DNA from: an uncultured Alphaproteobacteria bacterium
GTDB taxonomy: Bacteria > Pseudomonadota > Alphaproteobacteria > CAAHEQ01 > UBA3637
Length of the DNA: 64,000 nucleotides
Direction of reading: 5' to 3'
Assembly (NCBI GenBank): GCA_934202735.1
Contig: CAKPYH010000004.1
Coordinates: 73,407-137,406, forward strand
Below the pieces are notes generated by a model. That model was not told where the DNA came from and did no database searches. It saw nothing but the letters and a program-made list of their open reading frames with translations. This document shows positions 1 through 64,000 of this stretch, piece by piece (within the stretch, counting starts at the first letter, position 1; each line of letters opens with the position of its first letter). The translations under genes were made by a program, and so were the position numbers.

Positions 1-131
1 TGTCGTATGGGCTCACCAAATATGGTGGGTGCCGGCGATATAAGGCTTGCTCGAATAAACCGGGCTACTTATCGTGAAATTCGTAGTTTGTAACACCCAC
101 CGCCTATTGTGGCAAAATTTGGTTGGGCTGA

Positions 132-608
132 ATGGGATTTTTTTTGACTATCTGCGCATTTTTTGGCCATCGCGATACTCCGATGTCAAGCAACATAGAA
201 AACCACCTAACAGAGTTTGTTAGGGATTTGATAAATTATCACAAAGTAGATGAATTTTGGCTGTGTGGACAAGGCACGTTTGATTGTTTAGCTCGTCTTG
301 TCATGAAAGAATTAAAAAAAGAATTTAATTGGATCAATCTTTGCATATTTCCCGCATATTATCCCAACAACGCTAAAATGGATTGGATTGAAGACAACGA
401 CTATGATATGATGTATCCTGATGAAGTCGCAAAAGCACCTCCACAAGTCGCTATCTTGCGCCGTAATGATTATATTGCTAAAAATGCTGATTATATCATT
501 TGCTACATCAAACATAATTCAGGTGGAGCATATACGGCAGTCAAACGTGCCGCAAAGAATGAAAAGAAAATAATTAACATAGCAAATACTTCAGATGTTA
601 CGTTCTAA
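132..608 (+). CDS. SLOG-superfamily protein, YpsA/DUF1273-like
   Basis: By-eye alignment to B. subtilis YpsA: ICAFFGHRD ~ LAITGYKP, WLCGQGTFD ~ LISGQLGVE, Rossmann-like layout. Confidence 0.5.
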   Translation: MGFFLTICAFFGHRDTPMSSNIENHLTEFVRDLINYHKVDEFWLCGQGTFDCLARLVMKELKKEFNWINLCIFPAYYPNNAKMDWIEDNDYDMMYPDEVAKAPPQVAILRRNDYIAKNADYIICYIKHNSGGAYTAVKRAAKNEKKIINIANTSDVTF

Positions 609-713
609 CACAATTTTTAATTTGTTTAAAAGGAAAATAATCATTTCCTAATCAAAATCAATGGTACAATATCCGCAAGTAAAAATGTTCCTTCCAATGT
701 AAAACGAATCGTT

Positions 714-1286
714 TTATTCATTTGCCATTAGCTCTTTTTCACTTTGAGGGATAACGTCCTCAACATCATTTACTATTGTCAATAATCGTAATACTTTTAC
801 ACTTAGGAAACCCTCTTTTGCCAGATGTTTTAGTAATTTATAGAAAGGCGTGAAAAAATTATTAATATTCACAATAATTATTGGTTTTTTGATTATTCCT
901 AACTGTTTTAATACCATGAGTTCGGAAATCTCGTCTATTGTACCCAGTCCTCCTGGCAATACACAAAAGACATCTGCCTTTGAAATCATTGAAAACTTAC
1001 GTATAGATAATTTTGAATAAATATGTAGTTCATTAAGGTATTCCTCTTTTGTTAGATCAGGTCGCTCTAAATCAAAAAGCTCTCGAATAGTAAAGCCAAC
1101 GACATAACCTCCATTACTTTTGCAATTTGAAGCAATGAATTTCATTAATCCTGTGTTTCCCGCCCCATAGATCAATTGAATGTTATTTTTTGCCAAAAGA
1201 ACCCCTAAACGTCTAGCGACATTCTCATAGGACACGTTCTTTCCAACCTTACCGCCACAAAATACGCATATCTTTTGTAATTTCAC
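714..1286 (-). CDS. LOG family protein (cytokinin riboside 5'-monophosphate phosphoribohydrolase-like, TIGR00730)
   Basis: YGAGNTGLMKF...GGYVVGF and VLPGGLGTIDEISE (PGGxGTxxE) motifs. Confidence 0.75.
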   Translation of the reverse strand: MKLQKICVFCGGKVGKNVSYENVARRLGVLLAKNNIQLIYGAGNTGLMKFIASNCKSNGGYVVGFTIRELFDLERPDLTKEEYLNELHIYSKLSIRKFSMISKADVFCVLPGGLGTIDEISELMVLKQLGIIKKPIIIVNINNFFTPFYKLLKHLAKEGFLSVKVLRLLTIVNDVEDVIPQSEKELMANE

Positions 1287-1324
1287 TAAATACCCCTTTT
1301 TACATTGTAAAATAGCAGTAAAAA

Positions 1325-1362
1325 AATTTCAACAAAAAGGTTCCTTTTGCTAAAAAGGGACC
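1325..1362 (-). terminator. Putative intrinsic terminator downstream of glyQS
   Basis: Imperfect hairpin ggtcccttt/aaaggaacc followed by T-run on minus strand. Confidence 0.3.
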
Positions 1363-1369
1363 TTTTATA

Positions 1370-2794
1370 TCAATCTCTTTGATGCTGATTGAAAAATTGT
1401 AGTATGCGCTTGGATGATACCGTAAAATCCTGTCTTGTGTAAAAATCATGAATATATTTTGGAAGATTTTCGATTTCAACATTAATCTGTTTCATTGTAT
1501 CACGATCTCTGACTGTAACCGGATGTCGGCTATCTTCTATTGTTGTATTATCTACTGTTACGCATAAAGGAGTGCCTATTTCATCGTGTCTTCGATAAGA
1601 CTTTCCTATACTTCCACTATTTTCTAAAATAATACGGCCGATTCCAAGTTCTTGCAATTCCCTTCTGAGCCGCATTGCTGTCTGAACCATTTGTGGATTA
1701 TTTTTTACAAGAGGAATGATAGCTACCTTTACTGGTGCTATATGTTTTTTAAACTTCATTACCGCTCTGGTTTTTCCATTTTCTAAAGTTTCCTTTGTGT
1801 ATGCTTCATTCATTAAAACGACCATTGCACGATCAAGTCCCGCAGCAGTTTCAACAACAAACGGTATAAATTCTTTGTTGGTTACTGGATCCCTGTAAGA
1901 CATTTTTACCGATGAGTCTGTATTTGGCATAACGCGTGCTTGAATGTCAAAGTTATTTTGGCTCTTTGTATGTGAACCCAGGTCAAAGTCAGTTCTATCG
2001 TGAATCCCTTCAATCTCATCAAACCCCCAGGGGAATTGGTACTCTATATCTTCGGCGGCCTTTGCATAATGCGCTAAAGTAGTGTGTGGTGTTGTTCTTA
2101 ACTTCTTCGGATCAACGCCCTGTTTTACCCACCACTCTATTCTGTTCTTTTTCCATTCGTTAAACCACTTTTCGTCTTCTCCAGGAGGAACAAAGAACTG
2201 CATCTCAGCTTGTTCAAACTCCCTCATTCGAAATAGGAAATTCCTCGGAGTAATTTCATTACGGAATGATTTTCCGTGTTGAGCAATACCAAATGGCAAT
2301 CTTCTGTTCATAGAATTAAGAACATTGATAAAGTTCAAATAACTGCCCTGAGCCGTTTCTGGTCTCAAATACGCAAAACTTGTGCCATCATCAACAGGAC
2401 CAATATTTGTTTTCATCATAAGCATAAACTTACGAGGCTCTGTTAAATCAGAAGAACCACAAGTATCACACTTTGTAGGATCTTTCATTTTATCCTCTCT
2501 CATTCTTGAGTGGCAATGTTTACATTCCACTAGTGGATCAGAAAAGGTATCTTCATGTCCAGAATGTTTCCATACCAATCGGTGTGAAAGATGTGAGCAT
2601 TCGACTCCCTCAATGTCGTCACGTTCATAAATCATGCTCCTCCACCAACTATCACGAATATTTCTTTTAAGCTCTATGCCTAATGGGCCAAGATCATATA
2701 CGCCTTTTAGCCCCCCGTAGATTTCAGAGTTTTGAAAAACAAATCCTCTAGCTTTGGCTAGTGCGACTAATTCTTCCATATTTTCAAAAGCCAT
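1370..2794 (-). CDS. glyQS: Glycine--tRNA ligase, alpha2 homodimeric type
   Basis: N-terminus [22 protein letters not shown] and full length match class II GlyRS (GlyQS type). Confidence 0.9.
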   Translation of the reverse strand: [474 protein letters not shown]

Positions 2795-2932
2795 TTTTTT
2801 CTCCTAAAATTTTACAAAAGACAACAAATATCGTAAAGATAAGCAACATTATATCATATTTTTTATTTATTGTCAACCTTTTTCTTTTTTTTGTATTTTT
2901 TTATAAATATTAACATCCGTTTCACAAATATA

Positions 2933-2960
2933 TTGACAATTTCATAACATCTTATATAAT
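2933..2960 (+). promoter_or_regulatory. Sigma70-like promoter TTGACA-16-TATAAT driving SerRS-like operon; RBS AAGGAG at 2998-3003
   Basis: ttgaca at 2933-2938, tataat at 2955-2960, in divergent intergenic region. Confidence 0.5.
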
Positions 2961-3012
2961 ACCTGCGTATATTTGTAACTTTCTGTTTCTTAAACACAAG
3001 GAGACTCCTCAT

Positions 3013-4233
3013 ATGATATCTCTAAGTTATCTAACGAATTTGACGCATTTCAATGAATTATGTGCTTCTATGCAAGCTCGTAATGCTTTAGATTTATTTA
3101 AAAGTTTTATCGAGCAATATGAGATGCTTTCAAGAGATGCTTCATTTCCGTCATTTCATGAACTTGAAAATAAAGCTCGTTCTATGACGTTGGAAGAAGT
3201 TAATAATCCTAAAGATGCTACATCAAAAATGCTTTCGACATACTTGAGCCTTCCTAATATATCACACAGAATGGTTCCAATCGGAACATCGTCAGCACAA
3301 AATATCATACTAAAAAAATCTAATCCAAAAACTTTTCAAGAAAAAATGGACTACGAACAAATAGCTTCTATTTTTGGAATTTTTTCTCAGAAAATGAATG
3401 AGAACATTGCGGATTCCGGTTTTCCTGTATTGTCTGGTGTCGGACCAAAATTGGAAAGAGCACTCATTGAACTAATGTTAGATCATCACGCAAGATATGG
3501 ATACGACGAAATATCTATGCCAATACTTACTCACGAACGTACATTTTTTATGGCCGGTTCGTTTCCTAAACATCAGCATAATGTGTATAAAATTCAGGAT
3601 ACATCATTGTATTTAAATCCAACGATTGAAATGCAGGAAACAAGTTTAATCAGAAACAGAATATTTGATTTTACAGAACTACCAATGAAGGTTGTTGGCT
3701 TTGCAAGATCATTTAGAATAGAAAAAGGAAGAAGTATGGATTTGTACACAAACCTGCATGAGTTTGGGAAAGTGGAATCTTTTACTGTTTGTCGAGAAGA
3801 TCAATGGGAAGAAGTGTTGAATTTTTTATCTAATATGCTTGAAGATCTTCTAGACAACCTTGGATTCGTATGGAGAAAATTATTACTCTGTACTGGAGAT
3901 ATGGGTCAAGCAGGTTCGTTCACTTGCGACTATGAAATTTGGGCACCGGGTCAAAAAAAATGGTTAGAGATATCGAGCCTGAGTTACCGATCTACTTTTC
4001 AGGCTGTACGGCTTAATGCGATATATCATACACCAGATGGAGAAGAAAAATACGTCCATACTTATAATACACCAGGGTTTGCAATTCCCCGAGTTTTTGC
4101 GGCATTATTGGAGTGTATGTATCAAGATGACGAAACACTCCGTATTCCGGATTGTCTAGTCGGACGTTGTGGATTGCCATCAGTTGTATCTAAAGATACT
4201 TATTTCTCACACTTAACTAAAAACAAAGGATAA
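3013..4233 (+). CDS. Seryl-tRNA synthetase-like class II aaRS paralog (possible amino acid ligase)
   Basis: LLCTGDMGQAGSFTCDYEIWAPGQKKWLEISSLS matches SerRS motif-3 region (LCTGDMGF..YDLEVW..EISSCS); N-terminal arm atypical. Confidence 0.7.
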   Translation: MISLSYLTNLTHFNELCASMQARNALDLFKSFIEQYEMLSRDASFPSFHELENKARSMTLEEVNNPKDATSKMLSTYLSLPNISHRMVPIGTSSAQNIILKKSNPKTFQEKMDYEQIASIFGIFSQKMNENIADSGFPVLSGVGPKLERALIELMLDHHARYGYDEISMPILTHERTFFMAGSFPKHQHNVYKIQDTSLYLNPTIEMQETSLIRNRIFDFTELPMKVVGFARSFRIEKGRSMDLYTNLHEFGKVESFTVCREDQWEEVLNFLSNMLEDLLDNLGFVWRKLLLCTGDMGQAGSFTCDYEIWAPGQKKWLEISSLSYRSTFQAVRLNAIYHTPDGEEKYVHTYNTPGFAIPRVFAALLECMYQDDETLRIPDCLVGRCGLPSVVSKDTYFSHLTKNKG

Positions 4234-4237
4234 AAAT

Positions 4238-4894
4238 ATGAACGATATACATACAAGTGAAAGTTCTGTAAAAGACTATTTTACGGATGTTTATAATGAA
4301 GAGGCTTCCTTAAATAATATTCCTTGGGTTACAGGAGCTGTTGGTATTGAGATATTAAAAAAAGTTATTGGAAAAAAATTTCCATTAGCTTCGAATGTTT
4401 TAGATGTTGGTTGTGGTTTTGGTACCGAGGCTGTTTTCTTGGCTAGACATGGACATCATGTTATTGGAGTTGATACAGACGCCACAATTATAGGCAAGGC
4501 TAAAGAGTACGCAAAGCTTTTAGATACATTTGTTGATTTTAGAGTCTGCAATTTTCTAAAAACCGTTGAACAAAGTGAATTATCCTCTAGATTTGATATA
4601 GTCATTGATCAAGGATGTTTTCATCATATTTTACCTCAAGATAGACAAGCTTATAAAAATGCAGTAGTGCATTGTTTAAAAAACGGTGGCAAGTATTTAA
4701 TGAGAGGTTTTTCAAATCTGATGCCTCCTTCCACCTCCGGGAATGGACCAGTACGATTGACATCCGATGATATTTTAAATACTTTCTTATCTGACTTTTA
4801 CGTAGATGAAATGTACGTATTTGACAATATTCCTGTTGTGGGAAAAGAAGATATGCCTCAAAAATTCTGGTTTGTTTCCTTAACAAAAAGGTAA
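4238..4894 (+). CDS. Class I SAM-dependent methyltransferase
   Basis: VLDVGCGFGTEAVFLA (motif I GxGxG) followed by acidic residue after beta2 (VIGVDTD). Confidence 0.7.
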   Translation: MNDIHTSESSVKDYFTDVYNEEASLNNIPWVTGAVGIEILKKVIGKKFPLASNVLDVGCGFGTEAVFLARHGHHVIGVDTDATIIGKAKEYAKLLDTFVDFRVCNFLKTVEQSELSSRFDIVIDQGCFHHILPQDRQAYKNAVVHCLKNGGKYLMRGFSNLMPPSTSGNGPVRLTSDDILNTFLSDFYVDEMYVFDNIPVVGKEDMPQKFWFVSLTKR

Positions 4895-4898
4895 TTTT

Positions 4899-6182
4899 AT
4901 GAAGAGGATACTTTTTTCGGCACAAGGTTTTGGATTTGGACCAACGGCTAAAGCAGCTGTTGTTGCCACGTGGCTTCAAAAATATAAGTCAGATATTGTA
5001 ATGGATTTCATAGGATCTGGTTCTGCATATGAGTTGGCCCGATCGAGAAAAAGTATTTTTACAAATATATACAATGGCAAACAGTTGGCAACAATTCGGG
5101 AAAAAATTAAAAACAAATATTATGATGCAGTTATTTCTGTTATGGCACCACAAATAACTTTGATAGCTCATGTTTTTCACATTCCTGTCTTTTTAATTGA
5201 TAGTTTGTACTGGTTTTGGGATTGGAGACCTGATCGTATAGATTTCCTTTCGGCATTAAAAATTCAAACTCTTGAAGATATTTCTGCCATTTTTCAACAA
5301 ATACATCCACACGAACAACAATTTTTAGCTCATCGCTATGCATCAATTTCGTATTTGCAGGCTTGTTTTGATGAAGAAAAATCTTCTCGTAATATAAACC
5401 ATATTAAAAGAAAAAAAATTATAGCACCTATAGTAGACACATCTTTTATTTCTAAAAAAGAAAGGAATAATGACAATACCGTGGTTTTAAGTTTTTGTGG
5501 ACAATTTAATCCAATTGTTGATTCTGGAGAAGTATTGGATTATTGCAAACTTGTGCTAGCAGTAACCCGTGATGCATTTATTGACCTTTTGAAAAAAACA
5601 AACAATCGTTTACTTATTATTGGGCATCCTTATGTTATAGAGAATCTCCCTCAAATTATTAAATCACTACAATTTCCTGATGTAGATTGTGAACATCTTT
5701 GCTATCAAGATTACTATAAGACTATTAACTCGGCAGCAGCTATCATTGCTCCACCTTCTTTGACTACTTTCTATGAAAGTTGTGCGTATAACAAATCGTT
5801 AATATTGTTGCCAGAGCAACATGACGGACATTGGCCAAACTTTAAAACAATTACTAGGTATGAGAGGAAAGAAAATACAATTTTCCCTGGAAAAATGTTA
5901 ACACCAATGATAACCGATTTAAATGGGATGAAAGAAAATGATATCAAGTCATTATATAAGAAAATCAGAAGTATAAACGAAAATCAAAATAATTCTCTGT
6001 TTATACAACTTAAAAATGCCTATACACAAATAATTAACGATATTTCGAATGCGAGTTATCGACAAACTCTTATGAAAAAGCAGAAGTTGTATTTTGAACA
6101 TTATTTTTCATTACCGTCTACAAAGGCGGAGGAAATTATATTAGATATCAAGGAGTATCTGAATGAAAGTATTAGGAATTGA
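4899..6182 (+). CDS. GT-B fold glycosyltransferase-like protein (uncertain)
   Basis: N-terminal FGFGP..AKAAVVA and C-terminal IIAPPSLTTFYESCAYNKSLILLP resemble GT1/MurG-like donor-binding region. Confidence 0.3.
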   Translation: MKRILFSAQGFGFGPTAKAAVVATWLQKYKSDIVMDFIGSGSAYELARSRKSIFTNIYNGKQLATIREKIKNKYYDAVISVMAPQITLIAHVFHIPVFLIDSLYWFWDWRPDRIDFLSALKIQTLEDISAIFQQIHPHEQQFLAHRYASISYLQACFDEEKSSRNINHIKRKKIIAPIVDTSFISKKERNNDNTVVLSFCGQFNPIVDSGEVLDYCKLVLAVTRDAFIDLLKKTNNRLLIIGHPYVIENLPQIIKSLQFPDVDCEHLCYQDYYKTINSAAAIIAPPSLTTFYESCAYNKSLILLPEQHDGHWPNFKTITRYERKENTIFPGKMLTPMITDLNGMKENDIKSLYKKIRSINENQNNSLFIQLKNAYTQIINDISNASYRQTLMKKQKLYFEHYFSLPSTKAEEIILDIKEYLNESIRN

Positions 6183-8283
6183 AGGTGAAATTGTTGAAGT
6201 AAAAAAACCAGTTCGCTTGGCTGTCATTGGTTGTGGCAGTCATGTATATAGGAATATTTTACCCTCTATACGCTTTATACCTAATGCTATTATAACTGTT
6301 TTTTGTGATAAGAATACTGAAAAAGCAGAATTATTCGCAAAATATCATGGCGTCGAGACATGGTGCTGTTCAGCGGAAGAATTACTGAAAATGTTCCCAG
6401 AGAAATTTGATGCTTTGTTAGTAATTGTTGGTTTCTCCCCAGATACAGGAAAGCCTTTGTATTCTGAAATTGTCCCATCCTTCCTAAAGCGAGGAATTCC
6501 AGTTTGGATGGAAAAGCCACCCGCAGCATCTTGTGAAGAATTAGCTTCATTTGTGGCTGCTTCTAAACAAGGAAATACCTTTTTCCAGACTGGTTTTAAG
6601 ATGATGTTTGCCCCCGCTCTACAACAAGTAAAAAAATTGATGAATTCTGATAAATTTGGCGTACCTCAATCATTTGATATATCTTATGCAGTTAGTTTTC
6701 CGTCAGACATTCGAGATCTCACAAATATTAATGCTAGAAGGTTCTTAGATGATATTGTCCACATTTTGTCCCAAATACAATTTCTATTTGGATGCCCATA
6801 TAGAATGACAACTTTCAGAGGCGGAGAAAACGATGCTATAGCCATATTAGAGTATAAAAATGGTCTTACTGGTGCCATTCGAATATTAGGTGGAATAAGC
6901 ATTACAGGTCCTGCTGAATATTTAAGAATTGTTGGTACCTGTGATAAAGTAGATAACGGGACTCTTATTGAATTAAAAAACTCCGAAGAAATAACTCTAC
7001 ATGAACCAGGAGATCCTGGCGCTTATGGAAGAGACTTTTCGTTTATTAGAACTGATGGAACACACACACATGTATGGAGCCCAAATCTTAGAAAACCATT
7101 GGGAGCATTGAGTTTACACTCACATTCCTTGTATGGCTATATCAATGAGTTGTCTGCATTTGTAAACAGCGTTGAAAATAAAATTCCATCGATCGTTGCA
7201 GGTATAGAAGATACGCAAGCTATTATGAAAATGTACGATGCGTTTGCCGCAGATAACGCAAAGCCTCATATTCTCTCAAAGAAAATACGCACAAGTACTT
7301 TACCTGATACTATTTCAATTATAGAGGAGTTTACGTGTGACAATTGTTATGGACGTATGTATGTTAAGGATGGCTGGACGGCCAAGTGTGAAAATTGTGG
7401 CAAGACGGTTCAACTAATAAAATTTGAAAATAGATGGTCTCAAACTTCAGTCCGCAGAATTTTAAAGGATGTGTTAGAAAATCTTTCTATTGTTCCAGAG
7501 ACTTTAGATGCATGCCTTAAGTATAATAAGGGTATTGCAAAAGATAATTATAGAAGATGTTTTGTTGATCTTCGCGTAAAGAAAAACGCAAAGAAAACTT
7601 ATGATTATTTTATAAAAATAGCAAAAAATCCGAATGATATCTTTCCAGAGACTGAATATAAAGCTTTATCTCTGTTAAAAAGTCTTCCCTTTGTTCCTTC
7701 TGTATATGGGAAACCAAATCCTAAATATATTATTCAGCAATATATTGATGGCATAACTCTTTATTCGTTATTGAAAACAAATTTTGAGTCCTGCAAAGAT
7801 ATTCTATTAAAATCGGTAAAATGTTTGGCTGATTTTCATAAGACCTTTCGAAAAAGTGGTAAAAAACCATTTGGGTATGTCCATGGAGATATAGATCCGT
7901 GGCAAATTATTGTAGAAAAAGATGGTAATATAACAATTATAGATTGGGAAGACTTTAAAAAGGATGGTAATCAAATACATGACATCTTAAATTTTGTATT
8001 CATGGTTGGTGTTATTTATCTAGGTGAGAATACATCTGCTAAAGAAAAAGCAGAAATAATTCTGTATCAGAAATCGAAATTAACTGAATTAATTTTTGAC
8101 ATGCTTTCTACTTATTCCGAGGAAACATTAATCCCTGTAAAAGACATAATTGATGAGATTCCATGTTATGCTAAAAATCGGCTTATTAGACTTCAAAAAA
8201 TGTCAAGACCATCTGAAAATTTCATATATTCCTACCTTTTAAACGTTTGCAAAAAGGATATTGTATGGAAGAAAACCCAATAA
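6163..8283 (+). CDS. Fusion protein: Gfo/Idh/MocA NAD(P) oxidoreductase + zinc ribbon + APH/ChoK-like kinase domain
   Basis: N-terminus VRLAVIGCGSHVYRNILPS Rossmann; CDNCYG..CENCGK ribbon; YVHGDIDPWQIIV..IIDWED kinase catalytic/DFG-like motifs. Confidence 0.6.
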   Translation: MKVLGIEGEIVEVKKPVRLAVIGCGSHVYRNILPSIRFIPNAIITVFCDKNTEKAELFAKYHGVETWCCSAEELLKMFPEKFDALLVIVGFSPDTGKPLYSEIVPSFLKRGIPVWMEKPPAASCEELASFVAASKQGNTFFQTGFKMMFAPALQQVKKLMNSDKFGVPQSFDISYAVSFPSDIRDLTNINARRFLDDIVHILSQIQFLFGCPYRMTTFRGGENDAIAILEYKNGLTGAIRILGGISITGPAEYLRIVGTCDKVDNGTLIELKNSEEITLHEPGDPGAYGRDFSFIRTDGTHTHVWSPNLRKPLGALSLHSHSLYGYINELSAFVNSVENKIPSIVAGIEDTQAIMKMYDAFAADNAKPHILSKKIRTSTLPDTISIIEEFTCDNCYGRMYVKDGWTAKCENCGKTVQLIKFENRWSQTSVRRILKDVLENLSIVPETLDACLKYNKGIAKDNYRRCFVDLRVKKNAKKTYDYFIKIAKNPNDIFPETEYKALSLLKSLPFVPSVYGKPNPKYIIQQYIDGITLYSLLKTNFESCKDILLKSVKCLADFHKTFRKSGKKPFGYVHGDIDPWQIIVEKDGNITIIDWEDFKKDGNQIHDILNFVFMVGVIYLGENTSAKEKAEIILYQKSKLTELIFDMLSTYSEETLIPVKDIIDEIPCYAKNRLIRLQKMSRPSENFIYSYLLNVCKKDIVWKKTQ

Positions 8284-9731
8284 AAAAGTATGATACAATA
8301 ATTATTGGAGCAGGTCCAGCAGGGGCATTTTCGGCAATTTCATTAGCAAAAAGAGGCCTTAATGTCTTATTGTTGGAAAAAGGTGGAACTTTTTCGGACA
8401 ATTTATGCAAACATTTTGTAAAGCAATCATTCGATTCATCTTTAAAAGAACCCTATTGTTGTCATCAACAATGTTTGTCTGGATTTGGAGGAGCGGCTCT
8501 CCATTTTGAAGCCAATTTCGATAATTATCCTTATAACAATAATATTGATAAGCAGCGTATAAAAGACTTCACATTTTCTTCTTCTCTACAATCCGTTCTT
8601 GGTGAAAAAACTGAATTATATATTTCAAAATTCTATGATTTTATGTTTGATGCAGCTTTGGAAAAAACGGACACATTCTCGATAGATTCTGTTTCTCACT
8701 ACGTCAAAATTAGTTCATCAGGAACAATCCCTGTAAATTTAGCGAATATAAGAAAAATAGTAACTTGTTTAGAAAAAAACATTATACTATATAAAGTTCA
8801 ATACTTGACGAAGAGAAATGTTACGACTATTCAGCGAACAGGAAATTATTTTTTAGTTTCGTGTTTAAGAGATGGTGGAATATCCGGAGATGAAAATAGT
8901 GAAAGTGAACTTTTCCTTGGAAGTACCGTAATAGTCGCTACGGGGTATCGTAGTATGCCTTTTGTATTTAATTTAATCAAAGAACATAAATTAAGTCATA
9001 CTTTTCCAGATGATGTTGAATTAGGATTTAGGCTTGAAACTCCATCAGTTTATGCAGAAAAAATACTGGGCACTCAATATAATCCAAGAGTTAAGAGTCT
9101 TTGTGGAAAACACAGGACTTTTTGTATCTGTTCTGGTGGACGAATAATGAAATATCCATTTTCATGGGAAAGCAAAAATTTTGTTCTAGACGGACAACAC
9201 GCATATACACAGAAAGGAAATAAAACGAATTTTTCCCTATTATCTAAAGTCAAAGTTCCCGCAAATAAAAACAGTTATGAATACGTACATGATTTTGTGG
9301 AAAGCGCTAATAAACTAACACCTGGTTTCATCCCTGTTCAAAAATTACTTGATTACATAAACAAAAAAGCATCATCACAGAAAGAAATTGAGAAGCTATC
9401 TCTAACAATTTGCGGTTGTTCGGCAACGAATTTATTATCTCTAGTCCAAAAATATTCTATTCAACTTGATTGGTTTTTATCTTTTGCTAACGATATGTTA
9501 CCCAAACCAAAAGAATTTTACGATTCAACACTTTTGTTAGCTCCATCGGTTGTTAAATATGCACCTAGAATTTCTTTAAATGGAACTGAGAGCAGCATTA
9601 AAGGATTATATTTTATTGGAGATGCCTGTGGCTTAGTTTCTGGAATTTCTGCGGCTGGTGCAATGGGATTAATGGCCGCAGATCAAATTATAGAAAGTAA
9701 ATTAAAAAAAGGAGATTTTCATAATGAATAA
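8247..9731 (+). CDS. FAD-dependent oxidoreductase (HI0933/COG2509-like)
   Basis: YDTIIIGAGPAGAFSAISLAKRGLNVLLLEKGG dinucleotide-binding motif; ~490 aa. Confidence 0.6.
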   Translation: MQKGYCMEENPIKKYDTIIIGAGPAGAFSAISLAKRGLNVLLLEKGGTFSDNLCKHFVKQSFDSSLKEPYCCHQQCLSGFGGAALHFEANFDNYPYNNNIDKQRIKDFTFSSSLQSVLGEKTELYISKFYDFMFDAALEKTDTFSIDSVSHYVKISSSGTIPVNLANIRKIVTCLEKNIILYKVQYLTKRNVTTIQRTGNYFLVSCLRDGGISGDENSESELFLGSTVIVATGYRSMPFVFNLIKEHKLSHTFPDDVELGFRLETPSVYAEKILGTQYNPRVKSLCGKHRTFCICSGGRIMKYPFSWESKNFVLDGQHAYTQKGNKTNFSLLSKVKVPANKNSYEYVHDFVESANKLTPGFIPVQKLLDYINKKASSQKEIEKLSLTICGCSATNLLSLVQKYSIQLDWFLSFANDMLPKPKEFYDSTLLLAPSVVKYAPRISLNGTESSIKGLYFIGDACGLVSGISAAGAMGLMAADQIIESKLKKGDFHNE

Positions 9732-10914
9732 TACTATGTCTTTTTTATATCCCGTCCTAACTGAAAAACATTTATCTGCTATCCAGAAATGCTTCTTGGA
9801 AAATGACATATCGTTTCCAAAAGAAAATGGTATTACACGAGTACTAGAAGAAAAACTGAAACAGTTTTTTGGTGTTGATTATTTATTAACGATGAACAAT
9901 GGAACTTCTACTCTTCATTCTGCTTTTTTTGCAATCGGGGATGGATTTAATCCCTCAAAAGCCTTAGAAGGCAAAGAATTATTGTGTCCTTCTTATACTT
10001 GGTGGGCCTCAATTTTACCAGCAGTTAATTGTGGAGCTACAATTAATTTTGTCGAGATTAATGAAGAGACTTTAACTATGGATCCTCAAGATGTAGAAAG
10101 AAAAATTAACAGCAAAACGGCGGCAATTGTTATTCCTCACCTCTTTGGACAAGTTTCGAATTTAGATGAAATAGGTCATATTTCAAAATCACATCATATT
10201 CCAGTAATTGAAGACGCATCTCATGTTTTGGGATCTTATTGGAGAAATAAACCTGTTGGAACACTTTTTGATATAGGTTGCTTTAGTATGCAAGCTGGAA
10301 AGCCTTTATGCGCCGGAGAGGGAGGAATTTTTTTAACAAAGAACAAGCGTTATTATGAACGCGCACTACTATTAGGTCATTATGAAAGGGCTAGAAAAGC
10401 GTTAACTTCTTTTGTTGATTATGCACATATTGGGCTTGGATTTAAATACAGAATCAGTCCTCTTTCTGCTGCACTAGCTTGTGTTGAATTTGATGAATTA
10501 GTAGATCGGTTAAGAAAAGAAAACGAACTTCACAAAACGTTCTATTCAGCCTTAGAAAAAATTCCTTTCATCAAAGTGCCAAGACAAAATTCTTCTCTTT
10601 TTCAGCCAGGAGGACATTTCAGCTATAGAGTCTTAATAGACATGGAAGATCTTTCGATATCCAAAGAGAGTTTGATATCAATATTGAATAAGAGGAGGGT
10701 TCCTTTTGAAAATGAATTCTATCCTCTCCTCCACACATTTAAAGCATTCGAGGATAAAGCTGTAAATTTTGGGTATGGAAAATTAGCAAGAACAGAGGCT
10801 CTTTACAAAAATTCCTTTGCAATGCCTATCTTTCGTGTGGGCACATCTACAGAGGCAATTTTAAAGTGTGTAGAAACTTTAGAAAAAACGCTATCAGAGT
10901 TTAGAAAAAAGTGA
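9724..10914 (+). CDS. DegT/DnrJ/EryC1/StrS family PLP-dependent aminotransferase
   Basis: Typical DegT layout; AAIVIPHLFGQ, IPVIEDASH, FSMQAGKPLCAGEGG motifs. Confidence 0.8.
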   Translation: MNNTMSFLYPVLTEKHLSAIQKCFLENDISFPKENGITRVLEEKLKQFFGVDYLLTMNNGTSTLHSAFFAIGDGFNPSKALEGKELLCPSYTWWASILPAVNCGATINFVEINEETLTMDPQDVERKINSKTAAIVIPHLFGQVSNLDEIGHISKSHHIPVIEDASHVLGSYWRNKPVGTLFDIGCFSMQAGKPLCAGEGGIFLTKNKRYYERALLLGHYERARKALTSFVDYAHIGLGFKYRISPLSAALACVEFDELVDRLRKENELHKTFYSALEKIPFIKVPRQNSSLFQPGGHFSYRVLIDMEDLSISKESLISILNKRRVPFENEFYPLLHTFKAFEDKAVNFGYGKLARTEALYKNSFAMPIFRVGTSTEAILKCVETLEKTLSEFRKK

Positions 10915-11058
10915 TCTGTATACCAGCTACATGGTTAATTTGCGTAATTGACTACACAAAAACTTACTCAACTGACCGACTTATGAGAACATGAGATGGA
11001 GTAGAACTACCTGAAATTAAGTGATCTTGCCCGTATAAACCAATCAATTTTTATGAGA

Positions 11059-13128
11059 TCAAACTATAAATTGGTGCATTAAGCTTGATATGTCCCCCAA
11101 AAGGTAAACTCTGTTCCTGTGTTCTTCATTATTATCCTTTGATAAGATCATGTTATTATCAAAAAACACGTTAACTAATTTACAGCACCCATACATAACA
11201 TTGACAAAAGAAATATAATCACTTTCCTTTAAATGATTTTTTGCCAAATCTTTAACCTTATTATATGCATCAAAAACAGCTTGCTCATCAGGATTTTCAA
11301 TCAAAGTAGCATTGAATGTTTGTTGTCTTTCTTCTTTTGATATTAAGTTATCAATTCGTTGTAACGTTTGTGTGAAGGTTTGAAATTGCTCCGTAGAAAG
11401 TAAAGACGTAATGGTTGAAGCTTTCTTTTCAATTGTAACAACATTAATAGAGGATAAATCAATTCTATTAATCACGTCCGTAATAGAATATTTTAAATCC
11501 TCAGCCAACATAATGGACAGACGTTGTTTACTGAAAGAAATTACATAATTAACGAACTCTTCTTTTGTCGTTTTTTCCATGGTATAGAAATCATGATAAA
11601 GATCGGCAAGTTGAGAAACAACATCACTCAATGTCAGATCAAAATTAAATTTACGTATTATTGATAAAACACCAATAGTCAAACGTCGTAAGGCAAAAGG
11701 ATCTTGAGACCCTGTAGGTCTTAAATTTACAGCACATAAACCCAGAATAGTATCCAGTTTATCTGAAATAGCCATAACAGCTCCAAATTCAGATTTAGGT
11801 AACATATCATTAGCAAAACAGGGGCGATATTGATCTTCAATAGCGCAGCTTATTTCTTCGGAGTATCCTTCTTCTCTTGCATAAATTCCTCCCATAATTC
11901 CCTGAAGTTCTGAAAATTCACCAACAACGGCAGAAACTAAATCAGCTTTAAAAATTGGAGTAATAGTATTAATATTTTCCGATAAATTAAGTTTCAATTC
12001 TTTAGCCAAATAATTAGCAATTTTAGAAACTCGTTTCATTTTTTCTACGTAATTACCAAGCTTTGTCTGAAATATGACATTAACCAACTTTTTAGACTTA
12101 TCCATAAGAGTTGTATTTTTATCCTCTTTATAGAAAAATTCGCCATCCTTTAAACGTGCTGTTAGCACGCGTTGGTTTCCTTTGATGACATTCTCCATGC
12201 AGTAATTATCACCGTTTCTGACAAAGACAAACTGATTTATGAGCTTTCCATCCTTATAAACAGGAAAATATCTTTGATGATCTTTCATTGGGGTAATAAT
12301 AATAGGATCTGGAAGAGACAAAAATGATCTATCAAAATAGCCAACGGCAACAGTTGGATATTCAACGAGGTTTACAATCTCTTCTAACAGATCATCATCA
12401 ACAGAAACTTGAATACCATTATCAGATTCAATTTTTTTAATTTGTTGTAAAATTAAATTTTTCCTTTCTTTTTGATCAATAATAACAAAAGCTTTTTTCT
12501 GTTGTTCAAAATAGTTATCAACAGAGGAAACATCAAATGGCATGTCAGCCAAAGTCCGATGTCCAAATGTAAAATTTGAACTTGATAAAAACTCCAAGGA
12601 GAAATTAAGAGAAGTCTTTCCTAAAAAAGCTAACACCCATCGAATAGGACGTATAAATTTACCAACAAAAACATTCCAACGCATAGGATTCGGTTGATAA
12701 ATGGACATTATAAGTTTTGGTAGAACATTTTCTAATACAGATATGGTATTCTTGGCAGCTGTTTTTTGTTTTGCAAAAATATAATCTACCCCTTTGATCG
12801 CAGCAATATAAGTATCTTCAATCTTTAACTTTCTGCCTTGTAAAAAACCCTCAAAGGCTTTAGTTATATTTCCATGTTCATCATAAGCATTTGCCTTTGC
12901 AGGTCCTTTTATATCCAGTTCTTGTTCAGAAATCTGTGTAGCAATAGAACTTATATATAAAACCAACCTTCTAGGAGTGTGAAAAACCTGTAATCCATCA
13001 AACAATATTAAATTATCTACAAGTGCCTTTTCTATGTTTTCTTTCAAACTATTAGCCATATCTTTTACATACTGAGCTGGAATTTCCTCAATTCCAATTT
13101 CGAGTACAAATTTATCTTGTGACATCAT
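11059..13128 (-). CDS. glyS: Glycine--tRNA ligase beta subunit
   Basis: 689 aa, N-terminus MSQDKFVLEIGIEEIPAQYV typical of GlyS; immediately downstream of glyQ. Confidence 0.9.
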   Translation of the reverse strand: MMSQDKFVLEIGIEEIPAQYVKDMANSLKENIEKALVDNLILFDGLQVFHTPRRLVLYISSIATQISEQELDIKGPAKANAYDEHGNITKAFEGFLQGRKLKIEDTYIAAIKGVDYIFAKQKTAAKNTISVLENVLPKLIMSIYQPNPMRWNVFVGKFIRPIRWVLAFLGKTSLNFSLEFLSSSNFTFGHRTLADMPFDVSSVDNYFEQQKKAFVIIDQKERKNLILQQIKKIESDNGIQVSVDDDLLEEIVNLVEYPTVAVGYFDRSFLSLPDPIIITPMKDHQRYFPVYKDGKLINQFVFVRNGDNYCMENVIKGNQRVLTARLKDGEFFYKEDKNTTLMDKSKKLVNVIFQTKLGNYVEKMKRVSKIANYLAKELKLNLSENINTITPIFKADLVSAVVGEFSELQGIMGGIYAREEGYSEEISCAIEDQYRPCFANDMLPKSEFGAVMAISDKLDTILGLCAVNLRPTGSQDPFALRRLTIGVLSIIRKFNFDLTLSDVVSQLADLYHDFYTMEKTTKEEFVNYVISFSKQRLSIMLAEDLKYSITDVINRIDLSSINVVTIEKKASTITSLLSTEQFQTFTQTLQRIDNLISKEERQQTFNATLIENPDEQAVFDAYNKVKDLAKNHLKESDYISFVNVMYGCCKLVNVFFDNNMILSKDNNEEHRNRVYLLGDISSLMHQFIV

Positions 13129-13140
13129 TTAAAAACTCCT

Positions 13141-13983
13141 CTAACATTCTTTTGACAAATACAATTTTGCAATTTCTTTCATTACATTTCTAATACGAGC
13201 AATATAATTAGCGCGCTCAGTCACACTAATAGCTCCTTTAGCATCTAACACATTAAAGGTATGGGAACATTTTAAGGCAAAATCATATGCAGTATATATG
13301 TTTTCTAAAGCCACCAACCGTTTTGCTTCTTTTTCGTAATTATTAAAGTCCAACAAAAGTTGTTTATCGTCGCATAGTTCAAAACAATACTTAGAATGAT
13401 CATATTCTCTCTGATGATAAATCTCCCCATATGTTTCTGCAGGACTGTACTGAAGATCGTATACATTTTCAACATTTTGAAGATACATTGCTATTCTCTC
13501 AAGTCCATAGGTAATTTCTACGGTAATTGGCTTACATGTCATTCCCCCAATTTCCTGAAAGAATGTAAACTGGGTAATCTCCATTCCATCTAACCATACC
13601 TCCCATCCTTTTCCAAAAGCCCCAAGAGTTGGAGATTCCCAATTGTCTTCGACGAACCTAATGTCGTGTTCTTTCTTATTAAATCCAATAAACTCAAGGC
13701 TTTTAATATAAATGTCGACAATATCTATCGGAGAAGGTTTTATAATAACTTGAAATTGGTGATGTTGATAAAGACGGTTAGGATTATCTCCATAACGTCC
13801 ATCAGCAGGACGTCTTGAAGGTTCAACGTATGCTCGCGCAAGCTTTTTATTTCCGAGCGAGCCAAAAAACGTCAAGGGATTCATAGTACCTGCACCCTTT
13901 TCAACATCGTATGGTTCCCCAATGGTGCACCCTTGTTCTTTCCAAAAATCACGTAGTTTTAATTTTAGTTCCTGAAAATCCAT
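13141..13983 (-). CDS. glyQ: Glycine--tRNA ligase alpha subunit
   Basis: [35 protein letters not shown] matches GlyQ. Confidence 0.9.
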
Positions 13984-14093
13984 CGTTTACCTCGTCAAAA
14001 TATAAAATCTCTTAGGATGATACACAAAAATAAGCCACTTGTCAATAATTTAGTAAAAAAATCCATTTATTTTTAACACATACAGATAACATA

Positions 14094-14291
14094 TTAAAGA
14101 AATTCACATAAATCATCGTAAACCACATTGTTTCTATCAATTTGACGGACAGTTTCCGGGGTGTCGTGTTCATAATCCGCATACACAGGTTCGTATAAAA
14201 GGCAAAAATCACCGTTTATATTTGTTGTGCAACCGCTTAACGCGCTTAAGGCTAGCCAGGCTATCCCGACTTCTTTTAGCTGTTTTGACAT
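14094..14291 (-). CDS. o-spanin (Rz1-like outer-membrane lipoprotein)
   Basis: Signal peptide plus lipobox LSGC; start embedded out of frame in 3' half of upstream Rz-like ORF. Confidence 0.5.
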   Translation of the reverse strand: MSKQLKEVGIAWLALSALSGCTTNINGDFCLLYEPVYADYEHDTPETVRQIDRNNVVYDDLCEFL

Positions 14292-14430
14292 TGTCCATTG
14301 CTCCTTTCATGACTTTCACTTGTTCTGTTTCCTTGCCGCGCCGATAGCCGAGTATGTATAAAACAGCCACGGCTCCGGCGATTATCCAATATTTTGTTTT
14401 ATTCCAAGCTGTCATTATGAGTGTTAACAT
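14209..14430 (-). CDS. i-spanin (Rz-like), short
   Basis: N-terminal TM helix WIIAGAVAVLYILGY then charged periplasmic segment; overlaps Rz1-like gene. Confidence 0.4.
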   Translation of the reverse strand: MLTLIMTAWNKTKYWIIAGAVAVLYILGYRRGKETEQVKVMKGAMDNVKTAKRSRDSLASLKRVKRLHNKYKR

Positions 14431-14459
14431 TATTTTTTCCTTTCTTTTTTTGAATTGAT

Positions 14460-14993
14460 ATGTTACTTTCTCCTCAGGAGTATAAAATGAAAATACAATT
14501 ACGTCCTTTACGCCAACACGAAACGGAAGATGTGTATCTTCTTTTTCAAGCTATTCCAGCACAGGAGGAAGGTTTTGATAATTTTGCAAACGGCTTGTCA
14601 AAAACGGATTTTGAAAAGTTTATTTTACATAACATCGATCGGGCAAATGGTGTTGGGCTTGATAAAGGGTATTTAAGCCACACAATTTACATATTTTTTA
14701 TTGATGGGAAACCTGTTGGTATTTCCAAAATCAGGACCTATTCTGACAACACCCTATTAAAACGCGGCGGGCATATTGGTTGCGCAATCAGTCCCGCTTT
14801 CAGAGGAAAAGGCTACGGCACCTTATTGCTGGCCGAAACCATAAAAGAGGCTCACAAAAAAGGACTAAAAGACATTTTAATGGGATGTTATAGCAGCAAT
14901 TTACCCTCTAGTCATATGATTGAGAAGAATGGTGGTGTATTAGAAGAAAAAAGCAACAACATTTCATGGTATTGGATAAAACCAAAGACTTAA
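14460..14993 (+). CDS. GNAT family N-acetyltransferase (moron inside lysis cassette)
   Basis: GHIGCAISPAFRGKGYGTLLL acetyl-CoA binding motif; AT-rich, opposite strand to phage genes. Confidence 0.75.
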   Translation: MLLSPQEYKMKIQLRPLRQHETEDVYLLFQAIPAQEEGFDNFANGLSKTDFEKFILHNIDRANGVGLDKGYLSHTIYIFFIDGKPVGISKIRTYSDNTLLKRGGHIGCAISPAFRGKGYGTLLLAETIKEAHKKGLKDILMGCYSSNLPSSHMIEKNGGVLEEKSNNISWYWIKPKT

Positions 14994-15214
14994 TTTCGTT
15001 CCAAAAGTTTGTTATTTGATAGCACATCTTGTGTTTTTCTTTTCTTTAATCCAATATCTCGTGCGCCACTGACACCGAGTAAAATGCCCATGGCCGTTAA
15101 TAAATATTCCCAGTCTACTACCGGCAGGCCCGTTATAGGTGCGATCAGGCAGTTATGGAGGAATCCATAACACAGGATCCACCCGAGGACCGGGATCCAA
15201 AGCCGCTTTTTCAT
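14990..15214 (-). CDS. Holin-like protein (two TM helices, charged C-terminus)
   Basis: Two hydrophobic helices plus KKRK-rich tail; immediately downstream of endolysin candidate. Confidence 0.45.
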   Translation of the reverse strand: MKKRLWIPVLGWILCYGFLHNCLIAPITGLPVVDWEYLLTAMGILLGVSGARDIGLKKRKTQDVLSNNKLLERN

Positions 15215-15723
15215 GCCATTTGTATTCCTTTCAATAGAGTTTCATTAGAGTATGGCTGTATGCCGTTTTCATGTCTGATGATTGCCTTAATAAAGACCAT
15301 CAAAACACCATCTTCCACAAGGTCTACCGGTGTGTCCGGCGTGATGTTTAACTGCCGGGATACGCTGTCAATATACGAAACTGTCTCATTTTCGGTTGGT
15401 GGTGCATACTGGCTGATAATCTTCTGGGGCGTATTAAGATCATAAAGCCGCTGATAGTTCCGGAGTAATTTAGCCAACGCTCGGATCCCATATTCTGGCT
15501 TTTCAAATGCGCAAAAGGACGGATCCTGTTGCTTTCCGTCTTTCTTTAATCCTTTCCAGTCTGCTCCCCAACGGATGTGCCCGGGGTTATTATTTGCGAT
15601 GCCTCTCGGCACGCCAACACGTAAGCCTCGAACTTCGCCGTTGACTCGTTCTCGACAACTATCGTTTCTTATGCCGCGTGGTGTGTTCATTGTGCATTTC
15701 CCATAAAAGCTGATGTAATTCAT
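15211..15723 (-). CDS. Putative endolysin / peptidoglycan hydrolase (start uncertain, ORF open to 15810)
   Basis: Position between tail tip gene and holin/spanins; GIANNNPGHIRWG motif reminiscent of phage muramidases; assignment mainly contextual. Confidence 0.35.
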   Translation of the reverse strand: MNYISFYGKCTMNTPRGIRNDSCRERVNGEVRGLRVGVPRGIANNNPGHIRWGADWKGLKKDGKQQDPSFCAFEKPEYGIRALAKLLRNYQRLYDLNTPQKIISQYAPPTENETVSYIDSVSRQLNITPDTPVDLVEDGVLMVFIKAIIRHENGIQPYSNETLLKGIQMA

Positions 15724-15903
15724 CAATCTTTGTCTCCAGGCGATTGATGTTAACCTGAGTGGCATATTCTTTAGCCACCGCAACTTTGAACTCGTTGAGG
15801 TCACGGTCAAGGAGTTTTATTTCCTTGCGTTGCTCCCCGAGTTTATAAAAAAACCAGCCAAAGGCCGGTACGCAGATGATCTGTAAAAATTGAATCCAAT
15901 CCA
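15659..15903 (-). CDS. Small phage membrane protein with coiled coil (holin/antiholin-like), probable start MDWIQF
   Basis: N-terminal TM ICVPAFGWFFY then heptad-like charged region. Confidence 0.3.
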
Positions 15904-15917
15904 TGGTTTGTCCTTTC

Positions 15918-18149
15918 TTAATTAGCGTGAACTCTACTGTCCTCAATAACGGCAGTAATTTCAACCTTGTCCGAGCGCGGTTTAATCCCAGTCACTCGCG
16001 CTAATGTCCCCCATTTGTCCTGTATTCCAACGGCAAAATGAGTTCGTTCTGAATCAGTCCCAGTATCAATAGGAATATCGGGCATATCCAGTAAAATGAC
16101 TTCTGTCGGCAGCGATCCGGCTTTTACCCGGTATGGCCCGGACAATTCGCCAGTGCGAGTACGTAAGGCTAAATAGTGAGCTTGGCTCTCGGTAAATTCT
16201 AACGGTTCCGATAGCGTGAGTGTTGTATCATTTACTGATATTACTTCGCCACCGGTTCCCCAATGAGGCATATCGTGTGTGATTGAGATTAAATCCCCAT
16301 AACTCGGGATTAAGCCCTCCAGTTCGGTTGAAAATGTCACAATGCGCCGGCGATAGCGGTTGGCCAACGCCATATAGACTGCTTCCCGGAGAGCTTGGTT
16401 TTTATCGGTGCAACCGAATAACTCAACAGTTGCCGTCTTAGCCGAGGCCGATTCTGCAAAGGTTCCCGTCACTTCCGATGTTTTCCAAGTTCGGTCCGAA
16501 AAATACTGAACGCAAACACTGTCCGCCGTATCTTCAGACGGCATGATATATTGAATAGTCAGGCTGTTTTTGACGATGTTTCTTGGCCCAAACAGAGCCA
16601 CCGGTATGGATTTGGGTTCGTCCCGGACAAAGCGAACAATCCCTCCTTGAATGTAGGGAACGGAACGTCCGACTTTGCAGGTTCGCGACAAGGCATCATA
16701 AACCGTCAATTTTGAATCAAAGACAGCATTAAACATATCACCGCGTGCGGCCCAAATCTGATCCAGCCGGTATAAACCTTCAAGATCTATGGATTTGTCG
16801 GTCAGCCTTGCACCATAGTTGGCCTTTAAGATATCGGCTATTACCCAAGCAATAGAGCGTGTCGGCACTCTGTCGGTCCAGCCACCTGACGGCGACCATG
16901 TTGGCAATTTTCTTGTGACAATACAATTTACCATTCGGCTAGACCTTTGCGACAGGTTGTTGGTGGCTTTCATCTGAATAGCCAGCAGCGTCACATTCCC
17001 ATAATCCGGCGTTGATACAATGAAGCCTTTTGCCGAGACCCAACGGAGCTCGTGTCCAGCGCGTGAAGATGTGTCTTTGTCATCTAACCGCGTGGCCCGG
17101 ACTACGTATCTGCCTTTTGCCACCGAATAACCATATGTCCGGTAAAGACCGTTGACCGTATTACCTGATAATGTTTCGGTCCCGAGAGTGAACCAGTCAC
17201 CCAAAGGATTATCCTCATCATCAATTTTACGGGCATCAATCCGCCATTGGACCGATTTTGTATTCAAGCCACCACTGTCGTTTGCGTAATAAAGTCCGCG
17301 CTGACAGGCGATATCTATCTCAATCCGATCAATTTCACTTTCGGTCGGGTTCAACACAAACGGCCCGATTGTATTATTTTTTAAGAGTTCCTGACCGGCA
17401 ACTTCAGGCGAAGTTACCACATCATCACGAAAGAGCGTGTTCTTCTCGCCCGGATTGAGAATCTGATATGTTATCTCTTCAAACGAGCTGTTCGGGGTAT
17501 CTTCAATTCTGATTTGTTCCACATCGTATTCGCCTTGGCCAATGCAATGGAGTTGATAAACATATTGTTCATCGTTGATATAACCATAATAAGGGGTGCT
17601 TGCAAAATCCGGATAAATCAGATGTCGGCCATAAATCACAGGGATTGGATTACCCAAGCGCGCCTGATTCCCTTGGGCTTGCAAAGAATAGGTCGGGCTT
17701 TGTGTGGCAATAGCACTTACGGATCCGCCGCCGTTTAAGGACGCTTTGGGTGTTGGTACAAAAGTATTGACCAACATACCGCCGGCCACAGACACACCGG
17801 CCGCCGCCAATCCGCCCCAAACGGCACCATAGGCTGCTCCCACAATACCGCCGGTATAAACGGAAGCGACAACAACTGCGACCATGAGAACAACCTGCAA
17901 CGGGTTGGATGATTTGCCGCCACCTCCCAAAGGAAGCGTGATGAAGCAAACAAGCGAATCCGGCTGAACAATGTCATGCCAAAACTTTCTGAGGACCGCA
18001 ACACCGTTAATCATACAAATTGTCGGGCGTTTCAGGTCCACTTTCTGTTTTTCAATCAGTTGCCAGATCGTTTTCCCTTCATCAAGGACACGATCTATCC
18101 GCCCCTTGTTCGGCTGAAAAGGGTTTGTAATGTGTGAAAAATAAATCAT
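15918..18149 (-). CDS. Phage tail tip protein, lambda gpI-like N-terminus fused to gpJ-like host-specificity region
   Basis: Gly-rich hydrophobic stretch LPLGGGGKSSNPLQVVLMVAVVVASVYTGG like lambda tail assembly I C-terminus, followed by ~600 aa J-like region. Confidence 0.55.
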   Translation of the reverse strand: MIYFSHITNPFQPNKGRIDRVLDEGKTIWQLIEKQKVDLKRPTICMINGVAVLRKFWHDIVQPDSLVCFITLPLGGGGKSSNPLQVVLMVAVVVASVYTGGIVGAAYGAVWGGLAAAGVSVAGGMLVNTFVPTPKASLNGGGSVSAIATQSPTYSLQAQGNQARLGNPIPVIYGRHLIYPDFASTPYYGYINDEQYVYQLHCIGQGEYDVEQIRIEDTPNSSFEEITYQILNPGEKNTLFRDDVVTSPEVAGQELLKNNTIGPFVLNPTESEIDRIEIDIACQRGLYYANDSGGLNTKSVQWRIDARKIDDEDNPLGDWFTLGTETLSGNTVNGLYRTYGYSVAKGRYVVRATRLDDKDTSSRAGHELRWVSAKGFIVSTPDYGNVTLLAIQMKATNNLSQRSSRMVNCIVTRKLPTWSPSGGWTDRVPTRSIAWVIADILKANYGARLTDKSIDLEGLYRLDQIWAARGDMFNAVFDSKLTVYDALSRTCKVGRSVPYIQGGIVRFVRDEPKSIPVALFGPRNIVKNSLTIQYIMPSEDTADSVCVQYFSDRTWKTSEVTGTFAESASAKTATVELFGCTDKNQALREAVYMALANRYRRRIVTFSTELEGLIPSYGDLISITHDMPHWGTGGEVISVNDTTLTLSEPLEFTESQAHYLALRTRTGELSGPYRVKAGSLPTEVILLDMPDIPIDTGTDSERTHFAVGIQDKWGTLARVTGIKPRSDKVEITAVIEDSRVHAN

Positions 18150-18265
18150 TTATTTATTCCATAAAAAATCCCCCACAAATATGTAAGGGAAAATTATCTC
18201 CGCAGTAATACAAAGGTAAGGATAAGAATTATTCATGCCATAAAATGATAAGATAGGATTTAATC

Positions 18266-18643
18266 TTATTCATAATTTTCTAATTCGGTTGTTAATGATT
18301 CCACAATCCGATCTTTTTCTTTTTTAGATAATGTTTTTACATTATCTCTAATATGATTTCTTAAAGAAAGCAGATCTTCATAATCTAGATTTCCAACAAC
18401 TTTGGCATTTTTAATTTCATTAGGTTCAAAATGAAAAACTCTATTGCAAGATACAAAACTATCATGTTCTAGGTAATTATTCTTTTTTTTAGCCAAAGGC
18501 ATACATTCATATAATTTTCTATTTAAAGAATTTATACAAAAGAATAAATTATCGTCAACTACAACACAAACAGAGTATTTATAATTGCTAGGAATAATTT
18601 GCTTATTAAAAAGATACAGGACGTTTCCAATTTCTAATGCCAT
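18266..18643 (-). CDS. Putative toxin partner of Panacea-domain protein (unknown fold)
   Basis: 125 aa, AT-rich, start 2 nt after stop of upstream Panacea gene. Confidence 0.3.
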   Translation of the reverse strand: MALEIGNVLYLFNKQIIPSNYKYSVCVVVDDNLFFCINSLNRKLYECMPLAKKKNNYLEHDSFVSCNRVFHFEPNEIKNAKVVGNLDYEDLLSLRNHIRDNVKTLSKKEKDRIVESLTTELENYE

Positions 18644-18644
18644 T

Positions 18645-19163
18645 TTAGAAAACCATTTTTTCTGTAAGATCTCCCATGTCTTCTAAATCGGCAAGTACAT
18701 CTTCGTTATTAATCATATCTTCATAAGGTATGGGACAAGAGCGTGTATTTTTTAATTCTTCTTTGTGTTTTTCCCATGCTGGATGAATATGATTCTTGTT
18801 TTTTACTTCGGAAAATGATAAATCTGCGTATTCTGAAATTCCATGTTCCAAAGCCTCTATATCCGTATCAGAAAAAACATCTAATGTTGGACTCGAGTTA
18901 GCTTTAAAACCGTTCTTTGAACATTTATAAAAGGGAACATTTTGCGTAATTTCTAGTAAATCTTTCATTAAGCTTGGAACGGTACCATAATTCATCGCTA
19001 CATAATTTTCCCCATAAATAGGACGCCCGTATTTATTTAAATGATAACAATCAGCATCAAACATCACTTTCATAATGTTATATTTATTGATACCTGGCTT
19101 TCTATTCAGTATCCAAAGCAAACACTGCATAGCCTTTTCTGGATTCTTTGTAAACTTTATCAT
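18645..19163 (-). CDS. Panacea-domain (DUF4065, SocA/GepA-like) putative antitoxin
   Basis: IMKVMFDADCYHLNKYGRPIYGENYVAMNYGTVPS matches Panacea core (KLLY.AD..HL...GRP..G..Y.A...GPV). Confidence 0.55.
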   Translation of the reverse strand: MIKFTKNPEKAMQCLLWILNRKPGINKYNIMKVMFDADCYHLNKYGRPIYGENYVAMNYGTVPSLMKDLLEITQNVPFYKCSKNGFKANSSPTLDVFSDTDIEALEHGISEYADLSFSEVKNKNHIHPAWEKHKEELKNTRSCPIPYEDMINNEDVLADLEDMGDLTEKMVF

Positions 19164-19291
19164 TTATCCTCTCAATCTTCGAGTTCTTCTGCAAGGTAAA
19201 AGCTTTTTAATAATGAATGTGCTAAAAACTACTTTTTATTATACAGTTTTTTTAAAAAAAGTCAAGTTATTTTCTATATGGCGTAAATCAT

Positions 19292-19696
19292 TTATTTTCC
19301 TTTTACCCTATAATAGCTATCAATTTGCCAGCCGCACAGGCGCATAGACGGCAAATCCTGAAACACCACACCACTATCGTGGCAACAATGGAGAACGCCT
19401 CCACCATCAACATCTAGCCACAGGCCAGCATGAACGGGATATTTAGATTGCCTAAGCAAAACGACATCACCGTCTTGCGGCTTTTCAACTTCATTAAATG
19501 CCCGGAAAGCAGGATCCTCTTTGAATGCAATTAAAACGCTCCGGAGATTATCCGGATTAACGTTTACCGCCGGCACATCTATGCCGTATTCGTGCTTCAG
19601 GATCCAGCGCACCATTCCCCAACAGTCAAATTCATCAGGGCCTTGCGCACCGGCAACCCAGGGCAAGCCTATATATTTACAAGCAAAATGTGTCAT
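19292..19696 (-). CDS. Phage tail assembly protein K-like NlpC/P60 peptidase
   Basis: FDCWGMVRW (catalytic Cys) and HAGLW (His) spacing typical of NlpC/P60; position before tip protein. Confidence 0.65.
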   Translation of the reverse strand: MTHFACKYIGLPWVAGAQGPDEFDCWGMVRWILKHEYGIDVPAVNVNPDNLRSVLIAFKEDPAFRAFNEVEKPQDGDVVLLRQSKYPVHAGLWLDVDGGGVLHCCHDSGVVFQDLPSMRLCGWQIDSYYRVKGK

Positions 19697-19716
19697 TTAA
19701 TTACTTTTTTATCTGA

Positions 19717-20520
19717 TTAATTAATTATAGTTTTTACGATATTAATGAGTGCAGAGATAAGGTAGTAAAGAGATGTAAATGCAATAACTCCACCGATAAA
19801 AGGATTTGTATGAAAAAAATTAAAAAAAGCAAAAAGATATCCACCATTTAATTGCCAATAAGAAGTATTTGTTTTTAAGTGGTTATCAGCCACCCTCTGC
19901 AAAATGTTTGCAAAAATATCAACTTTTCTTAGCGTTGATTGATGAAGTTTAATATAATTTTTTTCTTCAAAAGCTTGAGCCTCTTCTTCTCCAGACAAAA
20001 AATTTGTATCAGTTATTTTATTTTTTTTCACTATAGAAAAAAGACGTGGGTGCTCTATATAACCAACGCCATATGCATCTATCAATAAACGAGCCAGATC
20101 CTGTTTCTTATCATCTTGTATAACATATGGTTTTCCACCTAAGATTTTATAACGTAATTCAATGGCTGCAAAACCAAAATTTTCATCTCGCATATTCCAA
20201 TGAACGAATGTTTTATCTTCATTTTTGTGTACAAAATCATAAAATCTTTTGAGCATAGATTTTTCCAGTTTGTCGTAAGATTTTTCTATTTTCCTCTTAT
20301 CTATGGCTTGTAACTCTGCTTCCTTGTGTATAGAAAAAGAACGTGTTTGACCATCATTTAATTTCCTCACAGCTATAGATGTTATTTTCGGTGAGCTACC
20401 ATCTGTGCGATCATAGAAACTTTCACAAGAATAATGTATGAGTAAAACGTTTTTAGAATCCGCCATCAAAGTTCTGATCTGAGCTAAAGCATCTTTTCTT
20501 CTTTTTAAATTGATTTTCAT
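19717..20520 (-). CDS. AT-rich moron: unknown cytosolic domain plus C-terminal two-TM hairpin (candidate abortive-infection effector)
   Basis: C-terminus GGYLFAFFNFFHTNPFIGGVIAFTSLYYLISALINIV; no recognisable motifs in N domain. Confidence 0.3.
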   Translation of the reverse strand: MKINLKRRKDALAQIRTLMADSKNVLLIHYSCESFYDRTDGSSPKITSIAVRKLNDGQTRSFSIHKEAELQAIDKRKIEKSYDKLEKSMLKRFYDFVHKNEDKTFVHWNMRDENFGFAAIELRYKILGGKPYVIQDDKKQDLARLLIDAYGVGYIEHPRLFSIVKKNKITDTNFLSGEEEAQAFEEKNYIKLHQSTLRKVDIFANILQRVADNHLKTNTSYWQLNGGYLFAFFNFFHTNPFIGGVIAFTSLYYLISALINIVKTIIN

Positions 20521-20580
20521 ATTTTAACCTATATTCCTTCTAAACTTACGTATACATTAAAAATAAAAAAAAATCAATAA

Positions 20581-21123
20581 TTATCGTGTTAATCCCGGAT
20601 AGTTTTTAACGGTATAGTTTTCTGACGGAAAAGACCTGTTCCCGATATCCATCATGCGGGCCGTAGCCGTTATTTTATAACAGTCCACATGAATATCAGT
20701 AATAACCAAGGTTATCGGCGGATCCATCTGCGGCGTTGTCAGGTCGTCAGACAGATATGGCCGGTATGTCAGCTCGATCATATCCTGTGTTTCAATAGCC
20801 CGGTCAAGATAAGCGATCATCTCGGTTGAAACGTTGTCGATCGTGACCGAAATCTCAGGTGTCGGCGTGTTGTTGACCGGTGGCAATTCCAGATCAAACG
20901 CCATGGCGATAAATAAAACGGCTTGACCCGCGTCCAACGGGGCTGAATCTTCCAACACACATAAGTGGTCTTGATAATCCCGCACGACCCGAATAGCGGT
21001 CGGCGCACCCAAAGCGTCCTTAAAACTAGGGTGGCGCAGTTCCAATGTGTGCAAAATCACAACATCGCTGGGCGCAGAAGCATAGGCTTCTTTCAAAGCT
21101 TGGGAAAGCGTTTCATCTGTCAT
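20581..21123 (-). CDS. Phage minor tail protein (L-like position)
   Basis: Phage-type GC, placed between tail fibre cluster and K-like gene; no diagnostic motif. Confidence 0.35.
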   Translation of the reverse strand: MTDETLSQALKEAYASAPSDVVILHTLELRHPSFKDALGAPTAIRVVRDYQDHLCVLEDSAPLDAGQAVLFIAMAFDLELPPVNNTPTPEISVTIDNVSTEMIAYLDRAIETQDMIELTYRPYLSDDLTTPQMDPPITLVITDIHVDCYKITATARMMDIGNRSFPSENYTVKNYPGLTR

Positions 21124-21126
21124 TGT

Positions 21127-21873
21127 TTATCCGTTATTTGAGTTGGTTGCATCGGGCTCGTTATACCCCAAAAAGACAACTTTGACATAACCGCCATTAC
21201 CCAAAAAGACCTTGTTGTTAAAATCTGTCAAATCATTGATTTTAACATCTATGGAATTGCCAAGCTTGGGTGTATTTAAGTCGTCCCCAGGATAACCGCT
21301 GCCCCGCATAAAATATGTTGTATCATTATTTAAAAACAAGTTGCCGTTCTTGGTATCCGTATAAAGCGGGATATGGGTTTGACTGACGGTTGCATTGATA
21401 ACGGCCGTGCCTCCAATCCCCACTTCGTTGGGACAATCTTCGGCCATAGCCCCTTGCCGGGAATAGGCTTCTTGCCCTCCATTGGCACACAAGTACAAGA
21501 CATCATCAATATAACTGAGATCCGAGTTCATCTTGGAATTATAAACGCCTTTTGGCTCTCCCACGTGATAGGTATGTGTCCCGGCAGACAAGCGAAATAC
21601 GCCCCGGATAAATGCCCCACTGCCACCCGAAGCGCCAAAAGCCGACCACCCAAAAGCCCATTCATTGGCTCCACCCGAACCGATCAGAGTACATAAACAC
21701 CAAGCATCTTGATCCAGTTCAAATGTCCCGTTGGCACCGATTTCACTGCTTTCGGCCAGAACGGTATCTTTTGTATAAATCCCCTTTGGATAGGCCCTTG
21801 CCAATAATTTTTGCGTCAGTATAATCATATTTTCTCCTTTATGTTTTGTCCGCATCGGCATAGCATGTGGCAT
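21127..21873 (-). CDS. Glycine-rich phage tail protein (fibre/tip associated)
   Basis: Gly-rich repeats GSGGANEWAFGWSAFGASGGSGAF; tail module context. Confidence 0.3.
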   Translation of the reverse strand: MPHAMPMRTKHKGENMIILTQKLLARAYPKGIYTKDTVLAESSEIGANGTFELDQDAWCLCTLIGSGGANEWAFGWSAFGASGGSGAFIRGVFRLSAGTHTYHVGEPKGVYNSKMNSDLSYIDDVLYLCANGGQEAYSRQGAMAEDCPNEVGIGGTAVINATVSQTHIPLYTDTKNGNLFLNNDTTYFMRGSGYPGDDLNTPKLGNSIDVKINDLTDFNNKVFLGNGGYVKVVFLGYNEPDATNSNNG

Positions 21874-22072
21874 AGATTAAATCCGACACACCTTCGCTGT
21901 CTTGATAAGCTACGGCATTATCAGTAATGCGCCATTCTGTCCCCTGATAGGCACTGCCGTCCGCATTATATAATATCGTATCGGCGATAATCTCGGTTGT
22001 TTTGGTATAAATAACTTCATCGATCATACGCTCTTTGACCCGCCAAGCGTAAAGCGTCCCCGCTTCATCTAA

Positions 22073-22648
22073 CTACGGCGGCGTATAAGTCCCAACACGG
22101 ACACAAGAAAGCGCACCACAGACCCAGTTTGTCCCATTATGTTCATAAATTAAATCATAAAAGCCAGTCTCGCTGATTTGTGGTGGTTGCCCGCCAAAAA
22201 AACAGTTTGTGCCATAATCAATGGTAATGCTTTTGGTCAGTTGCATTTGCACTAAGATTTGATGAAAAACCTGATTATCCAAATCAGTCGGTAGCACAAA
22301 AGTGATATTGTCCGTGGGCGATATCCGATAAAAAGAATTATCGCAAAGCCCCATTTTCCCCGATGTAGCCAATGCCCGCACCGGCATTTTGAGTGGCTGA
22401 TAGGTCAGAGTGATTTCGTTGCCATCCTTGTCCGCTATCGTCCGTGTTGCCGTATAATTTTTCCCCAGTTTATCCGCAAGGGCGGTATAAACCGCCCCCG
22501 AGGATATGGCATTACGGGATCCCGATATTGGGGAAGAATCAACCTTGACCTTACCCGCCACCGAGGCATTACCGGTTGGTATATTGTCCGTGTATGGATA
22601 CAGATAATCACCTTTTTTATTTTTAAGTTTGACGCTTTTATTTGCCAT
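22073..22648 (-). CDS. Tail fibre-like protein, paralog 1 (full length)
   Basis: Shares N-terminal module MANK.(V/I)KLKN..G(D/E)YL.PYT and SSGAV..AL..KLGK with two downstream-truncated paralogs. Confidence 0.4.
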   Translation of the reverse strand: MANKSVKLKNKKGDYLYPYTDNIPTGNASVAGKVKVDSSPISGSRNAISSGAVYTALADKLGKNYTATRTIADKDGNEITLTYQPLKMPVRALATSGKMGLCDNSFYRISPTDNITFVLPTDLDNQVFHQILVQMQLTKSITIDYGTNCFFGGQPPQISETGFYDLIYEHNGTNWVCGALSCVRVGTYTPP

Positions 22649-22659
22649 AAATTTCTCCT

Positions 22660-22950
22660 TTATGCCATTTCTTCATAAGAAATCGCGTCCGATAATTTTT
22701 GGTAAGTTGTTGTAATCACATTACCGTCAGCATCGGCTGTGGCTTTGGAAGCAATATCCCCTTTGCCCAATTTTGCATCTAATGCAATTTTTGCTCCACC
22801 GGAAGTCAATGCATTCAATGATCCCGCAGTCGGTGTTTCGTCCAAAACCACCAAGCCTTTATCTGATGTAGAAGCGTCCGGCACATTGGTGGTATAAGGT
22901 TCCAAATACTCACCGGCTCCGTTTTTTAACTTAATTTTTTTATTTGCCAT
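22660..22950 (-). CDS. Tail fibre N-terminal module paralog 2 (probable start MANKKIKL)
   Basis: Same conserved N-terminal module; 96 aa. Confidence 0.35.
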   Translation of the reverse strand: MANKKIKLKNGAGEYLEPYTTNVPDASTSDKGLVVLDETPTAGSLNALTSGGAKIALDAKLGKGDIASKATADADGNVITTTYQKLSDAISYEEMA

Positions 22951-22963
22951 TATTTTTCCTTTC

Positions 22964-23203
22964 TTAATGTTCATCTTCGTATTCAAAAGTGATGATATCA
23001 CTCAATTTTGCATACGTTTTGTTGATAATATTGCCATCGGCATCGGCCGTTGCCTTGGCAGCTGTATCAGTCTTTCCCAACTTGTCTTTCAGAGCCTCAA
23101 AAACGGCCCCGGAAGAAATCATATTGGAACTGCCTGATTGAGGGGCAGTATCAAAACTTTTATCAGAAAGCCTTGATACCGGAATCTTGCTGCTATCCGT
23201 CAT
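22964..23203 (-). CDS. Tail fibre N-terminal module paralog 3 (short)
   Basis: ISSGAVFEALKDKLGK..ATADADGNIINKTYAKLSD matches module. Confidence 0.3.
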   Translation of the reverse strand: MTDSSKIPVSRLSDKSFDTAPQSGSSNMISSGAVFEALKDKLGKTDTAAKATADADGNIINKTYAKLSDIITFEYEDEH

Positions 23204-23910
23204 CGTGTTTCTCCTGACATTTCTTCGTACATTACACAGTCGCTTAAAGCATTCATTGATTGCAGGTCATAAAGATATTTGACGCACCACCGCTCGCCGG
23301 TCGCCAACGGGTTTAATAAAATAACCGAACGTCCATCTTGCGATAATGTATAGTTTTCAGGAAGCAAGGCCGTGTTCTCAATAATAACCGTTAAAATTTG
23401 ATTTACACTGCCAAGAGCTTCATCTAAATTCAGAGGAAAAACTGCCTGATTTTCCCTCGCAACGCCGGCCACCGTTATTGGAAAACTCCCGATTGTTGCC
23501 CGTTCGGCCAAAGCCACCCACTCCCGACACGAATGTGTACCTCCTTGTGCTTGAACTTCATCGTCCGTCCCCTCGGCCCATATCTGTGCTTTGCTGACTT
23601 CCACCTTTGTTTTTACCAAATTATCGGCAACGTTTTGAGCATTTTGCTCTGTTTGGAGCGTTGCGGCTTGGGCTTTCCCGGCGGCAATTTTGGCCTCATC
23701 GGCCGCTAATTGCGCCATATTGACAAGGCTGGACGCTTGACCATACAATTCATCGCGCACATCTTTCAAGGCTTTGGCCATTGTGGGCACAATCCCATTT
23801 TCAGTCGTAACCGTTTGGTTATCGCCTCCATGAACCATATCATGAAACAGTGATGAGTCCGTTTCAGTGCGTTCAATCGCTGTTTCCAGTCTTTCTTGCA
23901 TATTGGGCAT
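23200..23910 (-). CDS. Phage tail fibre/collar protein with N-terminal coiled coil
   Basis: Alanine/glutamine-rich coiled coil then beta-rich C-terminus; tail module. Confidence 0.3.
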   Translation of the reverse strand: MPNMQERLETAIERTETDSSLFHDMVHGGDNQTVTTENGIVPTMAKALKDVRDELYGQASSLVNMAQLAADEAKIAAGKAQAATLQTEQNAQNVADNLVKTKVEVSKAQIWAEGTDDEVQAQGGTHSCREWVALAERATIGSFPITVAGVARENQAVFPLNLDEALGSVNQILTVIIENTALLPENYTLSQDGRSVILLNPLATGERWCVKYLYDLQSMNALSDCVMYEEMSGETR

Positions 23911-23924
23911 AATGATTTTCCTTT

Positions 23925-24401
23925 TTAATTCAATTTTATCGGCAGCAACCGATGAACCAGATCGTGCAATCTGTCCGATGTTTTTAAGAGCAAATTATAG
24001 TCGCTATCCATAATGATTTTCATCGCATCTTCGGTTAATGTCGGCCTGTCACGAATTTCGAGCTCTGAGGTAATCTCCCACAGATAACCGTTCAGGAGTT
24101 TTGCTTCAAACTGCTGCGTAAATCTCGCTTCCTGACTGCTGAGGCCGATACCACCCAACAGCGTGATGAAAAACCATTCGCCCCACTCTTTGGCATGGTA
24201 TTTATACCAGGCTTCAAACACACAGAATTGCTCCGCATTCATCAACCAGCGCACAGAAATCTTTGTCGATGTTTGGGTATAACGCCGCCTTTGCCGATCG
24301 GGGCCGGCTTCCATATCCGTCCGGATAATTGCTTCACCAGGCTTGATAGAGTAATTTTCAACGGTCGGATATGGTAAATGCTGTGGAAAGTAAACGCTCA
24401 T
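23925..24401 (-). CDS. Phage minor tail protein (M-like position after tape measure)
   Basis: Context only. Confidence 0.3.
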   Translation of the reverse strand: MSVYFPQHLPYPTVENYSIKPGEAIIRTDMEAGPDRQRRRYTQTSTKISVRWLMNAEQFCVFEAWYKYHAKEWGEWFFITLLGGIGLSSQEARFTQQFEAKLLNGYLWEITSELEIRDRPTLTEDAMKIIMDSDYNLLLKTSDRLHDLVHRLLPIKLN

Positions 24402-24471
24402 CTATAACTCCCATAGGCGGGGTTTAACGCATACCTTTGTTCCAAAATCGGCGATAAACCTTCTCCCTTTG

Positions 24472-25125
24472 TTATGTTTTTACCAATTGCCTCTCGATCT
24501 GTTCAACGATAATGTCCAGATTGACATTGCCGTTCATATCGCGTGTCGGGTTTGCCGTTGTCCTTGTGCCTGAAGCCTTATTGACCACATTCACATTGAC
24601 GTAAACCGGCGGTTTTGAATTGAGTTCCGCGCCCAGTGCTTTCATCTGTCCCGGCGTGAAGACCGTTTCACCTTTTTTCGCGATAATCGGGATCTCGCCC
24701 CCGACCAGGCCACCGGTATGAAAACGTGGAGCATTTTCAAAAACAGACGGACTAATTTGCCTATAAGATAAAGAATCCGTACCAATGACACCTCCTGTAT
24801 GCGCTGTCGGGATGCCGAAGTAACCCATGACACCGCCCATGATCGGCTTGATCACAGCGTACTGCATGGCCATTCGGACCATTCCCGCGACAACTGAGTT
24901 AACAAAGTCTGCAAAGTTCGCTTTATCGGTCATGACGAAGTTTGTCAGCGTATCTTCCGTTGATTTGAAAGAGTTCTTGACCAAGTTTTCGGTCATTGAA
25001 GCCATATCCGAGGCATCTTCATAAACGCTTTTCATTCCTCGGGTTATGCCGTCTTTCCAGTCTTTTGAACTCTGAAGAGCGGCAACACCTGCTTTTTTGA
25101 CCATATCATCATAAACGCGGTTCAC
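24472..25125 (-). CDS. Tape-measure C-terminal-like segment (separate ORF; possible split of tape-measure gene)
   Basis: HTGG-containing segment typical of tape-measure C-termini; frame differs by -1 from upstream tape-measure ORF with ~90 nt gap. Confidence 0.35.
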   Translation of the reverse strand: MNRVYDDMVKKAGVAALQSSKDWKDGITRGMKSVYEDASDMASMTENLVKNSFKSTEDTLTNFVMTDKANFADFVNSVVAGMVRMAMQYAVIKPIMGGVMGYFGIPTAHTGGVIGTDSLSYRQISPSVFENAPRFHTGGLVGGEIPIIAKKGETVFTPGQMKALGAELNSKPPVYVNVNVVNKASGTRTTANPTRDMNGNVNLDIIVEQIERQLVKT

Positions 25126-25211
25126 ATCATTTTTAAAATCCTCATAACCGGCTTTTGGCTGTCAAGGTTCGCCAAAGCATCATCACGCCACTTTGCCGCT
25201 TTTTGCATGGC

Positions 25212-27056
25212 CTATTCATAAGGATCCTGCAATTCAAAGACCTTTTGTTTAATGTTCTCAATGGTCTTTTCGTAAGCTGATGTGTCAGTTTTTGGCAGAA
25301 CAGGAGGTTTCGGAACTGCCGGCTTTTCATCTTTAGGTCTTAATTCCGGATTTTGAATGTACTTCAACTCATCACGAGCTTTTTGTGCATCTATCTCAGC
25401 CACTTTCAAAAGCAGGAACTTCTCCTGAATGGCTTTTGCCTGCGGTTGAAAATCCGGATATTCAGCGGCCAAACGCCATACTTCCTTCTGGTATTCCTCC
25501 AGGTTGTATTTTGACTGCGAAAGAATGTCCGCCAAATCGTTTGCAAAAATCTGGTATTCCTTCAGGAACATATTCGGCGCGTGACGTTGAAAGAACGACA
25601 GACCGCCGGTATCCTTTAGTTCTTCATTCAGATCATTGATGTTCTTTTCGGCCACTTTTAATTTATAGGACCATTCGGCAATGGCTTGGTTTTTGCTTTG
25701 CGCTGTTACAAGATTGTTTGTTTCCTTGACCGTTTCAGCCATTTGTTCTTTGAGTTTAGCCAAAGTCTCCGCGTGGTCGTTTGCCGCACGTTTTGCCACG
25801 TTATGACTGTCTATTAATTTATGCAGGCCATAAACAACCAACATGACAAGTCCGGCCGGGCCACCAAGTAGAGCCATGACGCCTTTCAAAAGACCAACGG
25901 CACCGGCCAAAACCTTGGTTGCCACCGCGGCCCCATACATCTGAACAGCGGTCCCTTTGGAAACCTGCCACATCATTTTAAGGCCGAGTGTAGCAGAGGC
26001 TCCAGCCGTTCCGGTTCCCATAAGGGCTACATTTAAGCCATACACGCTTGCCTTTAGCAGGTCTATTCCTTTGGTTATCAGACTCGCGCCCAACCGAACC
26101 GTTAAGAGCGTGATGATTGGCTCAATGTATTGGGCCATGGTAAAAAAGGCCTTGCTGGCAACATTCACTGCCGCTGCCAAGGTTTGACCAATGGCTTTTG
26201 CCGCTTCACCCGAGCCATCTAACAACTCATTAAACTGCAAAAATGTTTCTTTTAAGGCTTTATTTAGACCGTTTTCACCAATGGACCGGATAAGCTTACT
26301 TACCGCGTCCTCAATGTTGGACATAGCACCACCCATCGTGTCCATTTGTTCTTTCATCGCACCGCCAAAGTTAATCAGGCCAATGGATTTAAGATAGGCT
26401 TCAATTTCTTGCGCACTTTTGCCAACGGTAGTCGTTATGCCTTGGAAAGTGAACCGGACTTTATCGCCCTCAACCTGGGTTTGAATACCAAACGTCCGGA
26501 GCGATTTGAAGTTCAGCATTACCGCCGAAGAGACAGCATCTGTAAAGTCCGTGATGTTTTTACCAAAGGCCGAAGCGGTATTTCCATAAGAGGTTAAGGC
26601 TTCCGAAGTCGCGTCAAGGCCCAACGCTTTCAGCCGGATAAAAGCCTCTATAATTTCATCCAGTTGATACGGCGTATCCAGCGCAAACTGTTCAATCATC
26701 GCAAAAGCCTGTTGCGCACCTTTGGCCGAGCCGGTCACTGTTTTTAAGGATCCGATCAGGCTTTCAAACTCTTTGTTTGTCTGCACAATACCTTTGAATG
26801 CTGATGTCAGCCCACGCAATCCGAGGTATGCTCCGGCCAACGATGCTGCCTGTTTCAGGGTATTATTAAAGGCCTTGGCTGTGTTATCCAAGACCTTTAA
26901 GTTATCGTTGGCAGGCATCATGACCTGAGTTATCCGCTGAAAGGCTTTCTGTCCGTCCGAGCCAATGTTCTTGAACTCTTGCCGGACCTTATCACCGCCC
27001 ACCGCTTCAAGTCTGATTGAAAGTCTTTTTGCTGTATTCATTCGTTTTTTCCACAA
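25212..27056 (-). CDS. Phage tail tape measure protein
   Basis: Long alpha-helical, Ala/Gly/Lys-rich 614 aa; immediately after G/GT chaperone slot. Confidence 0.75.
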   Translation of the reverse strand: MWKKRMNTAKRLSIRLEAVGGDKVRQEFKNIGSDGQKAFQRITQVMMPANDNLKVLDNTAKAFNNTLKQAASLAGAYLGLRGLTSAFKGIVQTNKEFESLIGSLKTVTGSAKGAQQAFAMIEQFALDTPYQLDEIIEAFIRLKALGLDATSEALTSYGNTASAFGKNITDFTDAVSSAVMLNFKSLRTFGIQTQVEGDKVRFTFQGITTTVGKSAQEIEAYLKSIGLINFGGAMKEQMDTMGGAMSNIEDAVSKLIRSIGENGLNKALKETFLQFNELLDGSGEAAKAIGQTLAAAVNVASKAFFTMAQYIEPIITLLTVRLGASLITKGIDLLKASVYGLNVALMGTGTAGASATLGLKMMWQVSKGTAVQMYGAAVATKVLAGAVGLLKGVMALLGGPAGLVMLVVYGLHKLIDSHNVAKRAANDHAETLAKLKEQMAETVKETNNLVTAQSKNQAIAEWSYKLKVAEKNINDLNEELKDTGGLSFFQRHAPNMFLKEYQIFANDLADILSQSKYNLEEYQKEVWRLAAEYPDFQPQAKAIQEKFLLLKVAEIDAQKARDELKYIQNPELRPKDEKPAVPKPPVLPKTDTSAYEKTIENIKQKVFELQDPYE

Positions 27057-27105
27057 AAAAACACCCCAACCGAATGGTTGAGAGGAAAATAATCAAGATT
27101 ATAGT

Positions 27106-27693
27106 TTATAAATCTTTTCCAAAATTATTAATAAAAGATTGCTTTTGTACAGTTGTTAAAGAAATTTTAGTTTTATTGGCAATCCATTCTATCAACTTTT
27201 GAGGAGTGTCTTGTGGGGTGAAAATAAAATCCGCAGAGTCCTGTAAAGCTTTTATGTCTTGTTCAGAAGGATGTTCAATTATTTCTCTTGCCTCTCTAGG
27301 AGATATTTTATCCCTTTGGCATATTCTAACAACTTGAGCATCTTTTGGGCAGTCACAAAATATTAGAATAGAATTTGGAAAAATGAATTTGAACTCTTTA
27401 TATACATCTTTATGTCGGAATCCATCTAATATAATACCATTTTTCCAACTAATAGATGATGCATTTTCCATTGTCCAGTGCATAAAACCCCGTTGACCAA
27501 GCTGAGTAATCAAATTTTGACCTAAATTTTGTAAATTGGATCGGGAGGGTATGATACTATTTCGCAGACAATACTCTCTTAAAACTCCTCCAAAAGAAAG
27601 AACTTGTAAACTATAATTTTGTGCTATAGCTTTTGTAACAGTTGTCTTCCCACTCGCAATAACTCCAGCTACACCAATATAAAGCTTTCTCAT
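27106..27693 (-). CDS. P-loop nucleoside/nucleotide kinase (NMP-kinase/uridine-kinase-like)
   Basis: Walker A IGVAGVIASGKTT; ILDGFRHKD resembles NMP-binding LLDGFPR. Confidence 0.6.
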   Translation of the reverse strand: MRKLYIGVAGVIASGKTTVTKAIAQNYSLQVLSFGGVLREYCLRNSIIPSRSNLQNLGQNLITQLGQRGFMHWTMENASSISWKNGIILDGFRHKDVYKEFKFIFPNSILIFCDCPKDAQVVRICQRDKISPREAREIIEHPSEQDIKALQDSADFIFTPQDTPQKLIEWIANKTKISLTTVQKQSFINNFGKDL

Positions 27694-29321
27694 TCTCTGC
27701 CTTTTTTTTGTGTTAATGAGTCAAAAAGAGAAGGTTGACAACTTTTTTCCACCGTATCTAAGATAAGCCAAGCTCTTCGATCATTTTTGGGAAATGGATA
27801 TGGTGTTTCATATTTCTTTACTCTAGCAATATGTATAAAACTAATATAACGTGAATCTTTTCTTTTTTCCCAGAAATAAGGATCATAATCAGCGCAAATT
27901 TCAGAACTATATTTCTTTAATTCTTCCATTTTTTCGGGGGATAAATCAGAAAAATATTCTACTTTCCCTGCAGTTATCTCCCCTACAACTAAACCTCCGG
28001 ATTTTTTTAATAAAATAATATCTCCTTCTTTGACTTTCTGAAATGGAGGACATTTTACTTTTGTAAACCTAGTTTCTATGGTTTTTTCGCCTTTTAAAAT
28101 TAAATCTAAAAAAGGTTGAATCAAGATTGCTAAATGTTGAGGTTTATGTTCGTTTTCATTCATAATTAATAGATCCTTTAATGTTTGATATACTATAGTA
28201 ATATCTCGTTTTATTTGATTTTTGTCAAGGTTCGAAAAATTCAATAATATTGTCTCAGAAATTTCTTCAAGATTTTTTTCCTTAGAAATTCCATCTAGAA
28301 TCAAACTCATTGTTTTCCACCCCTCAATTTTTAGACCTATATTAGTAGAGGTCCATAAATCTATATTCTTACGTATCGGTGAACGTCGACTCACAGAATA
28401 CAGAACAGCATCTTCAGGATTCTTTATCAAAATTTTTGGAGCTATATATTTACTGAGTTCTTCATTTTTCTTCTTGATTTTTACTTTTATTTTCCCTACT
28501 AAAAAATCTTCCCACTCTTCTTCAATTCGGCATTCTACATTTTCTGGTAACTTTTTACCATCATTAAGAAAAATAATCATATCTCCTTTTCTCCAATTTT
28601 TAGAAGAAATTTTGTTTTTCTCTAATGTTTCTTTTTCGAAGAAAGGTGTTTCATAAGATACGGCATCTGGTTCCAACTTGATAAGATTAAATCCTAAATT
28701 CATTGCTTTTATGATTACTTTTTTTCTTTCTTTCAGGGAAGATGGCCTTGTAAAAGCTGGGAAAAGAGCTATTCCTATACTCGAATAGTGACCAAAAGTT
28801 AATTGTTGAGCTCGTCTCATAAATAAATCATAATACTCTGGATACCAAGGAGGATCAAAAAAAACCATATCAGCAATGCCTATTAATTCATTGGGTATTT
28901 TATTTTCTGCGTTATAATGAATAGTTGAAATGTTTTTATTGAGTATATTTTTCTTTATATTTTCTAAAGTTGAGCCACTTTTATCCAGGATGATAATTTT
29001 TGTTTCTGGAAGAAAATAAGAAATATAAGAGGCAAGAATCGGAGCACCAAGAAAAGCCATTTTACGAGGTAATTCAAATGGATGATTATTTAATAAATTC
29101 CTGAAAGCTTTTTCCATTGAATCTGTGGAAAACCACCACTCATAGTCTAAACAATGTGGTAAATGTAAATTTTGTTTTAGCCTTAGTAACCCTATTTCTG
29201 CATTTTTCTTATTTTGTGTCCAATTCCTGTAAAGTTTTATTTTGCGAATTGAGTCTATCCCTTTAAGAGAAAAAGAGCCATTTTCTTGTATAATGAGTTT
29301 GTCTTTTACCATTTCTTCCAA
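27690..29321 (-). CDS. Amino-methyltransferase domain (DPPW, MT-A70-like) fused to C-terminal ASCH/PUA-like domain
   Basis: AFLGAPILA (motif I) .. IIILD .. VFFDPPWYPEYY (motif IV); C-terminus ILKGEKTIETRF = ASCH GxKxxExR. Confidence 0.55.
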   Translation of the reverse strand: MEEMVKDKLIIQENGSFSLKGIDSIRKIKLYRNWTQNKKNAEIGLLRLKQNLHLPHCLDYEWWFSTDSMEKAFRNLLNNHPFELPRKMAFLGAPILASYISYFLPETKIIILDKSGSTLENIKKNILNKNISTIHYNAENKIPNELIGIADMVFFDPPWYPEYYDLFMRRAQQLTFGHYSSIGIALFPAFTRPSSLKERKKVIIKAMNLGFNLIKLEPDAVSYETPFFEKETLEKNKISSKNWRKGDMIIFLNDGKKLPENVECRIEEEWEDFLVGKIKVKIKKKNEELSKYIAPKILIKNPEDAVLYSVSRRSPIRKNIDLWTSTNIGLKIEGWKTMSLILDGISKEKNLEEISETILLNFSNLDKNQIKRDITIVYQTLKDLLIMNENEHKPQHLAILIQPFLDLILKGEKTIETRFTKVKCPPFQKVKEGDIILLKKSGGLVVGEITAGKVEYFSDLSPEKMEELKKYSSEICADYDPYFWEKRKDSRYISFIHIARVKKYETPYPFPKNDRRAWLILDTVEKSCQPSLFDSLTQKKGRE

Positions 29322-29374
29322 AATACGCTTAAGCTCATCAGGAAAAACAGAATGACACCGTTTTGAAAGTTGAA

Positions 29375-37987: not shown

Positions 37988-39052
37988 TTATTCTTCGCTA
38001 TTTCGTATATATGAAACACCACGTGTTGTTCCTAGTTTTGTTAAATATCCTTTCTTTATCAAACTTTGCACAGATTTACGAATTGTTTCAGAATTTTTTC
38101 CCGTCTTTTTAACAATGTCAGCAATACTCATTTCTGAATTGCCTGCAAACTGGCTCATAATTTCACGTGCAGTTGGAGATAATTTATCTGTATCTACTTT
38201 TTTGATGTTTTTAATTTTATCTTCTAATGCATGTTTTTGCTTTTGAAGTGATGTGACAAAGAAGGTTAACCAAGGTTCATAATCAACCTTATCACTCCAT
38301 ATTGTTTTTTGTGTTCCACGTAAGGCCCGATAATAAGCATCTTTACTTGCTTCGATAATTGATTCCATTGAAGTATACGGCATATAACTGTATTTGTTTT
38401 TTAGCATCAATAAAATAGTCAAGGCACGTGACATACGACCATTTCCATCTGTAAATGGATGTATTGACAGGAAATGAACGAGGAATATCCCAATTGTGAT
38501 AATGGGATGCAAAAATCGATCTTCAAAAGTATCGTTTGTCCATTTAATTAATTCCCTCATCAGGTGGGGTGTATCAAAAGGAGAAGCAGTCTCAAAAATA
38601 GTTCCGATTTCTTTTCCTGTTGCATCGTAAGCAGCTACCCGATTACTATCCTTTTTGTATTCACCACGATGACGTTCATCCTTAGAAGAGTACTTCAAAA
38701 GAATTTGATGTAGCTGTTTAATATAATTTTCCGTTAGAGGGATATCATTGTAATTTTCAAATATCGTATTGATTAAATCAGAATATCCTGCAACTTCTTC
38801 CTCATCACGAGACTTAAAAAACTTTTTGTTGATATGACTAAATAACTCCTCAATTTCAGCATCGGTCATTTTATTACCTTCAATACGGTTAGAAGAACCG
38901 ACAGACTCAATCGTTGCAACCCGTTTCATAACTTTTAATTCGGCAGGTGTTAATTTAGATAAATCTATACTCCATGAACCAACGAATTGATCAATCTCAG
39001 CAATTTTATTTAACATATCTGGTGTGATAACAATATCTTTAATCCTTGGCAT
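37988..39052 (-). CDS. Fic/DOC family protein with C-terminal winged-helix domain
   Basis: HPFTDGNGRMSRA canonical Fic motif HPFx(D/E)GNGR. Confidence 0.85.
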   Translation of the reverse strand: MPRIKDIVITPDMLNKIAEIDQFVGSWSIDLSKLTPAELKVMKRVATIESVGSSNRIEGNKMTDAEIEELFSHINKKFFKSRDEEEVAGYSDLINTIFENYNDIPLTENYIKQLHQILLKYSSKDERHRGEYKKDSNRVAAYDATGKEIGTIFETASPFDTPHLMRELIKWTNDTFEDRFLHPIITIGIFLVHFLSIHPFTDGNGRMSRALTILLMLKNKYSYMPYTSMESIIEASKDAYYRALRGTQKTIWSDKVDYEPWLTFFVTSLQKQKHALEDKIKNIKKVDTDKLSPTAREIMSQFAGNSEMSIADIVKKTGKNSETIRKSVQSLIKKGYLTKLGTTRGVSYIRNSEE

Positions 39053-39131
39053 ATTGTCTCCTTTCTGCTTTACTAGATATTACCAGATATTCCCAAATAA
39101 GTCAACTAAAATTACCAGATACATAAAAATT

Positions 39132-40649
39132 TTACTCTATAGACCCTATTTTATCATTATTCGGCGACGTTTTTTCCTTCTTTCGGGTTAAATTTTCTAT
39201 TGTTAAACCTAATTCGGCGAGTTTAGCTTTTTCTCTCGCACGTTGTTCCAAAACTTCTTCCCAGTCCAAGCCTTGACCGGCACATTCGGCCTCTAATGTA
39301 GAAAGCCCGATATCCATTCGGATTTGGCAGGCCTGAGCTTCTTTGACCGGGTCAACCCAACCGCGACCTGGACCGATCCACTTACATCTTGTGTAAGCAT
39401 AGCGGTTCTCGTAAAAGTCCGGTGCATCAACCAAGCCTTTATTGACTGCTTCTTCCAGCCAAAGCTCATAAACCGGCGTAGCCCAGTAAGTTGATAGCCA
39501 TTGCCGGCGACCGTTAAAGTATCGCCAAGCCTCTAATAAAGCAGAACGGGCGAACGAGTAATTGGTCTTTGAGAAGTCTTTTAACAGCAATTCATAAGGA
39601 ATGTTCAACCCTGTGCCAATATGTCGGAGCAAGTTTTCAACGAAAGCACCATATGCCGAGTTCGGGCGAGACGGGGTAAATGGGGCGACCTTATCTCCGG
39701 GGAATATCGGGATAATCGAGCCACCCTCTAACTTAACTTGCCAATCTTTTTTGGCATTCAAGTATTCATCGCTTGAACCACCGAACAGTTCGTTTAAACC
39801 TTCATTATCCATTGGTGTTTCTATAAATGCGGCGATCATCGCGTTGACAATTGCGGCTTGAAGCTCAGATCGTTCATAATGATCCAACATTTTGAACATC
39901 GGCATTATGGAGCTCAGAACAGGTTTCCCACGGGATTAACCGATACGGTTGATGTCGTGAACGTGTAGAACTCGTCTCCGGCCAAAACTCGTGGTTGCCG
40001 GAATACGCTCCCAAGACTTTAGGTCTGTCCAAAAGTCGCCCGGGTGGTCCTTTTGAATATAGTAGGCAATCGGTGCGCCATACTGATCAATTTCAATACC
40101 ACCGCGGAGGGTCTTGCTATCCGTTTGACCGTTTGGATTTGAGAGCCGGTCCGGTTCCACCAATTGAATTGCGGTAGAGAACGGTCGATCTTTCAGCCAA
40201 AGTGGTATGGCCAAAGCCTCACCATTAATCAGGCAAGATTTGAAAACTTGTGTTGTTAGGCCATGAAAAGTTAAGGACTTGGCCGCATCACATTCAAAAG
40301 TTTCGGACCAGGATCGCCATAAACTTTCAACATGTGCCTGCCATTCTTCTTCCCATTCCTTGGTTTTGCCCAGTAGCCGATAGTCAGACTTGGCCGATAA
40401 ACGAAACCCGGTGCCGACAATGTTGTCGGACAAGGTTTGCATAGCACCGGCGGCAATTCCATGATTACGCGTTAAGTCACGCGACCGGGCAACGATCGTG
40501 TCCAATTCCGGTAGTAAGTCGCTGTCGGCTGAACCGCGGCCCGGTAGCCATGAGGCAATTTCTCGCAAAGTTTGCGAAGCTGCTTTGTGTGATGTGTCTG
40601 TCATTATTTTATCCAATAAAAAAGCCAGGTACAAAGCCCGACTTTTCAT
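39132..40649 (-). pseudogene. Lambda-type phage portal protein (gpB family) split into two ORFs
   Basis: ORF 39936-40649 matches portal N-half, ORF 39132-39905 C-half; 30-nt gap with stop. Confidence 0.65.
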
Positions 40650-40693
40650 TAATTATTTTAAAAATTAAAACCAGTTATCCATCTGAGGATAAT

Positions 40694-41920
40694 TTATTGT
40701 TTTTGACGCATTCTTTGAAGTAGCATCATCTTATTTGGCGTATCTTGTAATGTACTAATAAAAAAGTTTCTAAACGCAGTAACATCTTCTTGTTTTGGAG
40801 TAAATAATTTCCAAATATGATTTTTTAACATAAGATTTGAATCCCGTGCCGCAGGCTTCATATGAGTATTGTTATACAAATTAAGACCTATGCGCTCCGC
40901 ATAGTACTCACTTCTTATAATAGATCCGACAAAATCATTTACAGAAGGATGGCGATAGCTTTTTGATTTTAAATAACGTACATAATCAATACCTGATTTT
41001 TTTAAGTGTTCAATGGCGTGTTCCAATAACTTATGCCCCGGATAATTGAAAGGTGTCATAAAATCAAATTTACTTAAATCAAACCGCTGTTCTTTTTCAC
41101 CTACAGAAAAACGATAATAATTAATCCAATTATATTGAATCGCCCCACATAAAAAATTCAAATCAGTGTTTTTCATTTTTTCGGTAAACCAATCCATCGT
41201 CTTTCCTGTACCAACATTATCATCAAGCAACACAACAGATTTTGCTTGAGCTAATTTTTCAGGGTTAGACATTAAATCAAAAAAATCATTTTTCTGACTT
41301 AATAGCGCTAACTCTTTTTCATCTTTTATGTATGTACTTTTTAAAAAATTACTATATTCCGCTCCATACATTGATTTCAAAAAAGGTCCAATATACAGGG
41401 AACCATATCCAGGCGTAATGATATGCGCATTATCCGATAAAGATAAATTTTGACAACAAATATACAATAAAGCCTTATTATCCAACTCAATAGCTCTCTC
41501 AGCTGACATTTTATTACCAGCGGGTAAAGTATCTTTTGACGGGACTATATCATTTTTTGAAAAAATACGAATGATGTTAGTTGCATCATCTTCTAAACAT
41601 CGTTTGCTCTTTTCGTATTCGTCAGAATTACTTTTATTTATGATATATTCAGGCAAGTTTGCATAATACACTTTTGCAGAACAATTCAGCATATTTTCAA
41701 GAATCATAAAGTTTCGCTTACTTGGTTCCCGGGTCAGAAACTTCTTTAGACATTCTCGTCTATTTGAAAGTTCGGTTGCGGTTTTTGGTTCATAATAACC
41801 AGAAGACCTTGAAAGGTATTCTTTTTCCGAAATCGGCGTGACAAAACTTTCTAAACCGACCACATCTTGTAAAGTCATAATCCCTAATACGTCAAATTCA
41901 GAAAGCTCTAATTGTTCCAT
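40694..41920 (-). CDS. Type I phosphoribosyltransferase-domain protein (408 aa)
   Basis: VVLLDDNVGTGKTM = PRPP-binding motif (cf HGPRT VLIVEDIIDTGKTM). Confidence 0.55.
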   Translation of the reverse strand: MEQLELSEFDVLGIMTLQDVVGLESFVTPISEKEYLSRSSGYYEPKTATELSNRRECLKKFLTREPSKRNFMILENMLNCSAKVYYANLPEYIINKSNSDEYEKSKRCLEDDATNIIRIFSKNDIVPSKDTLPAGNKMSAERAIELDNKALLYICCQNLSLSDNAHIITPGYGSLYIGPFLKSMYGAEYSNFLKSTYIKDEKELALLSQKNDFFDLMSNPEKLAQAKSVVLLDDNVGTGKTMDWFTEKMKNTDLNFLCGAIQYNWINYYRFSVGEKEQRFDLSKFDFMTPFNYPGHKLLEHAIEHLKKSGIDYVRYLKSKSYRHPSVNDFVGSIIRSEYYAERIGLNLYNNTHMKPAARDSNLMLKNHIWKLFTPKQEDVTAFRNFFISTLQDTPNKMMLLQRMRQKQ

Positions 41921-41931
41921 ACAAATAGCCT

Positions 41932-42552
41932 TTATTTCATTTGTTTTAAAAAATGAACTAAACTATTCAATTGTTTTTCAAACTCATATCTTGTAAAAAC
42001 AGTCTCTGTCTTAGCCTCTTTCCCAATAGAATGTAAAATATAACGATCAACTTTTTCCAGCGCTTGGCGATAAAGTGGATTTTGAAGGGCAGAAATATAA
42101 ACTTCATCAACTAAATCATCATATTCAACGCTGTGGCGATTTATTTTTTCCCCTTGCCAAAAAACCTCGCCCGTTTCTTTCCAGTCATAAGAAGATGCAT
42201 TTTGAATATAAACAGCATCTAACCCCGTATAGGAAAAAACATATTTTTGCACTTGGGGCTCTGGAAATTTAATTCCTTGAAAAAAAGATTCGATACTGTG
42301 CAACTGCTCTCCCCTCAATTCAAACTCGTAAGGGAATAAGTTAGACAGCAATTTTGACAGCGGATTTTTTAATTTATAGCCAACGTTAATCCATGAATCG
42401 CAAACAGGTATAATGTTGTTTTCTTCGTCTTCCAAAGGAAAACCGTCACAAAAAGCTTTATCATGAACGTATGTAATTTCTTTTTGAGAAAAAGCATAAT
42501 TTTTCTTAAACTCTTGAAACAAGCGCAGTTCTTTTTGAATACTTCTTTTCAT
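41932..42552 (-). CDS. NADAR (YbiA-like) domain protein
   Basis: FELRGEQLHSIESFFQGIKF matches YbiA FAAWPIKVDGKTWPTSEHYFQAQKF core. Confidence 0.5.
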   Translation of the reverse strand: MKRSIQKELRLFQEFKKNYAFSQKEITYVHDKAFCDGFPLEDEENNIIPVCDSWINVGYKLKNPLSKLLSNLFPYEFELRGEQLHSIESFFQGIKFPEPQVQKYVFSYTGLDAVYIQNASSYDWKETGEVFWQGEKINRHSVEYDDLVDEVYISALQNPLYRQALEKVDRYILHSIGKEAKTETVFTRYEFEKQLNSLVHFLKQMK

Positions 42553-42639
42553 TTTTCCTCCATTTTCTTCATTCTAACTTATCTAATCTTTTTTCTCAAG
42601 AAAAATTTCAGTTTTCAAAAGAAAAACTTGTAATAAATT

Positions 42640-42876
42640 TTAAAAACTCGCTTTCAAAATCCTCCGACGACAGGTTGCTGAGCCTTCGACTGCCGCAATT
42701 TGTGATTTAAGAGAACTGATATAACTTTCAAGGGCCGTCCGGCTGGTTTGATTGTAAGTGGTGGAACCGAAATTCCCGACACTGACCGAGACTTCCTTTT
42801 CACCGATCATCAATTTATGGTAGGCTTCTTCGGCCTCAGCCAGCCTGGTTTTCAAGGTTTCTACCTTTATAGCCAT
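42640..42876 (-). CDS. Phage head-tail joining protein gpW-like
   Basis: LKTRLAEAEEAYHKLMIGEKEVSV..ESYISSLKSQIAAVEG resembles lambda W; lies between terminase and portal. Confidence 0.55.
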   Translation of the reverse strand: MAIKVETLKTRLAEAEEAYHKLMIGEKEVSVSVGNFGSTTYNQTSRTALESYISSLKSQIAAVEGSATCRRRILKASF

Positions 42877-43484
42877 GGATCATTTACCTTTGTTGGTTGA
42901 ATTTGAATGAATTTCGGTTGTTTTTTAATCTTTATCTTTTCGCTTGTTTGGGTCGGTATAGCCGATTCAAGCTCTTGCCAGCCGCGCTCGGATATCCGAT
43001 CAAGACCATATATCGCCGCACCGGCACGCGCATAAACGCGGCAGTCCAACGCTTCGTTTCTTCGAGCCGGGTCCTTTTCCCAGACCGATTTTGGATAACC
43101 GTTGGTCACCTTGACTACCTGGCGTTCGGCCGTCAGTTGTTTGAAATACTTCTCAGCGTATGCCGGGAAGTGACAGCGGCCGAACTGCGAGGCATCTTCG
43201 CCCACACGTTCTATCTTCAGCCACCGGTAAAGCTCGGTTTTGATAACCGGACCGGACACGTTCCACACCTTCAGGCCTTTCTTTTTCGTATCAGCCTTTA
43301 AAGTGGACAGGATCATCGCGGTGTCGCGGCTTTGACCTTTGATGGCGACAACAGTCCTTGGCGCATTGGCCCGGGCACCATTGCCACCCCAAGCAGCCTG
43401 ATTAAACGGACGGACAAACAAATACACATCTTGCGGGACATAAATGGTATTGAGTTTGATGTATATCCGATTTTCAAAATTCAA
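42867..43484 (-). pseudogene. C-terminal fragment of terminase large subunit (gpA-like nuclease region); N-terminus replaced by AT-rich DNA
   Basis: Position upstream of W, NEALDCRVYARAGA-type segment, only 205 aa. Confidence 0.4.
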
Positions 43485-43524
43485 ACAAATTAATAAAAAT
43501 CCTATTAGACAAGGATTAAAGTCT

Positions 43525-43941
43525 TTATTTCTTTAACCGCATGGCATTAGGAATCTGTTGAAAACCAAACTTTTTATAAAAATTCGGCAAACATGGGTTC
43601 TTTGGATCATAGAACAAACTAACCGTGGCAAAATTTTGCGCTTTAACATACTTAATGATTTCTTTCATCAAGATCGTTCCAATGCCTTGCCCATGATAAT
43701 TTGGATGAACCACAACATCATAAATCATACACATTTCTGAATCATCTACACATCGGGCAAAGCCTACAGTTTTTCTTCCATCCAATACAGACACCATAAA
43801 GGTAGATTGCTTTTTGACTACAGGCCATTGATCCGGACGATAGTTTCCCCACTTCAATAAGGAATGGATTTCGTCTATATCTTTTGTGTTAATGCGTTTT
43901 CCAATTTTAACTGATTTTTTCATTTTAACCACTCCTTGCAT
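43525..43941 (-). CDS. GNAT family N-acetyltransferase
   Basis: VVHPNYHGQGIGTILMKE motif. Confidence 0.75.
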   Translation of the reverse strand: MQGVVKMKKSVKIGKRINTKDIDEIHSLLKWGNYRPDQWPVVKKQSTFMVSVLDGRKTVGFARCVDDSEMCMIYDVVVHPNYHGQGIGTILMKEIIKYVKAQNFATVSLFYDPKNPCLPNFYKKFGFQQIPNAMRLKK

Positions 43942-44408
43942 GGGTTGCTCTGTTTTAAAATGTCTTTTAAGAAGTCATCAAATCTATTATCACAATTAGT
44001 AGCCCATCCGTACTCTGAATGTTCAGGACTTAGAGTTATCGTAGGCTCGCTTGATAATATTATTTCATAATTAAACTGAATATCATGTTTAATCCTATCT
44101 GTTTTAGAAATCTCTTCCGACACTCCTATTAACTTTACTTCTTTTTTGGAAATATCAAGGTCAACTTCCTCTTTCAATTCACGTTTAAGTGCTGAACATA
44201 AACTTTCTCCAGTTTTAACACCACCACCGGGAAATTCCCAAACATTTGGTAAAAAGTTATCTGCGGGGGATCGTTTTACAAGTAGAACTGTACCATTGTA
44301 AATGATTAATGCACAAACAGATAGTTTTATTTCTTCATTCATTAGATTAACCCCCTCTAATCCTTTTTCGTTTATCTCTTTTAACTGTTGCACCGTTAAT
44401 TTGAACAA
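43920..44408 (-). CDS. Nudix hydrolase
   Basis: GGGVKTGESLCSALKRELKEEVDL Nudix box. Confidence 0.75.
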   Translation of the reverse strand: MFKLTVQQLKEINEKGLEGVNLMNEEIKLSVCALIIYNGTVLLVKRSPADNFLPNVWEFPGGGVKTGESLCSALKRELKEEVDLDISKKEVKLIGVSEEISKTDRIKHDIQFNYEIILSSEPTITLSPEHSEYGWATNCDNRFDDFLKDILKQSNPCKEWLK

Positions 44409-44426
44409 AGCCCGACGATCCCAACG

Positions 44427-44752
44427 TTAAAAAACTTTTTTGATTTCGATACCGACTACTCCAAATTTATTTTGGGCTGCTGGTTTATAAAATTCCTCCA
44501 ACACCCTCAACAATTCTTCTTTTGAAGAAACACCTGCTCGATTAGGCTGAATAATGCTACATAACTCATCAAAATTTCGAGCGTGGTATAAATTTTTTAC
44601 AACTGCAGTAAAAGTATCGTTAGAATTTGAGGCATTGGCAAAAATGATGTTATCTCCAACCTTGATTTTTTACGCTTTTCATCAAAAAGACGCAATTCTA
44701 TAGTTTTACTACCTGATTTTAACAAATTATAATATTTTGTTTTAACATTCAT
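44427..44752 (-). pseudogene. ASCH-domain gene with frameshift in T6/A6 homopolymer
   Basis: Manual translation: MNVKTKYYNLLKSGSKTIELRLFDEKRKK (GxKxxExR) then frame change near 44666-44671, continues ..AVVKNLYHARNFDELCSI.. Confidence 0.45.
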
Positions 44753-44772
44753 GCTATGCATTATATTTCTCC

Positions 44773-45348
44773 TTGCATAATAAAAAAATAAAAGTTATAC
44801 TATCTATGTATAGCAAAAGGAGAAAAAATACGCAAATAAAAACTTATAAATCTTTTCACTCTGAACACAGTCTTTTATACAAAGATATGTTGGATTTAAC
44901 ATTGTCCATTAACAAGACTTACCCGAGATATACCGCTTGGTATAATAATACTTTTATTCCAGGATTAAAAAAGAATGAACGAATGTATATTGTCGCTTTA
45001 GACGATCAAAATATCCTTGCAGGCTGTATTTTTGCAAAAAATACACCAGATGAAAAAAAGATATGTACCTTATTCGTTAATCCTTTGTTCAAACGTCAAG
45101 GTATCGGAAAAAAGCTTTTAGAAACTGCCATAAAAGAACTAGGAGAACTACCTTTAATCACCGTATCTAGCAGAAATATTTCCCAATTAAAACCTTTATT
45201 AGATCATTTTGGTTTTCATTTATCCGCTACCAAAAAGGGAATATATGGCCAAAATGATACAGAGTTTTATTTTAATGATAAAAAAGCAGATTTAATACAA
45301 AAAGGATTACTTCCAATTCTTATTCAACAAATGCAACACTCAAGATAA
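44773..45348 (+). CDS. GNAT family N-acetyltransferase
   Basis: LFVNPLFKRQGIGKKLLETAI motif. Confidence 0.65.
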   Translation: MHNKKIKVILSMYSKRRKNTQIKTYKSFHSEHSLLYKDMLDLTLSINKTYPRYTAWYNNTFIPGLKKNERMYIVALDDQNILAGCIFAKNTPDEKKICTLFVNPLFKRQGIGKKLLETAIKELGELPLITVSSRNISQLKPLLDHFGFHLSATKKGIYGQNDTEFYFNDKKADLIQKGLLPILIQQMQHSR

Positions 45349-45495
45349 CTGTGTTAAGTCATTTTATGTTGGCAACATTTTTGCGTGTTTTGTTGCACCG
45401 TTAAATGGACAATGTGGTTTCTTTCTTTCATTAAATGTATGCGAAAAACGCCACCAACCGACGGATAATAAAAATATGGTTTCTTTTTCAATAAA

Positions 45496-46218
45496 CTATC
45501 CCCTAATTCCTAACAGGACAAAAGGAGTTGCATTATTAGGTGATAATTTATCCCTTTCTATCCAAACTGCACCATTTGAATCCAATCCATCCCCTTTTTG
45601 GGATGGCTTCCCCGCTATCATACAATCATACAGGATGCCAAAATGTTGCATAACGCCCTGTTCCCCGCTTTCTTTTGTAAAATCTGAAAAAATAACCTCT
45701 TTCTTCCTTTTGTTGCGAACAGAACACAACATGCAATTTGTTTCCTCCCTAATTTCACGAGCAACCGTTTGTTCGGGACTTTCACCTATTTCCGGACTAC
45801 CGCCGGGCAAGTCATAAAGCCCTGTATATGGCCCCCGCGCCTTCCGAATCACCAATACCTTATTTTGTTGCATAATGACACCGTAAACACCCCGATGTGT
45901 TCGCGTTACACGGCGATCACGTATAAGAAGATGGGCCTTTCCCTGCTCCAATTTATACAGATAATTTTCTATTTTTTGATTGCGATAAATTTTATGATTT
46001 GCTACCGTAATTAACACATTTTCCCCTTCTTTTTGGCGCCTTAAAATAGCGATACAGTCAGCATGACATGTTTGTCCGGAAATTTTTCCCAAAATATAAA
46101 CAGGAATTTTTGACTTATTTTTTTCCAAAAGACACCCTTGATAAACCTTTGATGATTTTTTTTCTACCTGATGAATGACAATTTTTTGTCCTAAATAATG
46201 GGTTGGAATATGATCCAT
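45496..46218 (-). CDS. Nudix hydrolase with ~110 aa N-terminal extension
   Basis: GLYDLPGGSPEIGESPEQTVAREIREETN Nudix box in C-terminal half. Confidence 0.6.
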   Translation of the reverse strand: MDHIPTHYLGQKIVIHQVEKKSSKVYQGCLLEKNKSKIPVYILGKISGQTCHADCIAILRRQKEGENVLITVANHKIYRNQKIENYLYKLEQGKAHLLIRDRRVTRTHRGVYGVIMQQNKVLVIRKARGPYTGLYDLPGGSPEIGESPEQTVAREIREETNCMLCSVRNKRKKEVIFSDFTKESGEQGVMQHFGILYDCMIAGKPSQKGDGLDSNGAVWIERDKLSPNNATPFVLLGIRG

Positions 46219-46476
46219 ACCTACTCTCCTTTACAATCAACATAATTGTTTAATAACCCAAATTTTAAAATACAAAAATTTGATTGTCAAATCTTTTTTA
46301 ATTAATTGGTTTGCAGTCATTTTTAACTTTGATGTAGAATAATTTCATTCCCAAAAGAATTAGTTGAGGAATTAGTGAAGTAATAAAATCAAGCACTTTT
46401 AAGATGATGAGTTAGATTGTTAGCGAAAATGGGTGCTTTTTGTGTTGAGTCCAATCGAACCAGCTTAAATGCTTGT

Positions 46477-46510
46477 AAATAAAAGAAAAAGTCGCCTTTA
46501 AGGGCGACTT
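46477..46510 (-). terminator. Intrinsic terminator of tRNA-Lys
   Basis: Minus strand: hairpin aagtcgcc/ggcgactt (8 bp) followed by TTTTTCTTTTATT. Confidence 0.55.
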
Positions 46511-46517
46511 ATTCAAA

Positions 46518-46594
46518 ATGGTGAGCGTGCTGGGATTCGAACCCAGGGCCACCTGATTAAAAGTCAGGTGCTCTACCAGCTGAGCTACACACTC
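46518..46594 (-). tRNA. tRNA-Lys (anticodon UUU), CCA encoded
   Basis: Manual fold: acceptor GAGTGTG/CACGCTC, anticodon loop CTTTTAA, T-arm CTGGG-TTCGAAT-CCCAG, discriminator A, CCA. Confidence 0.9.
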
Positions 46595-46612
46595 ATAAAC
46601 AAATCGTTTGGA

Positions 46613-46641
46613 AGTATAACAAAAGTTCCCGGCCTTGTCAA
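46613..46641 (-). promoter_or_regulatory. Sigma70-like promoter for tRNA-Lys (TTGACA-17-TATACT)
   Basis: Minus-strand -35 at 46636-46641, -10 at 46613-46618. Confidence 0.5.
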
Positions 46642-46746
46642 GTAGTTTTTTATCTTTTTATCATATTTTTTTAAAGACCGAACAAATTTGGAAAAACTTG
46701 CCTTTTGATTCAAACGATGATATAGTACCCGACATGAAAGGACACT

Positions 46747-47430
46747 ATGCCCGCATTTCGTAGACTTACCATTCCTGTTGACGTGGCCAAGATATTTGCC
46801 TTGATTGCCATGACGGCCGATCATGCCCCGAAAGTATTAGCTCTACCCGGGATTATCAATGACACCTTGGGTCGTATGGCTTTCCCGTTGTTTGCTTTTT
46901 TGATTATTCAAAATTACTGTCGGACACATGCTTTTTGGAAATACGCGGTGCGATTGGGGATATTTGGTGTGATGACCAGCCTGATTGTAACCCCGTTTGA
47001 TGGTACGTTCAAGAATGTTTTATTTACCTTTTTATGGGGTCTTACATTCTTGGCCGCTACCGAACATATATGTCGGCGAATCCGGTCGTTCGTTTGGCAG
47101 GCTTATTGGCTGAGTGGTATTTTATTGGCCTTGATGCCGTTGATTTTAATGTCGGATTACGGTCTGTGCGGCTTTTCGTTTTTGTTGGCTTTGTATGCGT
47201 ATCGGAGCCTTCCTAACCGAATCAACACAGTGGCCGTATTTTTAACCGCCGCTTTCTTAAACATATCGGGAATCGTACCGGTAGCCGTTACCTTGATTAC
47301 TGTCGCCGGATTGATCTACAGGGTCCGTTTGCAGGGAGGCAGCCGCTTGATCCGATGGTGGGGATTTTATGCGTACTATCCCTTGCATTTAGTCATTTTA
47401 TATGCCATCCGCACATGGTGTGGCGGTTAG
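46747..47430 (+). CDS. traX: TraX family membrane protein
   Basis: N-terminus IFALIAMTADHAPKVLAL and multi-TM profile. Confidence 0.5.
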   Translation: MPAFRRLTIPVDVAKIFALIAMTADHAPKVLALPGIINDTLGRMAFPLFAFLIIQNYCRTHAFWKYAVRLGIFGVMTSLIVTPFDGTFKNVLFTFLWGLTFLAATEHICRRIRSFVWQAYWLSGILLALMPLILMSDYGLCGFSFLLALYAYRSLPNRINTVAVFLTAAFLNISGIVPVAVTLITVAGLIYRVRLQGGSRLIRWWGFYAYYPLHLVILYAIRTWCGG

Positions 47431-47454
47431 CGAAAACACGAAAGGAGAAAAATC

Positions 47455-47835
47455 ATGACATTCAAAATTCTTGTATCCGGGATAACGGCCCTGTGCCTGA
47501 CGGCTTGTGGCAGTGAGTCGGCCTCAATCGCGGGCCATGAATACATGTACACACCGGTACCGGATATGGAAATCACACTGGGGTTTGACGCACATGAGAA
47601 TCGGTATTATGGGCATGCCGTCAATGCTTATTTCGGAACTTATAAAGCCGATGGTAAAACGATGAAATTATCTCCGGCCGGTACCACCTTGATGATGGGC
47701 CCGCGGTCGCACATGGAAGCCGAGCGCATTCACTTAAATGATTTAGAGAATGTCCGCCGGTATCTGGTAGATGAACATACGTTGACTTTGATTCTGGCCG
47801 ATGGACGCGAAATCACCCTGACACGCCGGGATTAA
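47455..47835 (+). CDS. META-domain lipoprotein (HslJ-like)
   Basis: Lipobox LTAC; YFGTYKADGKTMKL..TTLMMGP..E..HL..L..YLVDEHTLTL pattern of META domain. Confidence 0.55.
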   Translation: MTFKILVSGITALCLTACGSESASIAGHEYMYTPVPDMEITLGFDAHENRYYGHAVNAYFGTYKADGKTMKLSPAGTTLMMGPRSHMEAERIHLNDLENVRRYLVDEHTLTLILADGREITLTRRD

Positions 47836-48812
47836 GGACACAAGGGTAAAATCCGGGCAGCGGTAGCCCCATGGCCGTGCAAGATCAACCACAAGCACAC
47901 TTTGTGCTTGAATTTCAGGCCGTCATAGGAAATAATACCCCGGGCGAACAAATCGCGAAAGGCCGGTTCCATGTGGCGAAACAATGCACGGCGCAAGCGT
48001 TTATTCTTCTGTTTGCGGACCGCGGCATTCATCACCATTTTGACCCGTTTGTTCAAAATCGCCCGACGGACGGCGGCCAAATCAGACGGACGATGTTGAC
48101 GGATATCATCATAGACGGCTTGTATCACAGTCAGATAACTGTCTATTTTACGATTGTCAAAAGACGACCTTAGGATAGAAGACGGGCTGAGATAATAGTA
48201 GTACAGTTCATATTTGACCTGGGCCAACATGTGGATAGACGACAGGATATGTGTCGTGAACGGGACATCTTCAAAAAAGATACCGGGGATAAAACGTGTT
48301 TCCCCGATCGCCGATCGCCGATACAGGCGGGTACAAACCCCGGACACAATATCATCGCGATCCAAAAAGGCATGAAACGGATCCAAAATAATTTCCGGCA
48401 AGATATTCGTTTCCAAAACGGGAAAAGGGGCCGGGTAAGTCTGATTCGTCTTTTTTCGGATACACCCGGCCACATCGGCCCCCGTTGTTTCCAACGCCCG
48501 AACCAGCATTTCCAAGGCCTGGGGATGCAGATAATCATCCGAATCGCAAAAGTAAATATACTCGCCCCGCGCCTGTTCCAAGCCCCGATTACGGGTCGCG
48601 GCCAATCCGCAGTTTTTATGGTGCAACAAGATAAACCGATCATCACCCGCCATAAAATCCTGAACACATTGACGGCTGTTATCCGTAGACCCGTCATCCA
48701 AGCATATCACTTCAAAATCACGATATGTTTGATTTTGCAACGCGGTCAGGCATCCAACCACATATTTTTCCACATTATAGATAGGAACAATTACACTGAT
48801 TTTCGGGGACAT
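47832..48812 (-). CDS. Family 2 glycosyltransferase
   Basis: ISVIVPIYNVEKYV..ICLDDGSTD..YFCDSDD motifs. Confidence 0.8.
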   Translation of the reverse strand: MSPKISVIVPIYNVEKYVVGCLTALQNQTYRDFEVICLDDGSTDNSRQCVQDFMAGDDRFILLHHKNCGLAATRNRGLEQARGEYIYFCDSDDYLHPQALEMLVRALETTGADVAGCIRKKTNQTYPAPFPVLETNILPEIILDPFHAFLDRDDIVSGVCTRLYRRSAIGETRFIPGIFFEDVPFTTHILSSIHMLAQVKYELYYYYLSPSSILRSSFDNRKIDSYLTVIQAVYDDIRQHRPSDLAAVRRAILNKRVKMVMNAAVRKQKNKRLRRALFRHMEPAFRDLFARGIISYDGLKFKHKVCLWLILHGHGATAARILPLCP

Positions 48813-48816
48813 TTTT

Positions 48817-49608
48817 TTACTTCCAATATTCATCAATCCATTTTACCGGTTCGGTATGTTTATACAGGCGTTTCAGGCCACGGGGATATTTGGAATCATC
48901 GGGATTAGAACACCAGATTCCCAGGCGGGCATCTTCCATGCCGGGCATGCCGTGAAACGCCACCATTTTCAGTCCCGGCCATTTGGGGATCTTGGGCATC
49001 ATCCACCACCGAAACGGCATGGGTGGCAGGCAATGAAACCGAAAAGAGCAAAACCACTTTTCCGGCCAAAAATTCAAATGTCCGTACTTTTCAATAACTT
49101 TACTGGACAGATATTCCTGAGACGCGGTATAAAATTGATCCACCACTTCTTCGGGATGATCTTCAAAATACTTTTTAATATACCCCAACGTCCCCACAAC
49201 CCAGGAATAACAACTGGCCTGTCCCACGTGCTTCCCTTTGCTGTTCCAATCATTGATAATATAAAACTTGTCGCCCTGCGGATAGCGGAAAAACTCATCC
49301 AAATTGCCCACGATTAAAGAATCCAGATCAAAATAGAATACCCGTTGACCGTTCAGGCCCCCCAGGTTATCATCACACAGGCCCGCTTCTTTCCGATAAG
49401 CATATTTGTTTTGTTCGGGGCGCACGTTCAAATGCGTCATCGGACCCGCTATAATTTCGGGATCCAATCCTTTCGGGTCATCGGTAAAGCAATAAAAATC
49501 AATATCAAAGGACGTATGACGTTTAATCATGTGATACAGTTTATTCACATCGTCCACCGGATACCAATTTCCCCATTTCAGGCAAATGACATTATATTTT
49601 TCGGACAT
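48817..49608 (-). CDS. Putative glycosyltransferase / nucleotide-sugar transferase-like protein (start MSEKYNV)
   Basis: Adjacent to GT2 gene; weak family assignment. Confidence 0.3.
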   Translation of the reverse strand: MSEKYNVICLKWGNWYPVDDVNKLYHMIKRHTSFDIDFYCFTDDPKGLDPEIIAGPMTHLNVRPEQNKYAYRKEAGLCDDNLGGLNGQRVFYFDLDSLIVGNLDEFFRYPQGDKFYIINDWNSKGKHVGQASCYSWVVGTLGYIKKYFEDHPEEVVDQFYTASQEYLSSKVIEKYGHLNFWPEKWFCSFRFHCLPPMPFRWWMMPKIPKWPGLKMVAFHGMPGMEDARLGIWCSNPDDSKYPRGLKRLYKHTEPVKWIDEYWK

Positions 49609-49633
49609 TTTACAAACCCCTTTCGTTTTCATC

Positions 49634-49665
49634 AAAAAAAAGCCTAACACATTGTCAGGCTTTTT
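49634..49665 (-). terminator. Intrinsic terminator downstream of rnj
   Basis: Minus-strand hairpin agcctgaca/tgttaggct then T8. Confidence 0.45.
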
Positions 49666-49677
49666 GCAAGTTGAAAA

Positions 49678-51378
49678 TTAAATTCGGACCAAATGAACGT
49701 CAATCAGCGGTTTTTTCCCGTAAAATTCGTTCAAAAATTTCCGAATGGCAGATCGGACCGATTGGTCAATCTGGGTATTGGACGCTTTATGTTCCGCCGG
49801 TACCTCGTCCACCGCCCGACAAATCAAATCGGACAATTTCGCCGCATCATCGGTTTCCGAATCCAACAAACCGAATGTAGATAGTTGCGGGGTGCCCAAA
49901 ACATGTCCTTTCTGATCCACCACCAACGTTACAACCAAAGACCCGTCATCCATCATTTTGCGCCGTTTGCGAATCACTTCCGCATCCAGGTGTACAATAT
50001 GCTTGCCGTCTACGGCCAAAATACCCGTTGGCACTTCACCCAAGATTTCCGGTTCATCAGACAAAGCAATCACTTCACCGTCTTCCAAGGCAAACGTAAA
50101 CGGAGTTCCGCATTTTTGTGCCAAATCCGCATGTCCCTTTAACTCCAAGGCTTCTCCATGCACCGGCAACGCGATTTTCGGCTTTAACAAGCGATAAATA
50201 GCCTGCAAATCCGGACCGGCATAATGGCCGGAGACATGGACTAAATCGTCCCGATCGGTGATGATTTTAACCCCTTTGGCCTTTAATTTGCGTTGCAACA
50301 AGGCAATGGACTTTTCATTACCGGGAATAATGCGGGACGAAAAAATCACCACGTCATCGGGCCCTAAAAAGACCGAATTTTTTTGCGGTGTCAATGCCGA
50401 CAAGGTAGACAACGCCGATCGCGGTTCACCCTGACTGCCCGTACAAATGAACAGCACAGAACCCACCGGACGTTCCAAGGCTTCCTTTTCCGATAAAAAT
50501 TCAGGCAGATCGGCAAAATATCCGGTCGCCCGCGCCGCCGCATCAATCCGCCACAAACTGCGCCCCATCAGGCACACTTCACGTCCGTTGGCTACGGCCG
50601 CCTGATAAATACTCTTGACCCGCGATACATTGGACGCAAAGCAGGTAATGGCTATTTGTCGTTCCGGATATTCCCCGATTAAACGACACAACGTCTCTTG
50701 AACATCGGCTTCCGTTTTATCGGTATGCTCGCCAAATACATTCGTAGAATCGCAGACCAGAGCCAAAACGCCCTCTCGCCCCAGGTCGCGCAAAGCATCG
50801 GTATCCATGCCCTGACCTAACACAGGATCGGTATTTAACTTCCAATCGCCGGTATGAACCACCAAGCCTTCCCGCGTACGAATGGCCAACGCATTGGCTT
50901 CCGGAATAGAGTGGTTCATGGAAACAAACTCTACTTCAAACGGATCCAAATCAATGGCCGATCCGCGTTCCACCACATGCACATCCGCCCGTCCCAACAA
51001 ACCGGCTTGTTCCAATTTATCTTCTATCAAGGCGGCAGCAAACGGTGTCGCATAAATCGGGCACAGTAAATCACGCCACAAATACCCGATGGCCCCGATA
51101 TGGTCTTCATGGGCGTGCGTAACCACCAAACCCACAATATCTTTCTTTTTATCCTCCATAAATTTGGGATCAGGCAACAAGACATCTACCCCCGGCAACC
51201 CGTCGCCGGGAAAGCCGACACCGCAATCCACCAGCAACCATTTACCCCGATATCCGTAAGCAAAGCAATTCATACCGATACCCGTTGATCCGCCTAACGG
51301 AATAAAAACCAAACTTTCCGGCGGAATTATGACTTCATTTTGTTTTTCACTCATTTTTTTCCTTATATAAAAACACAT
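49678..51378 (-). CDS. rnj: Ribonuclease J (beta-CASP metallo-beta-lactamase)
   Basis: LVVTHAHEDHIGAIGYLW HxHxDH motif, 560 aa beta-CASP layout. Confidence 0.85.
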   Translation of the reverse strand: MCFYIRKKMSEKQNEVIIPPESLVFIPLGGSTGIGMNCFAYGYRGKWLLVDCGVGFPGDGLPGVDVLLPDPKFMEDKKKDIVGLVVTHAHEDHIGAIGYLWRDLLCPIYATPFAAALIEDKLEQAGLLGRADVHVVERGSAIDLDPFEVEFVSMNHSIPEANALAIRTREGLVVHTGDWKLNTDPVLGQGMDTDALRDLGREGVLALVCDSTNVFGEHTDKTEADVQETLCRLIGEYPERQIAITCFASNVSRVKSIYQAAVANGREVCLMGRSLWRIDAAARATGYFADLPEFLSEKEALERPVGSVLFICTGSQGEPRSALSTLSALTPQKNSVFLGPDDVVIFSSRIIPGNEKSIALLQRKLKAKGVKIITDRDDLVHVSGHYAGPDLQAIYRLLKPKIALPVHGEALELKGHADLAQKCGTPFTFALEDGEVIALSDEPEILGEVPTGILAVDGKHIVHLDAEVIRKRRKMMDDGSLVVTLVVDQKGHVLGTPQLSTFGLLDSETDDAAKLSDLICRAVDEVPAEHKASNTQIDQSVRSAIRKFLNEFYGKKPLIDVHLVRI

Positions 51379-52069
51379 CTCCGGCAGTTATTTTTTGAAT
51401 GATTTTGTCCGGAGTTTCCAAAACCAATTCCCCTTGCGGGCTTAAATCCTTAAATATCCCTGACACCTTGCCGCGCGGCGTATGAACCGTCATTGTTTGC
51501 CCCCATCCTGCCGCCCGTGAAACCCAATCCCGGCGTAAAGGCTCAAAACCGTGGTTCGCAAACAGGTCCAAATTCACCGACAGGCGTTCCAAAATCCGAT
51601 CGGCAACCTGATCCCGTGTCCAGCGTCCCCCCAGATCGGCCGTCTGATACATCATTTCCCGAGTCGGGTGCGACATCACATTGACCCCTATACCGATAAT
51701 GACCCGTCCGTCTCCGGTGCCTTCCAACAAAATCCCGGCCACTTTGCCCCCGTTCAGCAAGACATCGTTCGGCCATTTCAGACGCACGCCGAAAGTCGCC
51801 AACGCCTGGGCAACCGCCACACCGGTTATCAGGGCCAACAACGGGGTTTGCGGACCGTAATCCGATAAAACGGCAGATAAATACAAGTTGCCCGGCGGAC
51901 TGATCCATCTGCGTCCCATCCGCCCGCGACCGCCCGATTGCCTGTCCGCGATAATGACGGATCCTACGGGAAAATCAAGTGCGGTTTGATTAGTGCTGAC
52001 AACTTCAACAAAAGAGTGTCTTTGCCATTTCATGGGACTTACCATAACACATTTTTTTATAAAAAGCAA
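51347..52069 (-). CDS. birA: Biotin--[acetyl-CoA-carboxylase] ligase (no N-terminal HTH)
   Basis: QSGGRGRMGRRWISPPGNLYLS motif. Confidence 0.85.
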   Translation of the reverse strand: MLFIKKCVMVSPMKWQRHSFVEVVSTNQTALDFPVGSVIIADRQSGGRGRMGRRWISPPGNLYLSAVLSDYGPQTPLLALITGVAVAQALATFGVRLKWPNDVLLNGGKVAGILLEGTGDGRVIIGIGVNVMSHPTREMMYQTADLGGRWTRDQVADRILERLSVNLDLFANHGFEPLRRDWVSRAAGWGQTMTVHTPRGKVSGIFKDLSPQGELVLETPDKIIQKITAGDVFLYKEKNE

Positions 52070-52140
52070 GAAAATCCTTGATTTTCGTTTCCTGTTTGGG
52101 ATATATTAGAGACAGTTTTTATTCAACAAGGGAGAAAAAC

Positions 52141-53601
52141 ATGAACAAATCAATCTTATTCGGATGTGTAGCCTTAACAACTCTGGCGGTGTGTGTGGCC
52201 CATGCCCAAGAAACTGCCCCTGTCGCACCGGCCCCGGCCGATCCGGCGGCAACCGCTGCGGTACCGAAAATAGAAGACATTAAAGCCACCGTCCTGTCCA
52301 CCCTGCCCGGTAACGGTAAAGCCTGGCAAGATCAAATAACCGTTACGGCGGACGGTGATGATTTTCAGGTTATCTTGCCCGAAGTCAACATTGACAAATA
52401 TGACGAGCCTGCAATCCACTTGCCCGCCGGACAAATCCGATTGACCCGTTCGGGATCCTTTGGTCAGCAAGCCCAATACAAAGCGACTTTACCGACTGCT
52501 TCCTATTTGGACTCTTTGTTCAAATCCCTGCTCTCTTCCGATGTGCAGATGACCATGAATGTATCCAAAGATGAAGTCAATCTGGTACCGGCACACCGGT
52601 TGGTTTCGGGACAAAGCCGTCATATTAAAGACATCCGCGCGGCTTCGGAAGGCATCGTTGCCACGGTTGATACGGTTGTATCAGACGCTTTGGTACGCAT
52701 GGGAACCAATCAACAGGCAGAATCGGCCAGTGAAACAGACATCAGCGGTGTGGCGATTGAAACACCGTCCATGATTATACGCATTCCACAGATCAATACC
52801 CGGTCGCACATACAGGATATGACTCCGGCGGCCGATGGTCAATACAATATCTGGACGGCCAAAACGTTGCAAGGCACGTTGGAAATACCGAAAATTTTGT
52901 TTTTTGCCGCCGGCAGTCAACCGGACGCTTTGCCTTTACTGACGATGGCACAACACGGCACAACCACCCTGCAAGGCGAAACCTTGCACTTGGAAGGGGC
53001 CGTGGATAAAGTGCAAACGGCTCTGCCCTTACCGGCAGGATTGGAATTATCCTGGAATGCCGATGTATCGGGCCTGAATCGTGATCTTTTATCCCGTATG
53101 ACGGAAGCACAGGGCGGCCTTAAACCGGCCGATCGGGATGCTTTCCTGACCGCTGCCACATTAAAAGTCAACGCATTGACCGTCAAAAGTGATGAAGCCG
53201 GCATGGCTTTATCCGGAACGGCACGCCTGAAACCCATTGTCGGTCAAAAAGCGGCCGATGCAAATACGCCCAATTTAATCCCCGATGTAGAGGCCACGTT
53301 GGTCATTACAAATCTGGATAAAATCTCTCCGCCCCCGGTCGTCAATCAAGCGGCCTGTGATGAGGCCAAAGCCCGAATCAATGCGATCAATCCCAATGGT
53401 GAACATGCCGATGCGCAACGGGAACTCTATACGGCAATGGCGGAAGATGCATGTACACCGCGTGGCGGCGCTTTGGATAATTTACGTCCTTTGTTGGATC
53501 CCAAAAATCATCAGGTTGCACCGGACGGAACAACCACGGATACCATATATATCCGCCTGACCGAAAACGGTTTGAGCATCAACGGAAAGGATGGCAATTA
53601 A
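52141..53601 (+). CDS. Secreted protein of unknown function (signal peptide)
   Basis: MNKSILFGCVALTTLAVCVAHAQ signal; Ala/Thr-rich. Confidence 0.4.
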   Translation: MNKSILFGCVALTTLAVCVAHAQETAPVAPAPADPAATAAVPKIEDIKATVLSTLPGNGKAWQDQITVTADGDDFQVILPEVNIDKYDEPAIHLPAGQIRLTRSGSFGQQAQYKATLPTASYLDSLFKSLLSSDVQMTMNVSKDEVNLVPAHRLVSGQSRHIKDIRAASEGIVATVDTVVSDALVRMGTNQQAESASETDISGVAIETPSMIIRIPQINTRSHIQDMTPAADGQYNIWTAKTLQGTLEIPKILFFAAGSQPDALPLLTMAQHGTTTLQGETLHLEGAVDKVQTALPLPAGLELSWNADVSGLNRDLLSRMTEAQGGLKPADRDAFLTAATLKVNALTVKSDEAGMALSGTARLKPIVGQKAADANTPNLIPDVEATLVITNLDKISPPPVVNQAACDEAKARINAINPNGEHADAQRELYTAMAEDACTPRGGALDNLRPLLDPKNHQVAPDGTTTDTIYIRLTENGLSINGKDGN

Positions 53602-55449
<1,848 letters not shown>

Positions 55450-55572
55450 ACTTAAACAGATAACAACTTGATTGTAAATATATTTTACACAGAACGATTA
55501 TCTATACACAAAATTAGATGTTGCATTTACCCCCTTTTTCAGGTACAATAACCCCCAGTAAAGGAGTCATTT

Positions 55573-57036
55573 ATGGATAACACATTGGAATCAAATCGCT
55601 TGCCCCCGCAAAATATTGAAGCTGAACAAGCCTTACTGGGGGCGATTCTGTCCAATAACCGTGCGTTGGAAAAAGTGTCCGATTTTTTATACCCTAAACA
55701 TTTTTCTGACCCTATTCACGGCAAAATTTACGAAGCCTGTCGCACATATATTGAGCAAGGCCGTACGGCCGATCCCGTTACCCTGAAAGCCGTCTTTGCC
55801 CATGATGAAGCCTTAAAAAATGTCGGTGGAGCCGATTACCTGATGAAACTGGCCGCGGCATCTACCACCATTATCAATGCCGCCGATTACGGGCGGTTGA
55901 TTTTGGACCGCTACATTCGGCGTGAGTTGATTGACTTGGGTACGGATATTGTCAATGATGCGTTTACAATCAAGCTGAATGAAGAAGCCTTAAATCAAGT
56001 GGAAGGGGCCGAAAAACGTCTGTATGAAATTGCCGATCAAGGGGAAAGCAGCGGCGGACCGACTCAAATCAATATCGCGTTGCGTGAAACACTCAGTACC
56101 GTTGAAAACGCCATGAAAAATCCGACCGGTTTGTCGGGTCTGACCACAGGCTTGACGGACTTGGATAAACTGTTGGGCGGGTTGCATAATTCGGACTTAA
56201 TTATTTTGGCGGGACGGCCCGGTATGGGTAAATCCGCACTGGCGACTACGTTGGCTTTTAATGCCGCCAAAGCGATGGAAGAAAGCAACCAAAAACCGAA
56301 TGCTGAAAAAAAATCCGTTGCTTTGTTTTCACTGGAAATGTCGGCCGAACAGTTGGCTACCCGTATTTTATCATCCAAAGCACAAATTTCGGGAGATGAT
56401 ATGCGTAAAGGAAAACTGACGGGCGATCAGTTTGATGAACTGGTGGCGGGTATGTCGCTGATCAACAAAATTCCTTTATATATTGATGAAACACCCGGTA
56501 TTACGGTGCAGGCTATTTATAATCGGGCACGCCGTCTGAAACGCGATAAAAGCCGTGGTTTAGGATTGATTGTGATTGACTACCTGCAACTGATCAGCGC
56601 CGGGGGGCGTAGTGAAAATCGGGTTCAGGAATTATCCGAAATGACACGAACCTTGAAAATTATGGCCAAAGATCTGAACGTACCGGTTATCTGCCTGTCC
56701 CAATTATCCCGGACGGTAGAACAACGGGATGTGAAAAAGCCGATGTTGTCGGACTTGCGTGAATCCGGTTCTATTGAACAAGATGCCGATATTGTGATGT
56801 TTGTATATCGCGAAATTTATTACCTGAAAAACGAACAACCCAAGCAAGGGGCCAATGAAACCCCCGAACATTTTGCACTCCGCACAGCCAAGTGGGAACA
56901 GGAAAAACTGGAAAAAGAAAACCTGAGTGAAGTCATTGTGGCCAAAAATCGGCACGGTCCGTCCGACACGGTTAAACTCTACTTTGCGGGTAAGTACAGT
57001 CAATTTTCCGACCTGGCCCCGACACCACAAGCCTAA
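55573..57036 (+). CDS. dnaB: Replicative DNA helicase DnaB
   Basis: NIEAEQALLGAIL.. N-domain; Walker A GRPGMGKSA; 487 aa, no intein. Confidence 0.95.
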   Translation: MDNTLESNRLPPQNIEAEQALLGAILSNNRALEKVSDFLYPKHFSDPIHGKIYEACRTYIEQGRTADPVTLKAVFAHDEALKNVGGADYLMKLAAASTTIINAADYGRLILDRYIRRELIDLGTDIVNDAFTIKLNEEALNQVEGAEKRLYEIADQGESSGGPTQINIALRETLSTVENAMKNPTGLSGLTTGLTDLDKLLGGLHNSDLIILAGRPGMGKSALATTLAFNAAKAMEESNQKPNAEKKSVALFSLEMSAEQLATRILSSKAQISGDDMRKGKLTGDQFDELVAGMSLINKIPLYIDETPGITVQAIYNRARRLKRDKSRGLGLIVIDYLQLISAGGRSENRVQELSEMTRTLKIMAKDLNVPVICLSQLSRTVEQRDVKKPMLSDLRESGSIEQDADIVMFVYREIYYLKNEQPKQGANETPEHFALRTAKWEQEKLEKENLSEVIVAKNRHGPSDTVKLYFAGKYSQFSDLAPTPQA

Positions 57037-57899
57037 GGCCGATACACCTGCCACACAGCGATCAGGTGATTTAATACCGCCGGATTTTGAACCGGCCATA
57101 CGGCGGATTGTCCGTGCAGATTTTCTTCCAAATGCGCTATATCCGGGTCCATCGGGATCAATGTCGGCATAAATCGCCGTTCAAATGCCAGTAATGCCTT
57201 GTCGGGATCGGTGATGTCATACCCGATATCGGCCAACATTTCAGGTACCGTCGGATACACACTCGGCAACTGTTCCACGGGTTCAGGGTACAACCCGATA
57301 CCGTCCTGTGCCAACGCTTTCCACGGAAATGCCGCCCCGACATCTACCTTACGTTCGGGGGCGATATCGCTATGCGCAACGATATTTTGGGGCAAAATAT
57401 CATAACGGATGATCAGATCACTTAATACATGTTTCAAAGTCTCAATTTGAGCCGGCGTAAAAGGGGTTTGCCCCAAAGTTGCATTCTGCAATTCCACGCC
57501 GATTGCCGTTTCATTTAACCGGCTTTGCCCCCGCCAAAAACTGCTCCCCGCATGCCATGCCACTTTGTCTTCGGGGACCAACCGAAACAACCGACCATCG
57601 GTATCTATCAGGTAATGTGTACTGACATTTAACGCCGCTAACCGATGAATCATATCGGGCACGGGTATTGCAAAACTGTGCAACACGATAAACTGAACGG
57701 CGCGCGTACGTTCGCTTTGGGCTGCGGTGGTCAAAATGATAGGAGACAACCGATCAGGCTCTGTGGTTCCAATGGTCGGTTGTTTCGGCTTATCCGGCCA
57801 AATCATCCGCCCGGTCTGTCCCAACATCAGGCAGAGTTGAATCCCCAACGTGATAAAAATAAAAGCCTGAAATACTTTTCGTAAAAACCGAGATCGCAT
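57033..57899 (-). CDS. N-acetylmuramoyl-L-alanine amidase, AmpD/amidase_2 family
   Basis: HYLIDTDGRLFRLVPEDKVAWHAGSSFWRG. Confidence 0.8.
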   Translation of the reverse strand: MRSRFLRKVFQAFIFITLGIQLCLMLGQTGRMIWPDKPKQPTIGTTEPDRLSPIILTTAAQSERTRAVQFIVLHSFAIPVPDMIHRLAALNVSTHYLIDTDGRLFRLVPEDKVAWHAGSSFWRGQSRLNETAIGVELQNATLGQTPFTPAQIETLKHVLSDLIIRYDILPQNIVAHSDIAPERKVDVGAAFPWKALAQDGIGLYPEPVEQLPSVYPTVPEMLADIGYDITDPDKALLAFERRFMPTLIPMDPDIAHLEENLHGQSAVWPVQNPAVLNHLIAVWQVYRP

Positions 57900-58060
57900 A
57901 AGGATACTATAAAATAATTTCTCGCAAAAGGCAAGTGATTTTTTTATTTTTTCATCTTATATTTCAACAAGATAATCCTTGTAATTTGACAAAGATATAA
58001 AATTATGCTATAATAAAACTGTAATCGGATAAACGATCATCTTTAACCAAGGAGGAAACC

Positions 58061-58459
58061 ATGAACAAAAAATTACTTGTTACAAGCATGTTAGCTTTGG
58101 CTACGGCTACTGCGGCATTTGCAAGGCCCCACCACCACGGCCCACGCGGTCGGGACATCGCGGCCAGCGTTGCCGGGGCCGTCATTGGTAATGCTATCGG
58201 AAATATCATTAATCCGAACCCGGGATATGTGGTCACACCCGCTCCGGTAGTTGTTCCTCCGGCCCCCGTTGTTGTCACACCGGCTCCGGTGGTTGTCCCT
58301 CCGGCCCCCGTCGTTGTCACGCCGCCACCTGCAATCATGCATCCGCCGGCTCCTGTTGTCGTTCCACCGGGGATGACTATCCGGAGTGCGAGATGGGTTA
58401 AACGACCTTCTCGGACATGGACACCGACACAAAGAGCACGTACAATGAGAGTACGTTAA
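58061..58459 (+). CDS. Secreted proline/valine-rich repeat protein
   Basis: Signal peptide then PAPVVV(T/P)P repeats. Confidence 0.5.
   Translation: MNKKLLVTSMLALATATAAFARPHHHGPRGRDIAASVAGAVIGNAIGNIINPNPGYVVTPAPVVVPPAPVVVTPAPVVVPPAPVVVTPPPAIMHPPAPVVVPPGMTIRSARWVKRPSRTWTPTQRARTMRVR
58238..58345 (+). repeat. Tandem ~54-nt coding repeat (two copies) encoding TPAPVVVPPAPVVV
   Basis: Near-identical DNA units in 58238-58345. Confidence 0.45.
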
Positions 58460-58552
58460 AAATCAAAAAACATCACGCCCCTTGTGCCATACAAGGGGCG
58501 TGTTTTTCTCATTCAGCACCGGACCGGTTCGGGGCAGACTTTCCGGAAGTGC

Positions 58553-59251
58553 TTATTTAGACACAATGACCATGGCTTCCCGCAACACGCGATCACCACC
58601 AATGGTATAGCCGGGTTGCAATTCTTGAACGATTGTTCCGGCCGGTTTTGTAGCGTCTTCCACTTCCTGTATGACTTTGTGTTGATTAGGATCAAAGACT
58701 GTGCCTAAACCCGGCATCTTAGCAATATTTTGCTTTTTCAAGGCTGTCATCAAATTCCCCTGCGTCATTTCCACACCTTTCATCAGGTTTTCCAACACAG
58801 GATTGATTGGTTGGCCCGCGGCTTGTTCCTTATCCAGTTCTTGACGTGCACAGGCCATTGCCTGTTCTAAACAATCCGCCACAGGCAATAAATCCTTGGC
58901 AAAAGAGCCGGTCGCATATCGGGCATTTTTTTCCAAATCAATTTGCGTGCGTTTACGCAAATTTTCCATCTCGGCCGTTGCCCGCAAAGCCAAGTCTTTC
59001 CAGTGAGCGGCCTCCGCCAACGCCTGTTCCAAGGCCTGATTCGGCGGCAACACCGTATCAGTTTCTTTTCCCGGTGCCGGTGTATCATGGGGTTGCTTTG
59101 GACGATCCTGTGGCTGCGGTCCATTAGGCTTCAGGTGCTGATGTCCCGGTTGATTAGGTTCTCCGTGATTAAAATGATGGGGCCCGTTGGGATTGTTTTT
59201 TTGTTTGAATTGTTCCGTAAAATTTTTTGAATTCATCATGTATCCTTTCAC
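58553..59251 (-). CDS. grpE: Nucleotide exchange factor GrpE (low-complexity N-terminus)
   Basis: MENLRKRTQ..FAKDLLPVAD..FDPNQHKV motifs. Confidence 0.9.
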   Translation of the reverse strand: MKGYMMNSKNFTEQFKQKNNPNGPHHFNHGEPNQPGHQHLKPNGPQPQDRPKQPHDTPAPGKETDTVLPPNQALEQALAEAAHWKDLALRATAEMENLRKRTQIDLEKNARYATGSFAKDLLPVADCLEQAMACARQELDKEQAAGQPINPVLENLMKGVEMTQGNLMTALKKQNIAKMPGLGTVFDPNQHKVIQEVEDATKPAGTIVQELQPGYTIGGDRVLREAMVIVSK

Positions 59252-59307
59252 ATATCTATATATTTATATGCTTTCCGCACAAAAATCAAGGGGAAACATC
59301 TTTCATC

Positions 59308-59336
59308 TTGCTTTTTCATCAGAAAAAAGGTATACT
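59308..59336 (+). promoter_or_regulatory. Sigma70-like promoter upstream of rph (TTGCTT-17-TATACT)
   Basis: -35 at 59308-59313, -10 at 59331-59336. Confidence 0.35.
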
Positions 59337-59371
59337 GTTGACCATTCAACAACCGAACAAAGGAGAAAAGT

Positions 59372-60106
59372 ATGTCCAGACACAGTGGTCGCGCCGATGA
59401 TGAATTGCGATCCGTTCAACTTATTTTAGGGGCAAACAAGTATGCCGAAGGGTCTTGCTTGATTCAATGGGGCGATACCCATGTCATGTGTACGGCCAGT
59501 ATAGAAGATCGGGTCCCGTTATGGGTTAAAGGAACCGGCAAAGGGTGGGTAACGGCCGAATATGGTATGTTGCCTCGGTCTACCGGTACGCGTATGGAAC
59601 GCGAAGCCAAAAAAGGACAACAAGGGCGCACACAGGAAATTCAACGTTTGATTGCGCGGGCTTTGCGGGGATGCGTAGACTTGACGGCATTAGACGGCAT
59701 GACGGTCAAAATTGATTGCGATGTCATTCAAGCCGATGGTGGCACCCGAACCGCGTCTATAACAGGCGGATTTGTGGCTTTATATTTGGCCTTATCCAAA
59801 GTAATGACAACTAAAAAATGGGATGTCTTACCCATTACGGATTTTGTAGCGGCGGTCTCATGCGGGATTGTGGACGGCCGTCCGGTCTTGGATTTGGATT
59901 ATGAGGAAGATTCAAATGCAGGAACGGATTCTAACTTTGTGATGAACGGCCGCGGCGGCATTCTTGAAATTCAAGGAACCGCCGAACACGGGGCCTTTAC
60001 ACCGGAGGAGTTTACCCGCCTGTTTGAATTGGCCCGGCAAGGGATTGCCACCTTGATTCAAAAACAAAAGCATGCGATTTTTGAGGCGCTAGATGTCCAT
60101 CACTAA
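59372..60106 (+). CDS. rph: Ribonuclease PH
   Basis: [39 protein letters not shown].. Confidence 0.95.
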
Positions 60107-60686
60107 ATTGGTTTTAGCCACCCATAACGCACATAAATTATCCGAAGTACAGGCGATCTTGGCTCCCTTGGGCATACAGGTATTGGGGGGGACCGATGTC
60201 GGCTTGCACGATGTGCCGGAAACCGGGTCAACGTTTCAAGAAAACGCCTTGTTGAAAGCACGCGCCGCTTATCATCAGATTCACTTGCCGGTGTTGGCCG
60301 ATGATTCGGGCCTGTGTATTACGGCTCTTAATGGGGGACCGGGGCTATATTCCGCCCGTTTTGCGGCCGATCACGGGGGATATCCGGCGGTTTTTGACAC
60401 CGTTTGGCAACAAATGGGAAACAATCCCGATCGATCGGCTTATTTCATGTGCTGCATGGCTTTGGTGGCAGGGCCAGCGCCAACGGACGAACATATTTTT
60501 GAAGGAAAAATGACCGGTCAGATTGCCGCGGGTGCCACAGGCACACACCTGTTCGGATACGATCCGATCTTCATTCCCGATGGTTATACCGAAACATGCG
60601 GTGTCTTGGATCCCGATGTCAAAAACAAGATTTCTCACCGGGCCAAAGCTTTGGCGAAATTGACGGCTTTTTTACAAAAGGTTTAG
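60093..60686 (+). CDS. rdgB: dITP/XTP pyrophosphatase RdgB (Ham1 family)
   Basis: [23 protein letters not shown].. motifs. Confidence 0.9.
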
Positions 60687-61255
60687 TTTTCCATTTTGGG
60701 ACGGGTCAAAAAAATAATTTTTTCCACACCGACCGTATTTTTCAAGCGGGCCCAAACGGCTTCCTGTTCCGCCACCGATGCCGTAATGCCCATTAAATAA
60801 ACCGTACCGTTTTCCAAAACTAATTTATAATTGACGGAAGATATATCCGGTGTCAAAGCCAGAGCCGTTTTGATTTGTGTGGCAACTGCGGCTTCCAAAG
60901 CCGTATCTTTCAGGGCCGGTGCCGAATCCAAACGTACATAGTTATATACTTTACGGACACCCGGAACAGACCAAACGGCCGATAAAATGGCCTGGACGGT
61001 TTCCGCATTCGGAACGGCACCGGTCAATAAGACAGATCCCTCAAAAACGGTTACTTCTATATCTACCACCAAAGCGGCTTTTTGACGGGCCAAAGCATCC
61101 CGAATTTGCAGATTTAACTGCACATCGGCCCAATCATCGGCCACAGTCCGGTCATCGGCCACAATCGTGTACAGCCGGTGCCCGCCATTGATCAGCGTAC
61201 CCCATAGTTGACACCCGCCCAGGCAGCAGCAGATTCCAAAAAACAAGGCTCTTTT
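60683..61255 (-). CDS. BON-domain lipoprotein (DolP/YraP/OsmY-like), start MKRALFF
   Basis: Lipobox LGGC; two BON-like repeats. Confidence 0.65.
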   Translation of the reverse strand, partial: KRALFFGICCCLGGCQLWGTLINGGHRLYTIVADDRTVADDWADVQLNLQIRDALARQKAALVVDIEVTVFEGSVLLTGAVPNAETVQAILSAVWSVPGVRKVYNYVRLDSAPALKDTALEAAVATQIKTALALTPDISSVNYKLVLENGTVYLMGITASVAEQEAVWARLKNTVGVEKIIFLTRPKMEN

Positions 61256-61620
61256 CATAGCACACTCCATGCATTCGGAATATGCCGGGGCCACCGATGC
61301 GGAGCCAACAACACGGCATCGTAGCGGATCTGATACCCTTGATACCGCGGGTTATGTTGCAAAAAGACGGCCGATGTGCGGGCCACACGGACCTGATTTT
61401 GAACTGTAATCGCTTCCATCGCCCGGATCAAAGTCGGCCGATATTTGACTTCTATAAAAGCCAATGTGCGTCCCCGTACCATAATCAAGTCCACTTCGCC
61501 GGCCCCGGTTCCCCGTCCGACCACATAGTTCAAGCGGACCGGCCGCCACCCCTGACACATCAGAAAAATCAAAGCAACTTTTTCGGCCCAATGGCCCCGC
61601 GTATGATTACTGAGCATCAT
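61255..61620 (-). CDS. yraN: YraN family (UPF0102) putative endonuclease
   Basis: GHWAEKVALIFLMCQGW..GEVDLIMVRGRTLAFIEVKYR. Confidence 0.7.
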   Translation of the reverse strand: MMLSNHTRGHWAEKVALIFLMCQGWRPVRLNYVVGRGTGAGEVDLIMVRGRTLAFIEVKYRPTLIRAMEAITVQNQVRVARTSAVFLQHNPRYQGYQIRYDAVLLAPHRWPRHIPNAWSVL

Positions 61621-62437
61621 GGGCAGCCAATACCTGTTTATAAACTTGTTGTTTGGGCAATCCCGTCATATCCGCTATCATTTGAACGGTATCGCGTACA
61701 CTGTGGTGTGCCAACGTTTCGGTAATTAAAGCCGCTACTTGCACGTCCGTCCAGGTACTTTGCGCTTTGTCCGGACGGTCAATCACCAAAACCAATTCGC
61801 CTTTGGGTTCACCGTTTTCGGTATAAAACGCGATGAGTTCCGACACGGTTCCTCGGCGGACCTCCTCAAACTTTTTTGTGATTTCACGCACCACCGCCAT
61901 AGGCCGATTACCCAAGATTGCCTGAATATCCGTCAACATATCGGTCAGGCGGTTAGGCGTTTCATAAAAAACCAACGTTGCCGGCAAAGACGCAACCGCC
62001 CGTAAAGAGGCCCGTCTTCCGGACGACTTCGGGGATAAAAAACCACCGAAATAAAACGAATCAGACGGCAAGCCTGACAGTTGCAACGCCGACAAAACGG
62101 CATTGGCCCCCGGTACGGTTGTAACGGTAATACCGGCTTCATAGCAGTCCCGAACCAATTTATACCCCGGATCTGATACTAGGGGTGTACCGGCATCGGA
62201 GACCAAGGCCACCGATACACCGTGGCGCAGTTTTTCAATCAGTTTCGGTCGCACGGTATCGGCATTATGTTCATGATAAGGCATCATAGCGGCCGCGTGA
62301 ATCCCCAACAAGGAGAACAGTTGCCCGCTGGTCCGTGTATCTTCACACGCCACCAAATCCACAGATTTCAGGACCTGTCGGGCGCGATCCGATATATCCC
62401 CTAAATTTCCGATCGGTGTAGACACCAAATACAACAT
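61607..62437 (-). CDS. rsmI: 16S rRNA (cytidine1402-2'-O)-methyltransferase RsmI
   Basis: MLYLVSTPIGNLGDISDRARQVLKSVDLVACEDTR tetrapyrrole-methylase fold. Confidence 0.9.
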   Translation of the reverse strand: MLYLVSTPIGNLGDISDRARQVLKSVDLVACEDTRTSGQLFSLLGIHAAAMMPYHEHNADTVRPKLIEKLRHGVSVALVSDAGTPLVSDPGYKLVRDCYEAGITVTTVPGANAVLSALQLSGLPSDSFYFGGFLSPKSSGRRASLRAVASLPATLVFYETPNRLTDMLTDIQAILGNRPMAVVREITKKFEEVRRGTVSELIAFYTENGEPKGELVLVIDRPDKAQSTWTDVQVAALITETLAHHSVRDTVQMIADMTGLPKQQVYKQVLAAHDAQ

Positions 62438-62519
62438 TCCGAAATCCTTTCATTTTCAGGCTTGAAAAAAACGACAAAATGGAGTATACCATATAAAAAG
62501 AAAAAGGAAAAGGGTTTGT

Positions 62520-63788
62520 ATGATGAAAATGAAAATTATTTTGGCCGTTCTTTGGGTAGCGTTAATCACAGGGTGTCAAACCCGGCGCGGTGAAGATTTT
62601 GTCTGGGATAACTTGGGCACAGATGAAACCGTGCAGGTCGGCCTGACACGGCCCGTCCGGGCGGTCATGTTATTGCCTTTGACGGGCAAGAGTGCCGCCG
62701 CCGGCCAAGCGTTTCGCAACGGGGGCATGATGGCCTTGCAGGAGCACCCGGATAGTCCCCTGCGGTTGTTATTCTTTGATACCCAAGGTACCGCAGACGG
62801 AACCCGGGCCGCTTGGCAAGAAGCCAAACATTTGAACCCCGATGTTATCATCGGTCCCGTGTTTGCCTCATCTGTGACGGCCTTAAAGAACGAATCACCC
62901 CGTGCGCCCGTTATTTCCTTTACAACCGATCATACCGTTTTGGAGTCGGATATTTACACCATGGGGATTTTAATTCCCAATCAAGTGGATCGCTTGGTGC
63001 AATACATGTGTGAAGCGGGGCATAAAAACATTGCCGTCATGGGCCCCGAGGACAAAACAGGGGAATTGACCATGAATGCCTTGATGAGTACCGTCAAACG
63101 GTGTCCCGGCATGCAAGTCAATAAAATATCCCTGTATGCCCCCGATACGGTGAACTTTAACCCTGCGGTGTTGAAAATTGTACCCAAACCCGTCAACCCC
63201 AAGAAAAAAGACCTGACCGAAGAAGAAAAAATCATCTTGGCCACACCGATTCAAGAACGCTTGGATTTTGATGCCTTGTTCTTGTTTGATGACGGCGTTC
63301 GGTTGCAGCAGGTGGCTTCATTGCTGTCCTATTATGATCTTACACCCAAAGTTATACCGTTTTACGGCTTGGCAAACTGGCAAACCGTGAAAGATAAAAG
63401 CATGGAAAACGGAATCTTTGTTTCCACACCGACCACACGGGTACGCCGGTTTTCCGTACGCTATAACGCACTGTTTGGCGCGCAACCGCCACGGATTGCG
63501 TCCTTGGCATACGATACCGTCTCTCTGATGGCCGTCTTGGCGGAAAAACAGGCTCTGACCACCGGCAATTTAGAGCAGGAGCAAGGATTTAACGGAGTCA
63601 ACGGCCGTTTCCGTTTTCACCGAAACGGCACCAATGAACGGTTGTTGGAAATCTTCCGGTTCCCCCGCAATATGCGCCCGGAAACGTTTGAACCCGCCCC
63701 CGCCACATTCCCGGATCCGGATACGTTTTTCGTGACCCCCGAACCGGATATACAAGAAACGGGGAATCCGTTGTCCCCCGTTGAATAA
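62520..63788 (+). CDS. LpoA-like penicillin-binding protein activator / periplasmic binding protein fold lipoprotein
   Basis: Lipobox ITGC; divergent from rsmI as in enterobacterial rsmI-lpoA. Confidence 0.55.
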   Translation: MMKMKIILAVLWVALITGCQTRRGEDFVWDNLGTDETVQVGLTRPVRAVMLLPLTGKSAAAGQAFRNGGMMALQEHPDSPLRLLFFDTQGTADGTRAAWQEAKHLNPDVIIGPVFASSVTALKNESPRAPVISFTTDHTVLESDIYTMGILIPNQVDRLVQYMCEAGHKNIAVMGPEDKTGELTMNALMSTVKRCPGMQVNKISLYAPDTVNFNPAVLKIVPKPVNPKKKDLTEEEKIILATPIQERLDFDALFLFDDGVRLQQVASLLSYYDLTPKVIPFYGLANWQTVKDKSMENGIFVSTPTTRVRRFSVRYNALFGAQPPRIASLAYDTVSLMAVLAEKQALTTGNLEQEQGFNGVNGRFRFHRNGTNERLLEIFRFPRNMRPETFEPAPATFPDPDTFFVTPEPDIQETGNPLSPVE

Positions 63789-63795
63789 TCTGCCT

Positions 63796-64000
63796 TTACC
63801 GCCCCCGGCGATTGGCCGCTACATGCATTAAATCCGGTGGCAATTTCGGCACGCGGACTTGTTCCAACTCATCCAATTTGAACTGTACCCTTTCACCGTT
63901 GCCGACCCGTTTCACCATATCTTCAAAAAAAGCGGATAATTCTTTGGTATCACCGGTCAACGGGCGGACATTATCGGGATTGGGCAGTCCCTTATCCAGC
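63796..64000 (-). CDS. 3' end of unidentified gene running off window (C-terminus ..LPPDLMHVAANRRGR)
   Basis: Open frame to window edge, stop TAA at 63796-63798, core-like GC. Confidence 0.25.
   Translation of the reverse strand, partial: LDKGLPNPDNVRPLTGDTKELSAFFEDMVKRVGNGERVQFKLDELEQVRVPKLPPDLMHVAANRRGR

Follow-up and report, generated by a model that had tools for sequence, protein, structure and literature searches.

The cassette and its surroundings

The window analysed here, a 64,000-nt stretch of a contig from an uncultured alphaproteobacterium, contains a two-gene cassette inserted between phage head genes (Table 1). Both genes, named A and B in order of transcription, lie on the minus strand 11 nt apart, and the ORF coordinates agree with the co-directional pair described in an earlier annotation made from the letters of the window alone (hereafter the sequence-only reading). 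Judging by gene layout, this spacing implies co-transcription of A and B. A ribosome-binding site matching the consensus (GGAGG) is present ahead of the A start codon.

Table 1. Features of the A-B cassette and of its immediate flanks, in window coordinates
Feature	Position	Strand	Description
Large terminase (TerL) C-terminal fragment	42867-43484	-	GpA_nuclease; PF20454 profile positions 156-291 of 294
gpW	42640-42876	-	Head-tail joining protein, upstream cassette boundary; PF02831, E 5e-12; GC 0.46
Leader 5' of A	42553-42639	-	87 nt, AT-rich
Candidate promoter	42599-42571	-	sigma-70-like, TTGAGA-17-TAGAAT; 10/12 consensus matches; candidate by consensus alone
Gene A	41932-42552	-	206 aa; NADAR-fold N-glycohydrolase, T4 gp30.3/AdfN clade
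A-B spacer	41921-41931	-	11 nt, read from sequence
Gene B	40694-41920	-	408 aa; type I phosphoribosyltransferase (PRTase) core
Downstream junction	40650-40693	-	B stop codon to portal start codon, from sequence
Portal	39132-40649	-	Lambda-family, split in two ORFs, downstream cassette boundary; PF05136

The cassette has a GC content of 0.32-0.33, below that of the flanking phage genes (0.46-0.49) and of the right-hand chromosomal flank (~0.49), which bears out the AT-richness first noted for the pair. It is surrounded by a 31-nt inverted repeat with 74% complementarity, the arms of which lie within 40650-40693 and at 42615-42645; this repeat may be a product of chance in AT-rich DNA. Megablast of positions 40000-43500 gave no match in E. 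coli genomes or in phages, and a search for riboswitches 5' of A in the window and in 10 further loci found none, tRNAs being the only matches.

The surrounding element, at 15-46.5 kb of the window, abuts a tRNA-Lys gene and mixes phage genes with a GC content of 0.45-0.51 with at least seven AT-rich cargo blocks (GC 0.25-0.39), which include genes for a SoFic-like Fic protein, a short reverse transcriptase, a Panacea-domain protein, a UvrD-like helicase and several Nudix and GNAT proteins. This prophage is defunct, since its TerL remnant consists of the nuclease domain only, with GNAT and Nudix cargo genes in place of the ATPase domain, its portal gene is split (ORFs 39936-40649 and 39132-39905, which separately carry PF05136 profile positions 3-204 and 218-354) and its S49 protease is truncated. 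The same portal split is present on independent contigs. The location of the cassette between gpW and portal held up, as the neighbours match PF02831 and PF05136, but not its proposed location in the slot of the large terminase: the TerL fragment lies 5' of gpW, in the normal lambda order A-W-B, so that the cassette occupies the W/portal junction.

Gene A, a NADAR of the gp30.3/AdfN clade

The protein encoded by A matches PF08010 (Phage_30_3; E 7e-28, 97.6 bits against a gathering cut-off of 36) and has the alpha+beta fold of the YbiA/NADAR enzymes. An N-terminal extension of ~65 aa comes before the NADAR core, which covers residues ~67-206. T4 gp30.3, also known as AdfN, is a NADAR enzyme that strips ADP-ribose from DNA guanine and counters DarTG1, with E36 and K43 as catalytic residues. 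A is 34% identical to it over 137 residues (E 2e-17), and E88 and K95 of A, in an S-x-E-x(6)-K motif, align with these two residues. H174, in the last strand, aligns with a His of the T4 protein where other NADARs carry Glu or Asp, and it is this replacement by His that has been used as the clade-specific criterion for gp30.3 NADARs (PMC11125620). All three residues are invariant across 25 homologues of A, so that A and AdfN have in common PF08010, the catalytic Glu and Lys and the His that marks the clade. YbiA, an N-glycosidase of riboflavin intermediates, differs from A in having Glu in the last strand. Superfamily membership is confirmed, although A had no direct PF08719 match in Pfam and no match in NCBIfam.

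In other respects A stands apart from its phage relative. AdfN is a 152-aa orphan phage protein, whereas A is bacterial, carries the N-terminal extension and is operon-linked to a PRTase gene; A does not belong to the short, orphan form that the clade takes in T4-like phages. Indeed, matches to homologues of A in 700 phage records span residues 74-203 only. The downstream neighbour of gp30.3 in T4, gp30.2, was considered as a homologue of B and rejected (hhalign probability 0.1%, no Pfam match). Searching PDB sequences with a profile of A returned spurious His-tag matches and nothing else, which makes structure prediction necessary for this protein.

Gene B, a member of a small PRTase family

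In B, a Rossmann-like type I PRTase core (residues ~149-272) follows an N-terminal domain specific to the family and precedes a helical C-terminal domain. Its PRPP loop is intact (LLDDNVGTGKT), with D233, D234, T238, G239 and T241 invariant. The motifs quoted in the sequence-only reading are present in both proteins, FELRGEQLHSIESFFQGIKF in A and VVLLDDNVGTGKTM in B, and its PRTase assignment is correct at the fold level, with the PF00156 match of B itself below cut-off (19.2 bits against a gathering score of 26.3). Many members of the B family have a precomputed PF00156 match, graded weak where its strength is given.

Across 26 sequences of the family we found ~75 invariant positions over ~340 residues, among them LLDDNxGTGxT, a PGYG loop and a KSxY motif similar to the catalytic loop of 6-oxopurine PRTases. 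The family is small, tight and HGPRT-like, has no named member and numbers 132 relatives at E 0.001 or better among 1.84 billion representative proteins. B had no NCBIfam match, and its best match in PADLOC was the PRTase of retron III-A, a weak one (E 1.6e-5); A had none in PADLOC. More distant homologues, at 32-34% identity, are fused to HisA/HisF-type barrels, in some cases also with a kinase, and their genes are adjoined by one for a HAD hydrolase; by their domain content these relatives look biosynthetic. HisA/HisF enzymes act on N-phosphoribosyl amines. The left-hand cluster of the window (3-11 kb) shares a generic DegT similarity, and nothing more, with the surroundings of the B-HisA fusions.

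Homologues of B were absent from the phage and plasmid databases: in tblastn with B none of 50,697 phage records reached E 0.01, a plasmid database gave no match, and B occurred on one of 2.9 million viral contigs. We do not take this contig as evidence of phage carriage, as the pair lies outside its integrase/repressor end.

Linkage, loss of B and mobility of the cassette

The conservation of the pair was assessed from both sides. Loci retrieved through B numbered 41, made up of 12 contigs from exact look-ups (with B and three homologues), 28 GTDB species representatives and one contig from a viral collection, and in all 41 A was immediately adjacent. A survey centred on A comprised 80 metagenome loci, of which 71 were evaluable, calls of absence requiring at least 600 nt of downstream sequence; here 48 loci had B and 23 lacked it. 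This asymmetry has a Fisher p of ~1e-5, to be read with the fact that the loci are not independent. A thus survives without its partner, whereas B appears never to do so. Co-occurrence supports the sequence-only reading in that the NADAR and PRTase genes form a genuine module, and one that is conserved. What might have undone that proposal, a housekeeping salvage PRTase and a YbiA unlinked elsewhere, is not what we found, given the constant linkage, the His in place of Glu and the absence of NCBIfam matches.

Comparisons of related genomes capture the loss of B directly. Three loci (L093, L086 and L096) are 99.5-99.7% identical to a fourth, L088, from the upstream flank to the end of A, and their alignments resume past a 1,329-nt gap that corresponds to B; beyond it, the match to L088 is only 38 nt long in L093 and L086 and has 86% identity in L096. 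L078, compared with L011, has undergone the same clean removal, and an alignment of L052 with the window covers gpW and A at 93% identity and stops 7 nt past the A stop codon. In three GTDB genomes (loci L027, L030 and L037) B is frameshifted and A intact; these are metagenome-assembled genomes (MAGs), and the frameshifts could be assembly errors. Taken with the deletions and frameshifts, the finding that every B locus has A and that about a third of the A loci (23/71) have no B argues that B is dependent on A and not the converse.

We rejected the idea that A takes variable partners. The genes 3' of A in loci without B (encoding ArgRS, a MiaB-like protein, a flippase and a phosphodiesterase) are mostly ordinary neighbours exposed by deletion of B, and for the most part lie beyond B in related genomes. 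An HD_4 gene is the one exception among them.

The spacing of A and B ranges across loci from a 1-nt overlap to 11 nt, the upper value being that of the window and the others reaching up to 8 nt. The order is A followed by B in most loci and is reversed in four, in one of which an unknown region of ~400 aa is fused to the N-terminus of B. We counted ~19 distinct genomic contexts in Clostridia, Bacilli and Alphaproteobacteria, the hosts being chiefly MAGs of very AT-rich gut Clostridia, along with MAGs of Bacilli and Alphaproteobacteria. Most copies of the cassette are chromosomal and sit amid ordinary genes, and one context is syntenic across several species of Clostridia. In two loci (L003 and L045) the pair directly follows a tRNA gene, and in proteobacterial hosts its GC content is 0.29-0.33 against 0.40-0.49 in the flanks. 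The cassette is horizontally mobile.

Comparison with known systems

The pair had been described as having no obvious match among known systems, which does not hold: DS-32 of E. coli (DefensePredictor; PRTase WP_000097610.1 and NADAR WP_032260665.1) is an experimentally validated anti-phage pair, read by its authors as toxin-antitoxin partner swapping relative to DarTG. Like DS-32, the window pair consists of two adjacent genes, one for a PRTase-fold protein and one for a NADAR. The families are different, however, DS-32A belonging to PF24390 (PRTase-CE) and DS-32B to PF08719, whereas A belongs to PF08010 and B to an unnamed HGPRT-like family. Using both DS-32 sequences as given in the supplement of that paper, we found no match between B and DS-32A by BLASTP or hhalign, and between A and DS-32B a weak local match over 34 columns of the NADAR catalytic motif (probability 9.5%) with no significant similarity otherwise. 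As neither protein is significantly similar to its counterpart, the analogy is one of domain pairing. The gene order of DS-32 is also usually the opposite of that of the window-type cassette, and its host is E. coli, whereas the hosts of the latter are gut Clostridia and Alphaproteobacteria.

NADARs serve as the antitoxins of DarT1 (DarTG1) and YarT. In the DarT1-NADAR and YarT-YbiA pairs the partner has an ADP-ribosyltransferase (ART) fold, the donor is NAD+ and the third catalytic residue of the NADAR is Asp or Glu, whereas the partner of A has a PRTase fold, its presumed donor is PRPP and A carries His. Pfam scans found no ART domain (DarT) among the neighbours of the cassette.

PRTases, for their part, supply the toxic or effector activity of ShosTA, PsyrTA, type III retrons and Ophion, and in ShosT, PsyrT, the type III-A retron PRTase and Ophion OpnC the toxic or defensive effector has a type I PRTase domain, the kind of domain that B also carries. 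ShosTA differs in its DprA-like partner ShosA, where the partner of B is a NADAR, and PADLOC gave no ShosT or ShosA match. The reverse transcriptase gene in the window (36951-37697) raised the question of a retron, which we rejected: it lies on the other strand ~3 kb away, with the Fic gene and the portal fragments between it and the pair, and is not conserved elsewhere. No reverse transcriptase was called in nine loci for which annotated genes were listed, an Rfam search found no retron RNA, and the cassette is not the operon of reverse transcriptase, ncRNA and PRTase that makes up a type III-A retron. Nor does B resemble the NARP1 and NARP2 pathways (Adps/Namat or Nampt/Nmnat), as NadV is a TIM-barrel PRTase and B has the type I fold and no phage match.

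Another pairing of a NADAR with a PRTase-family protein is ybiA-ybiB of E. coli, in which the NADAR is encoded with a TrpD2 protein (PMC11125620). [quoted passage not shown] YbiB is a DNA-binding protein of a different PRTase fold class, YbiA is the Glu variant, and this pair has LexA regulation.

Possible functions of the cassette

We favour, tentatively, the reading that the operon is a writer/eraser pair of the toxin-antitoxin or defence kind, in which the NADAR neutralises the PRTase. The cassette would then be a self-contained operon, working as a type IV-like (enzyme-against-enzyme) toxin-antitoxin or anti-phage module. B would transfer 5-phosphoribose from PRPP onto a nitrogen nucleophile, most plausibly a purine exocyclic amine, whether in DNA, in RNA or in the nucleotide pool, and this modification would harm the phage or the cell; A would hydrolyse the ribosyl-N bond made by B and in this way protect the host. 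Such chemistry is plausible because YbiA-type NADARs are ribosyl N-glycosidases and distant relatives of B are fused to HisA/HisF-type barrels. The toxin-antitoxin or defence reading itself draws on the one-way linkage, the loss of B only, the operon structure, the mobility of the cassette, the precedents in the literature and the chemical fit, and the suggestion that the features of the module suit defence or toxin-antitoxin biology was in this sense a good one. In the window, the cassette sits among other AT-rich cargo that includes SoFic-like, Panacea and reverse transcriptase genes, an observation that goes with its mobility. A narrower version, in which the exocyclic amine of a DNA or RNA base, guanine or another, receives a 5-phosphoribosyl adduct from B and the gp30.3-type NADAR is the dedicated eraser, is by our estimate unlikely.

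The strongest competitor, which we consider somewhat unlikely, is a metabolic accessory pair of AT-rich gut anaerobes that has no function in conflict. In one version, A would act on a ribosyl or ADP-ribosyl conjugate to free its base or amine, which B would then salvage with PRPP to a nucleotide; in another, B would make a ribotide that A proofreads or recycles. The chromosomal surroundings of the cassette, often of a housekeeping type and in some cases rich in nucleotide-metabolism genes (NrdD, a weak match to thymidylate kinase and an ITPase-like NTPase), and its synteny across several Clostridia fit such a function as well, and the dependence of B on A could equally be read as A acting before B and supplying its substrate. 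The resemblance of B to 6-oxopurine PRTases, KSxY loop motif included, points in the same direction, and it is the fusions of distant B relatives to HisA/HisF-like and kinase domains, with the adjoining HAD hydrolase, together with the many housekeeping-type neighbourhoods, that keep this alternative alive. On the other hand, near-identical strains differ in whether they have B, the gene has repeatedly become a pseudogene, and the cassette has spread horizontally to unrelated phyla, beside tRNA genes and into a prophage remnant. Furthermore, a PRTase whose product is then cleaved by an N-glycosidase would amount to a futile cycle, the searches for a riboswitch or regulator and for a curated metabolic family in NCBIfam found none, and the member of the gp30.3 clade that has been tested experimentally works on DNA adducts.

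It is improbable, in our view, that A is a stand-alone DNA or RNA de-ribosylating enzyme of repair or immunity, to which B is a dispensable partner in nucleotide sensing or regulation. B would in that case be a PRTase-like ligand sensor, comparable to PurR, PyrR or the PRTases that bind ppGpp. The invariance of the acidic pair, of TG-T in the PRPP loop and of ~75 other positions over ~340 residues is typical of an enzyme and argues against a sensor, as does the lack of a DNA-binding domain in B.

Very improbable is a phage counter-defence role, in which A would be an AdfN-like anti-DarT factor and B would rebuild NAD+ or nucleotides for the prophage in a NARP-like manner: the homology of A to T4 AdfN, the position of the cassette between phage head genes and the reported occurrence of phage NADARs beside NAD salvage genes are outweighed by the near absence of B from phage and viral collections (its one viral contig carrying the pair outside the integrase end), the defunct state of the prophage, the at least 40 other copies that are not in phages and are mostly chromosomal, the type I fold of B against the TIM-barrel PRTase fold of NadV/Nampt and the absence of the N-terminal extension of A from phage gp30.3, so that the anti-defence or NAD+ reconstitution role raised in the sequence-only reading is unlikely.

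Implications

Should B indeed write phosphoribosyl adducts that a dedicated NADAR erases, the chemistry of this toxin would be a hitherto undescribed one, analogous to ADP-ribosylation by DarT but independent of NAD+. A general system for writing and erasing phosphoribosylation would then lie behind the pairing of a NADAR with a PRTase-family protein, which is seen three times (the window, DS-32 and ybiA-ybiB). Phage AdfN, in turn, could derive from a bacterial antitoxin of the A type and could counter such systems.

The pair in the window is, beside DS-32, a second pairing of PRTase and NADAR folds and is built from different protein families. It comes with a comparative signal, namely that the PRTase appears unable to persist without the NADAR, and this signal makes it a testable hypothesis that NADAR enzymes reverse phosphoribosylation and not ADP-ribosylation alone. 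The existence of bacterial relatives of AdfN with the clade-specific His bears on the origin of a phage counter-defence gene. Finally, the B family, as yet uncharacterised, is a compact group of highly conserved enzymes that is common in the gut Clostridia of humans and animals.

Composition of the prophage and its cargo

The NADAR-phosphoribosyltransferase cassette (genes A and B) lies in a defunct lambda-like prophage that adjoins a tRNA-Lys gene, and no capsid gene was seen within its limits (window 15200-46600). AT-rich cargo (GC 0.25-0.39), in at least seven blocks, alternates throughout this element with prophage genes whose GC content is 0.45-0.51, and many genes in these blocks resemble those of defence or toxin-antitoxin systems. 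A Panacea/SocA-like gene and an abutting unannotated ORF (GC 0.25) resemble a PanA-type toxin-antitoxin pair that has entered the tail gene region. Portal and protease fragments bracket a short reverse transcriptase and the SoFic-like gene beside it; a search of Rfam gave no match for a retron RNA accompanying this reverse transcriptase. The ATPase half of the terminase is missing and its place is filled by a GNAT/Nudix run, whose Nudix genes matched the PADLOC candidate PDC-S07.

Beyond the prophage, the left flank (window 1-15000), which holds glyQS and a sugar-modification-like cluster, has a GC content of 0.32-0.36, as against about 0.50 in the right flank (47000-64000). This asymmetry is odd within one chromosome, and another island or an assembly chimera is a possible explanation.

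Features of the window and of homologous loci (L) from other genomes
Feature	Location	Strand	Details
Panacea/SocA-like antitoxin-domain gene and ORF	window 18266-19163	-	172 aa; 125 aa
Short retron/DRT-like reverse transcriptase	window 36951-37697	+	248 aa; GC 0.25
SoFic-like Fic-HTH protein	window 37988-39052	-	PADLOC SoFic, E 1e-50
Cassette-end inverted repeat	window 40656-40686, 42615-42645		31 nt
GNAT-Nudix (22-nt overlap), GNAT, Nudix	window 43525-46218		
tRNA gene upstream of cassette	L003:6970-7040, L045:9128-9200		
HD_4 (ppGpp-hydrolase-type) gene	L042:7650-8180, L065:4641-5168		176 aa
Long B homologue	L038:4753-7158		also P0276, P0280, P0294, P0298
Distant B homologues, C-terminal HisA/HisF-type barrel fused	L048:7001-9244, L050:6582-8234		proteins P0289, P0290, P0308, P0320, P0342

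Cassette ends and variants of its genes

The two cassette ends carry an imperfect inverted repeat (74% complementary), which may reflect chance in AT-rich DNA. In two proteobacterial genomes the cassette follows directly on a tRNA gene, and such genes are typical sites of island insertion.

In one lineage (L042, L065) the long-form NADAR gene is followed by an HD_4 gene and not by a phosphoribosyltransferase. In some versions of B, about 400 aa of unknown N-terminal sequence bring the length to about 800 aa, and at L038 the gene order is B then A. The fusions of distant B homologues to a HisA/HisF-type barrel are accompanied by an APH/RIO1-like kinase, either within the same protein or encoded alongside, with a HAD hydrolase downstream at L050 and, immediately upstream of the kinase-phosphoribosyltransferase-HisA fusion at L048, a Nudix-GNAT pair comparable to the run in the window. 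No NADAR gene lies near these fusions. The arrangement looks like an uncharacterised small-molecule pathway.
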